IMG/VR virus record: IMGVR_UViG_3300042904_000107
Location: 1 to 64,000 of that record
DNA from: a virus
Length of the DNA stretch: 64,000 nucleotides
Direction: 5' to 3' (one strand)
A program made the translations under genes and the position numbers. This document shows positions 1 through 64,000 of the stretch, piece after piece. A model generated the notes under the pieces. The model did not search any database, was not told the DNA's origin, and was given only the letters and a program-made list of their open reading frames with translations. The stretch's first letter is position 1; every line of letters starts with the position of its first letter.

Positions 1-197
1 CCAGTTTCCCGGAAAAAACTCCCTTCGTTCCCAGGAAAAATTTCTTCGTAACTGGATGTGCTCCAAAAACAAAAGCGGGTGCACCATCCCATTTTCTTGA
101 GATAGATGCACCCACCGATTCTCCGTCAATCCACGATAATACTTTAGCCAGTCGCTCAATGGGAGCCGTAAAACTCCCGGTATCGAACAGGCTATCC

Positions 198-1484
198 TCA
201 AGATGTTCCAGATGTATGTTCTTCATGGTCAAGCTTCATCAAATAGTTTACCAATCCCTGTTTGGCCCCAAGGTCAGACAGAGTGGCTTTATCACCCATC
301 ATGGTCAATGAAACGTTGCCGCTCGGAACATACTTGTACTCGATCTCACCTTTCATCCATTTAGATGGGTTCAGGTTGACCTGGTAGAAGTCTTTGGCGG
401 CAATCAACTCTTTCAGGAACTCGATTGAGGCCGGACAGTTGTTAAGGTCTCTAGCAAGTCTTCTAGTAAAATATCCGGTGATCGAGGAGTAACCGTGCTC
501 AGGCTTAAGAAGTGAGAGGACACTGTCCGATGGATTTCCCCGTCGAATCGCGGCAACGACGGACCGAACATCCCTTCCAGCAAGCTTGCCATTGACGATG
601 CTTTTGAAGACCTCGTACGGTTCTTCGATGTCAAGTCCGAGCGCTCTGACTCCATAGTTGTACACAATCTCCTTAGCCCGTCTCTCATCGAAGTCGGCCA
701 TTTCGGCTGCTTTCAGAACTTTCCAAAGCGCCCAGGATTTCTTGATGCGCTTCTTTTGGGAAACGATCTTCGGTAGGAGGTTCGTAAAGAACGATGCCTT
801 CGCTCCTTGGCCAAACTTGTTGCTGATTGGGACTAGCTTTCTATCATACTGCATTATAGCACAGTCTATACCGGAAAAGCAACTGGAGTTCGGCACAATG
901 AACTTCACTGGGTCTTTGACAATTGGTACCATGTCATTAAATGCAAGCATTCCAATCAAGAGTTCACCTAGGTACTTTCCTAACTCATTTTTCTCAGATG
1001 GAAGAATGTCATCAGACCAATTGAAACCGGTCGGATAATACAAAAAGTCCTGAAAGTAGATGTCGAATGATCCCCAAATACTTTCGCTTACATTAGGATT
1101 GGTACATAGTTCGTCGGAGATTGACTGAGCTATTTGTGTCCAGTCGGTGAATGTATAGCATGGCACATCTTCGTAGCCAAATATGTCGAGTGTCTCCTGT
1201 GTACCGTGAGACGCTAGACCGGAAGCTTTAATGTGGAGATTTTCAGTGGCACCTTTAATTGGCTTGGCAATGATAACAAAGTTGTCAACTACCGTGGCAC
1301 CAGCCGATGAGTGGCTAGACTTTGCCAGATACGTGCCTTCTAGTGTTATGGCAAGCTGAAGCAGGAGTGCGCGCCGGTCGCCAGCCGTTTGGATACGGAT
1401 CATCGTGCGCTTGGGAGAAGTCTCAACAGTGTAGAGGTCGCAACCGAACCTGGCTAGGGTCTTGGTGCATTTATTTAAATCCAT
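198..1484 (-). CDS. hypothetical protein, possibly PD-(D/E)xK nuclease-like
   Basis: 428-aa ORF; GELL...GID...ISNK pattern loosely fits a restriction-endonuclease-like fold. Confidence 0.4.
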   Translation of the reverse strand: MDLNKCTKTLARFGCDLYTVETSPKRTMIRIQTAGDRRALLLQLAITLEGTYLAKSSHSSAGATVVDNFVIIAKPIKGATENLHIKASGLASHGTQETLDIFGYEDVPCYTFTDWTQIAQSISDELCTNPNVSESIWGSFDIYFQDFLYYPTGFNWSDDILPSEKNELGKYLGELLIGMLAFNDMVPIVKDPVKFIVPNSSCFSGIDCAIMQYDRKLVPISNKFGQGAKASFFTNLLPKIVSQKKRIKKSWALWKVLKAAEMADFDERRAKEIVYNYGVRALGLDIEEPYEVFKSIVNGKLAGRDVRSVVAAIRRGNPSDSVLSLLKPEHGYSSITGYFTRRLARDLNNCPASIEFLKELIAAKDFYQVNLNPSKWMKGEIEYKYVPSGNVSLTMMGDKATLSDLGAKQGLVNYLMKLDHEEHTSGTS

Positions 1485-1535
1485 GTGAGTAGTATGTAGA
1501 CCTCCGGCTAGTGTGCCGGAGGTCTGAGGAGGGAA

Positions 1536-3005
1536 TTACATCTGGAAATCGTTGAATTTGGACTTGCGCGGACCGAATTTCTTAGTGTAGGTGTTTTTAT
1601 ACGCCGATTCGTACGCTTGTTGTCCGTACTTCTGGGAGACTTTGCGTTTTACATCCTCATCTTCTTTTAGAGGATCATCTTCTTGTTCCTCTTGAGATTC
1701 GGCTGCTTTCTGCGCCTTTTGGTCGACTTCGTACCAACGCATCTTCTTTCGGTCGATTCCAATGTAGAATTTCTTAAATTCGGAAACGTCACGATAGCGG
1801 TTCTTCTGTTGAATGATAAGTGCTTGACCGAGTTCCTTTAACTTCTCAGTCACGACAATTGTCCACATCAAATCAACCGTAGCGGGTAGGCCGACTTTCG
1901 AACCAGCCAAATTCGTCATACCGGGATCGGAACTTGTCATACCTTCAGCGTCGAGTTGTGCGGCAGTCCATATTGGCACATTATACTCCTGTGCAAGAGC
2001 GCGGAGCTCTTCGGCTACAGCCAACAAGGTAATATGCGTCTTATCGCTAGGCTTGAATCGTGCAGAAGCCACAAGCCCGATATAGTCCACAATGATAACA
2101 GTTGGCTTAAAGTGCTGTTTTATTTGGAGTTCATGCAACAGCGCTCGGAAGTTATTTGCGTGCACCGAGCCGGCAGGATACTCTTTGATCTTGAGTTTAC
2201 CCTTTAGAGTGGACTTAACTCTATCCACCTTCTTCAAAAAGACATCTTTGGGCATGGCTTCTGCATCGTCTACGCTGTAGTTCAGCAAATTACAGTCAAT
2301 GCGAAAACCAATGTTTTCTTCTGAAATCTCTAAGGTGATGTAAAGGACGTCTTCACCTTGCTTCAAGTAGTTTGCTGCTAAGTGACACAAACCAAGCGTC
2401 TTACCAACGTACACACCACCAGCAAGGACATTAAGAGTCTTCTTTTCAACGCCGCCTTTTGTGGCTTTATTACAACAATCTAAATCGAACGGGATCTTAT
2501 GCGTTTTGGCGTGCAATGTATCGTATCGCTGTTCCGCATTATCGAGGTAATCATGACCGATACTTGGATCGAAGGAGATGGCAAGAGCATTTTCAAACAA
2601 CTCAGGGATTGCACCTTTATCGCGTTTCTTATCTTTTCCGTCTAAGATTGCAACTGCGGCAAACGCCGCATTAGCTAGTGCTTTCTCCTTACACCAGTTC
2701 TCAGCACGTTCAGTTAACCAGTCATTATCTACCGGTTTGTCTTTACTAGCTTCAATTTCATCCAGTGTTTCAATAACTTCCTTGTAAGTCTCTTCAACAA
2801 GATTGGCACTATCAGCCGCATCCTCTAAAGCTTCTTTTGTCGGAGGTTTCTTATACTGGTTTACGTACTCAACAATCCCACGGAAAATCTCTTTATCATG
2901 AGATTGCCGAAAGTAATCTTCCTTGATATAAGGAAGAACACTTCGGCTAAAAGTTTCATTGTAAATGAGATTCCGCAGGATGATGGTTTCAATTGATTGG
3001 GCCAT
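1536..3005 (-). CDS. 41: T4 gp41-like replicative DNA helicase (DnaB family)
   Basis: Walker A GGVYVGKT, YITLE, IIVDY, KEYP, ISFDPSIGHDY motifs; T4 synteny with uvsX. Confidence 0.95.
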   Translation of the reverse strand: MAQSIETIILRNLIYNETFSRSVLPYIKEDYFRQSHDKEIFRGIVEYVNQYKKPPTKEALEDAADSANLVEETYKEVIETLDEIEASKDKPVDNDWLTERAENWCKEKALANAAFAAVAILDGKDKKRDKGAIPELFENALAISFDPSIGHDYLDNAEQRYDTLHAKTHKIPFDLDCCNKATKGGVEKKTLNVLAGGVYVGKTLGLCHLAANYLKQGEDVLYITLEISEENIGFRIDCNLLNYSVDDAEAMPKDVFLKKVDRVKSTLKGKLKIKEYPAGSVHANNFRALLHELQIKQHFKPTVIIVDYIGLVASARFKPSDKTHITLLAVAEELRALAQEYNVPIWTAAQLDAEGMTSSDPGMTNLAGSKVGLPATVDLMWTIVVTEKLKELGQALIIQQKNRYRDVSEFKKFYIGIDRKKMRWYEVDQKAQKAAESQEEQEDDPLKEDEDVKRKVSQKYGQQAYESAYKNTYTKKFGPRKSKFNDFQM

Positions 3006-3297
3006 TTACGCTTTCAAATGCGCCGCCTTGGGACAATTCGTCCATAATAATAGCGGCTATGATTCGTGAGAGTTTGGGGTCAGAACGAAGGAGGGACGCA
3101 TCAAATGATGCGCTGTCATCAATAGTATAATCATAGCACAGGTTTGGTTGACCTGTCAATGCGTTTTCGCGAAATTTAATTCTACCAATGACAAAAGAAA
3201 CACCACAGTACGGCCCTTGATTGAGCCGTACTGTGTCGTCTTGAATGTCGTAATAACCGTTTGGTAGGATATTACTCGTCGGATTCTTCTGATTCAT
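2989..3297 (-). CDS. small protein in the T4 gp40 position
   Basis: ORF between uvsX and 41; start taken at MNQKNP. Confidence 0.45.
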   Translation of the reverse strand: MNQKNPTSNILPNGYYDIQDDTVRLNQGPYCGVSFVIGRIKFRENALTGQPNLCYDYTIDDSASFDASLLRSDPKLSRIIAAIIMDELSQGGAFESVNGPIN

Positions 3298-4441
3298 CGA
3301 CTTCGACTTCCTGATCGGAATCTTCGTCTTCGGAAGTAATGTCTGCACCGTACTGGAACTTCTTAGCAGCAGCCTCTTCAAGCTGAGCCAGAATATCATC
3401 AGAAAAGTAAGAAGTAGGATCCTTATAGATCGCATTCTCAAAGGCTTTCGTGCCATCTGGGAACTCATATTTCTTATCTATCTTCTTTACGATACCATAT
3501 TCAGCGGCAAGATCCAATAAACCGAAGTACCGATTCAAACCCGTAGCAAAATTAAGCTTGACTTTTACCATGGTGTTTTCCTTGGTAATACGGCCTTTCT
3601 TCTGTGTACAGGTAATCTTTGCACCAGTCACCACTTCACCTTCTTTATCTTTCGCTTTTGAAAGGAAAATGGTAATTGAGTTTGCGTACTTTGTACCAGA
3701 TCCACCACTCATGACTTTTGAGGCAAACATCTTTCCTTGTTCATCATAGGTGTGGTTGGTAACCAACAGCGGGACTTTGAGCACCGCCATCTTGAGCGTT
3801 AGGACTCGGAATGCCGCCTTGATGATGCCGGCACGAGTCATATCCTTTGTCTCTGAACCCTTCTCGGTGTCTTCCATTTCTTTCGTGGTGGATAACATAC
3901 CAAGGGAGTCTAGAACAAACATCATTGGACGCCGATCGTCTGGATCAGTTTCCTTGTAGAGTTTGAGGATTTGAAGTGATTGTGTGCGCCACTCTTGAAC
4001 TGTGGAAACCGGCACGACGTACAACCGTGTTGTATCAATTCCACGCTTCTCAAGCATCGCTTTATCAATGGCACCTTCTGTCTCGAAATAGAATACGCCA
4101 GCCTCTGGATTCGTATCGAGGAAGTGTTTGACGATGGAGAGAACAAAGAATGTCTTACCAGTTGCTTCAGGTCCGGCAAATACAACGATCTTATTATCAG
4201 GACAACCACCATTCAGTGATCCGGATAATTGAGCATTTAGCATGTAAACGCCTGTATCAATCCAACCGTTGATGTCACCAGCTAGAACGCCATTTGATGC
4301 TGCCTGGCATAGTTCATTCTTTGTAGTGGCCGCCAGTTTATCGAAGAAGTTGGCGTTACCTGTTTGCTTCTTTGTCGCCTTCCGCTCGGCGCGTTTAGTG
4401 GCACGGGCGACATCTTTGCGGGGAGATTTAGCTCTAGCCAT
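3272..4441 (-). CDS. uvsX: UvsX RecA-like recombinase
   Basis: GPEATGKT Walker A, LDSLG, NHTY, MSGGSG motifs. Confidence 0.95.
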   Translation of the reverse strand: MARAKSPRKDVARATKRAERKATKKQTGNANFFDKLAATTKNELCQAASNGVLAGDINGWIDTGVYMLNAQLSGSLNGGCPDNKIVVFAGPEATGKTFFVLSIVKHFLDTNPEAGVFYFETEGAIDKAMLEKRGIDTTRLYVVPVSTVQEWRTQSLQILKLYKETDPDDRRPMMFVLDSLGMLSTTKEMEDTEKGSETKDMTRAGIIKAAFRVLTLKMAVLKVPLLVTNHTYDEQGKMFASKVMSGGSGTKYANSITIFLSKAKDKEGEVVTGAKITCTQKKGRITKENTMVKVKLNFATGLNRYFGLLDLAAEYGIVKKIDKKYEFPDGTKAFENAIYKDPTSYFSDDILAQLEEAAAKKFQYGADITSEDEDSDQEVEVDESEESDE

Positions 4442-4643
4442 TAGTAACCTCTTCTAGATTACCGTTTTCGTAATTTACAACCATTGACTCAAAGGATTTT
4501 ACAACCGCCTGTGTTCCTTGGTCATAGTCGGATGCCATGATAGCTTCGCGAGGAATATCTTTCAATTCAAATGTCATGTAGACATCTGGATTTCCACTAG
4601 CAGCTACGGTAATTGTGATATCGTATTTTTCGGGTATTTGCAT
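4434..4643 (-). CDS. hypothetical protein
   Basis: 69-aa ORF translationally coupled to uvsX. Confidence 0.6.
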   Translation of the reverse strand: MQIPEKYDITITVAASGNPDVYMTFELKDIPREAIMASDYDQGTQAVVKSFESMVVNYENGNLEEVTNG

Positions 4644-4650
4644 GTATGTT

Positions 4651-5331
4651 TTATGGGGTTTCAGGTGTAAAATTCACACCGCCCGAGAGTTCCAGAAAAC
4701 GCTTCATGAAACGCGCTTTGGCTTCAAATGGTTGCCATGTGTTGAACGGATACGCCCAACTCTCACCAGTTTTATTAGCCAAATCTTCAAGCTTCTGGAT
4801 CAACACGAACGGATGCTTTTCTATGTAGTCGGTAACCCACCCAGGTGTTGGCTTAAATAGGTTCATCGCTTCCCAAACCACGATTTCCATATCAGCAGCT
4901 TTGACGTTTGGCGGCATTGGCCAACCTGATAGGTTAAACTTCAGAACAATGTCTTGTTCCAGCTTAGCCTCTAGTGCTCGGTACGTTTCAAATGCTTCCG
5001 TTTCTTTTATGGGTCGGACAACATCGGATAGATAAGCTTCAGAACCATCATGTAGCAATCCATATAATGCGTCTTCAGGATTGGACATGTAACTGACCAA
5101 AACGCAATGTTGTGCCAGTGAATAAAATTGTTTCACATGACCATTAAAACGGCAAATATTGCTAGAGGCATGAGCAATATCCTGAATATTGACATTCTGC
5201 CAAGCATCTACATCAAAGGGGTTAAACTTTACTCCAGAATACGTGGTGAAATAGCCGCCCTTCTTATAGCTACCGCCATTCCAAACAGCCTTAGAGGTCA
5301 CCACATCGTACTGAGATTCTTTTTCTACCAT
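4651..5331 (-). CDS. HD-domain phosphohydrolase (YfdR/YfbR-like 5'-deoxynucleotidase)
   Basis: DIAHA..NICRFNGH, YSLAQH, LLHDGSEAYLSD motifs. Confidence 0.85.
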   Translation of the reverse strand: MVEKESQYDVVTSKAVWNGGSYKKGGYFTTYSGVKFNPFDVDAWQNVNIQDIAHASSNICRFNGHVKQFYSLAQHCVLVSYMSNPEDALYGLLHDGSEAYLSDVVRPIKETEAFETYRALEAKLEQDIVLKFNLSGWPMPPNVKAADMEIVVWEAMNLFKPTPGWVTDYIEKHPFVLIQKLEDLANKTGESWAYPFNTWQPFEAKARFMKRFLELSGGVNFTPETP

Positions 5332-5791
5332 AATAACCTTTCTCAATTTTCGGAATATTAAACAATGATTCTATGGTCCATTTCTTTTGTAAACGCGACT
5401 TTAGCGTTTTATATGGTATTCCTACCACGGTTGACCATTCTTTCAATGTTCTGGTTTCATTATTATAGGTAAACAAACGAGTCCTTCGACTATTTCTAGT
5501 TTGCTCAGCCTTCGTCGCCCACCTGAGATTTCCGGGTTCGTAATTTCGGTCATTGTCAATTCTATCCAATGAATGCTTTTTGGAAGGACGATCACCGACG
5601 TATGATGCAAAGGAATTAAAATCATGCTCCCATAAAGGATAGATTTTGATTCCTCTAGCACCATAATTTGAATATGCTTGACTATTGGAATTCAAACATC
5701 GTTGTTTGATGTTTGTCCAGCACCGATACAGATAATCTTTACGCCGTGGAGGACGAGGCTCCATTATGAACTTCTTTCCACTGATTACCAA
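5291..5791 (-). CDS. HNH homing endonuclease
   Basis: W..IKQRC..Y.NYGARGI, SLDRIDND.NYEPGN.RWAT signature. Confidence 0.85.
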   Translation of the reverse strand: MVISGKKFIMEPRPPRRKDYLYRCWTNIKQRCLNSNSQAYSNYGARGIKIYPLWEHDFNSFASYVGDRPSKKHSLDRIDNDRNYEPGNLRWATKAEQTRNSRRTRLFTYNNETRTLKEWSTVVGIPYKTLKSRLQKKWTIESLFNIPKIEKGYYGRKRISVRCGDL

Positions 5792-5948
5792 TTTGAACTA
5801 GGGCCTCATAATCTCCTAACGAGATATGACAATCGCGACCAAAAATAATGAAGCCTTTATTTTCCTTCTGCAAACCTGTGATATGGAGGATTTTATCGGT
5901 GTTCAGGAACATAACACCATCGGAGGTGTCAACTTTGAGTACTGGCAT
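5739..5948 (-). CDS. hypothetical protein
   Basis: 69-aa ORF packed in operon. Confidence 0.5.
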   Translation of the reverse strand: MPVLKVDTSDGVMFLNTDKILHITGLQKENKGFIIFGRDCHISLGDYEALVQIGNQWKEVHNGASSSTA

Positions 5949-6495
5949 TCTTTTCTGTAATCTTTTTATTGAGCCGAGTTAGTAAGTCAGGTAACTTTCC
6001 ACCCTCGGGCCGGTCGTCAATTAGGTTACCCGTCTCTTGTGCATCTAGTAAGATACCAAGGCAGGCAATCGCATGTCCTAGGTGATGTACGCCGCTATCT
6101 GAAGCGGTTTCTTCACCGTCAAACCACGCGGTTAGATGGCGCATACATGCGTCAATATAGATACTAGCAATTACAGCATTACCGCGCCAATTAAATGGGC
6201 CGTACTTGCGGGCTCCATCCATCATAGCGTGTGCTCCGTGTGCTAGTGCGGTCGCTGGGAATTTAGTGATTGAGACCTTCTTCACTCCAAGAAGGTCTTT
6301 CGGATTCGGTTTGTTTGTCTTTGCTACAGGCGGCCGCCGATTATCAGCTTCAGCCTCTCCACTCGTCAGAGGCCATGTGATGGGATTACGAGCAAACGCC
6401 TCTTCCTCAGCACGAGGATTATAATTTTGGTTCCTATCGCACGGTGAGGTAATCTCATTGCGAAAGGAATAGTGTTCGTTTTGGCAGGATGACAT
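5929..6495 (-). CDS. dATP/dGTP diphosphohydrolase-domain protein (DUF5664-like)
   Basis: NPKD..G..K, GARKYG.FNWR, DACMRHL..W.DGE..DSG.HHL.HA motifs. Confidence 0.8.
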   Translation of the reverse strand: MSSCQNEHYSFRNEITSPCDRNQNYNPRAEEEAFARNPITWPLTSGEAEADNRRPPVAKTNKPNPKDLLGVKKVSITKFPATALAHGAHAMMDGARKYGPFNWRGNAVIASIYIDACMRHLTAWFDGEETASDSGVHHLGHAIACLGILLDAQETGNLIDDRPEGGKLPDLLTRLNKKITEKNASTQS

Positions 6496-6498
6496 AGT

Positions 6499-9159
6499 TT
6501 ACTTGAAAAATTTGTCCATATCGAATTGCTTCTCAGTGGACCAGCCGATTGGATCCAAGATCTTTTTGATTGGTGAAATAAACGTCAGTTCCCACATTGC
6601 GTGGTAATCAATAAACTTTTCCAGTTTGAATTCAGGGGGAAGCTTGGCGGGGAACGCTATTGCTTTCTCGTGAATTGGATTGGGAAGCTTGAGGTAGACG
6701 TACTTGATCTTGTCGGAGTTTGTAATAAAAGGATACTTCGTTTGAAGACCCTTTTGTTCTACACACCAATTATACATCAAAACAGCCTTGGTATGCAAGG
6801 GTGTTTTTGTGGTGTAAATGTCTTCATCGTCGGAGTACTTGTCCAACCCCTTAACTCCAGTTGGTTTAGCAATTACATCGGCAGGAGATTTAAAGAACGC
6901 GGTTCGCGTTTTATCAATAAAGTCTACCAATTCGTCTTGCGTGCCATCGAGAATAATTTCGGTGGCTTTCTTCATAGCGTCTCTACAGATCTTAGGCATT
7001 GAAGACTTCACCATTTCCATGCCCATGATCTTCAGTTTATGGGAACGCTTGACGTTCGTACTCTTACACTTATTGCACGGTACCATCTCAGATGGACCAG
7101 AGAACTTATTGTGGCAGTCTAGACACTCAAAGAAGTTGTCTCCTTCTGAATTCAATACTTTCAGGATGTAATGCTTCTTTGCGGACCATATGCCAGGATT
7201 GGCAATAACTTCACGCTTCATGCTCAGAATCGGCTTGTCTGGAATCCACATACCGTTCAGATAGTTGCGTGTAATATCCTCAAACAGATCGGCAATCTTC
7301 TTTTCCAGTTTCTCTTTACAGACTTTGTCCAAGAATCTGGTGATTTTGATTGGGTCACCATTGGTCGGGAAGACATGATTGACAAGCGGAGCAAGATTCA
7401 CATACACCGAATCGGTGTCGCCTGCGATGATGTAATCCACTTTGTCTGTCTTGAATAGTTGGTTTAGATGACGGTTGAGTCCACGCTCAATGAATTGGAT
7501 GATGAATTTACCCGACAACGTAACGGCTTCGGCATTGTCGATATCATAGAAGCGGAAGAATTCATTACCGAACGCACCGTACAAGGAGTTCATCATGATC
7601 TTCGTGGCTTTTTGTTTGATGTCAAATTTAGCCACTTTGTTTTTTAACTCCGTCTGCTTGACTGGATCAGTACATGTTTCCAGTTCTTTCTTCGCCGCTT
7701 TCACTTCTCCCTGGAACTTCTTACGATTATTGAACAGCGTTTCGACCATTCGGGAGAAAAAGCTTTGCTTGCTCTTGATGTAGGATACACCATTAATGGC
7801 AAGCGTCACTTCATCCTTCTGCGTACTGGTAGCCGCGTTACGGAACCAATCATGATTGGTAAGCGCGTGTTCCACGGTGAATGACTTTTTGTGGATACAT
7901 TGTACCAGCTTGGTTTCAGGACCAATGTTTAGCGCACGAATGATTGAAGGATACAGTGAGGCTACGTCAAATGATACCACCCAGTTATATTTACCTGGAA
8001 TTGGTTCTTTAACGAACGCACCTTCGAATTTCTCCTTCTTTTCTTTGTGCTCTTTCGGCGGAACGACAATGTTCTCTTGGTGGAGCCAATTGTAGATCAA
8101 TGTGTCCCAGGTTCGTACTTGCGCCGTAACGTCGGTGTAATTACATTTGGCTAGGTAGGCGACCGAAAGTGTCTGCTCAATTAACTTCAACTTTCCTTCA
8201 AGCTTATCCGGTAGATTAACGTCTTGGATATTATACTCTACGAACAATTGGAAGTCCTTTGTGTAGAACTCCTTCATCCGCTCGTACTTCGCTTGCCAAT
8301 CAACCTTTGTAACACCTAGCTCAACTTCGGCAATGTATCCGAGTTTATAGTTCTCGCGTGGATCGGATATGTTCTTAACGTACAATTGCATGTAGTCAAG
8401 AATGGAGACACCATATATGTTGTACGCATTGTGGTCTGTCCCCTTAATCGTCACGGTCTCTTTCTGGACAATACCCCAAACGGATAGCTTCTTTGCCGCG
8501 TCTTCACCGAGCAACACCACAATCCGATTGTAAATGTATGGTACGTCGAATGTGCGAACATTCCAACCAGTAACTACGTCTGGGTCAAGTTTACGCCAAA
8601 CCTTGATGAACCCCAACAACATCTCCTCTTCAGAGTCGTAGGAGTAATGCTTTACATTCTTTGCTGGTTTGTAATAATTGTTGTCGCCGTATTTCTCGCC
8701 ATCTTTGAACGTGAATACGTGGTACAGATCTTGTCTGAAGTCTTTGATAGTGATAACGTTGATCCTCTCTTGAGGATCATTCACGTCCGGGAAACCCTTC
8801 TCGGACTCACACTCAATATCCAATGTAAAAATGGCAATATGGTTTACATCATACACCAGATCGTGGTCTGGATATGTTTCTGCGATAAAAGGATATTGAA
8901 AGGTTGTGTTACCGTAAATCTTGAAGTCGGCTACACCGTCGTTTGTGCGGATAAATTCACGCGCCTCTTTCATATCACTGAATTGGAGGGGTTCGACGGA
9001 CTCACCTGTAAGGGTCTTCCACTTACTCTGTTTTTTGGTTCCAACGAATAACGTCGGCTGATACTCAACACGGTATCGCTTTCGTTGTCCGCCATCTACC
9101 TCTTTTAACAGAATATGGTTCCCCGCACTAAGAACATTTGTGTAAAAACGACAATTCAT
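6499..9159 (-). CDS. 43: T4 gp43-like family B DNA polymerase
   Basis: Exo DIE, SFDVASLYPS, K..MNSLYG, AGDTDS, KLKIMG motifs. Confidence 0.97.
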   Translation of the reverse strand: MNCRFYTNVLSAGNHILLKEVDGGQRKRYRVEYQPTLFVGTKKQSKWKTLTGESVEPLQFSDMKEAREFIRTNDGVADFKIYGNTTFQYPFIAETYPDHDLVYDVNHIAIFTLDIECESEKGFPDVNDPQERINVITIKDFRQDLYHVFTFKDGEKYGDNNYYKPAKNVKHYSYDSEEEMLLGFIKVWRKLDPDVVTGWNVRTFDVPYIYNRIVVLLGEDAAKKLSVWGIVQKETVTIKGTDHNAYNIYGVSILDYMQLYVKNISDPRENYKLGYIAEVELGVTKVDWQAKYERMKEFYTKDFQLFVEYNIQDVNLPDKLEGKLKLIEQTLSVAYLAKCNYTDVTAQVRTWDTLIYNWLHQENIVVPPKEHKEKKEKFEGAFVKEPIPGKYNWVVSFDVASLYPSIIRALNIGPETKLVQCIHKKSFTVEHALTNHDWFRNAATSTQKDEVTLAINGVSYIKSKQSFFSRMVETLFNNRKKFQGEVKAAKKELETCTDPVKQTELKNKVAKFDIKQKATKIMMNSLYGAFGNEFFRFYDIDNAEAVTLSGKFIIQFIERGLNRHLNQLFKTDKVDYIIAGDTDSVYVNLAPLVNHVFPTNGDPIKITRFLDKVCKEKLEKKIADLFEDITRNYLNGMWIPDKPILSMKREVIANPGIWSAKKHYILKVLNSEGDNFFECLDCHNKFSGPSEMVPCNKCKSTNVKRSHKLKIMGMEMVKSSMPKICRDAMKKATEIILDGTQDELVDFIDKTRTAFFKSPADVIAKPTGVKGLDKYSDDEDIYTTKTPLHTKAVLMYNWCVEQKGLQTKYPFITNSDKIKYVYLKLPNPIHEKAIAFPAKLPPEFKLEKFIDYHAMWELTFISPIKKILDPIGWSTEKQFDMDKFFK

Positions 9160-9169
9160 ATATACCGTT

Positions 9170-9781
9170 ATGTTTCTTACCTACTTAATAACCAATACCA
9201 CAAATGGTAAACAATATGTTGGAATAACACAATCAACTTTACAACGTAGATTCAACCAACATGTTCACCAAAGTAAATCTAAAATAAAGTGGATTCTACA
9301 TGAATCTATTGCAAAACATGGGAAACAATGTTTTACCATTGTAGAATTGGAACAAAACGAAACTAAAGATTCAGCCTTTGAAAGTGAAAAACGTTGGATT
9401 TCTGAATTACAAACTCTTATGCCTAAAGGATACAATATGACACCTGGAGGGGAAATAGTAGTCCATTCGGAAGAAACACGGAGGAAAATGAGTCAATCTC
9501 ACAAAGGAAAGAAATTCACCAAAGAACATATCCAACATATGAAAGAAAACCATTGGTCAAAAACTGGAACACATGTCCATTTACATGGTAAAAATCATCC
9601 ACTTGCAAAGAGACGCAAAGTTATTGATGATAAAGGAAATGAATATTTTCTCGATGGTAATCTAGTGGCGTTCTGTGATGCAATTGGTTATTCTAGAAAT
9701 AAGCTCCGTAGATCTGCCGCCACATTGAAACCTACTTCAGATGGTTGGCAAATGTTCGATCTTTGTAAGGAAAAGGGTTAG
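9170..9781 (+). CDS. GIY-YIG homing endonuclease with NUMOD3-like repeat
   Basis: YLITN..NGKQYVGIT, GYNMTPGG, HSEETRRKMS; AT-rich, antisense to flanking operon. Confidence 0.88.
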   Translation: MFLTYLITNTTNGKQYVGITQSTLQRRFNQHVHQSKSKIKWILHESIAKHGKQCFTIVELEQNETKDSAFESEKRWISELQTLMPKGYNMTPGGEIVVHSEETRRKMSQSHKGKKFTKEHIQHMKENHWSKTGTHVHLHGKNHPLAKRRKVIDDKGNEYFLDGNLVAFCDAIGYSRNKLRRSAATLKPTSDGWQMFDLCKEKG

Positions 9782-9785
9782 AACC

Positions 9786-9814
9786 ATGGTAGCACAGTTC
9801 TAACCCCTTGTCAA
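9786..9814 (-). promoter_or_regulatory. sigma70-type promoter
   Basis: TTGACA-17-TACCAT with TG extension on minus strand. Confidence 0.7.
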
Positions 9815-9815
9815 C

Positions 9816-10259
9816 TTAGGCCTTTTGGAAAAGATTTGATTCTGCTTGTCTTCGTTTAGTCAGGCCGGCCACTGGCTTACCACCAGCTTTGTTCCATACT
9901 AAAAACTGCTGTGCTGCACCAGGATAATCCTGGGCGTTCAGTTTCTTTAGGAGTGTTGATTTTGCGAATGCTCCTCCGCCAACATTGTAGCAAAAGCAGG
10001 CGAGGGCATCGAATTGGTTTTGGTTGAGTTGAACCTTAACCAGTTTGTTGATCTGGTCCTCAAACTTTCCAAGTTCATGAGCTAGGTAGTGTTCGGCTTG
10101 TTCTAGTGAACAATGATCTCCCTTTTTGACGGGCGTACCATCTGGGTATCTAATTGTGCCGTAACCTATCGTCCAAATACCAACTACATCTTGGTACGCA
10201 TCTTGACGAAATCCCTCAAAAAACTTGATTAAGTCCAGGCCTTCTTGTCCTGTTTTCAT
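9816..10259 (-). CDS. GH24 lysozyme (endolysin)
   Basis: FEG...AYQD..G.WTIGYG, NQNQFDAL, GL..RR..E. Confidence 0.93.
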   Translation of the reverse strand: MKTGQEGLDLIKFFEGFRQDAYQDVVGIWTIGYGTIRYPDGTPVKKGDHCSLEQAEHYLAHELGKFEDQINKLVKVQLNQNQFDALACFCYNVGGGAFAKSTLLKKLNAQDYPGAAQQFLVWNKAGGKPVAGLTKRRQAESNLFQKA

Positions 10260-10275
10260 GCCTCTATTTAGAGGC

Positions 10276-10797
10276 TTACTGACGTCCTGTGGAGTTGTAT
10301 CCGCCTGCGCGGGTTGTCTTTTGACCGGGAGGTGTATCAATCCGAACTAGATCGGTCTCAACATTCCTCTCCAACATACCTTGACATAGGCGCTCACCAT
10401 GCTCGATTTCGAGAGGTTCACCGCTCAAGTTTTGAAGAAGGAGTGCCGTCTCATTCACATAATCATCGTCAATGATTCCAGTTCCATTCGCAAGGCGAAT
10501 ACCGCGCTTCAGGCCGGTACCTCCACGCATGAACACCTTGATGTGATATCCCGTAGGGATGTCAAAGATCAAACCCGTTGGAATCATCCAACGAAAATAA
10601 GGATCTTCCGGGAGGAAAACACGTTTCTCTGAGCCGGTGAATAGGACTTGTTGTTCTGTTTTGCGATCTTGTCCTAGAAATCCCTTAATCGTTCCTTTGG
10701 TGAGGTCTGCTCTCAAATCAAAACAAGCGGATCCGTCCGTCGCAAACGTAGGATCCGCTACAGCATCACCATTAATTTTAAAAAAGCCTAACTTCAT
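10276..10797 (-). CDS. dut: trimeric dUTPase
   Basis: GSACFDL, IPTG, GIID.DY, GERLCQ, RAGG..STG. Confidence 0.92.
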   Translation of the reverse strand: MKLGFFKINGDAVADPTFATDGSACFDLRADLTKGTIKGFLGQDRKTEQQVLFTGSEKRVFLPEDPYFRWMIPTGLIFDIPTGYHIKVFMRGGTGLKRGIRLANGTGIIDDDYVNETALLLQNLSGEPLEIEHGERLCQGMLERNVETDLVRIDTPPGQKTTRAGGYNSTGRQ

Positions 10798-11162
10798 CTT
10801 TTGGTTGTTGCCTTCTTCTTGGTTGTTTTCTTGCGTGCGGTTTTCTTTTTGGGAGCCGCAGTCTTCTCTTGAGTCTTTTCCCAGTCTCGGATGGCTTGTT
10901 GGACGGCTAATTTGGCGCTATAGAGGCTGATATATGATCCGATTTCATCGCCTTCAATTTCGACTTCCCAGACCAAATTCTCATCACCATCGTCCTCACT
11001 ATAACTCGTGTAGACTATCGCCAAAACTCTATTGTCGGAATCCACTAGGGAATAACATTGTCTGTTTACGCGGACCCACTGTGTCGTTTCTAGCATAGGT
11101 CGTCCTTGTTCGGGTATATCTTGGACAAAACCATAGTTTGTAAATCTCATCAAATCAGCCAT
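10794..11162 (-). CDS. hypothetical protein with Lys-rich tail
   Basis: 122-aa ORF in operon. Confidence 0.6.
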   Translation of the reverse strand: MADLMRFTNYGFVQDIPEQGRPMLETTQWVRVNRQCYSLVDSDNRVLAIVYTSYSEDDGDENLVWEVEIEGDEIGSYISLYSAKLAVQQAIRDWEKTQEKTAAPKKKTARKKTTKKKATTKR

Positions 11163-11176
11163 CCTAAAGGGATTAT

Positions 11177-11995
11177 TTATTTAATCAACGAAATAGTTCC
11201 AGTAACCGCTTGTGATGCTGGGCGAAGGATTCCATATCCTGTCACACCCTTGACACCGTAATCGAGAACTCTATAGTACCAACGCGGATGCGTCCAATAC
11301 TCGATGTTCTTGGTAATACCCGCAAAGTTATTAGTGATCTTTTCCGAGTGATCCAGAAAGATGGGGAACTTCTGACTGAACAACTTGGATGCTTCGCTGA
11401 AATCGCGCATTCCATATCTCGTGTCGATCATCATATCGGTCACAAGATTCTGGACACACAGACGATTATTCAAACAATCTGTTTGCTCACCAAACCGCTC
11501 GTTGAGTTTAGCTCCGACTTTCGCTGGAAGGTTCGAGTACTCCGTCAATAGCTTTCCCACATTACCATTCAAAGTGGTAATCTGAGTGTTTGCGTCTATC
11601 TCCAGTTTGTCGATGCGCTTGAAGGAATCAGTACGAAGGTTGTTCGCCAATTCGAATGTCTTGGTTTCAACTGAATCGATCCGCTTATCGGCTTTATCAG
11701 CCAACCTTACGACTGTTTTCTGGAGAGACTCAAAGCGAACATTGACTAGAGCCACGATATCCTGACGGCTATCATGTATCTCTTTAACTGCGGCCTCTCT
11801 TGTTACTTGTACTTCTATTTTAGCATCATTGCGTAGGCCAGTCAACTGGTTTTCTACTAGTTTAGTTGATATTAAAGGGGTATAGACGAAGGCGAACGCG
11901 ATTGCTAGAACGAGAACACACTTACAGACGATGTAAGTGATATCCAACCAAGAACGTTGCGGTTTCTCATCGCTGTAGGGTAGTTGAAAGGCCAT
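11177..11995 (-). CDS. membrane-anchored coiled-coil protein
   Basis: N-terminal TM helix followed by heptad-rich region. Confidence 0.6.
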   Translation of the reverse strand: MAFQLPYSDEKPQRSWLDITYIVCKCVLVLAIAFAFVYTPLISTKLVENQLTGLRNDAKIEVQVTREAAVKEIHDSRQDIVALVNVRFESLQKTVVRLADKADKRIDSVETKTFELANNLRTDSFKRIDKLEIDANTQITTLNGNVGKLLTEYSNLPAKVGAKLNERFGEQTDCLNNRLCVQNLVTDMMIDTRYGMRDFSEASKLFSQKFPIFLDHSEKITNNFAGITKNIEYWTHPRWYYRVLDYGVKGVTGYGILRPASQAVTGTISLIK

Positions 11996-12270
11996 TACTT
12001 TACTCCTGTCAATTTGTCGAAACTGTTAACAGTTTCATGAACACGACCATCAACAAACTTTAGGAATAGTGGGAGCCGGCGGATAGAGAACTTGTGGACT
12101 AATTCACGTTCAGCGTTGAAGTCGACCGTTCCAAATTTGACGTTCTGTGCGATTTGTCCTTCAACCTGAACAGGTAGTGGATCAGATGCATCGGTGAACA
12201 ACACAACTACGATTCCTTTGTAGTCGGTTACTTCAGCCTGGAAATTGTCTTTAGATAAGGTGACGATCAT
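11995..12270 (-). CDS. thioredoxin-fold protein lacking CxxC
   Basis: LSKDNF..EV, F.I..LP.F..F.DG thioredoxin pattern; no Cys. Confidence 0.6.
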   Translation of the reverse strand: MIVTLSKDNFQAEVTDYKGIVVVLFTDASDPLPVQVEGQIAQNVKFGTVDFNAERELVHKFSIRRLPLFLKFVDGRVHETVNSFDKLTGVK

Positions 12271-12281
12271 ATCACCAATAT

Positions 12282-13166
12282 CTATGTTCCGCGGACTTCT
12301 GAATCGAACGTGATTGAAAAGGTTGGTGGGGTTAGGTCGTCAGTATTGAAGCCGTTGATATCGTAGGACAACGTAATATGTGGTTTGTATGTATCAAAAT
12401 CCGGTTGAGATCCCATTTCGCGAGCTTTTGTCCACTGCTCATTAGCATCCGCGTGTTCGAATCTCAGAACGAATGCGCTTCCAAAAATATCGAAATGGTA
12501 TGGAGGTTCAACAGTTGTTCCGTATGGAAGTAATTCGTAGTCTGGTAATTCGGATGCCTTACTGTAGACCACGGTGCAATGAAGCTTTTCACGAAGAACA
12601 GGATTTGGAATCTTATTCTCTTCCATCCATTTGACAAGCTTCTCAGAGGAATGCTTACTGACCGGAAGGTACATGTAAGCTTTTTCTTTCTCACCTTGGG
12701 CAGCTTCAAGCAATTTGATGGCCAATACTTCGATTAATTCCTCGAATGTATCCAGCATCTTCACACCGTGGATCTCACACGTCACACGAACATTGGTGCG
12801 GCGCCAATACCCATCAGGGCAACAAACCAACGCACGCTCAGGAGCGCGTTCAAGATGTTGACCTAGTTCCAGCAATGTGATTGGAGACTTAGTGTTTGGA
12901 TCGAAATAGAAGATGGCGAGATCTGAATGTCGGAGTGAATTTAACTCCCATTTGATCTGCTCGATTAATTCTGGATGGTCGTCACCCCAAGTTGGATCCC
13001 AATCCTGGCGACGTGGGTTGAGGAATGTAATATGTGGAACTTCTTTGAAGATATTTGTAATCTTATCTTGCCACTTGTCTGCTTTGCCTTGCTCGATTGA
13101 GCCGGCGAGAAAAATGGTCAAGTCTTCAGTTTCAACTGGAAGTGGAGCGTAGATTACGTTAGACAT
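12282..13166 (-). CDS. fusion: nucleoside 2-deoxyribosyltransferase-like domain + Acb1/gp57B-like 2H phosphoesterase
   Basis: N-term IFLAGSIE..WQ..NPRR..QI.WE..SPITLLELG; C-term IPNPV.REKLHCTVVYS ... DFD.YKPHITLSY. Confidence 0.85.
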   Translation of the reverse strand: MSNVIYAPLPVETEDLTIFLAGSIEQGKADKWQDKITNIFKEVPHITFLNPRRQDWDPTWGDDHPELIEQIKWELNSLRHSDLAIFYFDPNTKSPITLLELGQHLERAPERALVCCPDGYWRRTNVRVTCEIHGVKMLDTFEELIEVLAIKLLEAAQGEKEKAYMYLPVSKHSSEKLVKWMEENKIPNPVLREKLHCTVVYSKASELPDYELLPYGTTVEPPYHFDIFGSAFVLRFEHADANEQWTKAREMGSQPDFDTYKPHITLSYDINGFNTDDLTPPTFSITFDSEVRGT

Positions 13167-13174
13167 AATGTTTA

Positions 13175-13252
13175 TGGCGGGAGAGGGGAGACTCGAACTC
13201 CCTCCGCATGGCTTTGGAGGCCAGCAGGCTTCCCATTATCAACACTCTCCCG
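13175..13252 (-). tRNA. tRNA-Trp(CCA)
   Basis: cloverleaf, loop CT-CCA-AA, encoded CCA end. Confidence 0.85.
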
Positions 13253-13262
13253 ATTTAAAATT

Positions 13263-13339
13263 TGGTGCCGGCCCAAGGAATCGAACCTTGTCCTTTGGGG
13301 TTTCAAGCCAACATGCGCACCAGCTAACACCAGACCGGC
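13263..13339 (-). tRNA. tRNA-Phe(GAA)
   Basis: loop TT-GAA-AC, C31-C39 mismatch, CCA end. Confidence 0.8.
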
Positions 13340-13660
13340 GTAGCTAGTTGCTAAATCGAGAGACACACCAAGGACGAATACCATCCATGGTATCATTTTG
13401 CAATGCTCTGTTCATGTCTTCGTCCTTTCTACTGGTATATATTACTATTCTAAAGCCAACTTCTCGAAAAATGCCGTCATTGATCGACCATCTTCTAGAA
13501 GGAGCTTTTTTCTAGGATGATCCGGAATCTGAAGTGTTGTGCTTCCTTTTGTTGGAAAAACTACATCTTGCTCTGGAGATTTAACCAGATTGCGATCCTT
13601 TTCATCAGCGATTAATCGCCGCAGTTCATCTACGGTTAAGGTAATTGTCATAATAAACTT

Positions 13661-13699
13661 TGGTGGAGCCGGTGGGATCCTATTCTGAGCTACAGCCCC
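13661..13699 (-). pseudogene. internally deleted tRNA-Ala relic / minihelix
   Basis: GGGGCTGTAGCTCAG...ATCCCACCGGCTCCACCA; intact acceptor with G3-U70. Confidence 0.65.
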
Positions 13700-13961
13700 C
13701 TAATAAATCTTTCAACTTCTCCGGCACTCGGCTTTCAGGGATAACAACCATCATATCAGGTTGAATCTCCGCAGTGTACCGCCTGCCGGTAGAATTGATA
13801 TTCTCGATGGTAATACCGAGATTAAACCACCGGTCACGTGGACGCGGTGATCTATGAAATTCCTTCACTCTAGCAATTTTGAGGTCGTGCCGTCCCCAAC
13901 TGCGAGTGGCATAGGCGACCCAATCACCCACACGAATGTCGTGACCGGTAATATCAGTCAT
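13680..13961 (-). CDS. small hypothetical protein (paralog of 34522..34794)
   Basis: D..G..I..G..VAYA....KI.RV...VV.PES shared. Confidence 0.6.
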   Translation of the reverse strand: MTDITGHDIRVGDWVAYATRSWGRHDLKIARVKEFHRSPRPRDRWFNLGITIENINSTGRRYTAEIQPDMMVVIPESRVPEKLKDLLGGCSSE

Positions 13962-14095
13962 AATAAATTCTCCACATCTTATAGATTGGTCCGATGACCA
14001 AGTAAATCACTGGAAGGAGCAACAACAAAAGCATGACATAAAGTGCCGTCCCTAGACGGCGCACTGTCTTTACCTCTCATGCTTTACCTCTTTAA

Positions 14096-14180
14096 TGGTA
14101 GCCAAGGAGAGACTTGAACTCTCAAGCCCGAAGGCACTCGCTCTTAAGGCGAGCGCGTCTGCCAATTTCGCCACTCGGCC
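14096..14180 (-). tRNA. tRNA-Leu(TAA)
   Basis: CTCGC-CTTAAGA-GCGAG, long variable arm, CCA. Confidence 0.93.
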
Positions 14181-14406
14181 AGATCTACTACTCCAGGGCG
14201 CCAAGGATCGGCGCCTCCACCACTCTGTTTTATCCGGAAACAGAGAAAGGAAATTCCACCAGGATTTCACGAGGTAACTGCTTGCCAGCAGTATGCACTA
14301 GCCCAATAGCCTCCACAGTACATCGCGTTTGGGCGGCCGTCCTACTTTGCGAAGGGATTCGTTTACCTAACGTTCCTAAGTCTATCTGGTGGTTTTCTCG
14401 TTTAAT

Positions 14407-14485
14407 TGGCTCCCCTGGTGGTGCGCGACTGTCACATCCTTCCGACTAAGGTCGGGACGAAGCGTCTTTATCGTTCTACAGGGAA
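14407..14485 (-). ncRNA. degenerate tRNA-like RNA with CCA end
   Basis: acceptor TTCCCTG/CAGGGGA-G-CCA; central hairpin CCGAC-CTTA-GTCGG; no canonical T-loop. Confidence 0.5.
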
Positions 14486-14616
14486 TCTTTTAGCGTTCCA
14501 AGGATACTATTCGTCTGAATTACGGCAGACTTCACCGAGTCACTGTACCTTTAGACCTCAGCCACTTGTTAGTTGGGCTGCCGATATGTCACCATATTGG
14601 TTCAGAACGCACATCG

Positions 14617-14704
14617 TGGTAGCAGAGGAGAGACTTGAACTCTCACGGGGTTTCCCCCACTGGTTCCTAAGACCAGCGCGTGCTGCCAATTTCGCCACTC
14701 TGCC
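14617..14704 (-). tRNA. tRNA-Leu(TAG)
   Basis: CTGGT-CTTAGGA-ACCAG, long variable arm, CCA. Confidence 0.93.
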
Positions 14705-14709
14705 ACAAA

Positions 14710-14717
14710 TATTTATA
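14710..14717 (-). promoter_or_regulatory. T4-type late promoter TATAAATA
   Basis: exact TATAAATA directly upstream of tRNA-Leu(TAG); gp55 encoded in window. Confidence 0.55.
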
Positions 14718-14885
14718 TCTGGATTCGGAACTGACTATTAAATGACTCCAAAATCGCCTCGACTTCCGCCTCTTGTCCAGAAACATACGATGCCTGTACT
14801 TCAGTCATTCCAAATTGTTGTGACTTCAAGTACTTCAGCCTGTCTTCCAACTCTTTGCGGAAGGCGCGAATAATGGGATTCATAT

Positions 14886-15323
14886 CTAGTAACTCTCAAG
14901 AACGTGGAGCTTCTTCGGGCCCATGCCCTTTGCCATCTGCTTCTTCGTGTAGCGAATCGTCGCCCACGTACCGCTTCCACGGAACTCCTCCTTATTGTGG
15001 TCTTTCGGTCCACCGTACATAATGTCTACGGTGTCCACAATATCATGATCTCGGTCGTGATACCGCTTTTCAGGATATACCGTGTCACCTGGCTGAGCAC
15101 AGTATGCCCGGAACTTCGGACTCTCTGGCGGATGAATGTGAATCTTTGCGCCGAGTCTTCGCATGATCTCGTCTCCCTCAGCATCTCCACCAATACAATC
15201 ACCGTGGTGAAACTCGATCTCATGTCCCTTCAATATCAAGCTACGCGCATCGGAGAGCAGCTTCCGGAGTTGCTTCATCGTCATTCCATTGCGCGTAGCG
15301 GTGATACCGACTTTAACGGTCAT
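14886..15323 (-). CDS. SLOG-family (YspA-like) nucleotide-binding protein
   Basis: VGITATR, HHGDCIGGD, RDHDIVD, GSGTWATIRY. Confidence 0.7.
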   Translation of the reverse strand: MTVKVGITATRNGMTMKQLRKLLSDARSLILKGHEIEFHHGDCIGGDAEGDEIMRRLGAKIHIHPPESPKFRAYCAQPGDTVYPEKRYHDRDHDIVDTVDIMYGGPKDHNKEEFRGSGTWATIRYTKKQMAKGMGPKKLHVLESY

Positions 15324-15403
15324 GTTAGTATCCTCTCAATCGTTTGAGGGCACGATCAATAAAACCATGAAAATATAACATGAATAGCGCTATCATGTAA
15401 ACC

Positions 15404-15432
15404 ATTATAGCATAGGCCATAATGGTTGTCAA
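15404..15432 (-). promoter_or_regulatory. sigma70-type promoter
   Basis: perfect TTGACA-17-TATAAT with TG. Confidence 0.85.
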
Positions 15433-15442
15433 GTACAGGAAA

Positions 15443-15518
15443 TGGCTCCCCACCTAGGATTCGAACCTAGATCTTCATGGTTAACAGCCAAGCGCCTTAC
15501 CAGTTAGGCTAGCGGGGA
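15443..15518 (-). tRNA. tRNA-Asn(GTT)
   Basis: loop CT-GTT-AA, U1-A72, G73, CCA. Confidence 0.92.
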
Positions 15519-15526
15519 GTGAGGTT

Positions 15527-15603
15527 TGGAGTCCCCGCCAGGATTTGAACCTGGGACACGCGGGTTAACAGCCCGCCGCTCTACCAGACTGAGCTACGGA
15601 GAC
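15527..15603 (-). tRNA. tRNA-Asn(GTT), atypical acceptor
   Basis: GCGGG-CTGTTAA-CCCGC; G1-C72, U73. Confidence 0.85.
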
Positions 15604-15610
15604 TCAAAAC

Positions 15611-16450
15611 TTAAAATATCTGCAAGGACGTGCCGCAAACAGGGCAGAAACGTGAAGTAGAATCACTTCTCTTTCCGCAGGTAGTACACGTTTGCCGCGT
15701 TTTCACGGTGATCGGTTTAGGCACCGGTTTATTTGCGAACGTACCGCGCAACTTCAGGATCAGGACTTCACTCTGCGCCTGAACTGGGAACGAACTGACG
15801 GTGGTAAACTGTTGATTGCTCAAACTACCAGGTACGGTGATACCTTCATCAGACTGCGCCGAAAAACTTGCCGTCGGTGTAGAATTCACCGAATTCAAAA
15901 ACACACTTGAAGTGGAGATTCCTCTGCTAGAGATACCTCTCGACCGTTCCCCACCGGAATCAATCGAATCGAATGAACGGTAGCGCGGGGAATCGACCGA
16001 ACCCTTGAGTGCGGTATTCCAAATTTGTACATCGTGGTTATAACGGATGTTGTCCGGACCGTAATTAATATACGGTCTAGGAATCACCAGCGGTGGATCC
16101 GATTCAGTCCAATACTCAATGCGAATCAAGCCGTCGTCAGCCTTGATACCGCGAAACTCTTCGATTTCCTCAGTTCGCTGGATAAACTTGAATCTGTTTC
16201 CTTGGCTCAGATTCCCGTTCTTGATGAACCGCTGCAATTCGATTTCCGAATTGGCGTGAATCACCAGCAGAGTGCCGTCTGTGGCATCAGTCCCATCGAC
16301 GGTCACTTTGACCATCACTCTCCGTGACTTCAGGTTCTTGATGAGAATGGAATACTCTGAACCAAAAGGAAGCAGAACTGCGTCCTTGTCTTCTCTGAGG
16401 ACTTTACCGTTAACCTTAATAACGGCTACAAGTCCGGTCTGATACATCAT
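15611..16450 (-). CDS. conserved hypothetical protein with C-terminal zinc ribbon
   Basis: 279 aa, CTTCG...FCPVCG; strong SD AAGGAG. Confidence 0.75.
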   Translation of the reverse strand: MMYQTGLVAVIKVNGKVLREDKDAVLLPFGSEYSILIKNLKSRRVMVKVTVDGTDATDGTLLVIHANSEIELQRFIKNGNLSQGNRFKFIQRTEEIEEFRGIKADDGLIRIEYWTESDPPLVIPRPYINYGPDNIRYNHDVQIWNTALKGSVDSPRYRSFDSIDSGGERSRGISSRGISTSSVFLNSVNSTPTASFSAQSDEGITVPGSLSNQQFTTVSSFPVQAQSEVLILKLRGTFANKPVPKPITVKTRQTCTTCGKRSDSTSRFCPVCGTSLQIF

Positions 16451-16774
16451 CGTGTCTCCTTATTACAGCCCATCGGCTAAGGGCTCGTCTGTTTAAAGCC
16501 GAATTGATTTAACAACTAATCCGATGCTTCATTCACCGGTATCATGTCATTACTGGAGGCTAAAACCCCTTCGTTTGCAGGTGCTTCCCACCAATCCACA
16601 ATGCATGTGTCATTGCAGAAAAAAGCCAACCGTTCATGTTTTGGTTGGGCAGGGTCACCGACCCAGAGTGTCGTGGGTGTTCCGGTAATCGCTTTTCCGC
16701 AATGTTCGCAGTTTTCCGCAAGCAATCTATATAGCGCGGAATTATCAACAGTCTCTTTTTCGTCCATAATATTT

Positions 16775-16850
16775 TGGAGCGGACGGCGGGACTCGAACCC
16801 GCAACCTCTGCCTTGGCAAGGCAGCGCTCTACCAATTGAGCTAAGCCCGC
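16775..16850 (-). tRNA. tRNA-Gly(GCC)
   Basis: canonical cloverleaf, CCA. Confidence 0.95.
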
Positions 16851-17152
16851 AACATCTCCAATGCAAAATCGCTCATATTACAAAACTCCACCCACACGTC
16901 ACCATGACATGGTAGTGGATGACACCAACATCCTAAAGTCTTACCGCGAAGATACTTGACCTTCTCAATAAAACCAGGCTGCTTTGGAGCCCATTCGCGG
17001 AAAGAAGCAATTGCCTCACCTCGCGTCTGAACCTTAAATTCAGCCCTTGTGCATTCCTTGTGTGAGAATGGATTTTGGTAGGGTCCCACACGACCTATGT
17101 ATACATCGTATGGTTCTTTTTGGAAATGGACCAGCTTAGTAGTAAGACTCAT
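16841..17152 (-). CDS. DUF4326-family protein
   Basis: DVYIGR...NPF...LRGKTLGCWC.P.PCHGDV. Confidence 0.8.
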   Translation of the reverse strand: MSLTTKLVHFQKEPYDVYIGRVGPYQNPFSHKECTRAEFKVQTRGEAIASFREWAPKQPGFIEKVKYLRGKTLGCWCHPLPCHGDVWVEFCNMSDFALEMLRA

Positions 17153-17400
17153 TGACCAATTGCATTTCGTATTCCTGAATAACGAAGTTTGCTTCACATA
17201 ACCATTCACACTTTTTCTTCCATGAGGTATACGTCATCATGGTCGTCAAAGCGTTGGATGCGTCATTCTTGCGCTTGTACTTCTTCGCCTTTTCAATCTT
17301 TAGATTCCAACGGTCGTTGACATCCGAATGATAATTGCCTTGATAGTACTCACCGGTATCTAGACGTTTCAATACGAACACTTTTCCCATAAACAACTCC

Positions 17401-17477
17401 TGGAGCGGATACGGGGACTCGAACCCCGCCCCTTTGGGTGGAAGCCAAATATACTAGCCAGTCTATACGTTACCCGC
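17401..17477 (-). tRNA. tRNA-Gly(TCC)
   Basis: TTTGG-CTTCCAC-CCAAA, CCA. Confidence 0.9.
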
Positions 17478-17667
17478 TTATTTCCTACTACATGCAGGAA
17501 ATAATAGTTGCTGTCATGACAGCAACCGCCATCATTAAATCCTCATCCTGACGGCGCCGATTTTCTTCCTGCTTTTTATTCCACTTATCATTGCAGGCTT
17601 GGCACCCACATCGCGGTGGATAGATCGCCTGGTAATCTTTAAAGTATTTACATTTTTCCATAAATTT

Positions 17668-17743
17668 TGGCTGGGAGAGGTGGATTTGAACCACCGTCTT
17701 TGGGGTCAGAACCCAAGATCCTAGGCCGCTGAACGATCTCCCA
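17668..17743 (-). tRNA. tRNA-Gln(CTG)
   Basis: loop TT-CTG-AC, U1-A72, CCA. Confidence 0.92.
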
Positions 17744-18552
17744 ATGTGCTACTCTCCAGTGGAGAGAAACTGTTTGAGAGCATTCAATCCAGCAGTTGTC
17801 GTGTAGCCGACTTTGACAACTACACCGTCTTCCATGTAGTGCCACTCATTCCCAGGAATATCAATAAGGATGACATTCTGCCCACCGTCTATCCAGGACA
17901 CATGACCATGTACTACGGGTGTCGTTTGACGCTTAAATCCGTATGCACTTAAATCGACATTTTTTGACTCGGAAATGATCTCTCTCAGTGTCATACTCGT
18001 ATTTAGTCAACAAATGTGGCCAGCAGTCTGGGATCGTCGGGGATCGCGCTCTTAATTGTCGTTCATACTATCAGCAATCGCGTTAATGTCAATAACTCCC
18101 ATTAAAACGAGGACAGCATTCGAGACAAATTGAATTCCGAGCCAGACGAAAAACGGATACACCAATTCCGTAAGTCCGGCAGTTAATGCGAGGGCCAAAA
18201 CGGCGACTCCAATATTCACGAAAAAGAACGCGAATGTGGTTCTTCTATTCTTCGTGGCAATACTTGTGCGTTCTTGTTCAGGACTCATACACTCTTGATC
18301 CCGAACAAGGCAATAAACATGCCGATCAGAGCCATGATTCCGACGAGAATCGCAAAGAGCGCCAAGCTACCGGCCGCTCCCGCAAGTCCGCCACAGAAGA
18401 AGAGGGTGAAGACTGCGAAAAGGATCCAGAAAACAATAAGCTGGTTTTCTGAGACTTCCTTACCCATTAGGGTGTATTCGTTGTATGCCATAATAACCTC
18501 CGAAGGCACTACTTCCGTGCCTTATCTTTTCGTTCAGCGGCAAGTAACGCCA

Positions 18553-19695
18553 CTACTTCTTTTTCTTCTTTGCGTCCATATCGCGAGGATCTCTTATCCC
18601 AATACCACGAGGGAAACGAGGCTTGTTTTCTTTTGTGCGGTTTTGATATCGAACTTTACACCATTGTCCAACGTACTGTTTGGCGTACCGGTAATACTCT
18701 TCACGCTTTTCTTGGGTGGTCTTTGGAACTACTTCAAATGGGCGCCCCTCTTCCTGAACACATTCCCAGATAACAGACTTTTCAAACTTACCAACACCAT
18801 GCGTGAAACCGACAATCTTGAATTCATCGTCCATGGAAGACTTGACTTTCAACAGGTCATGGGATCGGTGACCGAAAAGATACAATCCGTTCGCGTTCCG
18901 GCCCATCGCGCCTTCGTAGCCCTGCTCGACCAGTTTGTCTTCCCAGTCCAGGACCTCTTGCGCGTTCTTTGCTTTGCCAACGACCTTGACGAACTTAACC
19001 ATGTTCGTCTTGTTGAGGTTCTTGGCAAAGAACATCGCCAGATTGTGATACCGAGTCTCCCACGGGTGATTCTTGCCGTTTTCGTCAAGCGGCATATCGT
19101 AGACGTGGTATTCAAGCCGCGCGGTTTCGGGATAAATCTTCTTCGTCCACGAGGCGATGTCTTCGAACAACACACCGTGGATGTAGAGTTCACCGTCGAG
19201 AACCATATCCTTCGGCAGGTACTCTTCCAACTCACGGATGATGTGAACGGGTGCTTCCCATTCTTTACCGCCGCGTGTGCCGAGGACTACTCGGTCACCG
19301 TCCCAGAATGCCATTGCGCGGGCACCGTCGAGTTTCGGCTGGATGTCCAGCGGGTACTTCGCCTTCTTACTGAAGACTCCTGGCTTCTTGGGATCTTTGA
19401 ACGGGTGCGCCAGCATCGGAAGAAAGACTTCCTCTTGCGCGTCTTCGACCGTCTCGGAGTATTTGCGCTCGACCTTGTTCGTCCACATGGACTTGGCCTC
19501 GCGGTCAGCTTGCTCCTTCGGCGACGTTTCATTGGCGCGGCCGACGTTCTTTGCCTCACACTTGATTCCAGGTGTACGTTGAAGCGCTCCGCCGATCTGA
19601 CCGTGTTCGGTGAAAATCGTATCACCTTCTGTCCAGATCTTCCATTGCCAGGTTGCTCCGCTTTTACCTTTGTGGTACAGCGTCGGAAATTTCAC
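18553..19695 (-). CDS. ATP-dependent DNA ligase
   Basis: QPKLDG.R, LDGELY, GYEG.M.R, LLKVK, PRFP. Confidence 0.93.
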   Translation of the reverse strand: MKFPTLYHKGKSGATWQWKIWTEGDTIFTEHGQIGGALQRTPGIKCEAKNVGRANETSPKEQADREAKSMWTNKVERKYSETVEDAQEEVFLPMLAHPFKDPKKPGVFSKKAKYPLDIQPKLDGARAMAFWDGDRVVLGTRGGKEWEAPVHIIRELEEYLPKDMVLDGELYIHGVLFEDIASWTKKIYPETARLEYHVYDMPLDENGKNHPWETRYHNLAMFFAKNLNKTNMVKFVKVVGKAKNAQEVLDWEDKLVEQGYEGAMGRNANGLYLFGHRSHDLLKVKSSMDDEFKIVGFTHGVGKFEKSVIWECVQEEGRPFEVVPKTTQEKREEYYRYAKQYVGQWCKVRYQNRTKENKPRFPRGIGIRDPRDMDAKKKKK

Positions 19696-19869
19696 TGACC
19701 AAGCTCCTCATTGAGACGAACGACCTTCACGTCTACACACCATGGACCAAGGATTTTCTGGACCCGATCCTTGAAAAATGCCTCCGCTTGATCTGTTTGC
19801 GGGAACTGTGTATCTAGTTCAATCTGGAGTGTGTGACGGTAGTTCATCATAAGATTATCTCACATGTTC

Positions 19870-19899
19870 ATAATAACACGAACGTAGGCCGGTAGTCAA
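19870..19899 (-). promoter_or_regulatory. sigma70-type promoter
   Basis: TTGACT-18-TATTAT. Confidence 0.6.
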
Positions 19900-20553
19900 G
19901 GCCTAAAATTACTTACCGAGTGGACACCATTTAGGAGTCTCACACTCTTTTCGTTTGTTGTACGGCCGGCAGGCGACCGTAACGTTTCGCTTTGCTAGAC
20001 GGCACATCACCTTCTGGTCATCGTCACAGAACCAATCATGTGGATCCGGATCCGGAAGTACCTCGTGGTGTGGGCAGTCCATGCAATTGTCAATTTGAAT
20101 CAGTGGCATTGTTTGTCCTCACAATGAGCATGCCGCAAATAACTCCAGCGACAAATGTGATGGTAGCAATTACAAGTGTGGTAAGCATCCTAATCAGCCT
20201 GGTGGCTAGTCCGGCTCACGCGGGACTAGCCTAAAGGAGGTGGCGCACTTGCTCAAGGTACGCGCTTTTGGTGGCCAGGCGTCCCCACCAGAATTGTTTC
20301 AGGGCTGTTCAGTAACATAACCAGAGTTTCGAACCTCTCCTATGCTTTTCATGGCACCCGATGCTGAACAAGCTACCAACGAGCGTTCCGCGGACAACTT
20401 AATTCGTTTTCTTCGGATTGTAGATGACCAGTTCACTGAGCGGAGACAAACTAACTCCATTATCCGTTGATCCCACAACTGAATACATCTTGGGATCAAA
20501 TCCTAATTTCGAGAGTAATTCTTCAATGGTTATGGTTATTGTCATAGCGATTC

Positions 20554-20630
20554 TGGAGCCGGTGGAGGCATTCGAAACCTCGCCCTGGGCTTTACAAGAG
20601 CCCCGCTCTGGCCACCTGAGCTACACCGGC
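20554..20630 (-). tRNA. tRNA-Thr(TGT)
   Basis: GGGCT-CTTGTAA-AGCCC, CCA. Confidence 0.92.
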
Positions 20631-21050
20631 TTAAAAACTTTTACCTGCAAGGAAACGTTGTCGTCTCTTATATCGACCATTTCCTTTATTTAGAGCACGA
20701 AACGTAGCCGTCAAACTATGACAGTTCGGACAAATAAGAGTCAAGTTCTCTTCCTGATTGTTATCCGAATTACCATCAATATGTTCCACTTCAAGTGGTA
20801 TCAATCCCGAATGAGGATTAACTTCACACCATCCACACCGACTACATTTACTACCAAACTTTTCAAACAAATACGCTCGAATCTGCCTCGAATACTTCGT
20901 AATCTTACCAGACTTCCAACGACTAATAAACGATGCACGTTGATAAGCACCCTGGCATTTATTACTGCAATACTTCGTTGCTTTTCGGTGTATTTGATCT
21001 CCACAATTCAAACAATATTTGGGAGATCGTTCTTTCTTCTGTCGCGGCAC
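20631..21050 (-). CDS. HNH endonuclease
   Basis: CSRCG, LEVEHIDG..N..NL.LICPNCH; abuts tRNA-Thr. Confidence 0.88.
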   Translation of the reverse strand: MPRQKKERSPKYCLNCGDQIHRKATKYCSNKCQGAYQRASFISRWKSGKITKYSRQIRAYLFEKFGSKCSRCGWCEVNPHSGLIPLEVEHIDGNSDNNQEENLTLICPNCHSLTATFRALNKGNGRYKRRQRFLAGKSF

Positions 21051-21172
21051 AGAATTATCTATGCCGTCAAACCTCCGGTGCGGCCTTGGTATTAGACTGA
21101 TTTATAATGACCGCACGTTATAAAAACTTAGTTCCCTTGTAGGCGTGGACAGACGCCTCGTTAATCATTTAG

Positions 21173-21330
21173 TGCTGAGGCTGGGAGGAATCGAACCTAC
21201 CATTTCATTCAGCAGGCAGCCTCTAGAAAGCTACAGGGGAGTCACCCCCATGTCCACCGAATGGGTGCTGGATACCAGACCACCACTCACTTTAAAGTGA
21301 GCCGTTTTAACCAATAAACGTACAACCCCA
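21173..21330 (-). ncRNA. tRNA-like RNA with 8-bp acceptor and ~85-nt structured variable region
   Basis: TGGGGTTG/CAGCCTCA acceptor, D arm CGTTT/AAACG, CTCAC-TTTAAA-GTGAG, T loop TTCGATT. Confidence 0.7.
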
Positions 21331-21401
21331 CAAAACTGTGGACCCCTAAATCTCTAGGAACTTACAACCAAGGATACAACTTTTGCATGATTTACTCCGC
21401 G

Positions 21402-21568
21402 TGTGGTGTGCTATTACGCCAAAGAATCCACGGCCGAGTTTCCCAACCCAACTATCATCCGCAAAGTTCTCGGCAAAGACTCGATGATAGCCCCGACAAA
21501 GTTGCCGGCTCGGGCGGTAACGCAATTCACTCTTTAAATGATGGCTGCCTCTAAGCCAACATTCCACA
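21402..21568 (-). ncRNA. 23S rRNA H43-H44 (uL11-binding domain) mimic with insertion
   Basis: ATGTTGGCTTAGAGGCAGCCATCATTTAAAGAGT...GCGTAATAGCACAC closed by TGTGG/CCACA. Confidence 0.8.
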
Positions 21569-21849
21569 TATAAACAACTCCGAAGGGCGCTTTCGCACCC
21601 TGAGAACTTCTTTGCAACCGCTCATTCGCGAAATTAAGCAATTGCCTCGCAGCCAAGGGATCAACTTGACGCGGAATTAAATTTGTGAACAACCATTTTC
21701 GGTGGCGCCTTACCGTCTGCTTCGCTCGTTATGTCACGTTTCCTGTGGACTTAATTGTCTCACTATCTCGTGCCGTGACTACCGACTGTCTACGACTTTG
21801 GACGTCTCGGTCGGCGGCTATCCAGAACAACTACCATAATTCTATTATC

Positions 21850-21919
21850 TTGACACATCGGATTTGCACCGATGACTCCCGGTTTAAATTCAGGCACTTT
21901 CCTACTAAGCTAGTGTCAT
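21850..21919 (-). ncRNA. tRNA-like RNA with TTA anticodon, no encoded CCA
   Basis: TGACAC/GTGTCA acceptor, D arm GCTT/AAGT, loop AT-TTA-AA, ATCGG-TGCAAAT-CCGAT. Confidence 0.6.
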
Positions 21920-22035
21920 ACAAATTACGGTATTATACTTCTATCATATTCTCAAGGTACTTTTAATTAATTTTATTTTAATGTATCATTTGGATTTACC
22001 AAATAATCTTAACTGCTCTTGTCTCAACTATTATT

Positions 22036-22064
22036 AGTCTAACATGGTTATAATGGCCTGTCAA
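22036..22064 (-). promoter_or_regulatory. sigma70-type promoter upstream of the ncRNA cluster
   Basis: TTGACA-17-TAGACT with TG. Confidence 0.7.
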
Positions 22065-22090
22065 TATAGGCCATTATATTGTACTACAGG

Positions 22091-22165
22091 TGGCGGGACA
22101 TGGGGGAATTGAACCCCCGTCGCCTGGTAGACAGCCAAGCATCTTAGCCTCTAGAAGAATGTCCC
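22091..22165 (-). tRNA. tRNA-Asp(GTC)
   Basis: loop CT-GTC-TA, G73, CCA. Confidence 0.88.
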
Positions 22166-22376
22166 CAAACTTTATTCCGTTACTTCAAACGCCGCAGTCG
22201 GAAAGATTTGCTCAATCTCGATAACGGTTTCAGGTCCGGTCAACCCAGTAATGAACTTCGCATACAAGTTAAATCCGGGAACATGACCTTTGAGCCAGTA
22301 ACGTACTCTCCTAAAGCATCCGTTCTGATAAACAACTTGGTGACCCACAACAGGGAAACCATATATTTCTTTTCGG

Positions 22377-22583
22377 TCAGCGCTTGGCGCGATAATCGTT
22401 GACATAGAACCCCGAACCGACGAATTTTAACGAAGGCACGGAGATTAAACGTTCAACATGACCATTACAAACATCAGGATCTCCGAGATAATCAGCATGA
22501 GTATCTAGGGGTGGATCCGACATGCGCTGTTTGACGGTGAAGTTTGCCCCACAGCGTCCGCATTCATATTCATAAAACGGCAT
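22377..22583 (-). CDS. FmdB-family zinc-ribbon protein
   Basis: MPFYEYEC..CG..F...QRMSD...FVGSGFYVNDY. Confidence 0.85.
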   Translation of the reverse strand: MPFYEYECGRCGANFTVKQRMSDPPLDTHADYLGDPDVCNGHVERLISVPSLKFVGSGFYVNDYRAKR

Positions 22584-22666
22584 TATTCATACCTTGGAGG
22601 AATTCTATCTAACCTACGTGCATGATAACTCCGGCTAGCTATTGCAGGTCGGGGGAATATAGGTTG

Positions 22667-22752
22667 TGGTAGCCTAGGAGAGACTTGAACTCTCACGGGT
22701 TTCCCCACACGGGTTTGAGCCGTGCGCGTGCTGCCGATTTCGCCACTAGGCT
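22667..22752 (-). tRNA. tRNA-Leu(CAA)
   Basis: CACGG-CTCAAAC-CCGTG, long variable arm, CCA. Confidence 0.92.
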
Positions 22753-23055
22753 GTGAAACCATACCGAATTTTTCGAGTCAGGAGCCATGCTGAGAGCACC
22801 ACGAGGACCGGTGACGCATATGAGCCCATGATACAAAGAGCAATTCCGGACATCAGTCCGAGAAAACCTACCAAAAGCGCAAAGATATCCCAAGCAGTAT
22901 CAATAGCGGGACTGACCGTCAACTTACGATTAAGAACTGTCCAAAGTTTTCTCATAATCACCTCGTTGCAAGATAGAGTAAAATCACCACATCATGCATG
23001 AACTGAGCAAGATATGGCGCATGAATGTAGAGACTTACTACTAATGTACGCATCC

Positions 23056-23130
23056 TGGAGTGACGTGTGAGATTTGAACTCACCCTGACGGTTCCACAGA
23101 CCGTCGTGCTACCACTACACCATCGCCACC
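23056..23130 (-). tRNA. tRNA-His(GTG)
   Basis: loop CT-GTG-GA, encoded G-1, CCA. Confidence 0.9.
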
Positions 23131-23138
23131 AAAATAAT

Positions 23139-23230
23139 TGGTGGGCACAGAAGGATTCGAACCTTCAACGCTCCCTAAGGGAGACTAGTTTTACGGACTA
23201 GTGCAGCCAACCGTATCTGACCTTGTGCCC
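23139..23230 (-). tRNA. tRNA-Tyr(GTA)
   Basis: CTAGT-CCGTAAA-ACTAG (C33), long variable arm, CCA. Confidence 0.85.
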
Positions 23231-23360
23231 TTGCGTTTGCTTCGCAAGGGCACGCATTCCCAATTACTGGGTGGCGTCCTTGCGAAGCTGTGTATGGATT
23301 TGATAATAGCCGTCTTCCATTTTGCTTCGCTCTTTCTAATCCTATTTATAAACTACTCCA

Positions 23361-23436
23361 GGCTCTCCCGTCACCATACGAAGGTGAAGACTTTCTGGCC
23401 AGAAAGCAAAACTCCGCGGCCATTCGCGGCGGGAGA
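23361..23436 (-). ncRNA. cloverleaf tRNA-like RNA without anticodon loop
   Basis: TCTCCCG/CGGGAGA, CCGCG/CGCGG, CTTTCT-GGCC-AGAAAG, TCACC-TTCGTAT-GGTGA. Confidence 0.6.
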
Positions 23437-23447
23437 ACAATAAAGCT

Positions 23448-23524
23448 TGGAGCCACCGGTGAGAGTCGAACTCACTAGACAATGGTTTTGCAGACCATGG
23501 CCTCACCACTTTGGCTTCAGCGGC
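23448..23524 (-). tRNA. tRNA-Cys(GCA)
   Basis: loop CT-GCA-AA, U73, CCA. Confidence 0.9.
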
Positions 23525-23749
23525 TTATGTATGTTTTGCGACAACCCAAATAATCGCGACATCCACAATTGCCTTCAACAAGGCACAGACTATGAGAATG
23601 ACCATTTGTTTTGTCATGAACTACTCCGGAACCCGCGTAGAGGTTTAGCCTCAAGAGATAACGATGGCCTATCGTCTCTCCAACATTATACTCAATCGGT
23701 GTTAACGCCGGCACCATACCGAGTTTTCAATGTTCACGGGCATAAAATT

Positions 23750-23828
23750 TGGTGGACCGCCAGGGATTTGAACCCTGCTGGTATCCTCGGTGCAAGCGAG
23801 GCAAACACCCCAAGCATTTCCGCAGCCC
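23750..23828 (-). tRNA. tRNA-Ala(TGC)
   Basis: CCTCG-CTTGCAC-CGAGG, G3-U70, CCA. Confidence 0.88.
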
Positions 23829-24300
23829 ACGTTACATTAGTATTTAGTCGTCCCTTTGCCTATCCAATGCTGCCGACAAACGAGCGAAGAAGTCCCAATT
23901 TCTACCAGAAATATACAAGCTGCTACGATCCGCACCAAAGTCCTCTGGGAACTTAACCCAGATACCATTAACAGCCTGAGAATATTCTACCACACTCGGA
24001 ATATTGTGTACGTTGGGAACGAGTTTTACTGGAACACCACACGGTAACATCACGTCAACGGTGCGTCCTGCACGCAACAGGCTTACAATTTCTTCCACAC
24101 TCAAATCAGGCAGAATCATAATAATTTTCCTCCAATGAGTGGTAGAGCGGACGTGACACCCGGTGCCACTTTCTCTACTGGCCGCGCAGTTGGTTTCAAG
24201 GCAACTTTACACTCATCATTCAGGGAATAAGGATTTCACGATGTTCCTCAGAGAGCGTGTGCACCGCCCAAAGGTGTTAAGGTGTTCCATGGCACACAAA

Positions 24301-24369
24301 TGAACCGATGGGATTCGAACCCACATCCTCCCCCGCCACGGGGGCGCCCAGCCGTCGAGCTCCGGTTCC
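24301..24369 (-). pseudogene. degenerate tRNA (Pro TGG-like), no CCA
   Basis: good D and T arms (GTGGG-TTCGAAT-CCCAT); anticodon arm CCCCCG-TGG-CGGGGG. Confidence 0.55.
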
Positions 24370-24417
24370 ATAACACAAAAGTCTATCTAACTCCCCCAAG
24401 GGTCCGAAGACCCTGAT

Positions 24418-24494
24418 TGGTAGCCCGCCAGGGAATCGAACCCTGCTAGTCTTGCGTGTAAAGCAAGAGCCTAACCATCCGGCGTCCGCAGGCT
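24418..24494 (-). tRNA. tRNA-Val(TAC)
   Basis: CTTGC-TTTACAC-GCAAG, CCA. Confidence 0.88.
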
Positions 24495-25022
24495 AAATGC
24501 TCAAGCGACCTTCTTGATCCGCGTGTGAGCCAGAGCGTTGCTCATCCAATCGCGTGTCGGATTGGCACGGAGTGAATTCATCGCCTTCTCTGCTCCCTCG
24601 CGTACTCGGAGTCGCAGGTTGGCCGGTATCAACGACCAACACTTCGCACAAAATATGTTTCTGCCTGACGCCTGGTCTGTGCATCCCGGCGTGGCGCATT
24701 TGTGTAGTGCCATGTTAGAATTCGAATGCGTGCTTGGCGTTGGTGGGAATGAACCTGTAGTCACCGATCAGAAACGCATGTTGATGCCGCGTAAGCTGAT
24801 AGGTGTTGACGCCAGTTGCCTTCTCGGCGAGAGCGCCGGCGACCACCTGTTCTCCCCAATTCACCACAGTCTGCTTGGTGCAGGACTTTAAAACGTCGGA
24901 GTCGATAGCAAATTTCTTTGCAAGTGCTGCCAATGCGTGATTAAAGTTCATCATAAAAATTACCCCAATGAGTCTAGACGTTTTCAAGTCTAGACCCATT
25001 CTACTACATTTATTAGGCCATG

Positions 25023-26498
25023 TCAAGCTTCGCGAACGTTTTCAGCATCCGTTTCAAATACACGGATGTAATCGAAAATGCGCTCTGACCAGCCGTCGAT
25101 GTGGTCCCAGCCGTTCTTATAGCTGATTCCGTTCTTCTCATTGCTCACGTTCACCACGTAGTTGAACTTTCCAAGACGCGGTGCAAGAGCAGGATTTGCT
25201 TTTGTGTCGCAATCCTGTTCATCAGTGAAGACGATAACGCGGTCGAATTCCTGGTGTTTCTGTGTCTTGATGTACTCCATACACTGAACCAGGAAGATAC
25301 CGCCGCCACCGATACCGAACTCATGTGATGCATTATGTATCTTCTCCGCTAATGCAAGTCCGTTCAGGTGGTCAGGAACCAATGCTGTCGCGTGTTTACG
25401 GCTAGCATCGCTGCCTGCCGTAACGTATACCACAGACTCTTCACACAAGTTACGCGCCAACAACGCCAGACCGGCTGCTCCGTCGAGACGCGATACTTCC
25501 GACTTACTTGACACGTTTCCGTAGTTCATGCTGCCCGATGTATCAACTACCAACAATGTTCTACCTGGTAGCTTATCCATACCATCAATAGCCTTCAGCA
25601 TGGCAATCTCAATTGACTTCGATAGACGCGGTGCATACTTCGCAGCCGTCATGAAGTTGAACGGTAGTGCCACTCCTACACCCTTCTCAAGGCGCTCGCG
25701 GATCAACTTCTCGTCCACACCAGCAGATAACATATTGCGAAGGTTCTTCAACAAAGCGAATCCGCCTAGTTTATTCTCGCGGATCAAACGCTCCCAAGTC
25801 TCTTTCTTGTTAGCGCCGGACGATAATGCAACTTCCCAGGTGTCTGGTGTCTTAAGTGTATTGTCCACAAGCTTCTTGAACAAGAGCTCCTGTTCACGGT
25901 CCTGCGGCTTCGCATGTGATAAGAACAACACGTCCCGGAGCTTAATGTCATTATCGCGGTTCCACTTTGCAAGCTGGTATTCATCAAACTTCGTGAACGC
26001 CTTTGCCAGGCCACGCTTGACCGAAGCTGATAATGGCTGCTTCTTATCTTTCCAGTACATGGCAAGGAACTCTGCTAATTCATCAGGGCGCTTGATTAGG
26101 CTGGCAACCCCAACCTCGACAACCGTGCCCACATTTACATCATTCCACTTGTACGGAAAACCAGTCTTCGCCAAGTTACCCTGGGTGTACTTTGCCAACT
26201 CGCGAATCACGTAAAGTGGCGCATGGCGCAACTTCATGAAATCTTTCGCTTCTAGAGCGAGATCCAACACGTCATTCGGATGCACGTTCGGGATGATATC
26301 CGAAATGCGCTTTGCAACTGAGTTACCGCCTTCGTAGAAGGAGTTCTCCCATAGAAGCGTGGTCATCAGCGAACGCTGGAGTTGCTTCTTAGCGTTGACT
26401 GTTTGCGCTTTCGCTCCACCAGCCGTAAAGACCTGAGTTTTCTTTGGTGCAACCTTCTTTACCACCTTCACGGTGGATTTCTTATTCACTTTCGCCAT
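25023..26498 (-). CDS. Ro60/Rsr-like TROVE + vWA RNA-binding protein
   Basis: LRHAP, RPDELAEFLA.Y, FDEYQLAKW.R, LRDVLFLSHAKP, PDTWEV.LS, MIDAS DTSGSM, FTDEQ. Confidence 0.93.
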   Translation of the reverse strand: MAKVNKKSTVKVVKKVAPKKTQVFTAGGAKAQTVNAKKQLQRSLMTTLLWENSFYEGGNSVAKRISDIIPNVHPNDVLDLALEAKDFMKLRHAPLYVIRELAKYTQGNLAKTGFPYKWNDVNVGTVVEVGVASLIKRPDELAEFLAMYWKDKKQPLSASVKRGLAKAFTKFDEYQLAKWNRDNDIKLRDVLFLSHAKPQDREQELLFKKLVDNTLKTPDTWEVALSSGANKKETWERLIRENKLGGFALLKNLRNMLSAGVDEKLIRERLEKGVGVALPFNFMTAAKYAPRLSKSIEIAMLKAIDGMDKLPGRTLLVVDTSGSMNYGNVSSKSEVSRLDGAAGLALLARNLCEESVVYVTAGSDASRKHATALVPDHLNGLALAEKIHNASHEFGIGGGGIFLVQCMEYIKTQKHQEFDRVIVFTDEQDCDTKANPALAPRLGKFNYVVNVSNEKNGISYKNGWDHIDGWSERIFDYIRVFETDAENVREA

Positions 26499-26513
26499 AG
26501 TTCCTCCATTGAA

Positions 26514-26936
26514 CTAGGATTTTAACAACTCTTTGGATATGAAGACCAAAGAAGGATACGATTGCTTCTTACCTCGCCTCCCGTAACGCGAGGCGATATT
26601 GAAGTCAATATAATCATCCTCTTCCGGATGACCATGGTAAATCTTTTGACCATTCATTACACCACCGATGCACGGATAAAGCTGGTTCTTACTCTGTTGT
26701 TTCCAAGAACGAATGTACTTCCAACCTTCGTTGTCGTAATTCTCGTAAACATCCGTGACGGTTTGATTTGAAACGTGGTGAGTTGCTGTGTCGTACTCAC
26801 CTGGAATTTCATTCCGCTGATAGTGGTGTTCTGTTTTCATGTAACGTTCAGAACCCCAGGTCGGTTCGCTGTAACCCTTTGGGTTTGAAAACCGACGTTT
26901 TGCGGGGGGATCCAACTTCAATTCTTTTTGAGCCAT
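26514..26936 (-). CDS. hypothetical protein between Y-like RNAs and Ro60
   Basis: 140-aa ORF. Confidence 0.6.
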   Translation of the reverse strand: MAQKELKLDPPAKRRFSNPKGYSEPTWGSERYMKTEHHYQRNEIPGEYDTATHHVSNQTVTDVYENYDNEGWKYIRSWKQQSKNQLYPCIGGVMNGQKIYHGHPEEDDYIDFNIASRYGRRGKKQSYPSLVFISKELLKS

Positions 26937-26957
26937 AATAAAAATGAACTACTCCGA

Positions 26958-27116
26958 TGGTCCGGGACGCAGGATTCGAACCTGCAACTCTCTCGCCTAA
27001 AGAGAAGTAACCGTTATCTACACCACGTTTCTCCCCAGCCGTCATAAGACGGGGAGGAGGACGGGAACAAACGACAACGGATATTTTTAGCGTTATGCCA
27101 GTTTAACTAGCCCCGG
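26958..27116 (-). ncRNA. tRNA-Y RNA chimera (Y module in anticodon position, CCA end)
   Basis: acceptor CCGGGGC/GTCCCGG-A-CCA, D and T arms, internal TGTTCCCG...CGTGGTGTAG..CGGTTACTT module. Confidence 0.75.
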
Positions 27117-27124
27117 AAATTACA

Positions 27125-27238
27125 GGCGGGAACAGACGACTACAGCTTTTATCCTACTGGATTCGAACCAGCAAAGATAGCTTTTAAGGCTATTGTTTAT
27201 CCAAATTAAACTAAGGAACTGTAATCTTTCACCACGCC
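27125..27238 (-). ncRNA. Y-RNA-like RNA carrying a full tRNA-like domain
   Basis: GGCGTGGTGAAA..stem..TGTTCCCGCC enclosing D arm, ATAGC-CTTAAAA-GCTAT, GCTGG-TTCGAAT-CCAGT. Confidence 0.75.
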
Positions 27239-27465
27239 AAATTGACGTAGGGTTCTTGTGTCCAATTAAGGACAGACGAAAAAGCCGCACTCTGAACGAT
27301 TAGAAGGAACCCTTCTGCGTACGGTGCGGTCTTATACCCTATAACTTCCAAATCATCCGGTAACCACTTAGGAAGATTGCCTGCTAAGAATTTTACCATA
27401 GTCTCTACCGAGACTGGCATTAATCGCAAGCCCTTACCTGGGGTTGGATGAGTCCTGAAGTGCAT
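27229..27465 (-). CDS. hypothetical protein
   Basis: 78-aa ORF with GGAG SD. Confidence 0.55.
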   Translation of the reverse strand: MHFRTHPTPGKGLRLMPVSVETMVKFLAGNLPKWLPDDLEVIGYKTAPYAEGFLLIVQSAAFSSVLNWTQEPYVNLAW

Positions 27466-27476
27466 GAACTACTCCG

Positions 27477-27546
27477 GCCGGGAACAGTCGCAATCCGCTT
27501 TTATTTGGCTTATCGTTAGCTAAGTAACGGACTACTTCACCACGGC
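27477..27546 (-). ncRNA. minimal Y-RNA-like module
   Basis: GCCGTGGTGAA..CCGTTACTTAGCTAA..TGTTCCCGGC. Confidence 0.7.
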
Positions 27547-27791
27547 ACTATTATATAGCAAATACAGAATTTCATGTGGACCGCACTGGCTTTACGGAAA
27601 CCAACCAGATTCGGACGTATCAGTTCGGTCTTTCGGCTCGCAATTCTTGGGTGCGGCCTATTCGAGGACCGATAGAGTGAGCGTTTTACCGTTGCCTCAC
27701 CAAGAAAGTGTTAGCAACAACCGAGAACAGTTCAGGTGGCCCGCCGGCCACCACATCTGCCTTGATCCACAATAACCTATCAACTACACCA

Positions 27792-27872
27792 TAAGAGTGG
27801 CGGGAACTATTCGCGGACAGCGCGTTTTAGGAATTAGCTAAGTAACCGTCCACTATCACCACGTCACTCTTA
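27792..27872 (-). ncRNA. minimal Y-RNA-like module
   Basis: GACGTGGTGATA..CGGTTACTTAGCTAA..AGTTCCCGCC with extended closing stem. Confidence 0.7.
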
Positions 27873-27886
27873 ATACTTCGAAAGGG

Positions 27887-27966
27887 ACTCACTGACGACC
27901 AGAATCGAACTGGCACTTACCCGTCGGTCGTTCTCCCATATTAAACTACGTTTCGTATGAACCCCG
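27887..27966 (-). ncRNA. tRNA-like elbow RNA (D and T arms, truncated anticodon arm)
   Basis: GTTT-AATATGGGA-GAAC, ACC-GACG-GGT, GCCAG-TTCGATT-CTGGT, closing GGGGTTCAT/GTGAGTCCC. Confidence 0.6.
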
Positions 27967-27976
27967 ATCTTTAACC

Positions 27977-28005
27977 AGTATACTACGTTTGATTCGGTTT
28001 GTCAA
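27977..28005 (-). promoter_or_regulatory. sigma70-type promoter upstream of the Y-RNA/Ro60 unit
   Basis: TTGACA-17-TATACT. Confidence 0.75.
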
Positions 28006-28128
28006 GCTAAACCGCAATCTTTTCTCGCGTTTGGCGCGCACCCTCTTCATCTGGTACAATTTCAGGTGAACAGGAGGTAGTGCGCCGATTGGCCATATCT
28101 TAACGCTCATAGGCGCACCGGTGCCTAA

Positions 28129-28395
28129 TTAGTCGGCGCTATCAACCGTTACGGTGATGTCCGCGTAACGGAAGCCAGCGGCCTCAGGCGCGTAAACCGT
28201 GTCGTCACGGTCAAAGGACTCAAACTCGACCGTCGGGTCGTCCAGAAGCACGACACCGGTCGCTGTGCGGACAAAAACGCCCGTCTGCTCGTCACCATTC
28301 ACGTCTTCGACGACGCCGATAAAGGCCTCACCAGGGTCAACCTCTCCTAGGCTTTTCTTCGCCGGAGTATCATAACTGTTTTCAACATTAATCAT
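28129..28395 (-). CDS. small acidic protein (paralog family with 32175 and 37267 ORFs)
   Basis: C-terminal FRYADITVTV motif. Confidence 0.6.
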   Translation of the reverse strand: MINVENSYDTPAKKSLGEVDPGEAFIGVVEDVNGDEQTGVFVRTATGVVLLDDPTVEFESFDRDDTVYAPEAAGFRYADITVTVDSAD

Positions 28396-28447
28396 GGATT
28401 TTTATTCTTTCTTGGAGTTACTGCTGATTTTAACCTGTAGATCTAAG

Positions 28448-28526
28448 TGGTAGCGGATCTGGGAGTCGAACCCAGTATCGCAGAGGTTATGAGCCTCGCA
28501 TGATTATTCCGTTTCACTCACCCGCC
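28448..28526 (-). tRNA. tRNA-Met(CAT) (elongator; Ile2 not excluded)
   Basis: loop CT-CAT-AA, CCA; lacks initiator 3 G-C pairs. Confidence 0.85.
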
Positions 28527-28548
28527 GTGTTTCTTGAGTACGTCTACC

Positions 28549-28577
28549 AATATATCACGTTTATATTGGCTTGTCAA
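28549..28577 (-). promoter_or_regulatory. sigma70-type promoter
   Basis: TTGACA-17-TATATT with TG. Confidence 0.7.
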
Positions 28578-29016
28578 GCGTAAGCCGCTTTAAAATTATA
28601 GCCAAATCAGATCCAAGTCTCTGAGAATAACACTCGCGGCAAACTCGCTTGATTGGCCGACCCATGCGCTCTCTATCAGGTACTTCGGCCGGTCTTTCAT
28701 GGCAAAGAATACACTTTTTCTTCACTTTACTTCCCTGATTTGATCTGGCTCACTGAGCATTTACCACCCTTGATAATGACCACATGTCCATCAGGGTACT
28801 TTACTTCCCACCGAGTGTACAACACCTGGTCATTATGGACCTCTTCCACCCAAACCTTCTCCGCATAGAACGTCTGGTTCCTATAGTCGTCTTCGCAGAT
28901 AATCAGGTCGGGCCCAACCAGTTTATAGTCGACCGGTTGATTTCGATAAACATGGACACCCAACCATGTAAGGCCGGTAAGTATGCCCATCGTTGATAGC
29001 AGAACGGATAAGAGTC

Positions 29017-29448
29017 TCAATTTTGCACCACAATGAATCTGTCATCCAAGTATTTCGCGATGCGGGGCTTCACATCTGACCATTGCAGTTTTCCGTTGCT
29101 GCAACCTGGACGAACAAGATAAACTTTATCAAAATCCATCCACCCAGCGGCCATATACAACTGCCGAGCGGAGTTTTCAATTAAGACTGGATCGGATTTT
29201 TCAAACCAATGGTGTTTTGTTGGAAACGTGAAGATGTTGTACGACTGGAAATAACCAACTCTGTTTCCATATTTATTCAAGTGTTTGGCAAGAACTTTTG
29301 GAAATTCGGGATAGCGCGTCTTTGTGTCCAACGCTACACCACGACCCATGACACATTGCCCTCTAGAATTTATATCACCATTGGTAGTGATAACAATTGG
29401 AAACCCTGCGTCATGGTATTTCCAAATATCACCAGAAATCTCAATCAT
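29017..29448 (-). CDS. macrodomain (ADP-ribose binding/hydrolase, DarG/Poa1-like)
   Basis: ITTNG...VMGRGVA, FPTKHHW, PGCSNGKL.W..VK. Confidence 0.8.
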   Translation of the reverse strand: MIEISGDIWKYHDAGFPIVITTNGDINSRGQCVMGRGVALDTKTRYPEFPKVLAKHLNKYGNRVGYFQSYNIFTFPTKHHWFEKSDPVLIENSARQLYMAAGWMDFDKVYLVRPGCSNGKLQWSDVKPRIAKYLDDRFIVVQN

Positions 29449-29774
29449 GTTAATGCGACAACCCACATTGGCGCGCATCCTCTTCTGTCTTCCATGTTGA
29501 ACCGCATGATGTACAGATCGGCTTTTTCTCGCGCAAACCGAGAAGTATATCCAATTCAATGTCAAGAACCGATGTTTGATTTGTCCGCGGATGATGCGTC
29601 GGACTCAGCACCTCTAGCTCCTCTAATTTCTGCCGTTGTTCCAGAGAAAAAGGAGCATAGTGCGGTTCCACAGTTTCAACATAAACACGCCAATTCATGC
29701 TTCCTGTCGCCTGTCGAATGCTCAATTTCGGCCCAGGAAGACCTCTCATATGGCGCTTCAGGAGTTTTACACGC

Positions 29775-30542
29775 TCAGTCATTTTCGTAGTATCCGTAGG
29801 TGTTTAGGATATACATACAAAGATCGTTCACAAAGTCCAGATCCGGTTTCTCGGGTAGGTCGGTCAGCTTTTCACAAGATTGGGCATACTCGATCTCACT
29901 TTTCGTCAGCCTGATCCAATGTTCTAAGGAGAACCCACCATTTCTAATAGACAGAAGTAAATCGCGGTCACGTTCCCGATAGACATTCAATTCTCCCGTG
30001 AGAAAGAACTCCTGTGCCATATGTAGGATGCGGATCGTATGCGCCGCAAACTTCACATCATATCCGTATTTTGCAACCAACTCTTTACGTTTCGTTCCGA
30101 GTTTACCAGTATTGCAATTGATAACCGAATTCATCTGACTGTTTGCGTATCCAATGAGTGTTTTTCCGGCGCGCTTGGATTCGAATGACTTTCTATGTCG
30201 AATCAACAGGTCACCGGCCTTCTCTCTCAACGCATAATCAGAACCTCGCAAATAAAGCAGCGGAATCACGTTTGGGTTATACGAGAGCATTAGACGTAAG
30301 AACTTCTTTAACTCATATGCGGTTAACTCTGCATTGAGTGTTTCCTTACGCTCTATTTTCAGCGTACCGTCGTTCTCCCAATTTCGGAGACCGATGTAGT
30401 GCGACATCGGGGCAAGCGCAACTCCCATCCAGTCATCGTCACTGTCAGGAGTATCTGTGCCATATGATTTTGAGCCTACTTGGCCCACAAGTATGTACTT
30501 GCCAACTCTTTGGTCAAGTGCGAACGGTGTAAGATCTGCCAT
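29775..30542 (-). CDS. YcgL/RlaP-like Pol-beta nucleotidyltransferase
   Basis: VGSKSYGT.TPDSD.D, YEL.KF..L..NPN, YDVK.A.H.IR. Confidence 0.85.
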   Translation of the reverse strand: MADLTPFALDQRVGKYILVGQVGSKSYGTDTPDSDDDWMGVALAPMSHYIGLRNWENDGTLKIERKETLNAELTAYELKKFLRLMLSYNPNVIPLLYLRGSDYALREKAGDLLIRHRKSFESKRAGKTLIGYANSQMNSVINCNTGKLGTKRKELVAKYGYDVKFAAHTIRILHMAQEFFLTGELNVYRERDRDLLLSIRNGGFSLEHWIRLTKSEIEYAQSCEKLTDLPEKPDLDFVNDLCMYILNTYGYYEND

Positions 30543-30650
30543 AATACTCCTCCATCTGTCCGGTCAGTGAGTTGAATCTGGACAGACCCCGTTTGATATG
30601 CCTTGGGTTACTCACAACCGATGGTGCGGCAGGGAGTCGCGCGGGACTTC

Positions 30651-31268
30651 TTATTTCTTGTAATACTCCGCCGCAGCAACCAAGACTTCTCCCAAGTCAT
30701 CAAGGTAAAAGTCGAAAACAGGATATCCCTTTTTCTCTTTCTTTGCCACGACTTCAGGATCGGTCTCGCTTATGAATGTTCGCCATTCATGGTACGTATA
30801 ATGCGAAAAGCTAGGCTGTTCATCATACGTTCCATCATCGTTGTAGTGGCTCTCGGACCACCTCTTTACCATCCATCCAGTTTCGGGTAGTTGCTTGAAT
30901 TGCTTTTGGTAATTCCAATTCTCTTGTTTACCTACGAAACTAGATCCGTAAACTTGGTAGACGGTCGCCGATTGGACATATCGCCGTTGAATTAGGTTGT
31001 GCTCAGGTATTCGGATACTGAGTAGGTATTCGAAGCCTCCCTGGCGACCTTTCCACAGATCTTCAGGAATATTAGGAACAACTTCGGAGGCGCATTCACC
31101 TAAATCAAGAGCTATCGCCTTCTTCAATCCTAAGATTGCTTCTTTGCGTTTTTGTTCCCAATAATTTTTGAGGCGCTCCTTTTCATTTTCATCGGAGCGC
31201 CTCTTTGCTTCTTCGGCGTCGTCCTGGCGTTTCTTTGTATTTCGTTCAAGCTCCGCTAGGAAAGACAT
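30651..31268 (-). CDS. hypothetical protein
   Basis: 205-aa ORF. Confidence 0.65.
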   Translation of the reverse strand: MSFLAELERNTKKRQDDAEEAKRRSDENEKERLKNYWEQKRKEAILGLKKAIALDLGECASEVVPNIPEDLWKGRQGGFEYLLSIRIPEHNLIQRRYVQSATVYQVYGSSFVGKQENWNYQKQFKQLPETGWMVKRWSESHYNDDGTYDEQPSFSHYTYHEWRTFISETDPEVVAKKEKKGYPVFDFYLDDLGEVLVAAAEYYKK

Positions 31269-31274
31269 ATTATT

Positions 31275-31601
31275 TTACCGTGAGTAGTATCCAGCCATCA
31301 CTTCGCGGCTTTGCTGATCGGTCAACTCCGCTCCCTCAATGGCGCGTTGGAGCGCAAGCACGCGACCGGTTTCTTTCTTGTACTGATCGGCTGGGTGGGT
31401 ATACGCCTCACCGAAGTAATTTTCAGGGAGTGTCTCACCGGTGGGAAGAATTTCCATCAAACACTCGGTATTACCCCGCGTAAATTTCAGACCGTTCACC
31501 ATCGCAACGAGGTCATTATTGCGCTGGAACTTAATATTTGGCTTGTTGTGACGGAACCGAAGGGTTACGGTTCCAAGGGATTTTGCTTCAAAACGAATCA
31601 T
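31275..31601 (-). CDS. hypothetical phage protein
   Basis: GEA..HP.DQY.K..GR..AL.RA motif common in phage proteins. Confidence 0.65.
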   Translation of the reverse strand: MIRFEAKSLGTVTLRFRHNKPNIKFQRNNDLVAMVNGLKFTRGNTECLMEILPTGETLPENYFGEAYTHPADQYKKETGRVLALQRAIEGAELTDQQSREVMAGYYSR

Positions 31602-31635
31602 GGTATTATCCTTTTGTCGGTTTAATACAGCTTAA

Positions 31636-31712
31636 TGGTAGGCCGCCTGGGATTCGAACCCAGAACCTCTCGGGTAAGAGCCGAGTACTCTAGCCAGTTG
31701 AGTTAGCGGCCT
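31636..31712 (-). tRNA. tRNA-Lys(CTT)
   Basis: CTCGG-CTCTTAC-CCGAG, CCA. Confidence 0.93.
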
Positions 31713-31726
31713 GAGTGTACAACTCC

Positions 31727-31803
31727 TGGTGGCGCATCTGGGACTCGAACCCAGATCTCTCGGATTAAAAGTCCGCTGATCTAGCCAATTGATCTAACGC
31801 GCC
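31727..31803 (-). tRNA. tRNA-Lys(TTT)
   Basis: CGGA-CTTTTAA-TCCG, CCA. Confidence 0.93.
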
Positions 31804-32086
31804 ACATTCATACTATTGAAACCGGTATTTTCGGTATTCCTCATCAACAGCGGCTTCAAATTTCCTATACGCAGCCTTGGACTCTTCCCACTCTTTCAAC
31901 TCACGTGCAATTGCCTTAAGATCCGGTTTTAAGGCAAAGGTCATAGATCTCGCGTTAACTATCATTGCCCACTCTTCATGAGCCTTGGCAAACTTGTTTT
32001 GAAGTTGGCCTACTTCTTCCTTAGCCGTAGAAACGGAACATAAGACGAAGAGAATGAAAAGTCGCAAATATGTCATTTGAGATCCT

Positions 32087-32161
32087 TGGTTGGCGGGGAG
32101 GGAGTCGAACCCCCAACCTGACGGTAATCGACCGCCGGCTCTACCATTGAGCTACCCGCCA
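32087..32161 (-). tRNA. tRNA-Ile(GAT), atypical loop
   Basis: GGCGG-TCGATTA-CCGTC (C33, U37), CCA. Confidence 0.8.
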
Positions 32162-32174
32162 ATGATGTAACTAC

Positions 32175-32453
32175 TTATTGTCCGATTTTGATTGTGATAT
32201 CGACTTCTCGGAAGTCTTCAACTTCCAGTCCCCGGCAATGGTCTCTCATGTAACTTGTTTCCCAGCCAGTTCCACCAGTAGCAAGACCGCTGGTGGATTC
32301 TGGAGCCAGGCGAGTCACTCCGATGTGTGACAAGAACCATAACCCCTCACTGTTCATGATTCGCCCGGTAAAGGCCATTGGTCCTGGGCCTAGATCAGAA
32401 ACACGTTTGGTAACTCCAACGTGTAATCCTTGTTCAAGTGTGATTCGTGACAT
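32175..32453 (-). CDS. small protein (paralog family)
   Basis: C-terminal FREVDITIKI. Confidence 0.55.
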   Translation of the reverse strand: MSRITLEQGLHVGVTKRVSDLGPGPMAFTGRIMNSEGLWFLSHIGVTRLAPESTSGLATGGTGWETSYMRDHCRGLEVEDFREVDITIKIGQ

Positions 32454-32584
32454 GTTCAACTCCAACGGTGAAAGTTGCAGAGCAAGCACGGAGTGATCGA
32501 GAGCCGCGAATGCTTTGCATCGCAATGCTTACAACGACCACGCAACCATGCACCTAATGTGTTCAAAAAGTCCTTCATAAAGTT

Positions 32585-32660
32585 TGGCAGCCCCAGGAGG
32601 GTTTGAACCTCCAACCTTTCGGGTCAAAGCCGAACGCTCTGCCAGTTGAGCTATAGGGCT
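32585..32660 (-). tRNA. tRNA-Gln(TTG)
   Basis: TTCGG-CTTTGAC-CCGAA, CCA. Confidence 0.9.
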
Positions 32661-32934
32661 AATCCTTTTTATCTTCTTTGTGCAATTTCTTCGAAATGTA
32701 CATTCCGACGACAGAGCCAACCATTCCTCCGAGCGTGTACCCCATCCACGGAATAATCGCATCACCGGCAGCTTCTGATATCCTCTTAATTAGGAAGAAC
32801 ATCAGAGTAGCGCACATACCGTCGGTAATCACCATCGTCTTCATGTGGCCCTGGGCAACAGCACGAAAGTTAATGGTCAAAATGCCGTAATTTAAGACCT
32901 GTGCAAAGAACAAGGCGATTGTAAGTGTTAACAT
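32659..32934 (-). CDS. small membrane protein
   Basis: three hydrophobic segments. Confidence 0.6.
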   Translation of the reverse strand: MLTLTIALFFAQVLNYGILTINFRAVAQGHMKTMVITDGMCATLMFFLIKRISEAAGDAIIPWMGYTLGGMVGSVVGMYISKKLHKEDKKD

Positions 32935-32939
32935 GTGAA

Positions 32940-33015
32940 TGGTACTCCCGCAGGGATTCGAACCCCGATTCCAGGCTTCGTAGGCCAGTGCCCTAGTCCA
33001 TTGGACGACGGGAGC
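32940..33015 (-). tRNA. tRNA-Arg(ACG)
   Basis: loop CT-ACG-AA, CCA. Confidence 0.92.
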
Positions 33016-33416
33016 ATGAACTTGTTATTTTTCCCACAATGAAGCGGAGTAATCGGAACTAACTTTGTCGTACTCTTTCAACATGCCGCGGAGCCACTCT
33101 TCAGCATTCTTGGCAATCATGTCTTCGATCGGAGTTACACCGCCACCAGGGAGATCTCTTGATCCCTTCAGCTTATCTTTCAAGGACAGCCAGTAGCGAA
33201 CGGTCTCAACAACAGTCTTTTCCATTTATAAACTCTTCCATGGGGGGTACCGAGTCCCGATTGTCCACGGTACCCTCACCTCTCCCGGAACTGACGGACT
33301 TTACTTCCGGTTATATCCCGCCAGCGTTCAAAAAGGTGCGTGCTAATTTATTGATCGTCTTCCTACACCACGCCAAGATTTACTACTCCGAGTCGGTAGG
33401 GCACTTACCGACTGAA

Positions 33417-33491
33417 TGGTACTCCCGCAAGGAGTTGAACCCTGATCCACGGCTTAGAAGGCCGGTGCCCTGTCCATTGGACGACGGGAGC
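33417..33491 (-). tRNA. tRNA-Arg(TCT)
   Basis: loop CT-TCT-AA, CCA. Confidence 0.92.
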
Positions 33492-33815
33492 GTGACTGGT
33501 TAGAGGTTGTCGCCTAGGTCGCGGGCGTCTTCGGCTTCCGAGATCAGTTGGCGAGCCGTGTCGAAATCACCATCGTCGATGGCGTCCTTTGCGGCCTCTC
33601 CGAGAGCCTCGACCAGATTGTTGATGGCGCTCTGGACCTCTTGTTTGGCGTCCTCGACCGGATTCGAATACGAAGCCGCTGAAGGGAACTGGGTATTTCT
33701 GTCGTAACACATGATGTAATTAGCCTCCAGCACCGCCAATAGCGGTGCGCTTGTGGACCCGCAACCTGTGACCCGTGCGGTGGTCTTCTACGCTTCTACA
33801 GCGCATCCACAAGAA

Positions 33816-33909
33816 TGGCGGAGAGGCGGGGTCTTGAACCCCGACGCCCGTTTAGGGCTCACTGTTTTCAAGACAGTAGCCGCTAGGCCGAAACTCGGCT
33901 TACCTCCCC
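33816..33909 (-). tRNA. tRNA-Ser(TGA)
   Basis: ACTGT-CTTGAAA-ACAGT, long variable arm, G73. Confidence 0.88.
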
Positions 33910-34139
33910 GAACTTTATTCCTGAATGTCAAAGATGTGGTCCGCTAGGTGCCTACCAGAACTGAGGTCGATTCGTGCTTTTCGACCGCTATTGTAGGTTC
34001 CCGAAACCACGGGTGCTGCAAATCCGGACAAAGAGCTTGGCTCGATAGCTTCAATCGTTAAAACCAGCCCTTCACGAACAACGATTTTGTCACCAACGGC
34101 TAACTCAATCGCTTTTTTCTGTATCATTTCAGTAAACCC

Positions 34140-34168
34140 ATTCTAACACAACAGTTTTGGCCTGTCAA
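34140..34168 (-). promoter_or_regulatory. sigma70-type promoter
   Basis: TTGACA-17-TAGAAT with TG. Confidence 0.75.
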
Positions 34169-34424
34169 GCTAGACCACTTTCTCTTCTTCCATTACCGCT
34201 AAAACCGACGAATTTCTTTCTTTGGCCATTTGAACTATAAATTCTGCCATCGGTTTTGCGAGGCGCTCCTCTGCACGGAGCGCCTCCACCTGTTCTTCTT
34301 CTGGCAGAAATTGCAAAGCGTTAAGACGTCCGTAACGGCATGTATTGGTATCTTGATTATGCTTGTTCTTACTGTTTCCAGTGGCGCAAGCTTTGCAGAT
34401 CTCTTGTTCTGTCATTTGTATTTA

Positions 34425-34513
34425 TGGCGGAAGATGGAGGGATTGAACCTCCGCGTCCCGTTAGGATGGCCTCAGTTTAGCAAACTGGCACATTACCACT
34501 CTGTCAATCTTCC
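34425..34513 (-). tRNA. tRNA-Ser(GCT)
   Basis: loop TT-GCT-AA, long variable arm, G73, CCA. Confidence 0.92.
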
Positions 34514-34521
34514 GATCCTAT

Positions 34522-34794
34522 TTAGATGCGAAAAAATGCGCGCGCTTCCGGAGTGAGTGTAGATTCCGGAACAACGAGAGAACGATCCGGTCTCTGAAGG
34601 GTAACACGATGCGTCCAATGCGAACTGGGACGGTAAATCGACAAGGTTAATGAATGTTGTGGTTGATTAGTCCAACCAACAAGCCTGCTGGTGACCTTCG
34701 TTACACGCCCGATCTTCATACCTCGCGTGGATGCATATGCAACGAACGCACCCAACGTAATCTCTCTTCCTTGTGAATCCTTAAACATAACCAA
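34522..34794 (-). CDS. small hypothetical protein (paralog of 13680..13961)
   Basis: shared N-terminal motif. Confidence 0.6.
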   Translation of the reverse strand: MVMFKDSQGREITLGAFVAYASTRGMKIGRVTKVTSRLVGWTNQPQHSLTLSIYRPSSHWTHRVTLQRPDRSLVVPESTLTPEARAFFRI

Positions 34795-35374
34795 ATTTCC
34801 TTAAGTTAGATTCGAACTTCCTTGAGTTCTACGGGAACGACTTTCTTTTTCTTCCACTCGTCCTTCTCGTCTTCCTCCATCACAACAAGACCACGATCCC
34901 AAATGTACCGAGCTAAACCTTTCATATCATGCTTGTCGGACATGTACTTGTTCGTGTTCAGTAGTCGCGAAAGTGTGTTATAGTCGATATCTTCTTGAAT
35001 TACCAGAATGACACGACCAGTATTGTCTTTAATCTTCCCGATGTATTTTCCGGGTTTATCAGAGACTTCATACGTCCATTTTCTGATATTTCCAACAGTC
35101 TGCTCTTTCTTTTTATCCAGAAGAGCCTTAATCTTCTTACGAGCCATGTTATTATCTATTGCAATACCATCGAACACCGTCAATGGCTTTCTGGTCCCAA
35201 TTCAACATCGCCTTTTCCCATTGTTCGCGGGTTAGGTCTTCTTGGCCGGCGCGGTTGCGTATGTGATTTATACGAATGACGATATCGTCAGTAAGCCATG
35301 AAAGGTCCGGCTTCAGCCGTTTCTTTGACATGATATTTTATTAGTTACTCCAAAGGGCCGAAGCCCTTAGATGG

Positions 35375-36352
35375 TCACTTCTTTTTCTTACCTTCAAGGT
35401 AATCGATGGACACGGCCTTGAGAATCAACCGACCGTGCAGGCGGTCACTGAAGCGCTCGATTACCGGCTTGATGACGACACCTTCTCGGATATGCGCTGC
35501 GCCAGGTAACGTGCTTTCCCCGTTCATCAATTTCTCAACCACTTCGTGACTGTACGGGCCACGATATAGGACAGGCACCAGAAAATCAGACTTGGCACCA
35601 CCAAGGGCGTCGTCGTAGTTAAGGAAACGACCGTCAGCATAAACATCAAAGGCCCTAAAGCCATAAGGAACCTTCTGGTTGAGTCCGTAGTTATATCCTT
35701 TTTGAACAGCACCGAAAATCTCCCCATATAGAATCACATTCGGATTGAGTTGGCAGAACACTTTGATCCACGGCACCAGATCGAGAATGCGCCAGAAAAC
35801 GTTGTCGCCTTCTTTGACCCAGTGATTACGGCTACCGGCGTACATCTTTCCGTCTTGATAGGTGAAGCGGCTGTTCATTCCGTGAATCTTCTCGGTAATG
35901 ACGACCTCTTCTCCTTCTTGAAATACGTTGCGGTATTTCTGCCAGGACTCGATATCGTAAATCACGCCGCGCATTGGAGGCGGTGACTCGTGATTACCCA
36001 TTGCGGCATTCACCACACTGGACAGTTCAGGCTCGTAGTGTACGATACCGAGTTTCTCGGCTACATCATCACCGATCTCAGCGCCTTCTGGTGCCGGAAC
36101 CAGCATACCGTAACTCTCAATACCGCGGAGCCTCTTCGCCTTGATTTTGACCTTACCTTCTAAGAAGGCGAACTGTTCGGTGTCGGGAACGACCGAGTCA
36201 GGCGGAATGTATGCTCCTCGATCTTTGCCTTCCCAATCAGCGGTACGGACGCAAACGGTGTAACCATCAAACACCTTAACAACCGAAAGGCTGTCAGCAT
36301 TGGGATGCTTCTCCAGGCTCACTGGGACCACTTCTACTCTGAATGTTGCCAT
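35375..36352 (-). CDS. RNA ligase, DRB0094 family (N-terminal OB-fold + ligase domain)
   Basis: HPNADSL, YIPPDSVVP, LRG..S.G, TEKIHG.N, LYGEIFG, REGVV.KP. Confidence 0.9.
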   Translation of the reverse strand: MATFRVEVVPVSLEKHPNADSLSVVKVFDGYTVCVRTADWEGKDRGAYIPPDSVVPDTEQFAFLEGKVKIKAKRLRGIESYGMLVPAPEGAEIGDDVAEKLGIVHYEPELSSVVNAAMGNHESPPPMRGVIYDIESWQKYRNVFQEGEEVVITEKIHGMNSRFTYQDGKMYAGSRNHWVKEGDNVFWRILDLVPWIKVFCQLNPNVILYGEIFGAVQKGYNYGLNQKVPYGFRAFDVYADGRFLNYDDALGGAKSDFLVPVLYRGPYSHEVVEKLMNGESTLPGAAHIREGVVIKPVIERFSDRLHGRLILKAVSIDYLEGKKKK

Positions 36353-36737
36353 TGGTATTCCTCCAGTCCAGATAAGCGCATTCGCACTTATTGGAACAAA
36401 ATACAGGTTCTGAAGGAAGACCGCACCAAGCACAGAGTCCGGTGAACCGGGTCACTTCAAGTATTAAACTCATCCTTAGGCTCGGAGCCTTATTGGATTC
36501 CGAGAACCCATTCGAGGACGCTAATTTTGGTTTTCAGTTCCAATATATGGTCTCGGTCGGCCAAATAGTTACTGTGTGCATACAGCCTCTTTGCTAGTTC
36601 CAAGTCAAATCGACAGGTTTCGAGGCGGCGTTGAATTCTCTCTTCTGTTTTCATTCCTCTGTCCTTACGACAAGCTCAAAATCGGTGACGTCCTCGGCTT
36701 GGTTGCTTTAAATTCACTTGCAATGGGCTACACAGTT

Positions 36738-36766
36738 ATGATAGCAAATGTCAAGTGGTTTGTCAA
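36738..36766 (-). promoter_or_regulatory. sigma70-type promoter with tandem TTGACA
   Basis: TTGACA-aaccacTTGACAtttgc-TATCAT. Confidence 0.7.
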
Positions 36767-37266
36767 TCTAGGCCACAATTTTCTTGTGCCAAATTTTGAG
36801 GATATCAAATCATATACAGCCAAAAGATTATTTGCTCACTTTTTGATGTGGATATTAGAGTTTAAGCACTCACACCCCTACTATTAACTAGAGAATGTGG
36901 CCTAGTGTCTGGGATCGTCAGGGTTGAGCACTCTACAAATGACAACGCCCCACCTTTTGACGGGTGGGGCGTAAATCCGCAGATGCGATCTGCGGAGATG
37001 AAATTATATTGTGGCCTAAATTACTCGTTTGGATCGCCGGTTGTGGCGTTCCAATCTAACATGTTTTGGGCTGTGAAGTTAGCATTAGGGAAAGTACCCC
37101 CGTCTGTCCAAACTCCTTGGTCCGCCAGGAAGATCTTATCGTTTGCTTGATTAACGACAACGAACCCATCGGGTGCGCCGGTCTCGGCACCAAGTGTTCG
37201 ATCTTTGTTGACGACCCGGTAGCCCGTTCCGTGAATGATATCAAGTGGCATAACAGCCACTATTTA

Positions 37267-37521
37267 TCACTTTACGGAGATCGTAACGTCCACGACACGA
37301 TAACCGTATATCTGGTCGATGTCGCCCCAATAGTTGTCCAATTTTGTGAAGGAGGGTAGTTCGATGATCTCGTCGTCGCCCTTGATATACAGCTTCGACT
37401 TACCTTTCTGGGTGGGAGATCCGACGAAGAAGACACCGCAAGGAATATCATGGGTTCGAAACGATTCGACCGGAACCTGAGTCAAGTCAACGGTCACTTT
37501 GGAGGAATTCTTTGTTGCCAT
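37267..37521 (-). CDS. small protein (paralog family)
   Basis: C-terminal YRVVDVTISV. Confidence 0.55.
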   Translation of the reverse strand: MATKNSSKVTVDLTQVPVESFRTHDIPCGVFFVGSPTQKGKSKLYIKGDDEIIELPSFTKLDNYWGDIDQIYGYRVVDVTISVK

Positions 37522-37732
37522 AATGTATCTCTTTCTCACGTTTGAATTGTACTACTCCGAGCGCCCGAAGGCGCTGTATTCTACTTTTTATCCGGTAAGA
37601 ATGTTGACCGAAACCGCAAACCTTCAACTGCGACGTCGGCGTTGGACTTTGCGTTCCAGTCATCGGAGCCGGCTCGTATAGTGGTAACGAAGACCAGCTT
37701 CCAAAACTCTTTCTCTTCCTCGTTGTTGAATT

Positions 37733-39247
37733 TCATACGTCTCTAGACCATGAGGCGCCGACCACTCGCTTTCCGTAATCGGTTGTCCCAACTCTTTCTC
37801 GGATGTAAGTCAGACTGTACTCGTTGGTCAACACCCCGTCCAGGAAAACAGTGACGAGGTGGTCGCCAAAATGATTGATGAACGGATCGATGAGCGACGA
37901 CACAGTGTGGAACTTCTTGTCATTGCCGTTCTGAAAAACGACTTTGTGGACACCGCGCTTACTGCCCTTACCCTTATCACCGACTGGGTCTTTGTACACA
38001 TCGTACCAGACGCCGTTGATTCGGATCGCGGAGCACTTGAAGGCGAACTTCAACGTGTCGCGGTCGACGCCTTGCAGCAACTTACCACCCATCCCGAAAC
38101 AAGCCATGTTGTCGATTGACCAACCAGCATCAGTGATTGCCCGACACAGAGCGCGGATGGTGTGAATGTTCATACCATCACCCTGAAGGAGCCGAACGAA
38201 CTGCGGTAGCACTTTGTAGCCCTTGCGGTTCGTCTCATAGCCGAAGCGATCACCGAGGATTTCAAGCAACTTCAAGATGGTTGGGATGATTTCACCGGAG
38301 TCGGGGCGAACGACAACCGTACCATTTCGCGATGCGACTTCCGCTTTCAATTCGCGTCCGAAGATTTCGCTACAGGCATTGAAAATGTCGTAGCTGTCCG
38401 AGACAATCGAAACGATGCCCGTCGGATAGCTTTGGAGCATGTTCGCGTAGGCTTGTGCCTCTCTGTCGCGACCCCATGAGGTGATTGTCGAGTGCTCGGC
38501 TGCCGGCACACTGAAACCAGGCATCGAATCGGGACGGTAATACTTCAGAGCGAGAGACAATCCGACCATTGTGTCGGTACCTCTGAAATTTACCATATGT
38601 GCTGCGGCACCGATTGCGGCAGATTCACGAGACGTTGAGCCGCGTGAACCGAAGTCTTGAAGCATGAAGACCAGTTTGCCTTCGAGAGTTTCGGGATCTC
38701 CGCTAAGTTCGAGGTACTCGCGAATGATATCCTTGATCTCAGCGCTCAATGACGCCACGGTGATTGGATACCACAAGCGCATAAGCATAGTCTCAACATA
38801 GTTGACTAGCCAGTAGCACTTCGGATCCGTATTCACTACCGTGACCAATGCATTGTGTGTTCCGATTCGCGTGCCTTCCGGAATCGCCTTGATGAGCAAC
38901 GGAAGGTGCCCACCGTGATGGTCGACAATGTAGCGCCAGCCTTCTTCGTTGAAGTTTCGCGGATCTCCGCCCATGTGCTCCACGATCATGAGTTTTGCCA
39001 CGTCGATCATTTCGTGGGTCACGACCGGTCCGGTCAGATACTTCTTGATGATGTACTGGAGTCCAAACATCACCGTCTTATCGAACTGACCGCCGCGCGA
39101 TTCGAGGTAGCTGTAGACGTATTCGGTGTCCGGAGGATATTGCATCCAGTGGCTCGTTTTGTACGAGTCGCTGTCCAGGATCACGTTGAATAGGAGATCG
39201 TCTGGAAGATTCTCTAATTGTTGAAGACTTGTTAATGGGAGCGTCAT
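37733..39247 (-). CDS. nadV: nicotinamide phosphoribosyltransferase
   Basis: DSYKTSH, DFGSRG, GTDT, PAAEHS, SIVSDSYD, RPDSG, QGDG. Confidence 0.95.
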   Translation of the reverse strand: MTLPLTSLQQLENLPDDLLFNVILDSDSYKTSHWMQYPPDTEYVYSYLESRGGQFDKTVMFGLQYIIKKYLTGPVVTHEMIDVAKLMIVEHMGGDPRNFNEEGWRYIVDHHGGHLPLLIKAIPEGTRIGTHNALVTVVNTDPKCYWLVNYVETMLMRLWYPITVASLSAEIKDIIREYLELSGDPETLEGKLVFMLQDFGSRGSTSRESAAIGAAAHMVNFRGTDTMVGLSLALKYYRPDSMPGFSVPAAEHSTITSWGRDREAQAYANMLQSYPTGIVSIVSDSYDIFNACSEIFGRELKAEVASRNGTVVVRPDSGEIIPTILKLLEILGDRFGYETNRKGYKVLPQFVRLLQGDGMNIHTIRALCRAITDAGWSIDNMACFGMGGKLLQGVDRDTLKFAFKCSAIRINGVWYDVYKDPVGDKGKGSKRGVHKVVFQNGNDKKFHTVSSLIDPFINHFGDHLVTVFLDGVLTNEYSLTYIRERVGTTDYGKRVVGASWSRDV

Positions 39248-40332
39248 AATTTATCCGACCAGGTCCCTTTATCCAGTCCTTCTAGGGACATTTTTGTGTC
39301 TGACCAGTTTACGTTTTCAGCCGGAACAGGTCCCGCATAGACCTTCTTTCCGTCTACATGGTTGAAAGAGAACTTACGGACATCGGTGTACTCGGAAGTC
39401 ACTTCACCGTGATTCTCATCGCCGCGAAGGCTGTACTTACGGAGTAATGCGTCAAGCAGCACGTGATGCTCCTTCACGATCATTGCTTCCTCAAGCAGCA
39501 CCATATCGAACCACTTGACTTCATCCACGTCGTCGCCGGCTCTGACGGGTCCGCTCAGATAGTGACCAACATAGAAGATGGTGTAAGCCCCGTCTTTTGT
39601 GCCGTTATATCGCCAGTCATCGATGGGAGTGTCATCAACATACTCCATTTCACCGATGGTGCAACCGGCTTCTTCGGTCACTTCACGCACACCGGCGTGC
39701 TTCGCTTTCTCTCCAGGGTTCACGTGTCCCCCGAAAAAGCGCCACTGACCTTCGGGATCTTCTTTCTTTCGGCCGAGTAGAACTCGCGCGGCTTTTCTGA
39801 AATCGACGACCGCGACGTCCACGCAGAGAGCATGTGATGGATATTTGTTTGCCGTGGCATAGATGACACCTCGACGGAAATCTTCCGATGGCCGTACGGT
39901 GTGATATGCCTGTTTGCGCGCCAAAGTGGCGTTGATTCCGTGAATCTCGTCCAATTCGGCGGTCTGAAACCGACCTGTGTAGTGTGTGATGAAGGAATCG
40001 CGGCTGCCGTAGAGCACCACTTTTTCGTGTGGATGTAACAAACGAATCATTCGGTCGAGATTGTGGGACCAAAGATCGTCGCTCCGAACGTCATTGATTG
40101 CCAACACTTCAACACCAGGGTAGGTGTCTTGTAACATCCGATAGCGCGTGGCGAAATCAAGCGGATTCTTGACAGTCGGAACAACATTCGCAACACCGAG
40201 CACGATGGCGAACTTGTTATGTCTTGCCGCGACCGAATCAATCAATTCGCGGTGTCCTTCTGTCAGATAGGGTGTCTGGAATCTGGCAACAATAACACCT
40301 AAGTCGCCCTCCGGGCCTCTCAAATTGAGCAT
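39244..40332 (-). CDS. bifunctional NMN adenylyltransferase / Nudix ADP-ribose pyrophosphatase (NadM-Nudix/NatV-like)
   Basis: VARFQ...GH, KNPL, Nudix GGHV.PGE....A..REV.EEAG, AGDD. Confidence 0.9.
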   Translation of the reverse strand: MLNLRGPEGDLGVIVARFQTPYLTEGHRELIDSVAARHNKFAIVLGVANVVPTVKNPLDFATRYRMLQDTYPGVEVLAINDVRSDDLWSHNLDRMIRLLHPHEKVVLYGSRDSFITHYTGRFQTAELDEIHGINATLARKQAYHTVRPSEDFRRGVIYATANKYPSHALCVDVAVVDFRKAARVLLGRKKEDPEGQWRFFGGHVNPGEKAKHAGVREVTEEAGCTIGEMEYVDDTPIDDWRYNGTKDGAYTIFYVGHYLSGPVRAGDDVDEVKWFDMVLLEEAMIVKEHHVLLDALLRKYSLRGDENHGEVTSEYTDVRKFSFNHVDGKKVYAGPVPAENVNWSDTKMSLEGLDKGTWSDKL

Positions 40333-40697
40333 AATAATCCTTAGAAAGATTCAACTGTTGGCGCACCGTTAAAGGTGACTACCAAACCTGTATGAAGCAG
40401 GTAGGTATTGTACGCAGCCAATAAAAGCGTTGTAATCACCAAGACGAACAAAACCTTTTGAGTCATTCGATCCTCAGAATAAGGCATTTTCGACAGTGAG
40501 CACCACCGTCTCTAACTCCTCGTCAACCTCTTCAATCGCTGGTGTACCCAACGACAATGCGCCGTCCAAGTACTCAATGCGGATCCTGTGTAATTCCGAC
40601 TTTACAACTCGGAGCGTCTCGCGGAGATTCTCGTTCTCCTGCTCTAGCTCCAGAACATCTGTCAACTGCCTTGCCATGTAATATCTAGTGAAATTCT

Positions 40698-40726
40698 AAT
40701 GTAACATATGCGGCCTAGAAAGTCAA
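40698..40726 (-). promoter_or_regulatory. sigma70-type promoter
   Basis: TTGACT-17-TACATT with TG. Confidence 0.6.
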
Positions 40727-40906
40727 GTTAGGCCACAACTTTTTCTTGGTGCGCTCTGGCAACAAACACAATCACTCCAGAGGTCGTTTCGATAACATGA
40801 CATGGGTGATTCCATTTTGCCAAAGACCTCGCCTCGTGTAGTGCCTTCGGAAGGTCAGTGGGATCGCCCTTCTTTTCACCGGTAAGAGTAAAAAAGACTT
40901 GATATG

Positions 40907-41557
40907 TCATGCTGTTTTCCATTTATGTGCAGGAATGTAGGTACCACTCAGACGTGAAAGCATGTTTTTATTGGTACCGTAAAGATGAAATTCCGGACTA
41001 CGGGTTAGACGAACAATTTCTTTGTGGCTAAGTTCACGCCGGCGCTCTTTCGTCTCGGTGTGGTATCGTACCTCACCGACGGGCTCAAACTTACCAGTCT
41101 CTTTGTTCCGTTCATGTTGTCGATCACCGACTTGCTTCGTTTCAATCCAGTGTTCGTACCAGTCACCGTGTTCGTCTTTGACAAACCAATGTCCGTCTTC
41201 AGTGGACACGTAGTTGATCTCGCGCTCCCACGGGCGAGGTTGGTACCAACCGCCGTAGCGGGTCGAGTCCTTCTGATATTGGAGAATTCCGTTGGTCGGG
41301 TGTACGTAGAGTCCACGCACAGGGTAATCCGCAGCACGACGATAGGAACGTACTTGGTAGACCTTTCCGTCCTCACCGATATAGCATTCCTTCTCTACGG
41401 TCCAATCAATGCGTCTCCGCAATTCGTATCCGTCTTTAGACCGCAAATCGGCCATGGAACAGAGTTCACTATAAACCTTGTCCCATGGCCGACCGACTTG
41501 AGATTCGAGATACCGGCTAAGAGTTGCGCCCCTCAGAAGATCTCGGATGTTTTTCAT
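40907..41557 (-). CDS. conserved hypothetical protein
   Basis: 216 aa; YLESQVGRPWDKVYSE, LYVHP..G.L. Confidence 0.7.
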   Translation of the reverse strand: MKNIRDLLRGATLSRYLESQVGRPWDKVYSELCSMADLRSKDGYELRRRIDWTVEKECYIGEDGKVYQVRSYRRAADYPVRGLYVHPTNGILQYQKDSTRYGGWYQPRPWEREINYVSTEDGHWFVKDEHGDWYEHWIETKQVGDRQHERNKETGKFEPVGEVRYHTETKERRRELSHKEIVRLTRSPEFHLYGTNKNMLSRLSGTYIPAHKWKTA

Positions 41558-41728
41558 TGTGCTCCGTGGAAATACCGAAGTGTGTTTCGGAGTGATTTTA
41601 AATCGTCTTTGGTTTCCGCTTTTCTTGACCGAGCGGCTGTTCTCAAAACGTTACGCGCGGCAATATGTAATGCGTTGCCGAATTCTAGGCGCGTAGTTTG
41701 AAAAATCTTTATTGCTGCTTGAAGGTTC

Positions 41729-41757
41729 ATTCTATCTCGGATTTATTAAATTGTCAA
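41729..41757 (-). promoter_or_regulatory. sigma70-type promoter
   Basis: TTGACA-17-TAGAAT. Confidence 0.7.
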
Positions 41758-41956
41758 GGCCTAGATTTTACGCCAACCGGCCTTCGTCACTTCATAAATG
41801 GTATCGGACATTTCAATTCGAGCACCGATTCTAGTATCTCGCGTTTGCAGGAACTCTTGTTCGCGGCGTATCTTAGGATTTTTGAACTTTTCCCAAGGCT
41901 TTACATCATTGAGTTCTACTGTTCCTTCAATGGTACTATTTTCTTCATGCATAATG

Positions 41957-42373
41957 TTAAACGGTATCCCTGTGGGGTTTTCCAATATTGTATTTGGGGA
42001 TCAACTCCCATTCACCCTTCTCTTTGAATGGTAGGATTTTAATTTGGTTTATAGGTGCGGTTGGGTATGTGGCCGCTGAGTGCGGGACATTCGCGAGTGT
42101 TACTAAACCCCATTCCGCTAGAAGATTTGCAATCGTATTTCGGCGGGCTCTATCGTCATCTGAAAAGTTAGCCGGCTTACCATCTAAAAGGAACAATTCC
42201 TTAAAGTGTACGATATAATATTTCGCCTGCTTATGCAGGATGTGGCACGACTGGTAAAGCTTCTTTTCTTTTCTTGAGGCAATTCCAATTCTTGTCAGTG
42301 TTTCGCGGACTTTCAAAAAGTCATCGTCCGCAGCCAGACGCACCTCAATCAAATCATTAATGGACAAACTCAT
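41957..42373 (-). CDS. regA: RegA translational repressor
   Basis: DFLKVRETLTRIGIA, LYQSCHILHK..YYIVHFKELF.LDG, W.L.PKYNIG. Confidence 0.97.
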   Translation of the reverse strand: MSLSINDLIEVRLAADDDFLKVRETLTRIGIASRKEKKLYQSCHILHKQAKYYIVHFKELFLLDGKPANFSDDDRARRNTIANLLAEWGLVTLANVPHSAATYPTAPINQIKILPFKEKGEWELIPKYNIGKPHRDTV

Positions 42374-42375
42374 TA

Positions 42376-42798
42376 TCAGGTCTCCTTGTTTTTCTTCTTG
42401 GCAAGACCACCTTTACGAAGGCGAGCCTTGATGTATTCTACGTCTTCAGGAGAAAGTATTTCGAGGGCCGTACGGGCTTTCTTATTCGAATAACCGTAAT
42501 ATTCCTTCACAATCTCCAGGTGCTCAGGATTCTCAGTTTTGATTCCCTTTCCAAAACGCGACTTCTTCGGTACACCGTGCAAGTAGAATTCATATTGCGG
42601 TCTGCCATCAAGCGACGACCGCATATTCATCTCCTGTGCGTAAAAAACGGTGTCAGGAAAATAACTAAGCACTCTGTTGATTATGTATGTTAGTTTCTTG
42701 TAGTCTTTTTCGGACTGCTCCGGATCTATGTCCGGAGACTTCATCAGGTTGTTTTTGTTTCGGTTGATGGAATTGAGAAATTCACCAAGTTCCGGCAT
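42376..42798 (-). CDS. 62: clamp loader small subunit gp62
   Basis: LNSIN..K, YIINR.LS.F.D, YYGYS..KA; upstream of regA. Confidence 0.88.
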   Translation of the reverse strand: MPELGEFLNSINRNKNNLMKSPDIDPEQSEKDYKKLTYIINRVLSYFPDTVFYAQEMNMRSSLDGRPQYEFYLHGVPKKSRFGKGIKTENPEHLEIVKEYYGYSNKKARTALEILSPEDVEYIKARLRKGGLAKKKNKET

Positions 42799-43247
42799 AA
42801 TGTATGCGCCTCTCGCGCTTCGTTTCTCACTCGTACTAGTCCGCAGGTGCAACAGTCGGTATAGTACTGGTCGCAATCTTGCAGATGGGTACGGTACATG
42901 TCCAAGGAGTTTGCTGCATTTAAGAGGCGGACCACCGCCTCTCTTTCTTCAGAGGTCATAAATTTCCCGTATAACTTCACGGTTGATTTCCCGTTGAAGT
43001 TCCTCAAAGAATATCTCACCGATCTCCTGAGCACTTCGCATCTTTTCTGGATCGAAAACTTCTATGGAACTTGCCCAAACTGTTTTACCATCTATAGTAA
43101 CATATCTGTGACCAGCTTGCGGTGGTTTAGTCAGGAAACCTTCAATGGAGTAAATTGTGGATCCAATTCCAAGTGTCTCAACAACCGTGACTGATACCTT
43201 AATATGTTTTTCAAACCACTCTTGAACTTCTTGGAAGTTGTCAAAGG

Positions 43248-44195
43248 TCATTTTACCTTAAAATCCTCTTCCGACATTACCTGTGTGAGAAATGCCAGTA
43301 ATGTGATTTCCTGGTCGAGAGAACGAGAAGCGCGATCCAAGTAGTCACCGAGAATCAACACGAATTGTGGAATGAACCCGGAGTCGAAATGATCGTACAT
43401 AACATCAAACAACTGCCGATAGATGCGCGTCGGTTCGTTATCCGAGTTATTCGCGACCCATTTTCGAACCTCACCGAAGTTTTTGGTCTTCATCGCTTCA
43501 AGGAGCGCTTTGATTGGGATTTCATCTAAACTGGATAGAATACCAGCATCAATCTGACCAACTTGTGCGTACTTCTGAAGATGGTTAAGAATCGCTCGAA
43601 AATCAGGAAAGTACTTCGCTACCAACTTCGCAATTACCTTCTCATCAAACGGAATTTTCTCCGCCTTTAGGATCGAAACGATACGCTTATGGAAGGTCAT
43701 TGCCATCGGCTTCTTGTCTTCCTTCGTCGGTTTAAATTCGACAGTAGGACAACGAGATTCGCGAATAGCCTCGATGATTTGATTAGGATAGTTGCAAGTC
43801 AGGATAAACGAACAATTCCCCGCAAATTCTTCAATAAATGGACGGAGAGCTTGCTGAGTGAGTTTCGTAAGTCCGTCAGCTTCGTCCAAAATAACAACTT
43901 TGCGTCCGCCAGTAATGGAGATAGTAGATGCAAAGCCACGAATATCTGTACGGAGAGTATCAATATTACCATTTTCAGAGGCATTGATTACCAAGAAGTC
44001 TGCGTCCAACTCTTCGCAGAGTGCCTTTGCAATTGTGGTCTTACCGATACCTGGCCCACCGGCCAGCGTCATGTTGGGGATAAAACCTTTGTCTCTGTAG
44101 GATTCGAAAATCGACTTGAGTTCTGTTGGAAGGATGCAATCTTCGATCTTGTGCGGGCGGTACTTTTCCACCCAAAGGATGTGTTCACGAACCAT
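43248..44195 (-). CDS. 44: clamp loader large subunit gp44
   Basis: LWVEKYRP, GPGIGKTT, ILDEAD, SRC, FPDFR. Confidence 0.95.
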   Translation of the reverse strand: MVREHILWVEKYRPHKIEDCILPTELKSIFESYRDKGFIPNMTLAGGPGIGKTTIAKALCEELDADFLVINASENGNIDTLRTDIRGFASTISITGGRKVVILDEADGLTKLTQQALRPFIEEFAGNCSFILTCNYPNQIIEAIRESRCPTVEFKPTKEDKKPMAMTFHKRIVSILKAEKIPFDEKVIAKLVAKYFPDFRAILNHLQKYAQVGQIDAGILSSLDEIPIKALLEAMKTKNFGEVRKWVANNSDNEPTRIYRQLFDVMYDHFDSGFIPQFVLILGDYLDRASRSLDQEITLLAFLTQVMSEEDFKVK

Positions 44196-44518
44196 TAATC
44201 ACCTATTATATCACGAAAGAGGATGGTACTATTGAGAAACTACGTCTAGGCGGGTGCCGTGGTTTTGACCTTGATAGTATGTCTTACCGAAGCAGACGCT
44301 ACAAACGCCGCAATAAAAGCGTGGCATTCGAATCATCTGTTTTCCGCCAATAAGATCTAAGAAGCGCTTGACATTGAAGGGTAGCACAACTGGCTTACCA
44401 TCTTCAGCTTGCGTTTCGGTGTCGATTGCCAGGAACTGAACCATTGTACGCGGTTTCGCGCAATGCTGGCAATGCAACTTGGTATTCTTACGTTTATTGG
44501 ATGTGGGCATGGAGGAGT

Positions 44519-44594
44519 TGGTAGCCCGTAACGGAGTCGAACCGATATCTCGTGGCTGAGAACCACGCCGCCTAAACCATTAGCAGAACGGGCC
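44519..44594 (-). tRNA. tRNA-Glu(CTC)
   Basis: CGTGG-TTCTCAG-CCACG, CCA. Confidence 0.88.
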
Positions 44595-44603
44595 TAAAAT
44601 ATG

Positions 44604-44681
44604 TGGTAGGGATGGCGGGGATCGAACCCGCATTTCGGGATTGAAAGTCCCGCTGCCTGACCAATTAGCGATGACATCCCC
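44604..44681 (-). tRNA. tRNA-Glu(TTC)
   Basis: CGGGA-CTTTCAA-TCCCG, CCA. Confidence 0.88.
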
Positions 44682-44962
44682 ACGAGGTTAGTCTAACTGT
44701 AGCTGGTATGCCTTTTCGAGCGCTTCCTTGTTATCGGCATACTGATTCTTCAACACCGACAACTCAGCCGTGCCGTCTGCAAGTTCTTCCTGAAGCCGCT
44801 TATTTTCACTGTGGCGCTTAATCGCCACACCACGAAGCCGAAGCATTTCGAACATACGCTTGGCAATCTCATCAGCACCAAAGAAAAGGGTGAAAAGCCA
44901 CTGTCTCATTATATAGTATCCTTTATTTGAGTTAAATACTCCGGAGGGATTACTCCCTCATT

Positions 44963-45655
44963 TTAGCCGTCGTAGCGCGAACTGTTCGCCTCAAGCAGGA
45001 CGTGATATGTCAATGGCATATCCTTGTGCTTAAATCGGCTCAATCCTTCTTTGCTCACCGCAACGTCATATGTGCCGGCGATAAGCTTCAGGTATTCAAT
45101 TTTCCAAACGAACGAGAATGTCGCCTCAGGTGCCTCACCGATTGCGAGACTGGTCGTATTTGTGCTGGAGTTCTTTGTGTCCAGTGTGACAAGGCTCAAA
45201 GTCTCACCGTCACTCTCAAGCGCCAACTCAGGTGTTCCAAGAGTGCGCGCCATGTTAGTGATTGCCTTGAAATTCGCCTCAGTCAGAACAAATTCCACTT
45301 CTGTGCTCGGAAGCTCAATCTTACGCTTCGGATCCGGTGTGTACGCCAATGAATCATCGCCGTAATGATACTTCACTGCCAATCCACCGGATTCATCGGA
45401 TAGCTTCACATAAGCATCATCCTCTTCGAAGTTCAGGGTTGGTTTATCGAATTGCGTCACCACAGCTAGAAACTGGTTCAAGTCGTAGATGGTGAAATTT
45501 CGCGGGAACTTCTCCGATACTTCCACATCTGCGTATGTATGCTTCTTTACGCTTCTGGTAACGAGTGTCTTTCCTCTAGGGAACAATAATGTTTGATTGA
45601 TGCTGGCGAGATTCTTGAGAACCTCCAGCGTTGCTGGCGTCAGTAGTAGACTCAT
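44963..45655 (-). CDS. 45: sliding clamp gp45
   Basis: TL.VLKN.ASINQ, FTIYDLNQFL, G.YDV.VS, LEANS. Confidence 0.93.
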   Translation of the reverse strand: MSLLLTPATLEVLKNLASINQTLLFPRGKTLVTRSVKKHTYADVEVSEKFPRNFTIYDLNQFLAVVTQFDKPTLNFEEDDAYVKLSDESGGLAVKYHYGDDSLAYTPDPKRKIELPSTEVEFVLTEANFKAITNMARTLGTPELALESDGETLSLVTLDTKNSSTNTTSLAIGEAPEATFSFVWKIEYLKLIAGTYDVAVSKEGLSRFKHKDMPLTYHVLLEANSSRYDG

Positions 45656-46069
45656 TCTTTTCCTTTTCAAGTTTCACGAAATAACGAAGCTGGAGCGAAG
45701 TGTTCAGGGCAGCGTTATAGACTTCGATCAATGCACGTAAAATTGACTCGATTTCATGCGTCAGAACGCGCTGGCCGCTTCTCTCTTCGATCAATTGACG
45801 CACATTGACTAGAACATCTAACGAACCCTTATAAGCTGATTCTAGCGCATTTGGCTCAAGTTCTCCATTATTACGCAGATGGATATCTGCAATTAAAAAC
45901 GTTTTAACCTGGGACCTAACCGAATCAGGAAACTGGATCTTTTCTAGATCTTCTAGAACCAGTTGCCATCCATTCTTTGTTTTCGGTTGGTCACCAATGT
46001 CGAACATACCCATTGGTGCTGCCTCAATTTTTGTGGGGATTGGTACTACAGAATTTGTACTATGCTTCT

Positions 46070-46098
46070 AGTATATCACGGCCACCGCGGTATGTCAA
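46070..46098 (-). promoter_or_regulatory. sigma70-type promoter
   Basis: TTGACA-17-TATACT with TG. Confidence 0.75.
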
Positions 46099-46321
46099 GC
46101 TAGACCAAAATAGATTTTGGCTTTCACACGACTGGTATGGCCAACGTGCCAGAACCCGCAGAACGGACAAGGATACACATCAAAAGCCTCACCAGGTTTA
46201 TCCTGCTCTAGTGAGTATGCGGATCTTGTTGCCAGTTTTGGGACTGGGTATTGGATCTTACCCACACAAGACTTTTCAAATCCTGAGCGAGTGGCCCAAT
46301 CCCAGTCCTCATCCCAGTTAA

Positions 46322-47605
46322 TTACCACGGACGAAGTGTTTTTCCGGAAGCAGTAGCGTGGTGAGGTAGAGTAGGTTTATCCTCATTATCCGGTCCATCT
46401 TTTGCGGTCGCGTCAATCTTGGTGTACATTTCCAAGAAGGCGGACTGTGTGTTTTCATCGAATCGGGCAATTGCCAGCTTGAGGGCTTTCAAGCGATTAC
46501 GTCCGAAGATGCTGTAGCCCTTGATAATGTGGATCAAACGGCCGGTGGTGATAGTCTCATCGACACCGCCGTCCTTATGAGTCAGGCGAATGTTTTCTGC
46601 CCACTGGCAGAGCGGCTCGGCGAATTCCGAATCGGCGATCCCAAACTGCTTGAGGTTATTGTTGAGGATTCTCACCTCGATGCGCTTTTCAGGATAACTA
46701 TGTTCGAATGTTGCACCGGTCAGACGCTCTAAAAGAGCGTCATTCATGACGTTTGTTCCGATGTACTTCCCGTCTTCACTGCCGCGACCCTTGGTGTTCG
46801 CTGTGGCAGCAATGTTGAAGCCAGGTCTCGGGTATACCCACCGATTCAGCTTCTTAATGAAGATTCCGTTTCCTTCATAGACGGGCTGAAGGCACATGAT
46901 CTTGTTCGATCCTAGGTCGATTTCATCCAACATAAGAAGGCCGCCTTCGGGATCTTCCATCGCTTTGATAACCGGACCGTCTTCCCAGACAGTCTCACCG
47001 TTGATGAGACGGAAACCACCGATGAGGTCGGATTCGTCAGTCTCGATGGTGATGTTGACGCGATAGAGATTCCGCTTCAGTTCAGCGCACGCCTGGAGAA
47101 TACTCTCCGTCTTACCCGACCGGGTCGGTCCCGTTGAAAGAAACGGAAAGAACAGGCGGGACTTGATGATATCGTAAATGTCCTCGTAAGAGCCGAACGG
47201 AACGAAAGTCGGATTCGGCTTCGGGACCAGCCCGCTATCAGCCGGAACAATCGTGGGAGTAGTGTTCAGTTGTGGTTTTGCCGGCATCTGAATGACCTTA
47301 ACGTCGGTATCTTCGTCATCTTCCTCGGTGAAATCGTCTGGGTCTTCCTCGGGAGCGCCAGGAATCGGCGTTGACAGATCAACGCTCATTTCGGGATAAG
47401 GTAGCTTGTACTTACCGCGACCAAAATGGAATTCAGGGTCTTTAACCCAGGATTGACGTCCGAGTTTGTACTTCGCTCGGATCGCAAGCATCTCCTGGCG
47501 AGTGAAAAATGTTCGGTCGACTCCGTACTCCCTCTTTACCAGTTCAGTGAAGTGTTTCTGCTTGGCTTCGAGTTTGGAATTAACCTTAAGGGATGCAGTG
47601 GCCAT
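46322..47605 (-). CDS. CobS/MoxR-like AAA+ ATPase
   Basis: GPTRSGKT, ETDESDLIGG, LLMLDEID, ATANTKG. Confidence 0.9.
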   Translation of the reverse strand: MATASLKVNSKLEAKQKHFTELVKREYGVDRTFFTRQEMLAIRAKYKLGRQSWVKDPEFHFGRGKYKLPYPEMSVDLSTPIPGAPEEDPDDFTEEDDEDTDVKVIQMPAKPQLNTTPTIVPADSGLVPKPNPTFVPFGSYEDIYDIIKSRLFFPFLSTGPTRSGKTESILQACAELKRNLYRVNITIETDESDLIGGFRLINGETVWEDGPVIKAMEDPEGGLLMLDEIDLGSNKIMCLQPVYEGNGIFIKKLNRWVYPRPGFNIAATANTKGRGSEDGKYIGTNVMNDALLERLTGATFEHSYPEKRIEVRILNNNLKQFGIADSEFAEPLCQWAENIRLTHKDGGVDETITTGRLIHIIKGYSIFGRNRLKALKLAIARFDENTQSAFLEMYTKIDATAKDGPDNEDKPTLPHHATASGKTLRPW

Positions 47606-47643
47606 AAAACTCCTCCAGGAGCCTATGGCCCCTGAGAGTGGCG

Positions 47644-48045
47644 TTAGTCGCCACTCTCCACACTCCCAACCGTCTCGGCGGTCGGCTCCGGATCTTTCTT
47701 CGGCTTGGGAGACTTTTTCTTCGGCGTCTTCGGGACAGTCTTCGTCTTCGGTGCCTCTTCGGGTTCCTGTTCCGTCGGCCGCACCGGTGCGGCATCTTCC
47801 TGGACGAGCGGGAGCTTCGCGAGGACACTCAAATCGTACATACCGCGCGTCGTCCTGACGGACATATTGCGAGTGATCCACCGAGGCGCCGCCAATGTGC
47901 CCAGGAGTTCTCGTGCGGCCTTCTTCAGTTCCGCGCGTTTGACATTGTTGTGCGAATCCCCGAACCGCTCGATCAACTGGGTCAGGAAACGCTTCATTTT
48001 CGGAGTGAGCGCAGTCGGCTGGTGGGCCGGGTTGCCTTTTTTCAT
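47644..48045 (-). CDS. hypothetical protein
   Basis: 133-aa ORF downstream of promoter-like 48081-48109. Confidence 0.6.
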   Translation of the reverse strand: MKKGNPAHQPTALTPKMKRFLTQLIERFGDSHNNVKRAELKKAARELLGTLAAPRWITRNMSVRTTRGMYDLSVLAKLPLVQEDAAPVRPTEQEPEEAPKTKTVPKTPKKKSPKPKKDPEPTAETVGSVESGD

Positions 48046-48128
48046 TTTAAAACCCCTTTCAATTACTGCTTACAGATACAAGGGTACTAAATTGTGGCCC
48101 GAAAGTCAAGCGATTTTAGGCCTTTTTA

Positions 48129-50498
48129 TTAGGAAATTAGCTTGATGAACCTGGTCAATAACACCCGCTGTTTACGCTGCCTAAGTCCATGGTTGCTCAT
48201 TGCGGTGACCAGTTGCGCGTTTGTTACAAGTCCGTTAAGGACTGAGCCTGAGCCTGCCTGAGTGATACGGAGCTTATTTCCACTAGGAAGGATATAAAAT
48301 TCATCATACCCCGTTGTGGTAGAAACAACGAAATACTTGGTATCTAGTTCACTCTTCAACTTATCCTTCTGTGTTTGCAGCACAATATCCTTTGCAGGAA
48401 AGAAATTGCTGAAGGATTCCTCTGGATTTTTACCACTAATGAAGAATCCAACAACTTTCGCTTTCGTCTGTGCTCTCAGGATACGGAGAAACTGGTTAGT
48501 AGTTTCGATGTTATTCGAGGTCAACTCATAATCCTCTCGGTTTACATCATCCCGGAGGTAGATTTTCTCCGAATCGTAACGCATCATACTTGTACCACCG
48601 AATGCGGTCGAACAGTAATGATTGTTAGTAGTCGCCTCTCCGTCGGTAAGGAACGTAACATTCACGTTCTGAATGCGTTTTCGCATTTCATTTACCAAAG
48701 GGATCGCGCATACAATTGCCTCATTCAACGGTGTGCCTCCAAGCAGGTCTGTGCTGGGCAATTGATATCTCCCTGAGGCCCCCGATGCCATTAAAAGGAG
48801 GTTCACACATGCATCGTTGAATTCCTTGACGGTCATCGCACTAGACAGAATCTCACGCAAAGTAAATCCTGCGTAGAATGCATAGCTATCCTTCTCATGC
48901 TCAAAAGCCGTCATATTACCACTAAAACCCCGATATCTATCATCAGGTAATTGCGCTCCGAATGTAAATACTCGGAATGCAATCTGAGCCTTTCGTTGAA
49001 ACATAGCTAGATTGATTAGCTGGTGGATTGTTCCAACGAGGTGCTCGCTCATCGATCCACTCCAATCGATGAACGTGATATTTCCGTGATTCTTACCACC
49101 AGGAACAATAGCGTTCCGGCGCATGATGTCGTCCGTGTAACGGAACTCATGCAAACGCTTCAAATCCAGATCTCCGCTACGGGCATAGGTGGTGCGGGCG
49201 TACTGGTCGGCGGCCTTGTGCATTTCGAATTCTTTTAGCAGCCAATCCACAACTGGTTTGTTTTCGTGTTTGAATGTGTCAAACTCCACTGTATGTTGAG
49301 CCACAAGTGTCGTTTTGTTTTCCTTGTCGTACTTCTCGTAAAAGTCGCGGATCTCTTGATTAACTTGCTTATAACCGACGATGATTTCTGCCAATTTCGG
49401 CTTCGGTATCCCAAGATAGCGAATCGGTAGCGCGTCTTTGTCGCGGAGTTCTTCTTGTTGCTGAGTCCAGGTCTGATCGGTAGTAGACTCTATGGGGCTG
49501 TCGTCCGGTTCATCTTGAGTTCCATCACCATCTTCTGAATTTGTTCCAGTATCAGGCGCTTCATCTTCCCCATCCGGTTCATCTTCGCTTTCTTCGTCAC
49601 CGGCAGAGCCAGGCTCACCTTCAGAATCTTCAGCGTCCTCGGCTTCGTCACCGTCACCGGCGGCATCTTTCTCATCACCGGAGTCTTCAGCGTCTTCACC
49701 GTCTACTTCAGGAGTACTGTCTCCGTCATCGTCATCTGGCATACCTTCAGGCTCAACGTCGGGATCAACTTCCTCATTCTCTTCGTCAGTATCCTCGACT
49801 TTCGACGCCACCTTACGGGCACCCTTCTTGTCGTTCTCTCCCTGCTTCTCGTCCGGATCTTTGTCACCCTCTAGGTCGTCCTGCGCTTGCTGCTCCTGTT
49901 TTTTCTTCTCGGCGCGCTCTTTCTTGGCATAGGCGTAAAGGTCAACGCAAATATTGACCACCTCATTGAAGGTCATCACCTCATCGATTGCCTTGACGAA
50001 TTTCATTTCCTCATCAGAGAATTGAACTCCGGCGTCGTGACCGACTTTAAAATGGATATTCAATCTATCCACAATACCGAAGTCATTGATATTCTTGCCA
50101 TGGGTACCGAAGAAGTTTCGTGCCACGAGTTCTTTGTATCCGCGGACGAACGAAGCCCTGGAACCCGGATAACGTTTCTTTTGCAACTTCTCAATCCTGG
50201 CGTCCTCGACAACGTTAATAAACGTCTTCGCAGCGCCAGGATGTTTAGCGTCAATTTTATTGCAGGCGTCGATGAGCGGCTTGGAGCCTTTGGGAGTGTT
50301 TAAAGCGTGCCCTGTTTCGTGGATTACGAGGAGATCGTAAATGTCGCCCGACATATCTTTCCAGATCGGCAGCGTGAGAATGCGCCGATTCGGATCGAAG
50401 GTGGCGGTACGAGTACCGGCGTGAACGACCGTAATGTTCTCTGTTGCCAGCAACTTGGCTAACTGTTTCTTCGCTTGTACGTTTACGGTTTCGGGCAT
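48129..50498 (-). CDS. CobT-like metallopeptidase (HExxH) + acidic linker + vWA protein
   Basis: HETGH, NVVEDARIE, D/E-rich linker, DWSGSM, GGTPL, LTDGE. Confidence 0.88.
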   Translation of the reverse strand: MPETVNVQAKKQLAKLLATENITVVHAGTRTATFDPNRRILTLPIWKDMSGDIYDLLVIHETGHALNTPKGSKPLIDACNKIDAKHPGAAKTFINVVEDARIEKLQKKRYPGSRASFVRGYKELVARNFFGTHGKNINDFGIVDRLNIHFKVGHDAGVQFSDEEMKFVKAIDEVMTFNEVVNICVDLYAYAKKERAEKKKQEQQAQDDLEGDKDPDEKQGENDKKGARKVASKVEDTDEENEEVDPDVEPEGMPDDDDGDSTPEVDGEDAEDSGDEKDAAGDGDEAEDAEDSEGEPGSAGDEESEDEPDGEDEAPDTGTNSEDGDGTQDEPDDSPIESTTDQTWTQQQEELRDKDALPIRYLGIPKPKLAEIIVGYKQVNQEIRDFYEKYDKENKTTLVAQHTVEFDTFKHENKPVVDWLLKEFEMHKAADQYARTTYARSGDLDLKRLHEFRYTDDIMRRNAIVPGGKNHGNITFIDWSGSMSEHLVGTIHQLINLAMFQRKAQIAFRVFTFGAQLPDDRYRGFSGNMTAFEHEKDSYAFYAGFTLREILSSAMTVKEFNDACVNLLLMASGASGRYQLPSTDLLGGTPLNEAIVCAIPLVNEMRKRIQNVNVTFLTDGEATTNNHYCSTAFGGTSMMRYDSEKIYLRDDVNREDYELTSNNIETTNQFLRILRAQTKAKVVGFFISGKNPEESFSNFFPAKDIVLQTQKDKLKSELDTKYFVVSTTTGYDEFYILPSGNKLRITQAGSGSVLNGLVTNAQLVTAMSNHGLRQRKQRVLLTRFIKLIS

Positions 50499-50506
50499 GA
50501 AACTAC

Positions 50507-50535
50507 ATCATATCATGTTTAGGCCGAATTGTCAA
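50507..50535 (-). promoter_or_regulatory. sigma70-type promoter
   Basis: TTGACA-17-TATGAT with TG. Confidence 0.75.
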
Positions 50536-50561
50536 ATTTTTGGCCCTTTATATTGTGTGTA

Positions 50562-51578
50562 TCAGATCGCTCCGTGTGGGAGACTCTCTTGATATCCGTT
50601 GGTTGTTATCTGGACAAATTCAGAATTCTCTCGCAGTTCTCGGAGATTCATAGCTCCACAATAGGAGAATCCAGATTTGACACCTTCTACCAACTGTCGG
50701 ATGATTGGTTCGGCATGTCCCTTATATCGGACAAGGGTTTCTTCTCCCTCAACATAGCGGGCATGTCCAACTGCGTCGTATTTCTGACCGTATGAGGCAG
50801 ATCCTCTGTAGATCTTGTATAGGTTGCCATTGGACTTGATTACGTTACCTGGAGCTTCAGCCGTTCCTGCAAGAATACTTCCGAGCATTACAGCATCGGC
50901 ACCTGCGGCCAGAGCCTTCACTATATCACCAGAATTCTTGATACCACCATCGGCAATTAAAGTAACATCAGGAATAACTTTACGGATTTGGAAAATACTT
51001 TCAAGGGTAGGTAGGCCGCAACCTGTAACAATTCTCGTGGTGCATTGACTGCCGCTACCAACACCCACTTTGAATGCTAGATTGTCGTCTCCACCACCTA
51101 AAATGTGTAGTAGTCTCCAAATACCTTCAGCCGTAGCATAGTTCCCAATAATTAGAGGAACAAGACCGAATGTTTTACGAATCTCAACCACAGTATCAAT
51201 GACCGTTGGTGAATCGGCATGCGCCACATCAATACAGTAACCAGCTATACAGAACTTAATCTCCTGCAATTCTCGAATACGGTCAATGCCTAATTTTGAG
51301 CCTTCAATCGATACCCAGACGGACTCAAATGGGTGTTTGGAGATAATCTCTTTCTGCTCCTCAACATCCATCATACGGTGAAGGATACCAAACCCTCCCA
51401 CCGCACGCATGGACTCCAACATCCTGCTTTCTGTCACTGTTGACATATTGGCAGAAATGAATGGAAGCTTATATTCTTTACCTGAAATTGTGGTAGAGAG
51501 ATCCACTTCGTCTCTGCTACCACCATAGGTCTGCTGCGGAATCAAAAGAACATCATCGAATGATAATGCCAAATTCAT
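50562..51578 (-). CDS. IMP dehydrogenase / GMP reductase family
   Basis: SFDDVLL.P, KVGVGSGS.CTTR, IADGGI, AVMLGS.LAG. Confidence 0.9.
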   Translation of the reverse strand: MNLALSFDDVLLIPQQTYGGSRDEVDLSTTISGKEYKLPFISANMSTVTESRMLESMRAVGGFGILHRMMDVEEQKEIISKHPFESVWVSIEGSKLGIDRIRELQEIKFCIAGYCIDVAHADSPTVIDTVVEIRKTFGLVPLIIGNYATAEGIWRLLHILGGGDDNLAFKVGVGSGSQCTTRIVTGCGLPTLESIFQIRKVIPDVTLIADGGIKNSGDIVKALAAGADAVMLGSILAGTAEAPGNVIKSNGNLYKIYRGSASYGQKYDAVGHARYVEGEETLVRYKGHAEPIIRQLVEGVKSGFSYCGAMNLRELRENSEFVQITTNGYQESLPHGAI

Positions 51579-52130
51579 TAATAAATTGCCTTTTCTAGAT
51601 CTTGGAGTGCCTGTTCTACGGCTTCAGTATGTTCCTTTGGCAACTCGTCGTCTTCATCGAGCCCCATGGTTTCTTCACCGGTGTATTGTAATGTGTTCAG
51701 GCAATCACCAATACTGTAGATCAAATCGTAAAGTTGGTTGCGTGTCATTAGTTTATGGAAACATCTCCTTCAATTTCCAAGTAACCATTGGTCTCAGTAT
51801 TTACAATCTCAACCACAGGTACAACAGAACTATCGTAGCCATACCCTGTTGTTAGTGTGGTGAATTCAATTTCCAAGTTTAGCTCTTTTGCAATCTCTCT
51901 GGATCTGCGGAGCCATTCATCATACCGCTCTTGAGTACTCATCAAAATTACCTCAAATTGTCTACTTTGTTGGAAGCAACTATAATGCATGACAAATCCC
52001 ACCCACTCATCCCATGAGTTTTTGTGGTATTTCATGACCAACTCTTCGTCTTCCTCTGTAATGTCACGCTCACACCAGGAGCAATAATCATCACAGAGGT
52101 GCTTGACGATGAGTTGTGTTACGTGGACGC

Positions 52131-53840
52131 TCATTTCTTTTTGGTCTTCTTTGTTGCTGGCTTCTTAAAGACGAAGATAAGTTCAGTCTTGTGCCACTTC
52201 CCGTTCACTTTGCAGAAGTTCTTACAAGTTGGTTTACCATCTTCACCAACGCGATTAGCACCAGGCATATTTGCTAGAACCATCTTTTCAACACCAACAT
52301 ACTCAGCACCTAGAGACTCTAGAATAGCCCTGCTATCCTGTTCTAGTGGGTAGTACTGGTCACCGACCTTAATGTCTGCAATGTTCCACAGTAGATAGCG
52401 GTCAGGTTTCAGATTATTATACGCATTTTCCAGAGTTGGTCTAAGGAATCCATCACGCCACTGGTCATAGAAAGGAAACTTCTTAAGGGACTGGGTATCA
52501 TCTTCGGAATATCCCTCACGATTAAAATACGGAGGACTAGTGAATACGAGGTCCAGTTTGTTTTTGTATTGCTGGAAATCAGGGTGCTCACCAATGACCT
52601 CGGAACCTTGAGTGAAAACGTGATAGGTATGAGGATCATAGCCAAACCGCTTAAGTGACTTATTAACAAAGTCAGCCAGATACTCATAGCGAGTACGGCC
52701 CAATTCCTCAATAAAATTATCTGTATTTGGATCCGTCCCGATGTAATGGACATGCCTGTCATCCATGACTGTCATTGCACCGGCAATTCGTCCACCCCAT
52801 CCGGATGACGGGTCATAAATGTTGATTACGTCTTGGCTCTTGCAATGATCCGTGTATTTTTCGTACAGGTACTTAGCAATCATTGGTGGGAAGTTCACCG
52901 CTACTTGAATGTAACCGATCTTGAACGCGGTGAAGCCAATCGGGAAAATACGAGTGTCTTTCTTGAAAAGACGAATATGGTACTGTTCACTGTCGTTTAG
53001 GTCTTTGTTCAGAGCACCTTGCCACTCAACGTCAGTTCTTTCAGGATCAACACCAACCAGATTGGCAGTGTTTTCGGGAGTGATGATTCCTTGCTTTGCG
53101 AGATCGAGTATCTCCGCTTTGCTGAGCCACATGAACTTCGATGCGTCAACCGAAGTATATCCCGTTCCTACTTCACCATCTTCAGGTGGTTCAACGCGAC
53201 TGAGCCAGAAACCGTAATCCTTAAAGATCGTGGTGCGGTACGTATTGAATGCGTCTACCCACTGTCTACCAGTCTCGGCGCTTTCAACCACCGCTAGTTT
53301 ACTGCGTTCGGGTAATGACCAAGAGTAACGATAGAACGAATCGCGTTTAAAGTGGCGTCTACAACCTTTGACCATTCGGTTGCGGAACCGTTCGTTAGCA
53401 AATAGATCATAAACAGCATATCCATTAAATGTCCCCTCGTCGTCTACTTTCGTCTGGTAATTTATCTTCGCCTTCATCATGGTCGGGAAGAATTGATTAA
53501 CACATGCTCCCAGATAACCATTATTGATGATAACGTTCGCCTTGCCATCCATCTCATCGACGTACGGTTTGGTACCGCCAGATTTTGCTTTGTAGAGTGA
53601 GATTGTCTTTCCTGGAGTACCACTCATTTCACGGAACTCCTCATTCATCTCGCGTTCATCCATACCAGCGAGGGGAGGAATCCCGTGTATGTCCCAAACT
53701 TCTAATACACGGGATCGCATATGGTCGACCCACTTCTCAAACTCCGCATCGGTCATTACCAATAATTCGGAAAATTTTGCGTTTACGGAAGGGTCATCAA
53801 TGATTTGGTCGTTGCGCGACCAGTAGAATTTTTCTGACAT
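52131..53840 (-). CDS. SAM-dependent DNA amino-methyltransferase
   Basis: YDPSSGWGGR SAM motif, FTSPPYF catalytic motif. Confidence 0.85.
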   Translation of the reverse strand: MSEKFYWSRNDQIIDDPSVNAKFSELLVMTDAEFEKWVDHMRSRVLEVWDIHGIPPLAGMDEREMNEEFREMSGTPGKTISLYKAKSGGTKPYVDEMDGKANVIINNGYLGACVNQFFPTMMKAKINYQTKVDDEGTFNGYAVYDLFANERFRNRMVKGCRRHFKRDSFYRYSWSLPERSKLAVVESAETGRQWVDAFNTYRTTIFKDYGFWLSRVEPPEDGEVGTGYTSVDASKFMWLSKAEILDLAKQGIITPENTANLVGVDPERTDVEWQGALNKDLNDSEQYHIRLFKKDTRIFPIGFTAFKIGYIQVAVNFPPMIAKYLYEKYTDHCKSQDVINIYDPSSGWGGRIAGAMTVMDDRHVHYIGTDPNTDNFIEELGRTRYEYLADFVNKSLKRFGYDPHTYHVFTQGSEVIGEHPDFQQYKNKLDLVFTSPPYFNREGYSEDDTQSLKKFPFYDQWRDGFLRPTLENAYNNLKPDRYLLWNIADIKVGDQYYPLEQDSRAILESLGAEYVGVEKMVLANMPGANRVGEDGKPTCKNFCKVNGKWHKTELIFVFKKPATKKTKKK

Positions 53841-53844
53841 GCTG

Positions 53845-54384
53845 CTAATATGTAGGAAATTTTAATTGCTTGTCTTCGAAGAGAATTTCTTCTAGGATCT
53901 TTCTAGTATCTCTGAAGTTGGTAAACAAGATCGAATAGCCACCAGCTTCATTCCACTGAAGGCAATTCTGAGCATTATCATCAATGAGAATGTTACTTTG
54001 TCCATTGGTGACCGCCCAATGCTTCTTGTGCGACTTGCGCGTAACCACGGTAACTTCGTCTTTATCGATATAAAGATTCCGTTCACACCATTCGTACTTC
54101 TGTGGTAAACTCTCAACGACCTTGTCGCTCATCGCCGTGAGGACTTCCACCTTCTGACCCTTCATCATATGGTCATAGCGAAGATAGTTCCATAACCACT
54201 GACCATCCTGAAGCCAAGGTAACGTCGCATAGAACCTAGGCGTCCTTTTGGTCAAATCCATTTTCTGCTTTTGTGTGAGTTCCTTATACCCACCTTGGAA
54301 ATCCCAATGTTTTTTGGCTAGGCGATATACTTCACCTTCCCAGTCAACTAGGACACCATCCATATCAACGTAAATTATACTCAT
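53845..54384 (-). CDS. HAD 5'(3')-deoxyribonucleotidase-like
   Basis: IYVDMDGVLVD, LIDD..N...W...GG. Confidence 0.85.
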   Translation of the reverse strand: MSIIYVDMDGVLVDWEGEVYRLAKKHWDFQGGYKELTQKQKMDLTKRTPRFYATLPWLQDGQWLWNYLRYDHMMKGQKVEVLTAMSDKVVESLPQKYEWCERNLYIDKDEVTVVTRKSHKKHWAVTNGQSNILIDDNAQNCLQWNEAGGYSILFTNFRDTRKILEEILFEDKQLKFPTY

Positions 54385-54393
54385 CCAGTGGGC

Positions 54394-54579
54394 TTAAGAG
54401 CCCACGTTCCAGAAAAGGAATTTCTTTTTGGGAGTTTCCGGCCGAATTAATCTAGGAAGCGTCAATGCATCTACTTCCCATCCTTCCCATTTGACAACGA
54501 CAAACGGAAGATCAATCGAAATAATTGATCCTCTTGCATAGTCTGTCATCACACGTTGGCCAATTTTAAGCTCCAACAT
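54394..54579 (-). CDS. small protein ending in a copy of the upstream gene's C-terminus
   Basis: PKKKFLFWNVGS vs PKKKVLFWNVGA. Confidence 0.5.
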   Translation of the reverse strand: MLELKIGQRVMTDYARGSIISIDLPFVVVKWEGWEVDALTLPRLIRPETPKKKFLFWNVGS

Positions 54580-55369
54580 TCCAAAATAGGACTTTCTTTT
54601 TGGGTTTTGCTCCGATTAGGACGTGTTCCCAGGCTTTTGCGTCGTAATTGGGAGACGAAGGGAAAGGCGGGCGCTTATCTTTCTTGCATTCTTCCGCAAA
54701 CTTCTGCGAATGGCGAATAATTGTGGCTCTACCTTGCTCTGCGGGTGAGAGAACGTGCCCTATACTTACAGCATAACACTTTGCGTCAGGAAAAGCAAGT
54801 TGCAAACCACGGTTAAGGACACCCGATCCCGCAACTGACCAAATTTCGTCAGGTTCGAAATCTAGAGTCCGCGCAACCTTTACAACAGATCCAATAACTG
54901 CCGGATCTCCGCTGAACTCCACGAGTCTTCTGTGTTGAGGGTCTTCGGCGACATATTTTCTGGCTCTTCCTTGCGTTACAGTCAACATTCCCATATTGAC
55001 TTCGTGTATGTCAACACCTAATTGTTTAGCCTTCTCAGAGCTAGGATGCAGTTCCTTACCCTTGGCAATGAAGACTGTGGCCTTCTTACCATACTTCTTA
55101 CAGACGGCACCAAGGCCTATCTGACCGTAGCCCCATCGAGAACCACCGCCATAAACCCACTCCTGTACGGGTTCTTTCTGCACCATGTAATCGTAGATGC
55201 GCTCTTTGGTTCCTCCAGTTAGGAGGTCATCGCGCACAACATAGATGCCTTCGTGCTTCTCCACAACAGGTGGTGGGTTTGGGTCGGTCCAGTCTTTTAC
55301 CTTACTCAGATACCACTCAGGAGATCCTGGCTCGCCTTCGTCTACTTCAAAGAAATCTTTCCAACTCAT
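54566..55369 (-). CDS. fold-type II PLP-dependent enzyme (ACC deaminase/cysteine desulfhydrase-like)
   Basis: VVRDDLL.GGTK.R, W.VAGSG, YDAKAW, FWNVG. Confidence 0.75.
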   Translation of the reverse strand: MSWKDFFEVDEGEPGSPEWYLSKVKDWTDPNPPPVVEKHEGIYVVRDDLLTGGTKERIYDYMVQKEPVQEWVYGGGSRWGYGQIGLGAVCKKYGKKATVFIAKGKELHPSSEKAKQLGVDIHEVNMGMLTVTQGRARKYVAEDPQHRRLVEFSGDPAVIGSVVKVARTLDFEPDEIWSVAGSGVLNRGLQLAFPDAKCYAVSIGHVLSPAEQGRATIIRHSQKFAEECKKDKRPPFPSSPNYDAKAWEHVLIGAKPKKKVLFWNVGA

Positions 55370-55595
55370 CGGATATCCCTTACAATCTGAGCAATCGTTT
55401 CTTCAGGAGCTTCCAAATCACCTTCTTCTAGGAAGAAAGTGTAGAAGCGTCCTTCATGATTGATCTGGAGCGCTAATTGCTCAGACCATCCTTCATCGTC
55501 ACTACCATATCGGCAGAACGTAATCGCATGATGGCATTTGGGCGCTGGAGGCATTTCCTCTTCTAACCGCTTCAGGAAATTGAGGAGTTGTTCTC

Positions 55596-56072
55596 TCATT
55601 TCATGAACCTCTCTACCGTGTCGGCACAATCATAGACGAAGATCGTCCCTGGGATTGTTCCGTTTGACCAAACAATCTTACCTGCATCCTGAAACCCAAC
55701 TGCTTTATGCCACTTGATGGACTGCTCGTTGCTGTCATGTACGCAACCGAACACGCGACCAGGTTTCACATATTCCTCAACAAACTGTCGGAAGAACAGG
55801 AACGGTCCAAGCGTATTCTTCTTATTGGTGCTTAGAATCTGGTGAATATTCCACTCACCGCGCGAGTACTGATACTCACCGACACGACCACCGCGCTTCA
55901 TCTGTTGAATTACCGCAATGGTATCGTTGCCCATGAATACTTGTCCCGCTTCGATACTGCGTACCAAGTAATCTTTACGGACATACAAGAACTTTCCTTC
56001 TTTCTTGTACAACTTAAAGCCGTCCTGAATCGCTTTCAGGTCGTCCTGCGTTGCTACGTGTAACTTAGACAA
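55596..56072 (-). CDS. GNAT-like acyltransferase
   Basis: IHQI, V..SN..SI.WH..VGF C-terminal GNAT motif. Confidence 0.6.
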   Translation of the reverse strand: MSKLHVATQDDLKAIQDGFKLYKKEGKFLYVRKDYLVRSIEAGQVFMGNDTIAVIQQMKRGGRVGEYQYSRGEWNIHQILSTNKKNTLGPFLFFRQFVEEYVKPGRVFGCVHDSNEQSIKWHKAVGFQDAGKIVWSNGTIPGTIFVYDCADTVERFMK

Positions 56073-57087
56073 ATTTCACCTCGTGATATAGTTTAGGACA
56101 TAGCTTCTCAAATTCTACATCATCAAGGAAACTATCGGGCGTCAATCCTGTCAAGAACGTAACAAACGATCCGTTCTTTTCCGTTTTCTGGTAATTGAAA
56201 TGGAGTGTCCGTGTAAACTTGAAAAGTTCCTGTAAAATTGCGTATTCAACCCGGCGGCTAAAGGCTCTGCAACTCAAGCAGAAATGGTGCAAAGACATGT
56301 AGTTGTGGAGAGTGGTATTGAACATGTGTTCTCCAGTAATTACCGCAATGACACCCAAAGGACCGAAGCGATCCTCGTAACTAACCACATAACCAAAGTT
56401 ATGACCGATCGAAAGCAGATATTCCAGTCGGTTCTTCTCTGTAATCCATCCATTCAGATTGAACTGGTTGGTTTTCTTGATTAGTTCCACTGCTCTATCA
56501 ATGTTGTTTTCATTGATAGCTGAGAAGGTAAGCTTGGCATTCAAGCTCTGGTAGAATTCCTCAGGATCTTTTGTGCTCAACTCGGAATTGAACCGCACAT
56601 TCGAGCGAATGCTTTGCATCCGAAGCTTGTCTTCCTGGGTCGCTTCGCGCTTCGGGAAGAAATAGCGGACGGACTTCACAAAATTCGGGAAATCTTCCTC
56701 ATTTTTAGGGAATTTGAGAACTTTGATACCTGGATGCGAATCGAAGACTTCTGCCAATTCAAAATCGGAGTCATCGATAAACAGCACGTCATCCGCAGAA
56801 ATATTCCATGTTTTCAGAATGCGTGCCACAGATTCCGACTTTGGACCCCAATTTGCCTCGACTGGAAAGAAATGATCTAGTCCTATCTTAGGTTTTAGGA
56901 TTTCAAACGGAACCTTAACGTCTTCATTCTTACTGGCAATAGCAAGAAGAATTCCTTCAGTTTCCAATTTTAGTAGGAGTGTCTGATACTGTGCGTACAT
57001 TCCTTGAACTGTTAAGTCCTCTTCCTCGGATTCTAACCAGATTCCACCCCAAAGTGTTTTGTCTAAATCGGTAATAATACCTTTCAT
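56065..57087 (-). CDS. FkbH-like protein (HAD IIIC + GNAT; glyceryl-ACP transferase)
   Basis: DLDKTLWGG, LAIASKN, NW.PKS, FIDDS.FE, KTNQFNL, DRFG.LG, LSCRAF.R. Confidence 0.9.
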   Translation of the reverse strand: MKGIITDLDKTLWGGIWLESEEEDLTVQGMYAQYQTLLLKLETEGILLAIASKNEDVKVPFEILKPKIGLDHFFPVEANWGPKSESVARILKTWNISADDVLFIDDSDFELAEVFDSHPGIKVLKFPKNEEDFPNFVKSVRYFFPKREATQEDKLRMQSIRSNVRFNSELSTKDPEEFYQSLNAKLTFSAINENNIDRAVELIKKTNQFNLNGWITEKNRLEYLLSIGHNFGYVVSYEDRFGPLGVIAVITGEHMFNTTLHNYMSLHHFCLSCRAFSRRVEYAILQELFKFTRTLHFNYQKTEKNGSFVTFLTGLTPDSFLDDVEFEKLCPKLYHEVKFV

Positions 57088-57317
57088 GCTGCCTCCACTG
57101 CTTCAAGGAAGGCATCGAAGGATGTTAGCTCGGCGATCTTCTCTAGATTGAGTACATTACCGAATTCATTCTCAATGGCTACTACCAATTCAACAACGCG
57201 CACAGAATCCCAGTCTCCAAGCGTGTCTTCACTCGCAGAAAGTACCGTTTTGTCTGTCAGATTGGGGAATACCTGTTTGAAGCAGGTAATAAGACGTGAT
57301 TTTGTCGATTTCTTCAT
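57084..57317 (-). CDS. acyl carrier protein
   Basis: WDSV..V.LV.AIE.EF phosphopantetheine Ser motif; coupled to FkbH. Confidence 0.85.
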   Translation of the reverse strand: MKKSTKSRLITCFKQVFPNLTDKTVLSASEDTLGDWDSVRVVELVVAIENEFGNVLNLEKIAELTSFDAFLEAVEAA

Positions 57318-57551
57318 ATTCCAAACATATTCCCGCGCTTAAGTTATTATTTTAGCACAACTTAGCGCGGGAAAGCAACTGTCAATACTACTTAGGCCTC
57401 GTTATATTCCCAGGTTCCGTCGGCGCGAAGAGTCAAAAGACCATTGAAAAGTTCCAAGTCAAGCCGCAATTGTTCATCCGATTGGGTCAATCTGAAATCC
57501 CAACCCTCGGAGACCATAACATTCACAATATTATTAAGTTCTTCCGGCATT

Positions 57552-57809
57552 TTAGAAAATTCCTCGTCCTTTCAACGCGATTGAAGCATTTGCAATGTGC
57601 AAAGCGCTCCGAACTCTAAGAATAGCCTCGTTCCTGTCAGCACTTGGTGGGCAGGTAACCAAAATTACTTGCGCGAAGTACTTGGCAGCTTCACGAAGCG
57701 ACTGGTAATTCGCAATTTCTTCAGGTGTTGGAGCATGGTATCTAAAAACATGATCTAGATCCATCTCTTGTTGTACGGTCAGGTCGTTAATCATAACTAA
57801 CGGATTCAA
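57552..57809 (-). CDS. Acb2/Tad1-hairpin-like small helical protein (candidate nucleotide sponge)
   Basis: F.YHAP....Y..LR..AK.FA..I...CP.S.DR..A........ANASIA. Confidence 0.55.
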   Translation of the reverse strand: MNPLVMINDLTVQQEMDLDHVFRYHAPTPEEIANYQSLREAAKYFAQVILVTCPPSADRNEAILRVRSALHIANASIALKGRGIF

Positions 57810-58151
57810 TATCCTCTTCGGTGAATTTCTTTCGATCTCGGGTAAAATTTTGAAAAGTTTCTAAAAGGATCTTCTTACCGTCTTTTCTACGCAAATAAAA
57901 CGGTTGAAAATTCTCGGTAAATCCTCGCTCAACAAATCCTAAATCGGAAAGAGCGCATTTTGGATCAGTCTTTCGATATTCACTCAGTACTTGGTAAGCA
58001 GAATCCATTGCTCTCCAAACGGCTCGCAAATCATTGAGATCAATTTCAACAGTCCCGGATAATTTCCGAGTCTCTAACTTTGGCTCAACAAGTTTGGCAA
58101 CATACTCCAAACTTTCAATTGACTGAATTGTTCTATTCCACGTATATGGCA

Positions 58152-59867
58152 TCATTGCTCCATAATTGAGAAGCCGCGCTCCTCAACAAATTTGATCGTG
58201 TTTTGGAACTTGTCGGTGAATACATCACCCTTCGGTGAAATTACAAACATGTTCACGTCTTTGGCAAGCGCATTAATCAGCTTCAGGAAGTCATCGATAC
58301 CATTATCGTCAAGAGCCGACTCAAAGATTTCATCCATGAGTAGCAGATTGGTGTTGGCACTATTTCTCAACTTCGCAATTTCTCGCCATGTAAACATCAC
58401 CGCAAGGTCAATACGAAGCTTCTGTCCTTCTGAAAGTTGGTAGTAGATGCGCTCTTTGCTACCGCGAATGTGGATTGTCTCTTTGAAGTTCTCGTCCAAC
58501 GTGAAATTCGCAAAGAAGTCCATTGCGGCAAGGTACTTGTTGACGTACTTATTGATAATTGGAAGGTATTGCTTGATAATCTTCGTCTTAATGCCTGTGT
58601 CCTTCAGCATTACCGCGACAATATCCAAATAGTGTTTGCGGGACGTTAGATCGTCGCGCGTCTTAACCATCTCTCGGAGAGAATCTTCAAGTTTTACCAA
58701 CTTGCTTTCATGCTCCGCTGAGTCTCCACCGCTGTCTCGGAGATCATCAATCTCCCTTTGGACAGTCTTGATATACTTTTCAATTGCGTGGATTGAAGAC
58801 TTAATCTTGTGGATCTTCTGATTCCGTTCGTCTACAGCTTTAAGAACGGTATTAATCTCTTCAAGTCTCGATTCCGACGATTTTAGGTCTTCTTGAAGTT
58901 TACTGAGAGCAGTTTCGATCTCCACAACCAATTCCTGTTTGCGCGTAAGCATATCATTCTTAAAGTCTTCTGCAATGCTCTGCTTACACGTAGGACACTC
59001 GCTTGTCTCCTCAAAAAAGTGGAGTTCTTTGTTTGCCTTCGATTTGTTACTCTCTAGCTTATCAGATGCTTGTTCCAGACCTTTTATGCGCTTTTTCACC
59101 TTGGCCAGGTCTTTAATGCGATCCTCTAGATCTTGAATTTCATTTTGGAGATCTAGAATCTCAGCGTCGTATGTGGATCTCTGACCTTCATTGTCTGCGA
59201 TTGTATCCTTCTTCAACTTGATTGCTGCCGCATTATCCGCTTTCAGCTTTTTCAGGTAAGCGGTGACAAGCGCAACCTTCTCTTGTTGGAGTTCGATTTG
59301 ATTCGAAAGTTGGAGATACTCTTCTTTCATCTCCTGAACGCGAGTCTTGAGAACTTGGTTCATCGAAGAGAAGATTTGGATATCGAGTAAATCCTCAATA
59401 ATGGTCCGTCGGTCGGCCGGTGGTAGTTGCATGAAGGGCACGAACGATGCACTGCCAAGTACAACAATCTGGACAATCGTCTTCTTATTACACTTGAGGA
59501 TATTTTGTTCCAGATACTTTTGGTAATCGCGGGCGTTCGCATCCTGGTTGATGATGGAATTATTCTTGAAGATCTCGAAAGTACGCGGGCGCATACCACG
59601 GCGAATTTTGTAATTTGTGCGCCCGATTTGAAATTCCACTTCGACCATCATCCCTTTATCGTTCGTATCATTAATTAACTGAGGAACAGTTATATTACGG
59701 AATGGTTCACCAAAAAGAACATATACCAGCGCATCAAGTAGTGTTGATTTGCCGGAACCATTTTTCCCCATTATCAAAGTTGTTGGGGATTGATCTAGTT
59801 GAATTTCTGTCCACATATCACCGGTCATTAAAAAATTCTGCCAGCGTATGCGTTTAAAAACAATCAT
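58152..59867 (-). CDS. 46: gp46 recombination ATPase (Rad50/SbcC-like)
   Basis: GKNGSGKST, CPTC zinc hook, LSEGQK, MDEIF. Confidence 0.95.
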   Translation of the reverse strand: MIVFKRIRWQNFLMTGDMWTEIQLDQSPTTLIMGKNGSGKSTLLDALVYVLFGEPFRNITVPQLINDTNDKGMMVEVEFQIGRTNYKIRRGMRPRTFEIFKNNSIINQDANARDYQKYLEQNILKCNKKTIVQIVVLGSASFVPFMQLPPADRRTIIEDLLDIQIFSSMNQVLKTRVQEMKEEYLQLSNQIELQQEKVALVTAYLKKLKADNAAAIKLKKDTIADNEGQRSTYDAEILDLQNEIQDLEDRIKDLAKVKKRIKGLEQASDKLESNKSKANKELHFFEETSECPTCKQSIAEDFKNDMLTRKQELVVEIETALSKLQEDLKSSESRLEEINTVLKAVDERNQKIHKIKSSIHAIEKYIKTVQREIDDLRDSGGDSAEHESKLVKLEDSLREMVKTRDDLTSRKHYLDIVAVMLKDTGIKTKIIKQYLPIINKYVNKYLAAMDFFANFTLDENFKETIHIRGSKERIYYQLSEGQKLRIDLAVMFTWREIAKLRNSANTNLLLMDEIFESALDDNGIDDFLKLINALAKDVNMFVISPKGDVFTDKFQNTIKFVEERGFSIMEQ

Positions 59868-59874
59868 TTTTACC

Positions 59875-60333
59875 TCAATCCACCCACGTTCGATTATGAA
59901 CTATAGACCAGATAGTATGTTGCGAAACTTTGTATATTCTAGATAATCCTCGTTGCGTGTTTCCCTTAGCGTACATATTTCGAATATCCATAATATCTCG
60001 CTCCGTTAATTTCGAATTACCTGCTCGCTCCCGCCGCAAGTGGGCTTGTCTTCCTTTACTATTTCGGTCAGCAATGTTATCAGCATCCGAACCTAAAAAG
60101 AAATGAAAAGGATTAACACAGGAAGGAGTATCACATTTATGGCACACCCTTAAATTATTTGGAATTTTACCAAAATGGATTTCCCAAGAAACTCTATGAG
60201 CCCGCTGAGATCTTCCTTCAAACCAGAACATCCCGTAACCTTCTTTACTATCTTTAGCACCGGTCCAAATCCAACATGAATCTGTCTTATCTACTTTGGA
60301 AAAGAACCGTTCGAGTAACGGTTCTTTTTTCAT
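59875..60333 (-). CDS. HNH homing endonuclease
   Basis: CWIWTG, AHRVSW, VCHKCD.P.CVNP.H. Confidence 0.9.
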   Translation of the reverse strand: MKKEPLLERFFSKVDKTDSCWIWTGAKDSKEGYGMFWFEGRSQRAHRVSWEIHFGKIPNNLRVCHKCDTPSCVNPFHFFLGSDADNIADRNSKGRQAHLRRERAGNSKLTERDIMDIRNMYAKGNTQRGLSRIYKVSQHTIWSIVHNRTWVD

Positions 60334-60701
60334 TGGCTCTTTTTCGCGGTGTATCTTTCGATTTCTTCGTTGTTGGAAAGCATAATGGTTTCATCAGGAA
60401 ACACAATGCTTAGGCGCATCTGCTTACACTTCTTCAATAGCTCCGATGCTAATTCCAATGCTCCCATTTCAATGTTAACAGGATGCGACGGGAATCTAGG
60501 ATAATTGATAAACCCGACTATAATTCCAGGTTCTCTACCGCCTCGATAGATGTACTCTGTCCTTGTGACAGATACACACTGGCTAACTCTATCGACCCAG
60601 TCTTGGATAAACGATTCAACTTCCTCAAAAGGCATTACCTCGTCAGTATAGCCCCGTTTCAATCCGCAGTAGATTGTGGCAGTATAAGTTTCTGCTTTCA
60701 T
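60330..60701 (-). CDS. hypothetical protein
   Basis: 123-aa ORF, GG.EPG..VG.INYPRFP. Confidence 0.65.
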   Translation of the reverse strand: MKAETYTATIYCGLKRGYTDEVMPFEEVESFIQDWVDRVSQCVSVTRTEYIYRGGREPGIIVGFINYPRFPSHPVNIEMGALELASELLKKCKQMRLSIVFPDETIMLSNNEEIERYTAKKSQ

Positions 60702-61300
60702 TTGCCGTTACCAAATTGCATCGACAGCATATCCGCCATATGTAGGATATTTGCTTCAACTGTTTGTGGTTCTACAGGACTACCCCACTCTAAACGTCCG
60801 TGGTGAGAAAGTAGGCAGTGTTCAATGTTTAGTACTTTGTTTTCAAATTCACCGTTATCTACAGGAAGAGTTTCGGTGAATTTAGCTAGGTTCTTGATGA
60901 ATTCTGCATGGCTACCAGCAACGTGCCGCACTAAATTGCGATAAGGTGTTTTACCAAACTTTACAGGGACACCGTTACTATAAACACCAATTCCCTGAAC
61001 CTCAGGAAGATACTCCTTGATCTTCATGTAATCGTGGTAGATTGCGGCAACTGTCAAGACTTCTCGATCGGCTGCCCTATAGATGTTAGACAGATGAAAC
61101 GATGTTTCCAACACTTCTGCTGTGTGGACTATCAGTCCACCTTCATAAGCATGGTGCTGCCCCGCAGATCCGTAGGTGGTCAAAAATCGCGGATCGTCAA
61201 GCACTTTCAGACATAATTGGTAAAACGGTGAACTAAGTTCTTTTGCCGTTTCTCTCATCCAAGTTAGATGAGCCTTGATTGTAAATGGTGGTAGGATCAT
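60698..61300 (-). CDS. HD-domain hydrolase (YhaM-like)
   Basis: HHAY.GGL..HT, HDY.K, HC.LSHHG.LEWGSP, LH.AD. Confidence 0.85.
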   Translation of the reverse strand: MILPPFTIKAHLTWMRETAKELSSPFYQLCLKVLDDPRFLTTYGSAGQHHAYEGGLIVHTAEVLETSFHLSNIYRAADREVLTVAAIYHDYMKIKEYLPEVQGIGVYSNGVPVKFGKTPYRNLVRHVAGSHAEFIKNLAKFTETLPVDNGEFENKVLNIEHCLLSHHGRLEWGSPVEPQTVEANILHMADMLSMQFGNGK

Positions 61301-61551
61301 TCTTCACAAATATCATGGATGAATCTAAGAGCCATAGCAGCAATCTGGACGCACTCCTCGCGCATCTCCGCTTTATTACGCTTGGAACTCTTGAGTCTCA
61401 CATGCTCCCACAGTTCGTCTACTTCCTCGTAAAGTACTGCCCAACCCTCGTGTGCCGAGTTGAATTTACCGTGCTTCTTTGTGGCGCTTATAAATTCATG
61501 CTCCACATCGGTGAACGCGGTTTCCATCACTTCTTTGTTGATATCTGCCAT
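61297..61551 (-). CDS. MazG-like NTP pyrophosphohydrolase
   Basis: HEG.AV..EEVDELW, EE..Q.AAMA. Confidence 0.7.
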   Translation of the reverse strand: MADINKEVMETAFTDVEHEFISATKKHGKFNSAHEGWAVLYEEVDELWEHVRLKSSKRNKAEMREECVQIAAMALRFIHDICEE

Positions 61552-61765
61552 TATTTTTCTTTTTCCCAAGACTTTAAGCCATCTTCGAAAGTTTTAAATG
61601 GACCTAACTTCTTGAAGCCTTCAGTTCCTTTAGTCGTACCGTACTCTGAACCCAACACAGCCATTCGAACAAAATACCAACCGGTACTATACGCAGATGC
61701 ATACCAGCTACCATTTCTACGAACACCCGTTTTCAACATTTCCCATGTTGCTTTCTTCTTTGGCA

Positions 61766-62851
61766 TTATCGATCCATATGGCTTGCCTCTACGTACAACA
61801 AGCGTAATTCCTCTTTGATTTTCGCTTTGTCCGAGTCAATTTCAAGACCATCCACATACTTGTTCAGGATCGTTAGTGTATCTTCTGCCATGTCTACCAC
61901 AACCTCTGTGTCGCTTTCATTAAGACTGAGATCCTCTTCAATCTTTACATCGGCGGGGTTTAGAGAGAATAGCTTTTCCAGATACTTCTCAAAATAGTAT
62001 GGGTTGGTCCGGTTTGCAACAATGACTTTGACATATGTACCTGAATACTTTTCTGTCAATCGCTTTAGTAGTGTTCCTAGTTCTTTATTCTTATCATCAT
62101 AAAACAACTTATGGAACATTCTATATGGGTTCTGGATGAACTCGACGTTATCTTTACCAGGTTCCCAGACATGAAACCCGCGTGGGTCGTTCACGTCGGC
62201 AAAAGTCATCTCATATGGTGCACCAAGATAATGGATGTTACCTTCGTCTGACTTGTGGTGATAATGTCCTGAACAGACTAGATTGAACTTATTGAATATT
62301 TCTGGATCTAGACCATGTTCGGCTTTTTGACCACGCTGCATGATGAAGCCTTTTAGCTCCAAGTGACCCATTAAGATTTTGGCGTCAGTATTTTTGATTG
62401 CAGCGAGAGATTGCTCCATATTGGCAGTATTCATCCACGGCATCAGGAGAACTTTGGTTTCATCAAACAAAACCTCTTCAGGTTCTGTTAATACCATAAT
62501 GTTTTCCATATCAGAGAATAACTCCTGCATGGAGTTTACTTCATTGGTATTCTTAAAGAATGTGTCGTGGTTTCCCACTGTGACAATTACTAGTATACCC
62601 AACTCCTTCAATCGTGCCATAATTCTAGTGCGGACGATGTTCAGAGTGTAAAAATTAATATACTTTCGGCGGTCGGTAAAATCTCCAAGATGGATTAGAA
62701 TTTTGACGTTGTTCTCAATGAGCCAAGGAAACAAAACTTGCTCAAAGAACCGCAGGAAGTAGTCATGGAATACCATGCTATCGGAGCGAGCACCTAAATG
62801 GGTATCTGTGATAATTGCCACTTTACCGTTATTAGTGGTAAAGGTCCTCAT
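61766..62851 (-). CDS. 47: gp47 recombination nuclease (Mre11/SbcD-like)
   Basis: TDTHLG, HLGD..DRR, GNHD, GHLE, SGHYH. Confidence 0.95.
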   Translation of the reverse strand: MRTFTTNNGKVAIITDTHLGARSDSMVFHDYFLRFFEQVLFPWLIENNVKILIHLGDFTDRRKYINFYTLNIVRTRIMARLKELGILVIVTVGNHDTFFKNTNEVNSMQELFSDMENIMVLTEPEEVLFDETKVLLMPWMNTANMEQSLAAIKNTDAKILMGHLELKGFIMQRGQKAEHGLDPEIFNKFNLVCSGHYHHKSDEGNIHYLGAPYEMTFADVNDPRGFHVWEPGKDNVEFIQNPYRMFHKLFYDDKNKELGTLLKRLTEKYSGTYVKVIVANRTNPYYFEKYLEKLFSLNPADVKIEEDLSLNESDTEVVVDMAEDTLTILNKYVDGLEIDSDKAKIKEELRLLYVEASHMDR

Positions 62852-63495
62852 AGTTCGATTGGTAGGGGATCAACAGGCACCATGAATTTTTCAATGCCTG
62901 GATCTTCAATTCTTTTTCGCGTGCGTGTGGACTCTTTCTTTTTGGCTCTCTTCTTCTCTTCAAAATTCTTGACGATATCACTCTTATTTTCTCGGATGAA
63001 GTCGATATATGTGTTCTTATATCCACCATCATCTCCGGTTTGAGTGGAGAAGAATTCCATGGCGCCTTCCAAAGACTTTTGCCTGATATAGGAGTGCTCT
63101 TCCTCTTTCGCAATACGGCGGAGGAAAGCATAACCCATTAGCTGTGTGAAATATGCAAATGGATTATTGGACTTTTCAGGATCAAAGTTCTCCAAGTACT
63201 TAATGGCATTTTCAATCGCATCACCGACCATTTCCTCTCGGAATGTGTAGTTGATGAAATTGGGTTTATAGGAAAGATGCTCCGCGATCTTTAGCAGGCA
63301 TTCTCCAATAAACTCGTAATCTGAAGTACGAGGACGTTCGAACTTAGGTAGGTCTTCTTTCTTAACCCCTTTGGCAAGAAGCTTTTTACATTCTTTCAGC
63401 CATTTTGCTTTGATGGGTAATGCAACTGGAAGGTAGCATTTGAAAGCCTCTAAGAAAGCTTTGTTGTCCACGTAATGATTGGCTTTACGTGACAT
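62848..63495 (-). CDS. 55: gp55 late-transcription sigma factor
   Basis: HYVDNK.F, NFINYT.REEM..D.IEN, NFDP.KS.NPFAYFTQ. Confidence 0.95.
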   Translation of the reverse strand: MSRKANHYVDNKAFLEAFKCYLPVALPIKAKWLKECKKLLAKGVKKEDLPKFERPRTSDYEFIGECLLKIAEHLSYKPNFINYTFREEMVGDAIENAIKYLENFDPEKSNNPFAYFTQLMGYAFLRRIAKEEEHSYIRQKSLEGAMEFFSTQTGDDGGYKNTYIDFIRENKSDIVKNFEEKKRAKKKESTRTRKRIEDPGIEKFMVPVDPLPIEL

Positions 63496-63532
63496 GCTCT
63501 CCTTGAGTACTAAACACTTTTCACATGATTAA

Positions 63533-63561
63533 ATTATAACACATTTGGTGTACCAATGCAA
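63533..63561 (-). promoter_or_regulatory. sigma70-type promoter for gp55-47-46
   Basis: TTGCAT-17-TATAAT with TG. Confidence 0.7.
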
Positions 63562-63647
63562 GTTGGTAAATAAAGAGGAAATTTCATCATTCATTGACTT
63601 ATTTTCTCTTTATTTTCAATGAGATATAAGATTTTTGGTTTACCCTA

Positions 63648-63676
63648 TTGACAAGGGCCTTGACAAGTGTTATACT
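63648..63676 (+). promoter_or_regulatory. sigma70-type promoter with tandem TTGACA
   Basis: TTGACA-agggccTTGACAagtgt-TATACT. Confidence 0.75.
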
Positions 63677-63732
63677 GACTGTGTAGCCCTTTGAAGTTGG
63701 GTTATTAAAGGTACTAAGACCTTAGAGGACCT

Positions 63733-63915
63733 ATGGGCGGCTTATTAGCAATAGTGATTATCGCATACATTCTGTTCCGAACCAGAGGCCATTGGGGCGA
63801 ATTGTTCGCCATTGGCGGAGCCGTCATAGTGGGATGGTGGATCATCAAGCTCACCCTGGGTATCATTCTTGCTATCTTTGGGTTAGGGCTATTGGCCTAC
63901 CTATTCACGCTTTAA
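63733..63915 (+). CDS. small membrane protein
   Basis: 60 aa, hydrophobic, SD GAGG, own promoter. Confidence 0.7.
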   Translation: MGGLLAIVIIAYILFRTRGHWGELFAIGGAVIVGWWIIKLTLGIILAIFGLGLLAYLFTL

Positions 63916-64000
63916 TAAGCATGGGGCGATTCAAAGGAGGGTCGCCCTATGTTCTATAATGTTCAATTAAGCTGGGAGCGTTTCTTAGAAGCGATTTCAG

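Follow-up and report, generated by a model that had tools for sequence, protein, structure and literature searches.

A tRNA-shaped RNA with a three-helix domain at the variable position, encoded in the tRNA gene cluster of a soil phage

The variable region of standard tRNAs comprises 4 to 5 nt (class I) or one arm of about 10 to 25 nt (class II), and the variable loop is the one site at which tRNAs tolerate expansion. In phages, clusters of tRNA genes are usually interpreted as codon supply or as spare parts against nucleases. Engineered tRNAs that carry an aptamer in the V loop retain marginal tRNA activity only (PMC7590224), and allo-tRNAs are defined by an 8/4 or 9/3 acceptor/T configuration and a Sec-like D arm (Mukai et al. 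2017, PMC5389517). YrlA and Yrn1 are tRNA-mimicking non-coding RNAs encoded near Ro60 genes. Chen et al. 2014 (PMC4201824) describe Deinococcus Yrn1 as tRNA-like in the same orientation as the RNA reported here, with an “anticodon” loop of 6 nt on a 5-bp stem.

Here we describe a 154-nt RNA gene that sits inside the tRNA gene cluster of an uncultured soil phage and that combines a tRNA body with a structured insert at the variable position. The analyzed stretch of DNA (the window) is the first 64 kb of the 97-kb IMG/VR virus record IMGVR_UViG_3300042904_000107, which is estimated to be 53% complete. It holds an array of 30 tRNA genes called by ARAGORN, all on the minus strand and spanning about 13 to 45 kb of the window, and the 154-nt gene is on the same strand. 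Positions in the RNA are counted from the 5′ end of the minus-strand RNA, such that position i lies at window coordinate 21330 − i; the features and their coordinates are collected in Table 1. A first-pass annotation had noted the locus as a tRNA-like RNA with a giant branched variable arm, and its observations are confirmed in part and its interpretation is partly supported. The reading that we favor, with a probability of roughly 0.4, is that the RNA is a tRNA-derived scaffold that does not decode and that presents a docking domain.

Table 1. Features of the 154-nt RNA and of its surroundings, in window coordinates
Feature	Coordinates	Strand	Basis
Whole tRNA-shaped RNA, 154 nt	21176..21329	-	RF00005, 26.2 bits over model 1-71; MFE fold
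Acceptor 5′ strand GGGGUUG, positions 1-7	21323..21329	-	Pairs with CAGCCUC 21177-21183; 7 bp, two G.U
D arm, positions 10-27; loop with A14-like A, G18 G19, A21	21303..21320	-	Rfam alignment
Anticodon-like arm CUCAC-UUUAAA-GUGAG, positions 29-44	21286..21301	-	Sequence; perfect 5-bp stem
Insert hairpin 1, positions 46-66, GGUG-[GU bulge]-CUGG-UAU-CCAG-CACC	21264..21284	-	MFE
Insert Y domain, positions 67-124: 10-bp closing stem, 4-nt linker, two hairpins	21206..21263	-	MFE
AAAUG, variable loop of normal length 3′ of the insert	21201..21205	-	Same AAAUG 5′ of the T arm in tRNA-Glu(UUC)
T arm GUAGG-UUCGAUU-CCUCC, positions 130-146, one U.C mismatch	21184..21200	-	Rfam alignment
Acceptor 3′ strand CAGCCUC plus discriminator A, then GCAC	21176..21183	-	Sequence
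HNH endonuclease-like ORF, directly downstream	20631..21050	-	Pfam HNH, E 6.5e-4, below gathering score
Look-alike of the 23S rRNA GTPase-associated center	21488..21582	-	Rfam LSU_rRNA_bacteria 1071-1183, 29 bits, E 3e-5
tRNA-like gene, anticodon UUA, loop AUUUAAA	21849..21919	-	Rfam tRNA, 42.8 bits; missed by ARAGORN
Candidate sigma-70-like promoter match TTGACA-17-TAGACT with TG	22036..22064	-	Consensus scan, 10/12 matches
Ro60 gene (TROVE + vWA), 3.7 kb upstream of the 154-nt RNA	25023..26513	-	Pfam TROVE, E 4e-17

Folded in isolation, the 154-nt RNA has a minimum free energy of −60.4 kcal/mol (z −2.8), and the MFE structure is exactly the cloverleaf plus the insert, with acceptor pair probabilities of 0.87 to 1.0 and 1 mismatch among 52 pairs. 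The D arm, the T arm, the CUCAC-UUUAAA-GUGAG arm, and the GGUG/CACC helix that had been described from the sequence are all present, on the minus strand. The tRNA features that are kept include the 7-bp acceptor, the 5-bp T stem, U8, A14, G18G19, A21, and the T-loop UUCGA (Rfam alignment and MFE). U8 and A9 follow the acceptor 5′ strand, one extra C lies between positions 9 and 10, before the D arm, and a single U separates the anticodon-like arm from the insert. The anticodon-like loop is either the 6-nt palindrome UUUAAA or, in a shifted register, the 8-nt CUUUAAAG; a 7-nt loop is impossible. The shifted 8-nt register is the one preferred by Rfam, and the RF00005 alignment requires a 1-nt insertion within this loop.

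The acceptor had been reported as 8 bp, as in tRNA-Sec or allo-tRNAs, but the stem is GGGGUUG/CAGCCUC, of 7 bp. Because an eighth pair requires that U(-1) at 21330 pair with the discriminator A at 21176, the likeness to those two classes is unsupported. The RNA has a 7/5 branch, a D arm of 4 to 5 bp with a loop of 8 to 10 nt, no UCA, and discriminator A, and it was rejected both as a tRNA-Sec (RF01852; 8/5 branch, D arm of 6 bp with a 4-nt loop, UCA, and G73) and as an allo-tRNA (8/4 or 9/3), the discriminator in these two classes being G or U.

The U.C mismatch in the T stem is no sign of decay, since dozens of ordinary CCA-ended phage tRNAs have an identical T arm, including the same mismatch. 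The 58 IMG/VR loci that carry this T arm are mostly ordinary tRNAs, and the arm was therefore rejected as a family marker. In long-context folding the acceptor stem is lost, which is uninformative because genuine tRNAs lose theirs too (5/12 and 8/12). An alternative pairing of GAGGCUG (positions 107 to 113) with the 3′ acceptor strand was also rejected, as it would cost about 10 kcal/mol and has zero ensemble probability.

Rfam model RF00005 aligns with the RNA end to end, handling the insert as one long insertion, and the score falls under the gathering cut-off of 29 bits, with an E-value of 0.0012 on a 221-nt stretch and of 0.18 on 34 kb. ARAGORN makes no tRNA call at 21176-21329 in the native sequence. 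After in silico deletion of the insert it calls a tRNA with a 6- or 8-nt anticodon loop, for which it gives a 2-base “(ta)” or a 4-base “(ttaa)” as the anticodon. With hairpin 1 kept and the Y domain deleted, the call is a 99-nt class-II-like tRNA with anticodon “ttaa,” and further edits yield tRNA-Stop(tta) when G40 is deleted and tRNA-Leu(taa) when one U is deleted. A strict scanner picks up the 154-nt RNA and returns 0 hits in reversed sequence over 2.7 Mb; it requires a perfect 7-bp acceptor, a D arm with GG, a 5-bp anticodon stem, a T arm, and a variable region of 30 nt or more. The tRNA-like architecture exceeds chance.

The branched domain of about 80 nt that had been noted at the variable position is confirmed by the MFE fold as a 79-nt insert with three helices. 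It occupies positions 46 to 124, just 5′ of the AAAUG, and consists of a bulged 8-bp hairpin (46 to 66), placed as a class II variable arm would be, that is directly joined to a 58-nt three-way junction (67 to 124). Also present, as noted before from the sequence, are the helix CAUUCGG/CUGAAUG, which encloses GGGGG/CCCCU, and the hairpin AGCUU/AGGCU, which proves to be G.U-rich. In total, the variable region amounts to 84 nt. Folded alone, the Y domain has an MFE of −25.3 kcal/mol (z −3.07), and only 4 of 500 dinucleotide shuffles are equally stable. Neither the Y domain nor the whole insert has a second copy anywhere in the 97-kb contig, and a repeat element was rejected as its source.

Compared with the phage's own tRNAs, the 154-nt gene departs in several ways at once. 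A 3′ CCA is encoded by 28 of the 30 tRNA genes called by ARAGORN but not, as had been noticed, by this gene, in which the 3′ trailer reads GCAC. The claim that no standard tRNA class fits also holds, given the RF00005 score below cut-off, the off-size anticodon loop, and the 84-nt variable region. Nor did the RNA match any of the known families considered, which were tmRNA, intron-containing tRNA, and YrlA. For tmRNA (RF00023), the tmRNA mode of ARAGORN found nothing and Rfam gave no match, and the RNA has an anticodon arm and a G.U at 2:71, not G3.U70. Tandem tRNAs were rejected as well: ARAGORN calls none inside the 154-nt RNA, while it resolves each true tandem at four other loci (L034, L143, L123, and L241) into two separate tRNA calls. 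Among the array genes, ARAGORN's “tRNA-Ala(ggc)” (24300-24369, minus strand) is itself atypical, being 70 nt long with a score of 29.6 bits and having no CCA end. Together, the 79-nt variable domain, the off-size anticodon loop, and the lack of an encoded CCA suggest that the RNA is probably a tRNA look-alike with an extra domain on display and not a codon reader.

The order of elements on the minus strand is tRNA-Asp (22091-22165), the promoter-like site, the UUA tRNA-like gene, the 23S look-alike, the 154-nt RNA, the HNH-like ORF, tRNA-Thr, and DNA ligase. The adjacency to a 23S mimic that had been reported is confirmed: the 23S-like stretch lies 159 nt upstream of the RNA, in an ORF-poor spacer of about 500 nt. 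Logan contigs of both soil runs break at 21533-21562, inside this stretch, and continue as genuine 23S rRNA, so the phage stretch and the 23S of co-resident bacteria share words of at least 31 nt. The UUA tRNA-like gene has a regular 7-nt loop of the ochre type; its first acceptor pair is mismatched, and it does not encode CCA. The palindrome UUUAAA is common to its loop and to that of the 154-nt RNA. The HNH-like ORF has 75 homologs in IMG/VR, mostly within tRNA arrays. Farther along the minus strand, an ORF at 12282-13235 encodes nucleoside 2-deoxyribosyltransferase-like and anti-CBASS Acb1 domains (Pfam E 6.5e-27 and 1.6e-25).

The block from the promoter-like site to the HNH gene is lineage-specific, as it is missing from the three closest syntenic relatives examined, whose ligases are 54 to 61% identical and which have the same Leu(caa)/Asp/Thr/ligase order. 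Both the 154-nt RNA and the 23S look-alike are absent from the Asp-Thr interval of these three relatives, and in one of them (L030) the Asp and Thr tRNAs are 72 nt apart. This absence suggests that the 154-nt RNA may be young. The base composition of the block is ordinary. By ligase, the nearest relatives are P0002 and P0003 (82 to 83% identity) and P0004 (69%); among named phages, no ligase exceeds 38% identity.

Sequences resembling 23S rRNA were also seen in other phage records. In Xanthomonas phage XaC1 (L109 2501-2544, corresponding to phage positions 312937-312980), a 44-nt match of 91% to the GTPase-center look-alike falls in a 309-nt unannotated gap of the 349-kb jumbo phage genome, 1.8 kb from a peptidyl-tRNA hydrolase gene. 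The record of Paenibacillus phage Pd_22F (L110 1273-4378) contains complete unannotated 23S and 5S rRNA, the probable source of which is either assembled host DNA or a transduced fragment. Both were rejected as parallels, as they have no tRNA-like partner and Pd_22F simply holds a whole 23S/5S.

Related phage DNA amounting to about 2.7 Mb yielded no homolog of the 154-nt RNA, nor did exact and gapped DNA pattern scans of IMG/VR or a blastn search of 50,697 phage records, and a word-level sequence comparison showed nothing similar beyond the phage's own genome. A covariance model built from this one sequence (R1) was applied to three whole records and to loci anchored on Ro60, ligase, or HNH genes and likewise returned no homolog; its long hits were rejected as tandem tRNAs (L034 and L143) or as other architectures (L182, L129, and L009/L014). 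Since related loci and collection scans gave no homolog, the helices are predicted from a single sequence. A near-identical strain from a second soil study has 4 SNPs in 14 kb and 0 in the 154-nt RNA, and this comparison is uninformative since no substitution falls within the RNA.

The searches turned up other unusual tRNA-like genes in phages. On the 33-kb contig L182, a tRNA at 3404-3578 (plus strand; 53.8 bits) has a 104-nt insertion in the anticodon loop, adjoins an HNH homolog, and is a candidate phage tRNA intron. The same contig carries a tmRNA gene (4732-5139; 100 bits) and, at 49-181, a 133-nt tRNA body with a module replacing the anticodon. An 82-nt tRNA-like gene in an HNH-linked tRNA array (L123 2285-2366, plus strand) is called “tRNA-??? 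(ta)” by ARAGORN and has a 17-nt “anticodon” loop. This is a different oddity, and the gene was rejected as a parallel.

The main rival to a scaffold is that the gene is a decaying copy, in which a duplicate resembling tRNA-Glu(UUC) gained a 79-nt insertion, underwent a 1-nt change of loop register, and lost its CCA, perhaps through rearrangements linked to the HNH gene, and which would now be functionless. We consider this rather doubtful. The RF00005 score below cut-off is consistent with decay, and the closest paralog of the core is tRNA-Glu(UUC) at 44604-44681 on the minus strand (52/75 identical; z 3.4 versus the other tRNAs). The absence from syntenic relatives, the failure to find homologs, and the adjoining HNH gene, which is of a family resident in tRNA arrays, point the same way. 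However, every helix is intact, including the acceptor, whose strands are 140 nt apart, and the conserved tertiary nucleotides are retained. The insert, too, is exactly at the tolerated position; it folds more stably than 99% of its shuffled versions, and it is no mobile repeat. Intact helices, insert placement, and foldability nevertheless fit a decaying copy too, since a recent event could explain them all. Rfam also matches the tRNA-Glu(UUC) gene itself weakly to tmRNA, at 20.4 bits, which is below the cut-off.

A second alternative, which we regard as improbable, is an unusual decoding tRNA of class II type with A73, which would read UAA, a four-base codon (UUAA/UAAA, with the 8-nt loop), or Leu UUA/UUG and to which the host would add CCA. 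The ARAGORN calls on edited versions (“ttaa,” Stop, and Leu) are compatible with such a role, as is the neighboring UUA tRNA-like gene with its regular loop, and by identity rules A73 and a long arm would suit a Leu or Tyr type (PMC9976931). However, TAA, the codon that a UUA anticodon would read, is the main stop codon of the phage and closes 47 of 91 long ORFs. The standard code serves the phage genome well, recoding brought no gain, and no candidates for readthrough of an in-frame TAA were seen. A 7-nt loop cannot form and CCA is unencoded, both unlike the phage's real tRNAs, and to our knowledge the 84-nt arm far exceeds that of any known decoding tRNA. The TAA usage, the lack of a recoding or readthrough signal, and the marginal activity of V-loop aptamer tRNAs make a decoding role possible but unlikely.

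About equally improbable is a Y-RNA-type partnership, in which the extra domain would be the binding site of Ro60 and tRNA-binding factors would be drawn in by the tRNA body. The proximity of a Ro60 gene on the same strand and the likeness to Deinococcus Yrn1 speak for it, and the GUGGUG at the start of the insert matches six letters within the 5′ half of the handle found in the phage's own Y-like RNAs. Four such Y-like modules precede the Ro60 gene, and common to all is a bipartite handle, CGUGGUG[A/U].AG..GGUUACUU with GUUCCCG; the same handle occurs upstream of Ro60 in two distant phages (L009 and L015). However, this bipartite handle is absent from the 154-nt RNA, which weakens the link to Ro60 implied by the first-pass annotation. 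The Rfam search at E up to 10 found no match to YrlA (RF02553) in the RNA, whose normal order differs from the permuted T-acceptor-D, and YrlA was rejected on these grounds. Two other candidate handle words, CCTACAAG and TACAGCAA, are either missing or no more frequent than chance predicts.

In the window, the sequence of the handle's 5′ half (CGTGGTGWNR) is found at 12 sites, where 1.7 would be expected. Three of these, on the minus strand, fall within the tRNA array but not in the Ro60 operon (29334-29343, 33363-33372, and 44825-44834), and judging by this motif they may mark further Y-like RNAs.

It is very unlikely, in our view, that the whole block is one device, in which two CCA-less tRNA look-alikes with UUUAAA loops flank a copy of the GTPase-associated center and imitate a tRNA-bound ribosome on its factor-binding side. 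In such a device the giant arm would serve for docking, and a host factor whose task is to inspect complexes of ribosome and tRNA would be trapped or misled by the RNA; candidate targets would be a translational GTPase, an enzyme of the stringent response, or a defense nuclease directed at tRNAs or ribosomes. Least credible of all is an intron-containing tRNA from which splicing of the insert would leave a normal tRNA: Lak megaphage tRNA genes with conserved insertions have been reported (PMC6784885), and the HNH-linked L182 tRNA is a candidate phage example. Here, however, it is the variable position that is expanded, not the anticodon loop. The 79-nt insert matches no Rfam intron, is too short for a group I intron, has junctions that form a continuous 10-bp stem without bulge-helix-bulge geometry, and leaves an abnormal anticodon loop once removed (ARAGORN).

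The reading of the RNA as a tRNA-derived, non-decoding scaffold draws on several of these results. The tRNA body is intact, and ARAGORN recognizes a tRNA once the insert is deleted. Three departures coincide, namely, the 6/8-nt loop, the lack of CCA, and the 84-nt variable region, and the Y domain combines unusual stability with a sequence that is not repeated. The phage builds other tRNA-scaffolded RNAs (the Y-like modules by Ro60), and the immediate neighbor mimics rRNA. The marginal activity of V-loop aptamer tRNAs (PMC7590224) and the near-identical copy in a second soil study also favor a scaffold. Counting against it are that the RNA is a singleton and that it is absent from the three closest syntenic relatives.

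As a scaffold, the 154-nt RNA would form part of a lineage-specific unit of the UUA tRNA-like gene, the 23S GTPase-center mimic, the RNA itself, and the HNH gene. Its transcription would be shared with the tRNA cluster on the minus strand and may start from the promoter-like site (22064-22036). Host tRNA-processing enzymes would recognize the acceptor/T-arm stack and excise the RNA from the cluster transcript, with RNase P cutting at G1 (21329) and 3′ trimming after A (21176). In rRNA operons, tRNAs define the 3′ ends of upstream RNA, and excision here could also set the 3′ end of the upstream 23S-mimic RNA. The released particle, stable and L-shaped, would display the three-helix domain to a putative protein or RNA partner.

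If this is correct, phages also use the tRNA fold as a stable, processing-competent scaffold for other RNA functions. A natural tRNA body with a large structured payload would then be a design that bioengineers invented independently. The 154-nt RNA adjoins an rRNA mimic, and a Ro60 system with several RNAs built on tRNA scaffolds is close by, so the phage would offer a compact place in which to study such molecules. For now, the value of the finding is limited by its coming from a single lineage.

Among known RNAs, the class II tRNAs (bacterial Leu, Ser, and Tyr) resemble the 154-nt RNA in their full cloverleaf, normal 5′-to-3′ order, 7/5 acceptor/T branch, and hairpin at the variable position, and its A73 discriminator is that of Leu and Tyr. 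However, class II tRNAs have one helix of about 10 to 25 nt where the 154-nt RNA has three helices in 84 nt, and the latter differs from them further in its 6/8-nt anticodon loop, its lack of an encoded CCA, and its score below the Rfam cut-off. The tRNA-Sec and allo-tRNAs (PMC5389517, PMC7609411) share with it a long extra arm and, at most, a possible eighth pair, U(-1):A73. Engineered V-Spinach tRNAs and aptamer-tagged allo-tRNAs (PMC7590224) likewise consist of a whole tRNA body with a structured module attached at its variable loop, and large modules leave them little decoding activity. Those RNAs are synthetic with known ligands, whereas the 154-nt RNA is natural and has no known ligand.

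In its placement directly downstream of a longer non-coding RNA, the 154-nt RNA recalls mascRNA, at the 3′ end of MALAT1, and the spacer tRNAs of rRNA operons. RNase P cleavage in a mascRNA-type arrangement would set the 3′ end of the upstream RNA. By sequence model the likeness is weak, with the mascRNA model scoring 17.7 bits on the 154-nt RNA versus the 42.5 needed. Compared with YrlA and Yrn1, the 154-nt RNA does not have the Ro60-binding handle, carries an extra domain at the variable position, and has a plain acceptor as its 5′/3′ stem; it also keeps the normal tRNA order, in contrast to YrlA, which is permuted (V-T-closed acceptor-D). It nevertheless has the orientation, 5-bp stem, and 6-nt “anticodon” loop of Yrn1 (PMC4201824) and is, like both, a tRNA-mimicking non-coding RNA near a Ro60 gene, here in a phage.

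Follow-up and report, generated by a model that had tools for sequence, protein, structure and literature searches.

A predicted phage RNA family that reproduces the uL11-binding centre of 23S rRNA in split, self-closed form

The ribosomal centre and its known imitations

Few functional sites of the ribosome are as conserved as the centre formed by uL11 and helices H43 and H44 of 23S rRNA. It is where EF-G, EF-Tu, IF2 and the release factors dock, and where thiopeptide antibiotics and at least one toxin attack. The 58-nt fragment that spans nucleotides 1051-1108 folds and binds uL11 by itself. Van Dyke, Xu and Murgola reportedly found in 2002 that 23S fragments expressed from a plasmid limit uL11 in E. 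coli and alter stop-codon-specific termination. Those fragments were artificial and insert-free, with no known natural counterpart, and they would provide a laboratory precedent for the titration of uL11 in vivo by a free rRNA domain.

Natural RNAs that imitate part of an rRNA are best represented by the leaders of ribosomal-protein operons, such as the L10 leader (RF00557), which reproduce the rRNA site of a protein off the ribosome. These leaders are cis-acting 5’ UTRs of the genes that they control, and their resemblance to rRNA is loose. T4 species 1 and 2 RNAs, bacterial Y RNAs with tRNA-like modules, and ToxI-like pseudo-antitoxins are small, stable, tRNA-associated or mimicking RNAs (PMC4201824, PMC3475682); none of them is known to copy a functional centre of rRNA.

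The phage RNA that we describe here does resemble such a centre. It has in common with the GTPase-associated centre of 23S rRNA (E. coli 1051-1108, the minimal uL11/thiostrepton fragment) the helices, the tertiary pair 1082:1086 and the bulged A1088, as well as the non-canonical juxtapositions 1056-A1103 and U1060-U1078 and the placement of G1071/C1072 opposite G1091-C1100/C1092-G1099. Unlike the ribosomal centre, the phage RNA is free-standing, is encoded by phages within tRNA arrays, and is closed by a helix of its own whose sequence is arbitrary. An obligatory insert of 27-425 nt, followed by UUUR, separates 1090 from 1091; A1101 pairs with U1090, where rRNA has U1101; and A1067, A1095, 1096 and 1097 are not invariant. 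It differs from the ribosomal-protein leaders in being nearly identical to rRNA and placed like a tRNA, with no conserved downstream gene and no uL11 gene.

A split copy in the tRNA block of a soil phage

The element lies in a 64-kb window, the whole stretch of DNA analyzed here, which is part of a 97-kb viral record with an estimated completeness of 53%. The gene content is that of a T4-like soil phage, with a family B DNA polymerase, a gp44-type clamp loader, a UvsX-like RecA, a DnaB-like helicase and a gp46-like SMC protein. The window holds 30 tRNA genes, all on the minus strand, which is also the strand of the element. Interleaved with them are genes for Acb1 fused to a nucleoside 2-deoxyribosyltransferase-like domain, for an RlaP nucleotidyltransferase, for an RNA ligase, and for NAMPT followed by Nudix; the last two are a NAD-salvage pair. 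E. coli 23S numbering was anchored by the fetched E. coli sequence (GGAUGUUGGC... at position 1055) and places U1051 at 21568, U1090 at 21529, G1091 at 21419 and A1108 at 21402. The features are as follows.

21568-21402, minus strand: split copy of the 23S uL11-binding centre, RNA of ~170 nt
21564-21568, minus strand: 5’ strand of the closing helix, UGUGG, equivalent to 23S 1051-1055 (top of H42); pairs with 21402-21406
21538-21563, minus strand: A1056 and the H43 copy (1057-1081); A1067 equivalent at 21552, G in place of A at 1070 (21549)
21529-21537, minus strand: junction 1082-1090, UUAAAGAGU, ending in AAAGAGU; tertiary pair U1082:A1086, bulged A1088 at 21531
21424-21528, minus strand: variable insert of 105 nt between U1090 and G1091; basal helix GAAUU/GGAUUC, three hairpins in the predicted fold
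21420-21423, minus strand: UUUG linker, a family signature absent from rRNA
21407-21419, minus strand: H44 copy (1091-1103), GCGUAAUAGCACA; A1095 equivalent at 21415, family signature A1101 at 21409
21402-21406, minus strand: 3’ strand of the closing helix, CCACA, equivalent to 1104-1108; pairs with UGUGG
21585-21600, minus strand: GC-rich hairpin, GAAA loop; lies 16 nt upstream of the RNA
22091-22165 and 20554-20630, minus strand: tRNA genes flanking the element
21849-21919, minus strand: tRNA found by cmscan only (42.8 bits) and missed by ARAGORN; anticodon loop AUUUAAA, giving anticodon UUA; A1-A72 mismatch
25023-26498, minus strand: gene for a Ro60-like (TROVE domain) protein, within the tRNA block
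12282-13166, 29775-30542, 35375-36433 and 37733-40332, minus strand: counter-defence and RNA-repair genes among the tRNAs

All of the minus-strand letters on which the original prediction was built occur exactly at 21568-21402, with the two halves in order and the equivalents of A1067 and A1095 kept. Resemblance to E. coli 23S rRNA extends to 35 of the 40 letters of 1051-1090, and to 24 of 26 positions in the H43 stretch 1056-1081, where the mismatches fall at 1056 and 1070. The element departs from rRNA at A1056, G1070, G1089/U1090 (as in Firmicutes) and A1101. The claimed match of both halves to rRNA stands except for the G at 1070 and the A at 1101. Between the halves lies, as described, a stretch that is not rRNA; its length, put at ~110 nt, is precisely 109 nt including the UUUG linker. 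The rRNA closing stem is indeed replaced by five perfect pairs (UGUGG/CCACA), and the insert does have a closing stem of its own, in which GAAUU/GGAUUC is extended by three further pairs beyond a one-base bulge. Read from 5’ to 3’, the element consists of the first strand of the closing helix, an H43 half with an AGAGU end, the base-paired insert, UUUR, GCGU-NNN-AGCAC with A1101, and the second strand of the closing helix.

An Rfam scan of the 64-kb window returned only tRNAs; it gave no rRNA match anywhere, in keeping with the earlier statement that no rRNA flanks the element, and the element itself was unmatched even at E 10. We rejected its assignment to the bacterial 23S rRNA gene (LSU_rRNA_bacteria), as it is not contiguous with other 23S sequence and its centre is interrupted by 109 nt.

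No convincing promoter or terminator was found near the element in the window. The upstream hairpin at 21585-21600 fails to score as a terminator and has no promoter-like site nearby; it is possibly a processing or boundary element, although this is uncertain. A GGAG-ATG start for an 8-codon ORF follows the element. The ORFs that overlap the element are mechanical, and their conservation is impossible because the insert is variable.

Two further RNAs of the tRNA block deserve mention in their own right. With its UUA anticodon, the tRNA at 21849-21919 would read the stop codon UAA; TAA is a normal stop in this phage, where it ends 13 of 28 long ORFs, and TAA, TGA and TAG all serve as stops in the window. 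About 70 nt downstream of the element, at 21176-21329 on the minus strand, lies a tRNA-like RNA with D, anticodon and T arms and a variable arm of ~85 nt. It scores 26 bits, under the Rfam threshold, and could be a partner of the nearby Ro60-like protein.

A family of phage RNAs with a conserved core and a common fold

Searches of uncultured viral contigs recovered at least 144 distinct homologs (duplicates removed), and the split architecture is present in all of them. An IMG/VR query that combined the H43 half with any continuation except that of rRNA gave 25 contigs, all with the same split; a query for the H44 half by itself and one for the H43 half under relaxed matching gave at least 120 contigs each. 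Among the 3’-half matches listed, 115 of 135 have a recognizable H43 half 23-365 nt upstream. Conversely, GCGU-NNN-AGCAC lies downstream in 123 of the 129 listed matches to the 5’ half alone, and uninterrupted rRNA in none. Seven more members come from cultured phages (Xanthomonas XaC1 and XacN1, Cronobacter GAP32, Aeromonas 4_4572, and Pseudomonas pf16, UNO-G1W1 and Milchi), and blastn gave further matches in Pectobacterium CBB, Serratia BF, Yersinia fHe-Yen9-03/04, several Erwinia pEa_SNUABM phages and others. The element is unannotated in the GenBank phages that carry it. A scan of bacterial assemblies with the 3’ motif yielded 14 true elements among 120 matches listed, most of the matches being due to chance; the 14 come from Clostridia, Bacteroidota, Actinomycetota and Proteobacteria bins, and the one context inspected is phage-like, with a tail fibre gene. 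The family ranges over soil, gut, freshwater and plant-pathogen phages and many host phyla.

When Rfam 15 was applied to the window at gathering thresholds, to 20600-22200 at permissive settings and to one minimal member, it returned only tRNAs and chance matches, and we did not find a description of such a phage RNA family in the searchable full-text literature. The suggestion that no phage RNA of this type had been described agrees with both sources: the element is a member of a large phage RNA family that is new to Rfam 15 and to the searchable literature.

Comparative analysis provides the evidence for a fold. A covariance model built from 29 other members, with the window left out, found the window element end to end (21397-21573, minus strand, model positions 1-146) as the sole match in 64 kb, with 86.1 bits and an E-value of 7e-22. 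Together with the IMG/VR and GenBank members, this bears out the expectation that homologs keep the split architecture. The same phage-only model scored the seven cultured-phage elements at 75-100 bits and the true 23S centres at 61 bits (Paenibacillus) and 56 bits (E. coli). That a model made from phage RNAs alone detects the real centres is a direct measure of mimicry. Single-sequence thermodynamic folding of the element gave z = -0.45 and missed H44.

The pairs of the predicted fold covary across the 144 members. The closing helix columns 1048-1055:1104-1111 are 74-100% paired, as opposed to about 40% after shuffling or sliding; all four Watson-Crick types occur there, and 12-84 sequences per pair are altered on both sides. 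Pair 1058:1080 is formed in every member (UA 63, GC 43, AU 27, CG 6), and the tertiary pair 1082:1086 in 97%, again with covariation (UA 81, CG 41, AU 18). U1090 and A1101 are paired in 144 of 144, as a U-G wobble in pf16 and UNO-G1W1. At the base of the insert only the first three to four pairs are kept as pairs (100, 97, 92 and 70%). Over all columns, the 16 pairs with the highest mutual information are exactly the predicted ones. In the 29 short members, 95% of the cells are paired, a level that none of 500 shuffles reached (72% shuffled, 33-54% slid), and both sides have changed in 15 of 22 pairs. Without a structure as input, RNAalifold arrived at the closing helix, H43 in both its parts, the insert base and H44. 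Nearly all of the 123 members for which only the 5’ half served as the query have GCGU-NNN-AGCAC, and where the H44 stem deviates, in two rare variants, the changes compensate each other (UCG..AGA and GUG..AAC). The earlier argument for a selected fold, as against a captured fragment, is strengthened by these 144 homologs, which keep the split with compensatory changes; on comparative evidence the element is a selected, self-closed copy of the uL11-binding centre. Position 1056 covaries weakly with 1082:1086 (G1056 with U:A and A1056 with C:G, mutual information 0.24), which may reflect a base triple or stacking constraint, or shared ancestry only.

Conservation is concentrated in the core. 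Across the 144 members, the following positions are 99-100% conserved: G1059, U1060, G1063, G1071, C1072, C1075, A1077 and C1079 in the H43 part; A1084, A1085, G1087, A1088, G1089 and U1090 in the junction; and G1091, C1092, G1093, U1094, A1098, G1099, C1100, A1101, C1102 and A1103 in the 3’ half, with A1101 present in 143 of 144. Pairs that neighbour these invariant nucleotides vary freely. Conservation is lower at A1067 (85%), A1095 (92%), G1068 (74%) and A1070 (85%), while 1096 alternates between A and G, 1097 among U, C and A, and 1061 can be any base. Since conserved motifs served to retrieve the members (with at most 7 mismatches in 29 and 3 in 14), ascertainment bias makes these percentages overestimates. 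The near-invariance of the core, next to the lesser conservation of A1067 and A1095, indicates that the architecture is kept more strictly than the factor-facing tips. This pattern favours a role of the fold, and hence uL11 binding, over exact mimicry of a factor or antibiotic site.

The insert is present in every member, the shortest being 27 nt and the median 140 nt (range 27-425; lengths include the 4-nt linker). The linker is UUUR in 138 of 144 members (UUUG in 115, UUUA in 23), and the 144-member family alignment contains no covarying partner column for it. Insert sequences fall into 95 clusters among the 144 members, and that of the window is a singleton. Compared with the E. coli 16S-23S-5S operon, the inserts gave nothing significant, only chance matches of 12-13 nt, and we rejected the idea that the insert is a second rRNA mimic. 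A subclass of 35 inserts (for example at loci L022, L024, L004 and L331) shares, in order, CGAAG near the 5’ end, AGUA/G, and a CACCCC-hairpin-GGUAAGG element. The small hairpin shows compensatory changes and has a GNRA-like or UAAC loop, and the GAA and AGUA parts resemble the bulged-G (loop E type) motif.

The genomic setting is that of a tRNA rather than a leader. tRNAs lie within 1.5 kb of 65 of 99 elements, and in all 65 the nearby tRNAs are on the strand of the element. The upstream tRNA ends within 11 nt of the closing helix in 28 members, and the downstream tRNA starts within 18 nt of it in 28. The pf16 element sits between tRNA-Asn and tRNA-Pro, and that of UNO-G1W1 between tRNA-Trp and tRNA-Arg. 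No conserved protein neighbour was found, the largest cluster accounting for 7 of 142 loci, which argues for a trans-acting RNA rather than a leader. The 50 records with an element that were searched, among which 23 have a completeness of 90% or more, all lack a uL11 gene (PF00298); the same search was positive in 14 of 14 control genomes. A TROVE (Ro60) gene occurs in only 7 of 49 element-bearing records, so the Ro60 protein and the rRNA mimic are not linked. This low co-occurrence, together with the lack of any Y RNA match in Rfam, argues against the element being a Y RNA or YrlA.

As a side observation, a suppressor tRNA is found at 12 of 143 element loci, 11 of them with anticodon CUA (for example L005, L036 and L039); this is a raw count with no control set, from which we claim no enrichment. 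A link between the element and stop-codon recoding is an idea only.

A captured fragment of host rDNA, or a faulty assembly, has to be considered for any phage sequence so close to rRNA. The extent of identity to E. coli 23S rRNA over 1051-1090 is what a dead host fragment split by an insertion would show, and the assembly graph does break inside the shared letters. The breaks are confined to 30 bases, 21533-21562, which are identical to the real 23S genes of the community (depth 866). In two soil metagenomes, which come from different studies, a single unitig of depth 11 extends from 20500 to 21562 and so contains the insert along with both H43 and H44; a second, of depth 12, runs from 21533 onwards, and the closing helix joins letters of both. 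True rRNA contigs part from the window at exactly 21528, the first base of the insert, and continue as CGTAATAGCTCACTGGTC, an uninterrupted H44. The element is flanked by phage sequence and tRNAs, and the phage DNA was recovered from the soil metagenomes of both studies. The unitigs were inspected for the chimeric join with host rDNA that the original prediction had named as a danger, and a single phage-depth unitig that spans H43, insert and H44 excludes it. Against a dead fragment stand also the hundreds of phages with the same split, the family-specific A1101 and UUUG, and the compensatory changes. In a 23S comparison with only three host assemblies that have a 23S gene, moreover, phages of Proteobacteria have AGAGU where E. 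coli and one host assembly have AGAAA. The family evidence refutes the reading as a dead fragment or artefact, and we assign it a negligible probability.

Plain rRNA does occur in phage records. Paenibacillus phage Pd_22F (locus L002, MZ092003.1) contains, at about 82.5-85.5 kb, an ordinary, unannotated and uninterrupted stretch of 23S rRNA that is probably host DNA or an assembly contaminant, and several short ‘phage’ records (Staphylococcus, Listeria, Escherichia and Salmonella) are plain rRNA.

Possible roles off the ribosome

The conserved core nucleotides and the fold lead us to infer that the RNA belongs to the uL11-binding class, and it probably imitates the ribosomal uL11 site off the ribosome. 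We envisage a stable RNA of ~170 nt that would be co-transcribed with the phage tRNA block and cut out by tRNA-processing enzymes, presumably RNase P and the enzymes that process 3’ ends. Its two ends, on the comparative evidence, fold into a copy of the GTPase-associated centre (the top of H42, H43 and H44), with the variable domain sprouting between U1090 and G1091. Because the rRNA fragment 1051-1108 binds uL11 alone and the core is kept in the phage RNA, the copy may bind host uL11 away from the ribosome, in line with the original prediction of a decoy. Judged from sequence comparison, we give an even chance to the proposal that this stand-alone RNA of the tRNA block, a self-closed copy of the centre, binds host uL11 off the ribosome and acts through decoy or competition.

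The consequences of such binding are more speculative. The RNA might hold uL11, or whatever docks on the surface formed by uL11 and RNA, and thereby reduce the supply of uL11 to ribosomes or compete with the ribosomal site. Activation of RelA, and with it the stringent response, might be blunted, since uL11 is required for it (PMC13448080), and termination by RF1 and RF2 might be shifted. The benefit would fall to a phage that floods the cell with its own tRNAs. We advance only tentatively the fuller version, in which the replica, once excised from the tRNA transcript, would sequester either host uL11 or the uL11-dependent surfaces of RelA, the release factors or the GTPases, and would so turn off the stringent response and retune termination. 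Most uL11 sits on ribosomes, and effective titration would for that reason need a very abundant RNA. Simple uL11 binding also leaves the UUUG linker, A1101 and the obligatory insert unexplained, and a pure uL11 sponge would not need A1067 and A1095, which are still 85-92% conserved.

Alternatively, the RNA might be a decoy for a factor aimed at the ribosomal centre, be it a host abortive-infection or competitor toxin that modifies or cleaves H43/H44 or a thiopeptide that occupies the cleft between uL11 and the RNA, and might protect the ribosomes on which the phage relies. To our knowledge, no anti-phage system is directed at this ribosomal site. Toxins of the site do exist, as the Photorhabdus toxin Tre23 ADP-ribosylates H44 at 1095-1098 (PMC8661411), and thiopeptides contact A1067 and A1095 (PMC5960728), kept in 85% and 92% of members. 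The tRNA block of the window, moreover, harbours counter-defence and RNA-repair genes, namely those for Acb1, NAMPT and Nudix, RNA ligase, RlaP and the Ro60-like protein. On the other hand, 1096 and 1097, within the Tre23 target, vary freely, and the range of habitats and host phyla is wider than expected for a single toxin or antibiotic. We consider this protective role unlikely, although it deserves more weight than the alternatives that follow.

It is also conceivable that the rRNA-like core is a handle that recruits uL11 as a stabilizer or chaperone, while the variable insert performs a lineage-specific function within a small RNA-protein complex. Such a division of labour would account for an insert that is obligatory down to its shortest form and for the ordered module, with its compensatory hairpin changes, in the subclass of 35 members. 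Yet most inserts are unrelated to one another, that of the window to any other, and they vary in length from 27 to 425 nt; the core is the conserved part, and it is there that selection points. We therefore regard the handle as improbable. Least probable of the functional readings, and in our view very unlikely, is a cis-acting element, which could be an autoregulatory leader of the kind known from ribosomal-protein operons, or else a signal in the tRNA transcript for processing or spacing. The XaC1 element, between a terminator and the next gene on the same strand, and the GGAG-ATG start after the window element would suit a leader. This reading is opposed by the lack of a conserved downstream gene family and of a uL11 gene in these phages, by the many members with tRNAs on both sides, and by the absence of a match to any Rfam leader family.

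If the fuller version, with capture of uL11 and its effects on the stringent response and termination, is true, no natural RNA that mimics an rRNA domain in trans would have preceded this one, and viruses would have a new way of controlling the ribosome. A natural, widespread, virus-encoded copy of the centre off the ribosome would add a new class to the non-coding RNAs of phages and a new principle to host takeover or counter-defence. Members that are unannotated in cultured phages with tractable hosts (the Pseudomonas putida phage pf16, GAP32, XaC1 and XacN1) make the proposal testable at the bench now. Moreover, the family would amount to a natural experiment that separates the nucleotides of the centre needed for folding and protein binding from those needed for factor function.

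What the first reader, a model, noticed from the sequence alone, without database searches (positions are those of the whole stretch)
26958..27116. Circularly permuted Y RNA: a CCA-ended tRNA whose anticodon is replaced by a Ro-binding module
The 5'-to-3' order is acceptor 5' strand, D arm, CTAAA, Y 3' strand (CCGTTGTC-GTTTGTTCCCGT), capping hairpin, Y 5' strand (ACGTGGTGTA-GATAACGG-TTACTT), TTTAG, T arm (GCAGG-TTCGAAT-CCTGC), acceptor 3' strand, ACCA. In canonical YrlA the RNA ends lie in the Ro stem and the acceptor is a closed loop; here the topology is reversed. This leaves a free CCA that could be aminoacylated or engage EF-Tu, CCA-adding enzyme or RelA while tethered to Ro60.
Basis: partly seen in the sequence, partly recalled or inferred. 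Interest (0 to 1): 0.85.

Follow-up and report, generated by a model that had tools for sequence, protein, structure and literature searches.

The report
tRNA-ordered, CCA-ended phage Y RNA
A soil phage encodes, just upstream of its Ro60 gene, a 159-160-base RNA built like a complete tRNA with an open CCA-tipped acceptor end and a loop-capped Ro60-docking stem as an extra arm. The same design, which I found in no paper or Rfam family, recurs beside Ro60 genes in about twenty other phage contigs.

Summary
On the minus strand, 27116-26958 reads, in order: acceptor 5' strand, D arm, A-rich linker, Y-stem 3' strand, capping hairpin, Y-stem 5' strand, T arm, acceptor 3' strand, ACCA.

It is not a one-off or a broken gene. 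I found 26 further units of the same "tRNA order" in about 20 contigs; most that were checked lie beside a Ro60 gene. A covariance model built from 21 of them, without the window, matches 27116-26958 end to end (88 bits, E 2e-21). Real tRNAs score 44 bits or less.

- **Covariation:** the open acceptor stem and the internally capped Ro stem both covary.
- **Extra pair:** a -1:73 pair that played no part in selecting the units forms in 26 of 27.
- **3' end:** N73-CCA is encoded in 9 of 27.
- **Caps:** in siblings the Ro stem is often closed by a GAAA or UUCG tetraloop.

The CTAAA/TTTAG "anticodon stem" is not conserved; an anticodon-arm-like hairpin remains, and the Ro module is a fifth arm.

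Published YrlA RNAs have closed acceptors. The nearest precedent is M. smegmatis YrlA, which is cut by RNase P and CCA-tailed after transcription. Ro60 binding, processing and charging remain untested. This scan noted the same design before in another phage (e1-5596806).

The parts
27110..27117 (-). Acceptor 5' strand CCGGGGC (27116-27110) plus U-1 (27117), which pairs with A73
   Evidence: 7/7 pairs with 26968-26962. The -1:73 pair forms in 26 of 27 class members against 4 of 27 for -2:74.
27091..27109 (-). U8 A9, D arm (GUUA / AACUGGCA / UAAC) and G26
   Evidence: 4-bp stem; loop carries A14, G18 G19 and A21. Aligned D-arm columns covary in A3.
27081..27090 (-). A-rich single-stranded linker CUAAAAAUAU
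Evidence: A-rich linkers occupy the same place in canonical and tRNA-order relatives.
27061..27080 (-). Ro-stem 3' strand: helix strand CCGUUGUC, G, then UUUGUUCCCGU (internal loop and lower stem)
   Evidence: 8/8 pairs with 27018-27011. The same CG..UGUUCCC motif occurs in 27 canonical phage YrlAs and 22 tRNA-order units.
27029..27060 (-). Capping hairpin closing the end of the Ro stem (32 nt, about 11 bp, UUAU loop)
   Evidence: MFE fold. It is treated as an insertion by model R2. No U-run follows, and the scan found no terminator here.
27011..27028 (-). Ro-stem 5' strand: ACG-U-GG lower stem, GGUGUAG motif (variant of GNCGAAN0-1G), helix strand GAUAACGG
   Evidence: Family consensus GUGGYGNAG. 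The motif is defined in Chen 2014, PMC4201824.
26986..27010 (-). UUAC junction, anticodon-arm-like hairpin UUCUC-UUUAGGC-GAGAG, and 4-nt variable region AGUU
   Evidence: MFE folds. Homologous hairpins followed by AGGUY occur in 8 tRNA-order and many canonical relatives, with compensatory changes at stem positions 4 and 5.
26969..26985 (-). T arm GCAGG-UUCGAAU-CCUGC
   Evidence: 99% of T-stem cells are paired across 22 units.
26958..26968 (-). Acceptor 3' strand GUCCCGG, A73, encoded CCA
   Evidence: N73-CCA is encoded in 9 of 27 units (binomial 2e-10 against 1/64).
25023..26498 (-). Ro60 (TROVE + vWA) gene, 491 aa, the presumed protein partner
   Evidence: Pfam PF05731 4e-17; PHROG 850 6e-33; PDB 9KOP/9L5Y Thermus phage Ro60 3e-17; 7661 homologues at E<=1e-20 among the 8000 candidates scored.
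27125..27238 (-). Neighbouring Y RNA ('RNA1'): same Ro stem with open ends, joined through a 4-bp acceptor remnant to a tRNA cloverleaf in native order
   Evidence: Rfam tRNA 45.9 bits over positions 4-67; R1 38.4 bits; fold.
27477..27546 (-). Minimal Y RNA ('Y-b'): Ro stem plus a small loop
   Evidence: R1 41.3 bits, E 5e-9; helix 8/8.
27799..27865 (-). Minimal Y RNA ('Y-a')
   Evidence: R1 26.3 bits, E 2e-5; helix 8/8.
27977..28005 (-). Sigma-70-like promoter (TTGACA-17-TATACT, 11/12) upstream of the RNA array
   Evidence: Consensus scan only. No terminator-like site was found on this strand between it and Ro60.

Best explanation
27117/27116-26958 (minus strand) encodes a Ro60-partner Y RNA of the YrlA lineage in 'tRNA order'.

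Its body is a full tRNA shape. It has an open 7-8-bp acceptor stem ending in an encoded CCA, a D arm, an anticodon-arm-like hairpin, a short variable region and a T arm. The Ro60-docking stem is an 8-bp helix, an internal loop carrying GGUGUAG, and a GUGG/CCC bulged lower helix. It is inserted between position 26 and the anticodon-like arm, and it is closed at its far end by a hairpin instead of carrying the RNA's termini.

Shown here:
- the anatomy;
- membership of a recurrent, covarying class found beside Ro60 genes;
- the 8th acceptor pair;
- the enrichment of encoded CCA.

Inferred:
- The RNA is co-transcribed with three other Y RNAs, an unknown 140-aa ORF and Ro60 from the promoter at 28005-27977.
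- It is cut out by the host's tRNA-maturation enzymes. RNase P would cut at the 5' side, at +1 or, because of the -1:73 pair, at -1 as in tRNA-His. Exonucleases would trim back to the encoded CCA.
- Phage Ro60 docks on the capped stem.
- The tRNA-shaped half, now with a free CCA end, recruits a tRNA-recognising partner to Ro60.

The form most likely arose from canonical YrlA, or the reverse, by a half-unit phase shift in tandem arrays. Several relatives still carry such head-to-tail arrays.
For: Context:
- Ro60 lies 460 nt downstream on the same strand.
- Three more RNAs with the same stem motif lie upstream.

Homology of both halves to canonical phage YrlA:
- The canonical consensus, from 27 sequences, has 24 of 29 pairs with compensatory changes.
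- Model R1 aligns the 5' strand through the T arm.
- The linker and the 3' strand match canonical ones.

The class:
- 27 units counting the window's, in about 20 contigs.
- A census of T arms in Y-RNA context, without reference to acceptor pairing, gave 41 canonical and 14 tRNA-order. Non-cognate upstream D arms scored 5/7 or less against 7/7 for cognate ones.
- Covariation on 22 units: 94.4% of cells paired against 69.5% in shuffles (0 of 500 reach it) and 40-48% when the partners are slid. All 7 acceptor pairs and all 8 module-helix pairs show double changes.
- A model built without the window scores it 88 bits, E 2e-21, end to end.

Features not used in selecting the units:
- The -1:73 pair forms in 26 of 27 (G:C 15, U:A 10, A:U 1) against 4 of 27 for -2:74.
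- N73-CCA is encoded in 9 of 27.
- GAAA and UUCG tetraloops cap the Ro stem in siblings.

Ro60 linkage of the motif: a motif-only scan of IMG/VR gave 43 contigs, and a Ro60 gene or fragment lies in the fetched stretch of 33.

Precedents:
- M. smegmatis YrlA is cleaved by RNase P and CCA-tailed in vivo, and both halves stay on Rsr (PMC4201824).
- A phage Ro60 binds upstream-encoded Y-like RNAs and host PNPase (PMC12135203).

Independent DNA: the sequence of this RNA is identical in a second soil metagenome.
Against: - There is no transcript, end-mapping, binding or charging datum. No RNA run holds the locus.
- The closest accessible relatives share only about 50% Ro60 identity, so this particular lineage, with its unusually long 32-nt cap, has no orthologue to test. 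The two DNA sources are identical in the RNA.
- Acceptor complementarity was a selection criterion for most units, so its near-100% pairing is partly by construction. The -1:73 pair, the CCA count and the model score are not.
- The Ro motif here is GGUGUAG, not the published GNCGAAN0-1G, and Rfam YrlA scores only 14.4 bits against a gathering score of 69.
- Whether Ro60 tolerates a capped stem end is inferred, not shown.
Confidence: 0.78

Rival explanations
1. It is a tRNA-shaped processing signal rather than a Ro60 ligand in its own right. The fold serves mainly to recruit RNase P and 3' trimming enzymes, so that the upstream Y RNAs are released and the downstream ORF140-Ro60 mRNA gains a defined 5' end. 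This would resemble tRNA punctuation, or the mascRNA-type 3'-end formation cited by Wang 2018.
For: - RNA1 ends only 8 nt upstream of the acceptor.
- The ribosome-binding cassette of the next ORF starts right after ACCA: the 13-mer begins 2 nt, and its GGAG 3 nt, downstream.
- No terminator-like site was found on this strand within the operon.
- In relatives the units abut each other or other Y RNAs with spacers of about 3-10 nt.
Against: A plain tRNA-like hairpin set would do that job. Instead the full Ro stem, with its conserved motif and covarying helix, is kept inside every unit and capped by stable tetraloops. This role can also coexist with Ro60 binding.
Confidence: 0.1
2. It is a real decoding tRNA gene interrupted by an insert that is removed. 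Excising nt 27-110 would leave a 75-nt class I cloverleaf with loop UUUAGGC (anticodon UAG).
For: - ARAGORN with the intron option calls a tRNA over the whole span.
- The remaining parts have normal tRNA spacing, U33, G37 and an encoded CCA.
Against: - From background knowledge, no bacterial or phage mechanism is known that excises an insert at position 26/27.
- The insert is the conserved Ro60-docking stem, found in the same place in canonical-topology relatives, where excision could not yield a tRNA.
- The phage already encodes tRNA-Leu(UAG).
- Type II siblings lack any anticodon loop.
- The Rfam tRNA model does not reach threshold here.
Confidence: 0.04
3. It is a dead remnant: the 3' half of one canonical YrlA and the 5' half of the next, left by deletions in a tandem array, with no function as a unit.
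For: - Tandem Y-RNA arrays are common beside phage Ro60 genes.
- The capping hairpin sits where an inter-gene spacer would lie.
Against: - The two halves are mutually complementary at both helices (8/8 and 7/7, plus -1:73), and an encoded CCA follows.
- The same architecture recurs with compensatory changes in about 20 contigs, often with tetraloop caps only 4 nt long.
- The window scores 88 bits against the independent model.
Confidence: 0.03

Closest known systems
YrlA (Y RNA-like A; Rfam RF02553; Chen et al. 2014, PMC4201824; Wang et al. 2018, bioRxiv 10.1101/312249)
   Same: - Encoded upstream of, and on the same strand as, Ro60/Rsr.
- A bulged stem carries a GNCGAA-like motif.
- The tRNA-like domain has D and T arms and an acceptor-like stem, with the tRNA tertiary-pair nucleotides.
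- Both halves of the window RNA align to canonical phage YrlAs.
   Different: - In published YrlA the RNA ends lie in the Ro stem and the acceptor is a closed hairpin. [quoted passage not shown]
- Here the order is reversed: open acceptor with encoded CCA, capped Ro stem.
- Rfam YrlA scores 14.4 bits against a gathering score of 69.
Processed M. smegmatis YrlA (Chen et al. 2014, section read)
   Same: It ends up with a tRNA-type acceptor: 5' end made by RNase P, 3' CCA, 7-bp stem, still bound to Rsr.
   Different: - That state is reached after transcription, by cutting the acceptor loop and adding CA. It yields two RNA pieces (82 and 65 nt) held together by base pairing.
- Here the topology is written in the gene, the CCA is encoded and the molecule is one chain.
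Thermus phage phiLo Ro60 with Yrl1/Yrl2 (NAR 2025, PMC12135203; PDB 9KOP, 9L5Y)
   Same: - A phage Ro60, the best PDB match of the window's protein (E 3e-17).
- Y-like RNAs are encoded just upstream, and binding is shown experimentally.
   Different: - In the passages I read, Yrl1/2 are described as stem-bulge-stem RNAs with 5'-3' terminal stems.
- The words tRNA-like, CCA and acceptor do not occur in the paper's text.
tRNA-His-type acceptor (8 bp, -1:73 pair, then CCA); from textbook knowledge of bacterial tRNA-His and RNase P
   Same: 26 of 27 class members pair -1 with 73. Five siblings carry the full G-1:C73-CCA set.
   Different: - The window has U-1:A73, not the HisRS identity pair.
- Whether the 5' end is at -1 is unknown.
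Aminoacylatable tRNA mimics: tmRNA and plant-virus tRNA-like structures (as contrasted with YrlA in 10.1101/312249)
   Same: A tRNA-shaped module with a free 3' CCA, attached to a second functional module.
   Different: - There is no mRNA-like reading frame or viral-genome context here.
- The second module is a Ro60-docking stem.
- Charging is not shown.
Circularly permuted tRNA genes of Cyanidioschyzon merolae and one archaeon (Soma 2007 and others, as cited in 10.1101/312249)
   Same: They show that tRNA-shaped RNAs can exist in two gene orders related by circular permutation.
   Different: - Those genes are permuted away from tRNA order and are restored through a circular intermediate.
- Here the gene is already in tRNA order, and it is the Y RNA that is permuted.
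- No splicing motif was examined here.

Membership tests
YrlA-type Y RNA (RF02553; Chen 2014) | Encoded within about 4 kb of a Ro60/TROVE gene, on the same strand | tested here: met
   The RNA ends at 26958. Ro60 starts at 26498 on the same strand.
YrlA-type Y RNA (RF02553; Chen 2014) | Ro-docking motif GNCGAAN0-1G in the 5' strand of a bulged helix | tested here: inconclusive
   The window has GGUGUAG. The phage-family consensus is GUGGYGNAG paired to UUCCC, which includes exact GGCGAAG in relatives. It is a variant, not the published motif.
YrlA-type Y RNA (RF02553; Chen 2014) | tRNA-like domain with T arm, D arm and acceptor-like stem | tested here: met
   U8, A14, G18 G19, U54 U55 C56 and A58 are present.
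YrlA-type Y RNA (RF02553; Chen 2014) | RNA termini in the Ro stem; acceptor closed by a loop; no free CCA | tested here: not met
   The gene order is reversed: open acceptor plus ACCA, Ro stem capped by a hairpin.
YrlA-type Y RNA (RF02553; Chen 2014) | Reaches the Rfam gathering score | tested here: not met
   14.4 bits against 69, on a different span.
YrlA-type Y RNA (RF02553; Chen 2014) | Bound by Ro60/Rsr | not testable with these tools
   Only co-location and motif sharing are available.
tRNA-order Y RNA class (defined here; model R2) | End-to-end match to a covariance model built from other contigs only | tested here: met
   88.0 bits, E 2e-21, model positions 1-129. Real tRNAs score 44 bits or less.
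tRNA-order Y RNA class (defined here; model R2) | Open acceptor of 7 bp plus a -1:73 pair | tested here: met
   7/7 plus U27117:A26961. The class shows 26 of 27.
tRNA-order Y RNA class (defined here; model R2) | Ro stem strands in 3'-then-5' order, closed by a cap | tested here: met
   Helix 8/8. The cap is 32 nt, longer than the usual 4-9 nt.
Transfer RNA (RF00005) | Cloverleaf with canonical spacing, detected by tRNA models | tested here: not met
   There is no Rfam tRNA hit on this span. ARAGORN finds it only when allowed a 79-nt 'intron'. The insert is 84 nt, between positions 26 and 27.
Transfer RNA (RF00005) | Aminoacylation and decoding | not testable with these tools
   The encoded CCA and a 7-nt U33/G37 loop are compatible with it, but they show nothing about charging.

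The most novel reading that the evidence does not exclude
tRNA-order Y RNAs are chargeable. The free, often encoded CCA on an 8-bp acceptor would be aminoacylated, or bound by EF-Tu, the CCA-adding enzyme or a tRNA-end-targeting defence toxin. Five siblings carry the complete G-1:C73-CCA identity set of tRNA-His. Ro60 would then be delivered to, or act as a decoy for, the translation or tRNA-surveillance machinery during infection. A corollary is that this tRNA-plus-Ro-arm form is the ancestral state, from which the closed-acceptor YrlA arose by a half-unit phase shift in tandem arrays.
Probability: 0.15. Interest if true: 0.9.

Novelty: new variant of a known kind. Interest (0 to 1): 0.68.

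Why it matters
The role of the tRNA-like half of bacterial and phage Y RNAs is an open question. Published work stresses that YrlA has no free CCA end and so differs from chargeable mimics such as tmRNA.

A natural, recurrent Y RNA written in tRNA order supplies the missing comparison. It has an 8-bp acceptor and a frequently encoded CCA. Several experiments become direct:

- Is the tRNA-like module a substrate for RNase P, the CCA-adding enzyme, a synthetase or EF-Tu while tethered to Ro60?
- Does Ro60 accept a stem whose end is capped?

The head-to-tail arrays in relatives also give a concrete route by which tRNA, tRNA-order Y RNA and canonical YrlA could interconvert. This bears on the proposed tRNA origin of Y RNAs.

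In phages rich in tRNA and RNA-repair genes, the RNA may also take part in the conflict over host tRNA-targeting defences.

Tried and rejected
Tools and searches that gave nothing:
The contigs of the closest Ro60 relatives (P0002 at 84%, P0003 at 74%, P0005 and P0008 at 60-69% identity) could therefore not be fetched. Scans of IMG/VR with P0002 and P0003 found nothing closer than about 50%.
- Megablast of the locus against GenBank phages: no match.
- Rfam at gathering scores: nothing on this span. At E<=10 there were only chance-level hits, with YrlA at 14.4 bits.
- Sequencing runs: no RNA holder listed. The two DNA holders gave no variation inside the RNA.
- Literature: no paper found that describes a tRNA-order or CCA-ended Y RNA gene. 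The 2020 Annual Review (PMC10870794) is not held. A preprint on a phage Ro60-like protein countering a defence system, mentioned in an earlier scan note, was not found.
- PHROGs and Pfam: no match for the 140-aa and 78-aa ORFs.

Readings considered and dropped:
- CTAAA/TTTAG as the anticodon stem: rejected for this RNA.
- A tRNA-Pro mimic, suggested by C1-G72, A73 and AGG in the loop, with no tRNA-Pro called in the window. It needs a loop register with C37 and a 3-nt variable region, against the family register.
- The insert as an intron; see the rival explanations.
- The 13-mer CGGAGTAGTTCAT after ACCA as an RNA signal. It is a re-used ribosome-binding and start cassette.

Other results:
- My first script's 'PERMUTED' calls at L004, L037 and L067 were artefacts of similar tandem copies.
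- The bacterial genome scan gave at least 120 motif matches, but only one tRNA-order unit among the 80 stretches fetched (L228).

Full report
**What is there**

The window comes from a 97-kb soil virus contig, estimated 53% complete. All 30 ARAGORN-called tRNA genes lie on the minus strand.

On that strand, 27116-26958 reads as follows:
- acceptor 5' strand CCGGGGC, then U8 A9;
- D arm GUUA/AACUGGCA/UAAC, then G26;
- an A-rich linker;
- CCGUUGUC-G-UUUGUUCCCGU;
- a 32-nt GC-rich hairpin;
- ACGUGGUGUA-GAUAACGG, then UUAC;
- a hairpin UUCUC-UUUAGGC-GAGAG, then AGUU;
- T arm GCAGG-UUCGAAU-CCUGC;
- acceptor 3' strand GUCCCGG, then ACCA.

The acceptor strands pair 7/7 and the two 8-nt helix strands pair 8/8. 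The MFE fold is better than all 200 shuffles, z = -3.98. ARAGORN, when allowed an intron, calls exactly this span as a tRNA with a 79-nt insert.

**Context**

- The 491-aa ORF 26498-25023 is a Ro60. It matches TROVE at 4e-17 and PHROG 850 'RNA-binding protein' at 6e-33. Its best solved relative is the Thermus phage phiLo Ro60, 3e-17.
- Between the RNA and Ro60 lies a 140-aa ORF with no family.
- Upstream are three more RNAs with the same bipartite stem motif (GUGGUG..A..G+helix / helix+CG..GUUCCCG): 27865-27799, 27546-27477 and 27238-27125.
- A strong sigma-70-like promoter sits at 28005-27977, and no terminator-like site was found on this strand before Ro60.
- The locus is present, with this RNA unchanged, in a second soil metagenome from another study. 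One of that run's contigs runs through the 3' strand, the cap and the start of the 5' strand.

**What canonical relatives look like**

Ro60 relatives, all 54% identical or less, were fetched from IMG/VR and JGI metagenomes. Upstream of most of them lie one to several Y RNAs.

Twenty-seven with a tRNA-like domain align to this consensus:
- nnnGUGGYG-NA-G plus a 7-8-bp helix;
- (U/A)UACUUCG;
- a hairpin or anticodon-stem strand, then AGGUY;
- T arm;
- a closed acceptor hairpin (7 predicted pairs);
- UA, then D arm;
- an A-rich linker;
- the helix 3' strand, then CG..UGUUCCCnnn.

Of the 29 predicted pairs, 24 show compensatory changes. This is the published YrlA topology: ends in the Ro stem, acceptor closed (PMC4201824 and 10.1101/312249).

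The window RNA contains the same pieces in the order second half then first half. Model R1, built from the canonical set, aligns its 5' strand through the T arm and then runs into unrelated sequence.

**The permuted order is a class, not an accident**

ARAGORN with introns, a structural scanner and direct reading turned up further units with an open acceptor and an internal, capped Ro stem. They are:
- L015/L012 (two units);
- L058 (two);
- L075 (two);
- L070 (two);
- L107 (two);
- L045, L043, L052/L053 and L072.

A motif-only scan of IMG/VR for short-capped stems gave 43 contigs. A Ro60 gene or fragment lies in the fetched stretch of 33 of them, and the scan added L115, L117, L119, L130, L137, L153 (two) and L128. 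Model searches added L136, L146, second units in L115 and L128, and one contig of a Clostridia MAG, L228.

A census that did not look at acceptor pairing first classified T arms in Y-RNA context as 41 canonical and 14 tRNA-order. Cognate upstream acceptor strands scored 7/7, while non-cognate ones never exceeded 5/7.

**Evidence that the fold is selected**

- **Covariation.** On 22 aligned units, 94.4% of cells form standard pairs. Column shuffles give 69.5% (0 of 500 reach the observed value), and sliding the partners gives 40-48%. All 7 acceptor pairs and all 8 Ro-helix pairs show changes on both sides.
- **Selection caveat.** Acceptor complementarity was used to pick most units. Three further features carry more weight because they were not used.
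- **Extra pair.** The nucleotide before the acceptor pairs with N73 in 26 of 27 units (G:C 15, U:A 10, A:U 1). The next position out pairs in only 4 of 27. The stem is therefore 8 bp and ends exactly there.
- **Encoded CCA.** N73-CCA is encoded in 9 of 27 units, against 1/64 expected (2e-10).
- **Caps.** The Ro stem is closed by GAAA, UUCG or UAAC tetraloops or 6-nt loops in most siblings. That is not what an inter-gene spacer looks like.
- **Independent model.** Model R2, built from 21 units without the window, matches 27116-26958 over its whole length at 88.0 bits, E 2e-21. It treats the long cap as an insertion. The next hits are the phage's real tRNAs at 44 bits or less.

Two sub-types exist among the relatives.
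- **Type II** (L119, L130, L153_B, L070_B, L107_B and others). The five nucleotides after N26 pair with five that end exactly 5 nt (6 in L070_B) before the T stem.
- **Type I** (the window, L015_B, L058_B, L070_A, L075_B, L043, L115, L117). A local hairpin UUCNN-7 nt-NNGAG is followed by 4-5 nt and the T stem. Stem positions 4 and 5 covary, and many loops have the NU-NNN-AA form.

The same CUAAA linker in L115 and L075_B has no full partner. The hairpin is also the MFE solution. I therefore read the window RNA as a five-armed molecule: a tRNA with all four arms, plus the Ro module inserted at position 26/27. This is an inference from homology and energy, not a demonstrated structure.

**How it probably works**

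Shown: the anatomy, the class, the Ro60 linkage of the motif, the 8-bp acceptor and the CCA enrichment.

Inferred from established knowledge:
- A 7-8-bp acceptor stacked on a T arm is the RNase P substrate. A paired -1:73 shifts cleavage to -1 in bacterial tRNA-His.
- tRNA precursors with encoded CCA are trimmed back to it by exonucleases.
- M. smegmatis YrlA, the one YrlA with a 7-bp acceptor, is cut by RNase P and CCA-tailed in vivo while bound to Rsr.
- A phage Ro60 binds its upstream Y-like RNAs and forms a complex with host PNPase.

The likeliest scheme follows from these points. The operon transcript is cut at 27117/27116 and trimmed to 26958. This also frees RNA1, which ends 8 nt upstream, and the downstream mRNA. 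Ro60 then docks on the capped stem, and the tRNA-shaped half with a free CCA engages a tRNA-recognising factor. What that factor is, and whether the end is charged, is unknown.

The window has U-1:A73. Five siblings have G-1:C73-CCA, the acceptor identity set of tRNA-His, which gives a sharp test.

**Origin**

In L075, L015, L058, L070, L107, L115, L128 and L153, two units lie close together on one strand. In several of these pairs they abut head to tail. A frame shifted by half a unit reads as a canonical YrlA with a poor (L058, L075) or acceptable (L015) acceptor hairpin. Tandem arrays therefore offer a simple route between the two topologies. I did not test the direction.

**Comparison with what is known**

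- It works like, and is homologous to, YrlA. It fails the family's defining topology and the Rfam threshold, so I file it as a new variant rather than a member.
[quoted passage not shown] It speculates that some YrlAs might be processed to resemble tRNAs more closely.
- No paper I could search describes a gene-encoded tRNA-order form.

**Limits**

- There are no RNA data.
- E-values from the short calibration are rough.
- The count of 'about 20 contigs' includes some near-identical pairs (L012/L015, L052/L053, L119/L130/L228).

Noticed in passing
window 27125-27238 (-): The neighbouring Y RNA has the Ro stem with open ends. It is joined through a 4-bp acceptor remnant to a tRNA cloverleaf in native order (D arm, anticodon arm with loop CUUAAAA, T arm). 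This is the orientation Chen 2014 describes for D. radiodurans Yrn1, not YrlA. One operon thus holds three Y-RNA architectures.
   Followed up: partly
L115 4089-4217, L119 10321-10453(-), L130 5543-5672, L136 8836-8962(-), L228 1429-1555(-): These sibling units carry G-1:C73 followed by an encoded CCA. This is the acceptor identity set of bacterial tRNA-His, which makes histidylation a concrete test.
   Followed up: no
L075 169-440; L015 2617-2879; L058 400-663; L070 30-298: These loci hold head-to-tail pairs of tRNA-order units only 2-5 nt apart. Read half a unit out of phase, they look like canonical YrlAs with weak or unpaired acceptor hairpins. Three such phase-shifted spans were in my 'canonical' alignment A1.
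   Followed up: partly
window 26944-26956, 27464-27476, 23616-23628 (-): There are three exact copies of CGGAGTAGTTCAT, plus five near copies (8 matches against 1.3 expected). It is a re-used Shine-Dalgarno plus start cassette. In the copy after this RNA the ATG is ATT, in frame with the ATG at 26936.
   Followed up: partly
L016 2644-2715; L003 1157-1235; window 26962-27027: ARAGORN calls ordinary tRNAs across the Ro-stem 5' strand, hairpin and T arm of Y RNAs. The string GUGGYG-UA-GAnnnnGG-UAC resembles a tRNA acceptor 5' strand plus U8 A9 and a D region. This may bear on the tRNA origin of the Ro stem.
   Followed up: no
Hairpins after UACUUC in many relatives (e.g. L016, L067, L015_B, L058_B, L070_A, L117): The loops follow the anticodon-loop pattern N-U-NNN-A-A, with differing 'anticodons' (UGU, GUU, UUU, UUC, GAU, UAU). 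The 5 nt that follow match the classic variable loop AGGUC. Each Y RNA may mimic a particular tRNA.
   Followed up: no
window 27162: This is the only difference between the two soil metagenomes over 3.1 kb. T>A on the plus strand equals A59>U in the T loop of the neighbouring Y RNA.
   Followed up: no
window 26514-26936 (-): A 140-aa ORF lies between the RNA array and Ro60 and has no Pfam or PHROG match. I did not check whether it is conserved in other Ro60 loci.
   Followed up: no
window 27029-27060 (-): The unusually long cap contains CCUCCU on one strand and GGGGAG on the other, which are anti-Shine-Dalgarno-like and Shine-Dalgarno-like strings. This may be mere GC-rich pairing.
   Followed up: no
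Genome-contig loci L156-L235: The short-capped stem motif occurs in at least 120 bacterial and archaeal genome contigs (many Bradyrhizobium). Only one of the 80 stretches fetched holds a tRNA-order unit, so the rest are other Y-RNA arrangements or chance matches.
   Followed up: partly

Follow-up and report, generated by a model that had tools for sequence, protein, structure and literature searches.

Acyl carrier protein, FkbH, GNAT and PLP-enzyme genes beside a methyltransferase-like gene of a soil T4-like phage probably equip DNA bases with a hitherto undescribed acylated side chain

The window analysed here is a 64,000-nucleotide stretch of a soil T4-like phage genome, and it carries an unusual gene cluster on its minus strand (Table 1). 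An earlier note, made from the sequence alone, had described six overlapping or abutting genes in the T4 interval between gp46 and gp45, and we found that all six identities were upheld: an acyl carrier protein (ACP), FkbH, a GNAT-fold protein, a compact fold-type II PLP enzyme, an NT5C nucleotidase and a 569-residue amino-methyltransferase-like protein, MT569. From the ACP to a GMP-reductase-like gene, neighbours overlap by 1–34 nt or are separated by gaps of at most 9 nt, and the cluster is flanked by gp55, gp47 and gp46 upstream and by gp45 and gp44 downstream. Two further small open reading frames (ORFs), p87 and p61, lie among the six genes. Positions 50000–60000 were collinear without indels in a soil metagenome obtained independently in a different study. 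Over the same positions, the SNPs relative to the second soil metagenome were 34 synonymous and 3 non-synonymous, and the cluster is under purifying selection there.

Table 1. Genes and small ORFs of the cluster, in order of position in the window
Feature	Position	Strand	Length (aa)	Remarks
MT569	52131..53840	-	569	~310-aa N-terminal domain; C-terminal SAM-dependent amino-methyltransferase fold
NT5C-type 5'(3')-deoxyribonucleotidase	53845..54384	-	179	Pfam NT5C 25.5 bits; phrog_2643 1.6e-25
p61, probable recombination relic	54394..54579	-		C-terminus KKKFLFWNVGS duplicates KKKVLFWNVGA of the PLP enzyme
Compact fold-type II PLP enzyme, M6 gp52 homologue	54566..55369	-	267	PALP 22.5 bits; phrog_7093 3e-34
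p87, small protein between GNAT and PLP enzyme	55366..55629	-		No family match
p158, GNAT-fold acyltransferase	55596..56072	-		Predicted acyl transfer from ACP to an amine
Short-form FkbH	56065..57087	-	340	HAD-IIIC phosphatase domain and C-terminal transferase domain; predicted glyceryl-ACP synthase
ACP, dedicated partner of FkbH	57084..57317	-	77	Predicted phosphopantetheine site Ser38

The cassette has a conserved anchor in MT569, for which there are at least 2099 homologues and 580 loci in IMG/VR. Of the 80 loci that we fetched, 68 have MT569 downstream of gp46. The methyltransferase is not an optional extra at the end of the operon. Its C-terminal domain matched Pfam N6_N4_Mtase at 25.6–31.3 bits and contains DPSSGWGG as motif I and TSPPY as motif IV. 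In G000–G002 it is the sole N6_N4 methylase, and in Twort-like phages of Staphylococcus its catalytic core is retained between DnaB and SbcCD.

The PLP enzyme has an invariant lysine, K55, and a conserved GSGT loop. Its family profile aligned with M6 gp52 over 219 columns (hhalign probability 99.0, E 3.2e-18), a full-length homology in which the catalytic lysines coincide and the C-terminal signature PPFP..YD.KAW..FWN(V/I)G is common to both. As pure enzymes, M6 gp52 and ViI gp226 decarboxylate base-attached amino acids in polymeric DNA (PMC8989533). Of ten long PLP-family proteins tested, eight contain an N6_N4 DNA-methylase domain, in varying domain arrangements, and some additionally possess ParB_N or Asp/Arg-hydroxylase domains. 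Within gp1 of Erythrobacter phage R6L, the PLP domain interrupts a ParB-methylase, with motif I on one side and the SCPPY motif on the other, and the SCPPY half aligns with MT569 residues 427–561. Together, homology to a DNA-acting enzyme and fusion to DNA-methylase and ParB domains lend real support to a DNA target.

For p158, the AF2 model had a pLDDT of 84 (Atlas score 0.96), and the top Foldseek matches in the PDB were all GNATs with probability 1.0. We found no match to p158 in PHROGs, and tblastn against 50,697 phage records returned none except two partial ones in Xanthomonas phage. Homologues of p158 adjoin MT569 in 25 of 80 relatives. Its likeness to PaMx11 gp48, a DNA-acting acetyltransferase (hhalign 64%), lies at the general GNAT superfamily level only.

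FkbH scored 205.9 bits against TIGR01686, above the cut-off of 146.65, and has a DxDxT motif (D7xD9xT11) and an invariant S272-C273-R274. The ACP scored only 18.4 bits against Pfam PP-binding; a four-member ACP profile (A5) matched acyl carrier proteins in the PDB (2lml, E 3.6e-11, and dozens more), and Ser38, the phosphopantetheine serine, is invariant among the four phage ACPs. The end of the ACP gene and the beginning of FkbH share 4 nt, and an ACP of this type adjoins FkbH in 47 of 54 FkbH loci. The ACP-FkbH pair is a real, dedicated module, which supports this part of the earlier note. The phage encodes no phosphopantetheinyl transferase, a point against the pathway proposed below. Among four genomes examined, a GG/CC-free unit was seen only in the two that bear FkbH, which we regard as a weak hint in its favour.

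The nucleotidase is a different case. The 80 related loci all lack an NT5C homologue, so we consider NT5C a local insert outside the conserved pathway and drop it from the proposed members. Likewise, p87 had no match in Pfam, PHROG or NCBIfam and no homologue among the 80 related loci, and p61 had no family match. NT5C and the small ORFs would be later inserts.

Among the 80 loci fetched, 67 MT569 loci had enough upstream DNA for neighbouring GNAT and PLP genes to be counted. Neither gene was present in 25, where the slot before MT569 was empty or filled with unrelated genes, while 22 had PLP only, 18 GNAT only and 2 both. GNAT and PLP genes occurred together only alongside a carrier-protein arm, in the window and in relatives L009 and L010, and always next to MT569; none of 65 arm-less loci had both. 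The three arms differ, yet each comes with a GNAT and a PLP gene. In the sister phage L009, an AMP-ligase/SDR/ACP arm takes the place of FkbH and the other partners are retained (PLP-GNAT-ACP-SDR-AMP ligase-MT569). The orders elsewhere are ACP-FkbH-TylF O-methyltransferase-MT569-PLP-GNAT in L010 and ACP-FkbH-O-methyltransferase-MT569 in L119. The ACP-FkbH pair therefore does co-occur in relatives with the genes that follow it in the window, with MT569 in both and in L010 also with PLP and GNAT, an association that the earlier note had put forward as a check.

PLP adjacency was gained or lost at least 6–8 times, and the MT569 tree calls for no fewer than 8 changes in it. The three full cassettes fall in one 9-row clade (support 99), in which the other six rows have neither GNAT nor PLP (the slot is empty in five and holds two unrelated ORFs in L008), so the cassette comes and goes as a single unit. 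Genes for Asp/Arg-hydroxylase-like proteins and for small methyltransferases, or fusions with these, also occur in relatives of the cassette. Adjacency alone is weak evidence because the slot between gp46 and MT569 also houses unrelated genes (peptide deformylase, DnaB, homing endonuclease and sugar-nucleotide enzymes), and the locus counts overstate independence since the 18 GNAT-only loci represent about two clades.

We propose that the cluster hypermodifies nucleobases after replication, most likely in the phage's own DNA, a reading to which we assign about an even chance of being right. ACP-FkbH, the GNAT, the PLP enzyme and MT569 would together probably furnish DNA bases with an acylated side chain of a kind not yet described. 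The (S)PPY motif is typical of transferases working on exocyclic amino groups, and MT569, with this motif and a SAM-binding fold, may first put an amino-acid-bearing group on the base. As the 5-hydroxymethyl-pyrimidine route is not encoded, the simplest donor would be SAM, through its 3-amino-3-carboxypropyl part; a thymidylate-synthase-like hydroxymethylase (PF00303) is absent from the window genome and three complete relatives, and the cluster proteins gave no 5-HMUDK kinase or aGPT-Pplase match in Pfam or PHROGs. The PLP enzyme would then decarboxylate the appended amino acid to a primary amine, as suggested by its homology along the full length to M6 gp52, an enzyme with proven activity on DNA. 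FkbH, by its family membership, is predicted to load glycerate from 1,3-bisphosphoglycerate as a thioester on the adjacent ACP, which would require priming by a host phosphopantetheinyl transferase. Finally, the GNAT could move the glyceryl group from the ACP to the new amine, an N-acylation with a precedent in PaMx11 gp48, which N-acetylates aminomethyl-dU in DNA. The likely purpose of the cassette is shielding phage DNA against host nucleases. Our inferences extend to the glyceryl chemistry and acceptor atom, to the target base and to the choice among DNA, RNA and glycan as the target. Of the earlier idea of a glyceryl-ACP modification, the dedicated ACP-FkbH pair and the co-occurrence stand and DNA gains support as the target, while the role for NT5C and the view of MT569 as an extra do not. 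MT569 may also be an ordinary methyltransferase, since it is found without PLP and GNAT in those 25 of 67 loci.

The alternative that survives best, though we think it unlikely, is a glycan or small-molecule pathway, in which ACP, FkbH and GNAT, perhaps joined by the PLP enzyme, would glyceroylate amino sugars or other metabolites for virion or host-surface glycans and MT569 would be an ordinary DNA methyltransferase bordering a hypervariable island. The nearest FkbH homologues are indeed bacterial (~575 aa), and the bacterial loci that we fetched are polysaccharide clusters in which genes for a hexapeptide acyltransferase and UDP-glucose dehydrogenase come after the ACP. Furthermore, GT2, GT10, Caps_synth and FkbM genes come directly after the cassette in L009 and L010, and the slot in other relatives holds GDP-mannose dehydratase, DegT and a GT. 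However, the window genome has no GT2 in its 97 kb, the phage has a GNAT where bacteria have the hexapeptide acyltransferase, the PLP enzyme groups with the DNA-acting decarboxylases of the M6 gp52 family, with its DNA-methylase and ParB fusions, and GNAT-PLP pairing is restricted to ACP-arm loci beside MT569.

It is more improbable that MT569 and its partners modify a base of host or phage RNA (tRNA or rRNA), or a protein amide, instead of DNA. The (D/N/S)PPY motif is also found in RNA m2G/m6A methyltransferases and HemK-type protein methyltransferases. The four best structural matches of the MT569 AF2 model (pLDDT 86.6) are the tRNA m2G methyltransferases Trm11/TrmN/Trm14 (Z 14.3–14.7), which exceed generic class I methyltransferases by only ~1 Z unit, in effect a tie; on these matches we keep RNA among the candidate targets. 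Pfam nevertheless places the MT569 domain in the N6_N4 DNA methylase family, the family of its PLP partner is fused to ParB_N DNA-binding domains and has proven relatives that act on DNA, and the MT569 gene lies in the replication/recombination module of both T4-like and Twort-like phages. Least probable of all is that independent auxiliary genes piled up in a hypervariable island downstream of gp46, as the highly variable slot with its plainly unrelated genes, the insertion and recombination represented by NT5C and p61 and the few clades of GNAT-only loci might suggest, given that PLP-methylase fusions appear in unrelated phages and metagenomes, PLP adjacency arose or vanished repeatedly, only loci with a carrier-protein arm combine GNAT and PLP, and reading frames overlap across the whole cluster.

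The proposed DNA hypermodification has partial parallels in several known systems. Mom of phage Mu is a GNAT-like enzyme that makes N6-carbamoylmethyl-adenine, and is thus also a GNAT-fold enzyme decorating an exocyclic amino position of phage DNA in restriction evasion; Mom, however, acts alone, with no methyltransferase, PLP or ACP partner, and we found no sequence link to p158 (PHROGs; tblastn, 50,697 phage records). In wybutosine/acp3U-type RNA modification, a class I methyltransferase fold transfers the amino-acid part of SAM to a base (TYW2), as we hypothesize for MT569, and the side chain is tailored afterwards by hydroxylation (TYW5) and capping (TYW4), reminiscent of the hydroxylase-like and small methyltransferase genes and fusions among cassette relatives. 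The window's substrate is presumably DNA, and we know of no counterpart in these RNA pathways to decarboxylation or to carrier-protein-fed acylation. The cassette resembles the FkbH/ACP glycerate-loading modules of polyketide methoxymalonyl-ACP and tetronate pathways and of polysaccharide and flagellin-glycan loci (PMC7489565; cj1302, PMC7099621) in its TIGR01686 match, HAD motif I, conserved Cys and adjoining dedicated ACP, and the TylF-type O-methyltransferase next in L010 and L119 echoes the O-methylation of glycerate-derived units. In contrast to those modules, the phage FkbH lacks the ~230-aa N-terminal domain of bacterial forms, the ACP comes before FkbH instead of after it, and the consumer would be a GNAT beside a DNA-methylase-like gene rather than a PKS, FabH or hexapeptide acyltransferase. 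The thymidine hypermodification of M6, ViI and PaMx11 (Lee et al. 2018, PMC5889632; Lee et al. 2021, PMC8989533) shares with our proposal a base-appended amino acid sculpted post-replication in polymeric DNA, a decarboxylase homologous over its full length (hhalign 99%), an acyltransferase that caps the resulting amine and combinatorial gene mixing across metagenomic phages. Where those phages use a dUMP/dCMP hydroxymethylase, absent from the four genomes searched for PF00303, the installing enzyme proposed for the window has a SAM-dependent SPPY amino-methyltransferase fold, and its acyl donor is predicted to be made by FkbH on a dedicated carrier protein rather than supplied as acetyl-CoA.

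The contig to which the window belongs, a 97,144-bp IMG/VR sequence from a T4-like myovirus whose first 64 kb form the window, was estimated by CheckV to be 53% complete, and the sequencing runs that contain it are soil metagenomes. The T4 gene order is kept on the minus strand, with the cluster lying between gp46 and gp45. The earlier note had listed here genes for an acyl carrier protein (ACP), FkbH, a GNAT, a pyridoxal-phosphate (PLP) enzyme, a HAD nucleotidase (NT5C) and a large methyltransferase (MT569, 569 aa), and we confirmed this gene set using an ACP profile, TIGR01686, the GNAT fold, phrog_7093, phrog_2643 and methyltransferase motifs, respectively. From the ACP gene onward no intergenic gap exceeds 9 nt, and MT569 is followed in order by p128, p56 and a GMP-reductase-like gene. 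A scan for promoters and terminators inside the cluster gave nothing above chance. In a further soil metagenome, generated in a separate study, positions 50000-60000 were covered collinearly at >99% identity with 0 indels, and 37 of the 38 SNPs listed were intragenic (34 synonymous, 3 non-synonymous). The cluster is real and under selection. At the DNA level it had no match in 50,697 phage records, scans of viral and metagenome contigs with single proteins and with an alignment of the GNAT-fold protein p158 returned no matches, and a search of sequencing runs found no RNA dataset containing the cluster. Based on the sequence comparisons that follow, we propose that the cassette may carry out phage DNA hypermodification, with a new class of entry enzyme and, in the window, an acyl donor fed by a carrier protein.

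Coordinates of the cluster genes and of the flanking T4-type genes in the window
Feature	Position	Strand
gp55	62848-63495	-
gp47	61766-62851	-
gp46	58152-59867	-
ACP	57084-57317	-
FkbH	56065-57087	-
p158	55596-56072	-
p87	55366-55629	-
PLP enzyme	54566-55369	-
p61	54394-54579	-
NT5C	53845-54384	-
MT569	52131-53840	-
gp45	44963-45670	-
gp44	43248-44195	-

The assignment of FkbH is unambiguous from its sequence. The protein matched the glyceryl-ACP synthase/phosphatase family TIGR01686 at 205.9 bits against a cut-off of 146.65, along positions 4-315 of the 323-position profile (a search of the genome gave 206.1 bits), carries the HAD motif I DxDxT as D7-L-D9-K-T11, and has S272-C273-R274 invariant among aligned homologues (sets of 9 and 6). 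In work on OzmB, the conserved cysteine of the FkbH C-terminal domain reportedly carries the glyceryl thioester. The ACP stop codon overlaps the FkbH start, and the same type of ACP adjoins FkbH in 47 of 54 FkbH loci. The Pfam PP-binding score of the ACP was 18.4, under the cut-off of 20.8; a profile built from four phage ACPs (A5) matched ACPs of known structure (2lml, E 3.6e-11), and aligned Ser38 with their DS(L) serine, the phosphopantetheine attachment position, as expected for a four-helix carrier fold with this serine at the start of helix II. Because no phosphopantetheinyl transferase is encoded (PF01648, which also covers Sfp-type enzymes, matched neither the window genome, at 53% completeness, nor any of three complete relatives), formation of holo-ACP would need a host enzyme. 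An IMG/VR scan with an FkbH alignment returned four distant loci (L004-L007), all devoid of homologues of the PLP enzyme, the GNAT and MT569, with an ACP in L004 only. The longest contigs for homologues P0004 and P0127 are identical in size (45434), as are those for P0003 and P0129 (20272), which weakly suggests that some FkbH and MT569 homologues share one contig. In bacteria, FkbH-ACP pairs occur in polysaccharide loci with hexapeptide acyltransferases, and glycosyltransferases follow the cassette in two related loci, L009 and L010. These associations would fit a glycan or metabolite pathway, which we consider unlikely.

One link between the cassette and DNA is the PLP enzyme. It is a compact fold-type II protein (PALP, 22.5 bits; phrog_7093, 3e-34) with a conserved K55 and GSGT phosphate loop, and its family profile matches CysK, serine dehydratase, TrpB and ACC deaminase at 5e-5 to 2e-3. 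Against gp52 of Pseudomonas phage M6 the same profile aligned with a probability of 99.0 in hhalign (E 3.2e-18, 219 columns), and pairwise BLASTP gave an E value of 2e-9. K55 aligned with the lysine of SFSKIRG in M6 gp52, the two share the C-terminal signature PPFP..YD.KAW..FWN(V/I)G, and both carry the phrog_7093 label ‘threonine dehydratase’. The PLP enzyme is thus homologous over its full length, lysine included, to a characterised decarboxylase that acts on DNA. As pure proteins, M6 gp52 and ViI gp226 decarboxylate amino acids on thymine in polymeric DNA, and the acetyltransferase PaMx11 gp48 acetylates the amine left by decarboxylation (Lee et al. 2021, PMC8989533). The PLP family comprises 1071 representative clusters, and 8 of 10 long members tested also contain an N6_N4 DNA-methylase domain, which precedes, follows or encloses the PLP domain; further domains in long members are ParB_N, Asp/Arg-hydroxylase and YunG. 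Proteins resembling Asp/Arg beta-hydroxylases stand beside the PLP gene or are joined to PLP and methylase domains at L056, L068, L086 and L036 (slot before MT569) and in P0250, P0261 and P0282, and they suggest that the side chain has a hydroxylated form.

A PLP-methylase fusion also comes from a cultured phage. In Erythrobacter phage vB_EliS_R6L (KY006853.1; L002 / L172), gp1 combines ParB, a methylase motif I, a PLP domain and a half containing SCPPY that aligns to MT569 residues 427-561. This protein was published as a CcrM-like methylase only (PMC5463345), and its PLP domain was missed in the published annotation. R6L also encodes a separate ACP (ORF32; PP-binding, 1e-10), which adjoins RusA and unknown genes, an uninformative neighbourhood. 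As a cultured relative of the PLP-methylase core, R6L would serve as a laboratory model. The PLP-methylase pair is present in Microcystis phage Mae-JY30 as well.

MT569, not the carrier-protein arm (the ACP with its loading enzyme), is the anchor of the system. The C-terminal part folds as a SAM-dependent enzyme and contains DPSSGWGGR (motif I) and TSPPY (motif IV); residues D343, P344, G347-R351 and S435-P437 do not vary among 20 homologues with identities of 48-83%. For the N6/N4 amino DNA methyltransferases (PF01555) the score was 25.6 bits, with the cut-off at 26.7, and a search of the genome gave 31.3 bits; MT569 is the only N6_N4 methylase of the window genome and of two relatives (G001, G002). 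No family was found for the N-terminal ~310 aa (1-310), where Atlas scores were at most 0.82; structure searches mainly returned matches to the methyltransferase domain. Metagenomes contain at least 2099 full-length homologues, many of them encoded on contigs 100-180 kb long, and IMG/VR contains 580 loci. Among cultured phages no full-length MT569 was found; the catalytic core alone is present in Bacteroides phages and in Twort-like phages of Staphylococcus, where it lies between DnaB and SbcCD. The closest structures are the tRNA m2G enzymes Trm11, TrmN and Trm14 (Z 14.3-14.7), and an aminopropyl transferase is also among the neighbours. An RNA or protein target would be in keeping with the tRNA enzymes; however, their Z scores are effectively tied with those of generic methyltransferases (~13), and we judge such a target quite improbable.

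We compared the interval between gp46 and MT569, here called the slot, across relatives. MT569 lies downstream of gp46 in 68 of the best 80 of the 580 IMG/VR loci. Among the 67 loci extending 1.2 kb or more upstream, the slot holds neither a PLP gene nor a p158-like GNAT gene in 25, a PLP gene in 22, a GNAT gene in 18 and both in 2, and in the 18 GNAT loci the GNAT stop overlaps the MT569 start. When the window is added to this set, PLP and GNAT genes occur together only in L009, L010 and the window, which are exactly the loci with a carrier-protein arm. The gene order is gp46-PLP-GNAT-ACP (with an LDSF motif)-SDR-AMP ligase-MT569 in L009, which belongs to a complete 179.7-kb genome, and gp46-ACP-FkbH-TylF O-methyltransferase-MT569-PLP-GNAT in L010, whose genome is 98% complete; L119, a metagenome contig of 2.5 kb, carries ACP-FkbH-TylF-MT569. 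In a quick maximum-likelihood tree of MT569, built from every row whose match was uninterrupted and whose upstream sequence reached at least 1.2 kb, PLP adjacency changed at least 8 times (6 changes forced by supported branches) and GNAT adjacency at least 3 times. The full cassette is gained and lost as a unit, because the window, L009 and L010 share one 9-row clade (support 99) with six rows that have neither gene, of which five have empty slots and one, L008, has two unrelated ORFs. A purely coincidental grouping of genes in a hypervariable island is very improbable, since it would leave both the PLP-methylase fusions and this all-or-none pattern unexplained.

No sequence family was assigned to p158, which folds as a GNAT: the AF2 model has a pLDDT of 84, and at least the top 40 Foldseek matches in the PDB are all GNATs (probability 1.0, TM 0.6-0.75). 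A word-based search gave 4 homologues, and tblastn in phages gave 2 partial Xanthomonas matches. A specific kinship with PaMx11 gp48 was rejected, the likeness being at the level of the GNAT superfamily only. The GNAT and the ACP arm occur together in all three cassettes, and from this gene neighbourhood p158 would take acyl-ACP as donor, not acetyl-CoA. NT5C is a deoxyribonucleotidase (phrog_2643, 1.6e-25) with no counterpart in the relatives (best 80 of 580 MT569 loci). p61 ends in KKKFLFWNVGS, 11 residues that repeat the C-terminal end of the PLP enzyme, KKKVLFWNVGA. Because of this repeat and the missing counterpart, NT5C looks like a later insertion between the PLP gene and MT569, with p61 as the likely recombination scar.

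The surroundings of the cluster contain several further features. Ahead of ACP is a 74-nt spacer (57318-57391, minus strand) with TTGACA, a TGCTTT box, TAAAAT and an 11-bp inverted repeat (CCCGCGCTAAG / CTTAAGCGCGGG), which may be the promoter or a regulatory hairpin of the cassette. It follows a gene for an 85-aa protein (57552-57809, minus strand) just upstream of the cassette, whose match to the Acb2/Tad1 hairpin domain (PF24729, 3.1e-9) is over the cut-off, making it a candidate sponge for cyclic-nucleotide immune signals. Between gp47 and gp46 lies an HNH_3 homing-endonuclease-like gene (152 aa; 59875-60333, minus strand), and in L008 a NUMOD3 endonuclease stands immediately ahead of MT569; mobile nucleases may drive the shuffling of cassettes. 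Downstream, an IMPDH/GMP-reductase-family gene (50562-51578, minus strand; PF00478, 8.6e-84) scored under all NCBIfam equivalog cut-offs. All 8 of the closest relatives have this gene too, a few kb downstream from MT569, so its function in guanine nucleotide metabolism may be connected with the region. Another pair conserved downstream in relatives consists of a 789-aa phrog_459 ‘peptidase’ and a CobS-like ATPase (phrog_249 ‘porphyrin biosynthesis’, 8e-93), here at 46322-50498 on the minus strand.

The thymidylate-synthase-like dUMP hydroxymethylase (PF00303) had no match in the window genome, which is 53% complete, or in three relatives of 98-100% completeness, with a control search matching 10 of 14 reference genomes. 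The 5-HMUDK kinase and aGPT-Pplase families had no Pfam or PHROGs match among the cluster proteins and the sampled slot proteins of relatives. If the classical 5-hmdU route is indeed missing, an amino-acid-bearing group would have to be installed by another enzyme, for which MT569 is the only conserved candidate. We infer the following pathway from the gene families and gene linkage observed, from the pairing of FkbH with the ACP, and from the homology between the PLP enzyme and decarboxylases that act on DNA. MT569 would put the amino-acid-bearing group on a base, its simplest source being the 3-amino-3-carboxypropyl (acp) part of SAM; the PLP enzyme would strip CO2 from the appended group, the reaction demonstrated for gp52 and gp226; FkbH would load glycerate from 1,3-bisphosphoglycerate onto the ACP to give glyceryl-S-ACP; and the GNAT would acylate the newly made amine. 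Relatives with MT569 only, or with the PLP or GNAT gene only, would make shorter forms of the same side chain. A group donated from the acp part of SAM would explain the frequent PLP-methylase fusions and, by analogy with wybutosine, whose side-chain tailoring offers a model, the Asp/Arg-hydroxylase-like and small methyltransferase genes added in relatives.

Base composition offered a hint as to the target. In the window genome, 26 kb beyond the window end, a unit at G000:C1:90349-91593 runs for 1246 nt without GG or CC, the next longest gap in that genome being 65 nt. The FkbH-bearing genome of L010 has GG/CC-free stretches of 728, 252 and 175 nt at G003:C1:152124-153508, with two ORFs that lack Gly, Pro and Trp. 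No detectable homology links these two units, and neither G001, which has MT569 without PLP or GNAT, nor G002, which has the AMP-ligase arm, contains such a unit. Across these four genomes this hints at GG/CC steps as the target of the FkbH-type mark. Counts of 4-mer palindromes gave no clear pattern linking protection to GG/CC. CTAG and TGCA are avoided in G001 (0.44 and 0.53); in the two genomes with full cassettes, G002 and G003, CTAG is not avoided (0.98 and 0.92) and TGCA stands at 0.88 and 0.77, values that fit stronger protection by the full cassette in these three genomes. In its most specific form, which we put forward as a long shot, the pathway would have MT569 move the acp group to the exocyclic amino group of a DNA base, maybe cytosine N4 or guanine N2 at GG/CC; gp52-like decarboxylation would leave an aminopropyl group, the GNAT would cap it with glycerate from the FkbH-loaded ACP, and the GG/CC-free unit of 1.2 kb would be the one stretch that could not be marked.

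If confirmed, DNA hypermodification by this cassette would widen the known chemistry of natural DNA, explain a conserved unknown gene beside gp46, supply new enzymes for site-directed DNA decoration, and account for restriction resistance, and possibly also sequencing or cloning resistance, in these phages. Thousands of uncultured T4-like phages carry the MT569 anchor, and many other phages have the PLP enzyme fused to domains of this kind. Our literature search found no prior description of FkbH in phages, of an ACP with hypermodified DNA, of aminocarboxypropyl DNA modification or of a ParB/methyltransferase/pyridoxal fusion. Known phage DNA hypermodifications, to our knowledge, begin from 5-hydroxymethyl-pyrimidines or 7-deazaguanine; the cassette points to another entry route, built on a SAM-dependent amino-methyltransferase fold and a decarboxylase family proven on DNA. 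In the window a carrier protein would have been taken from bacterial glycan or polyketide chemistry, and we know of no nucleic-acid modification pathway in which the acyl donor is made on a dedicated carrier protein. The long-shot form of the pathway, with acp transfer by MT569, would if true be the first DNA modification to depend on a carrier protein and the first to derive from the acp part of SAM.
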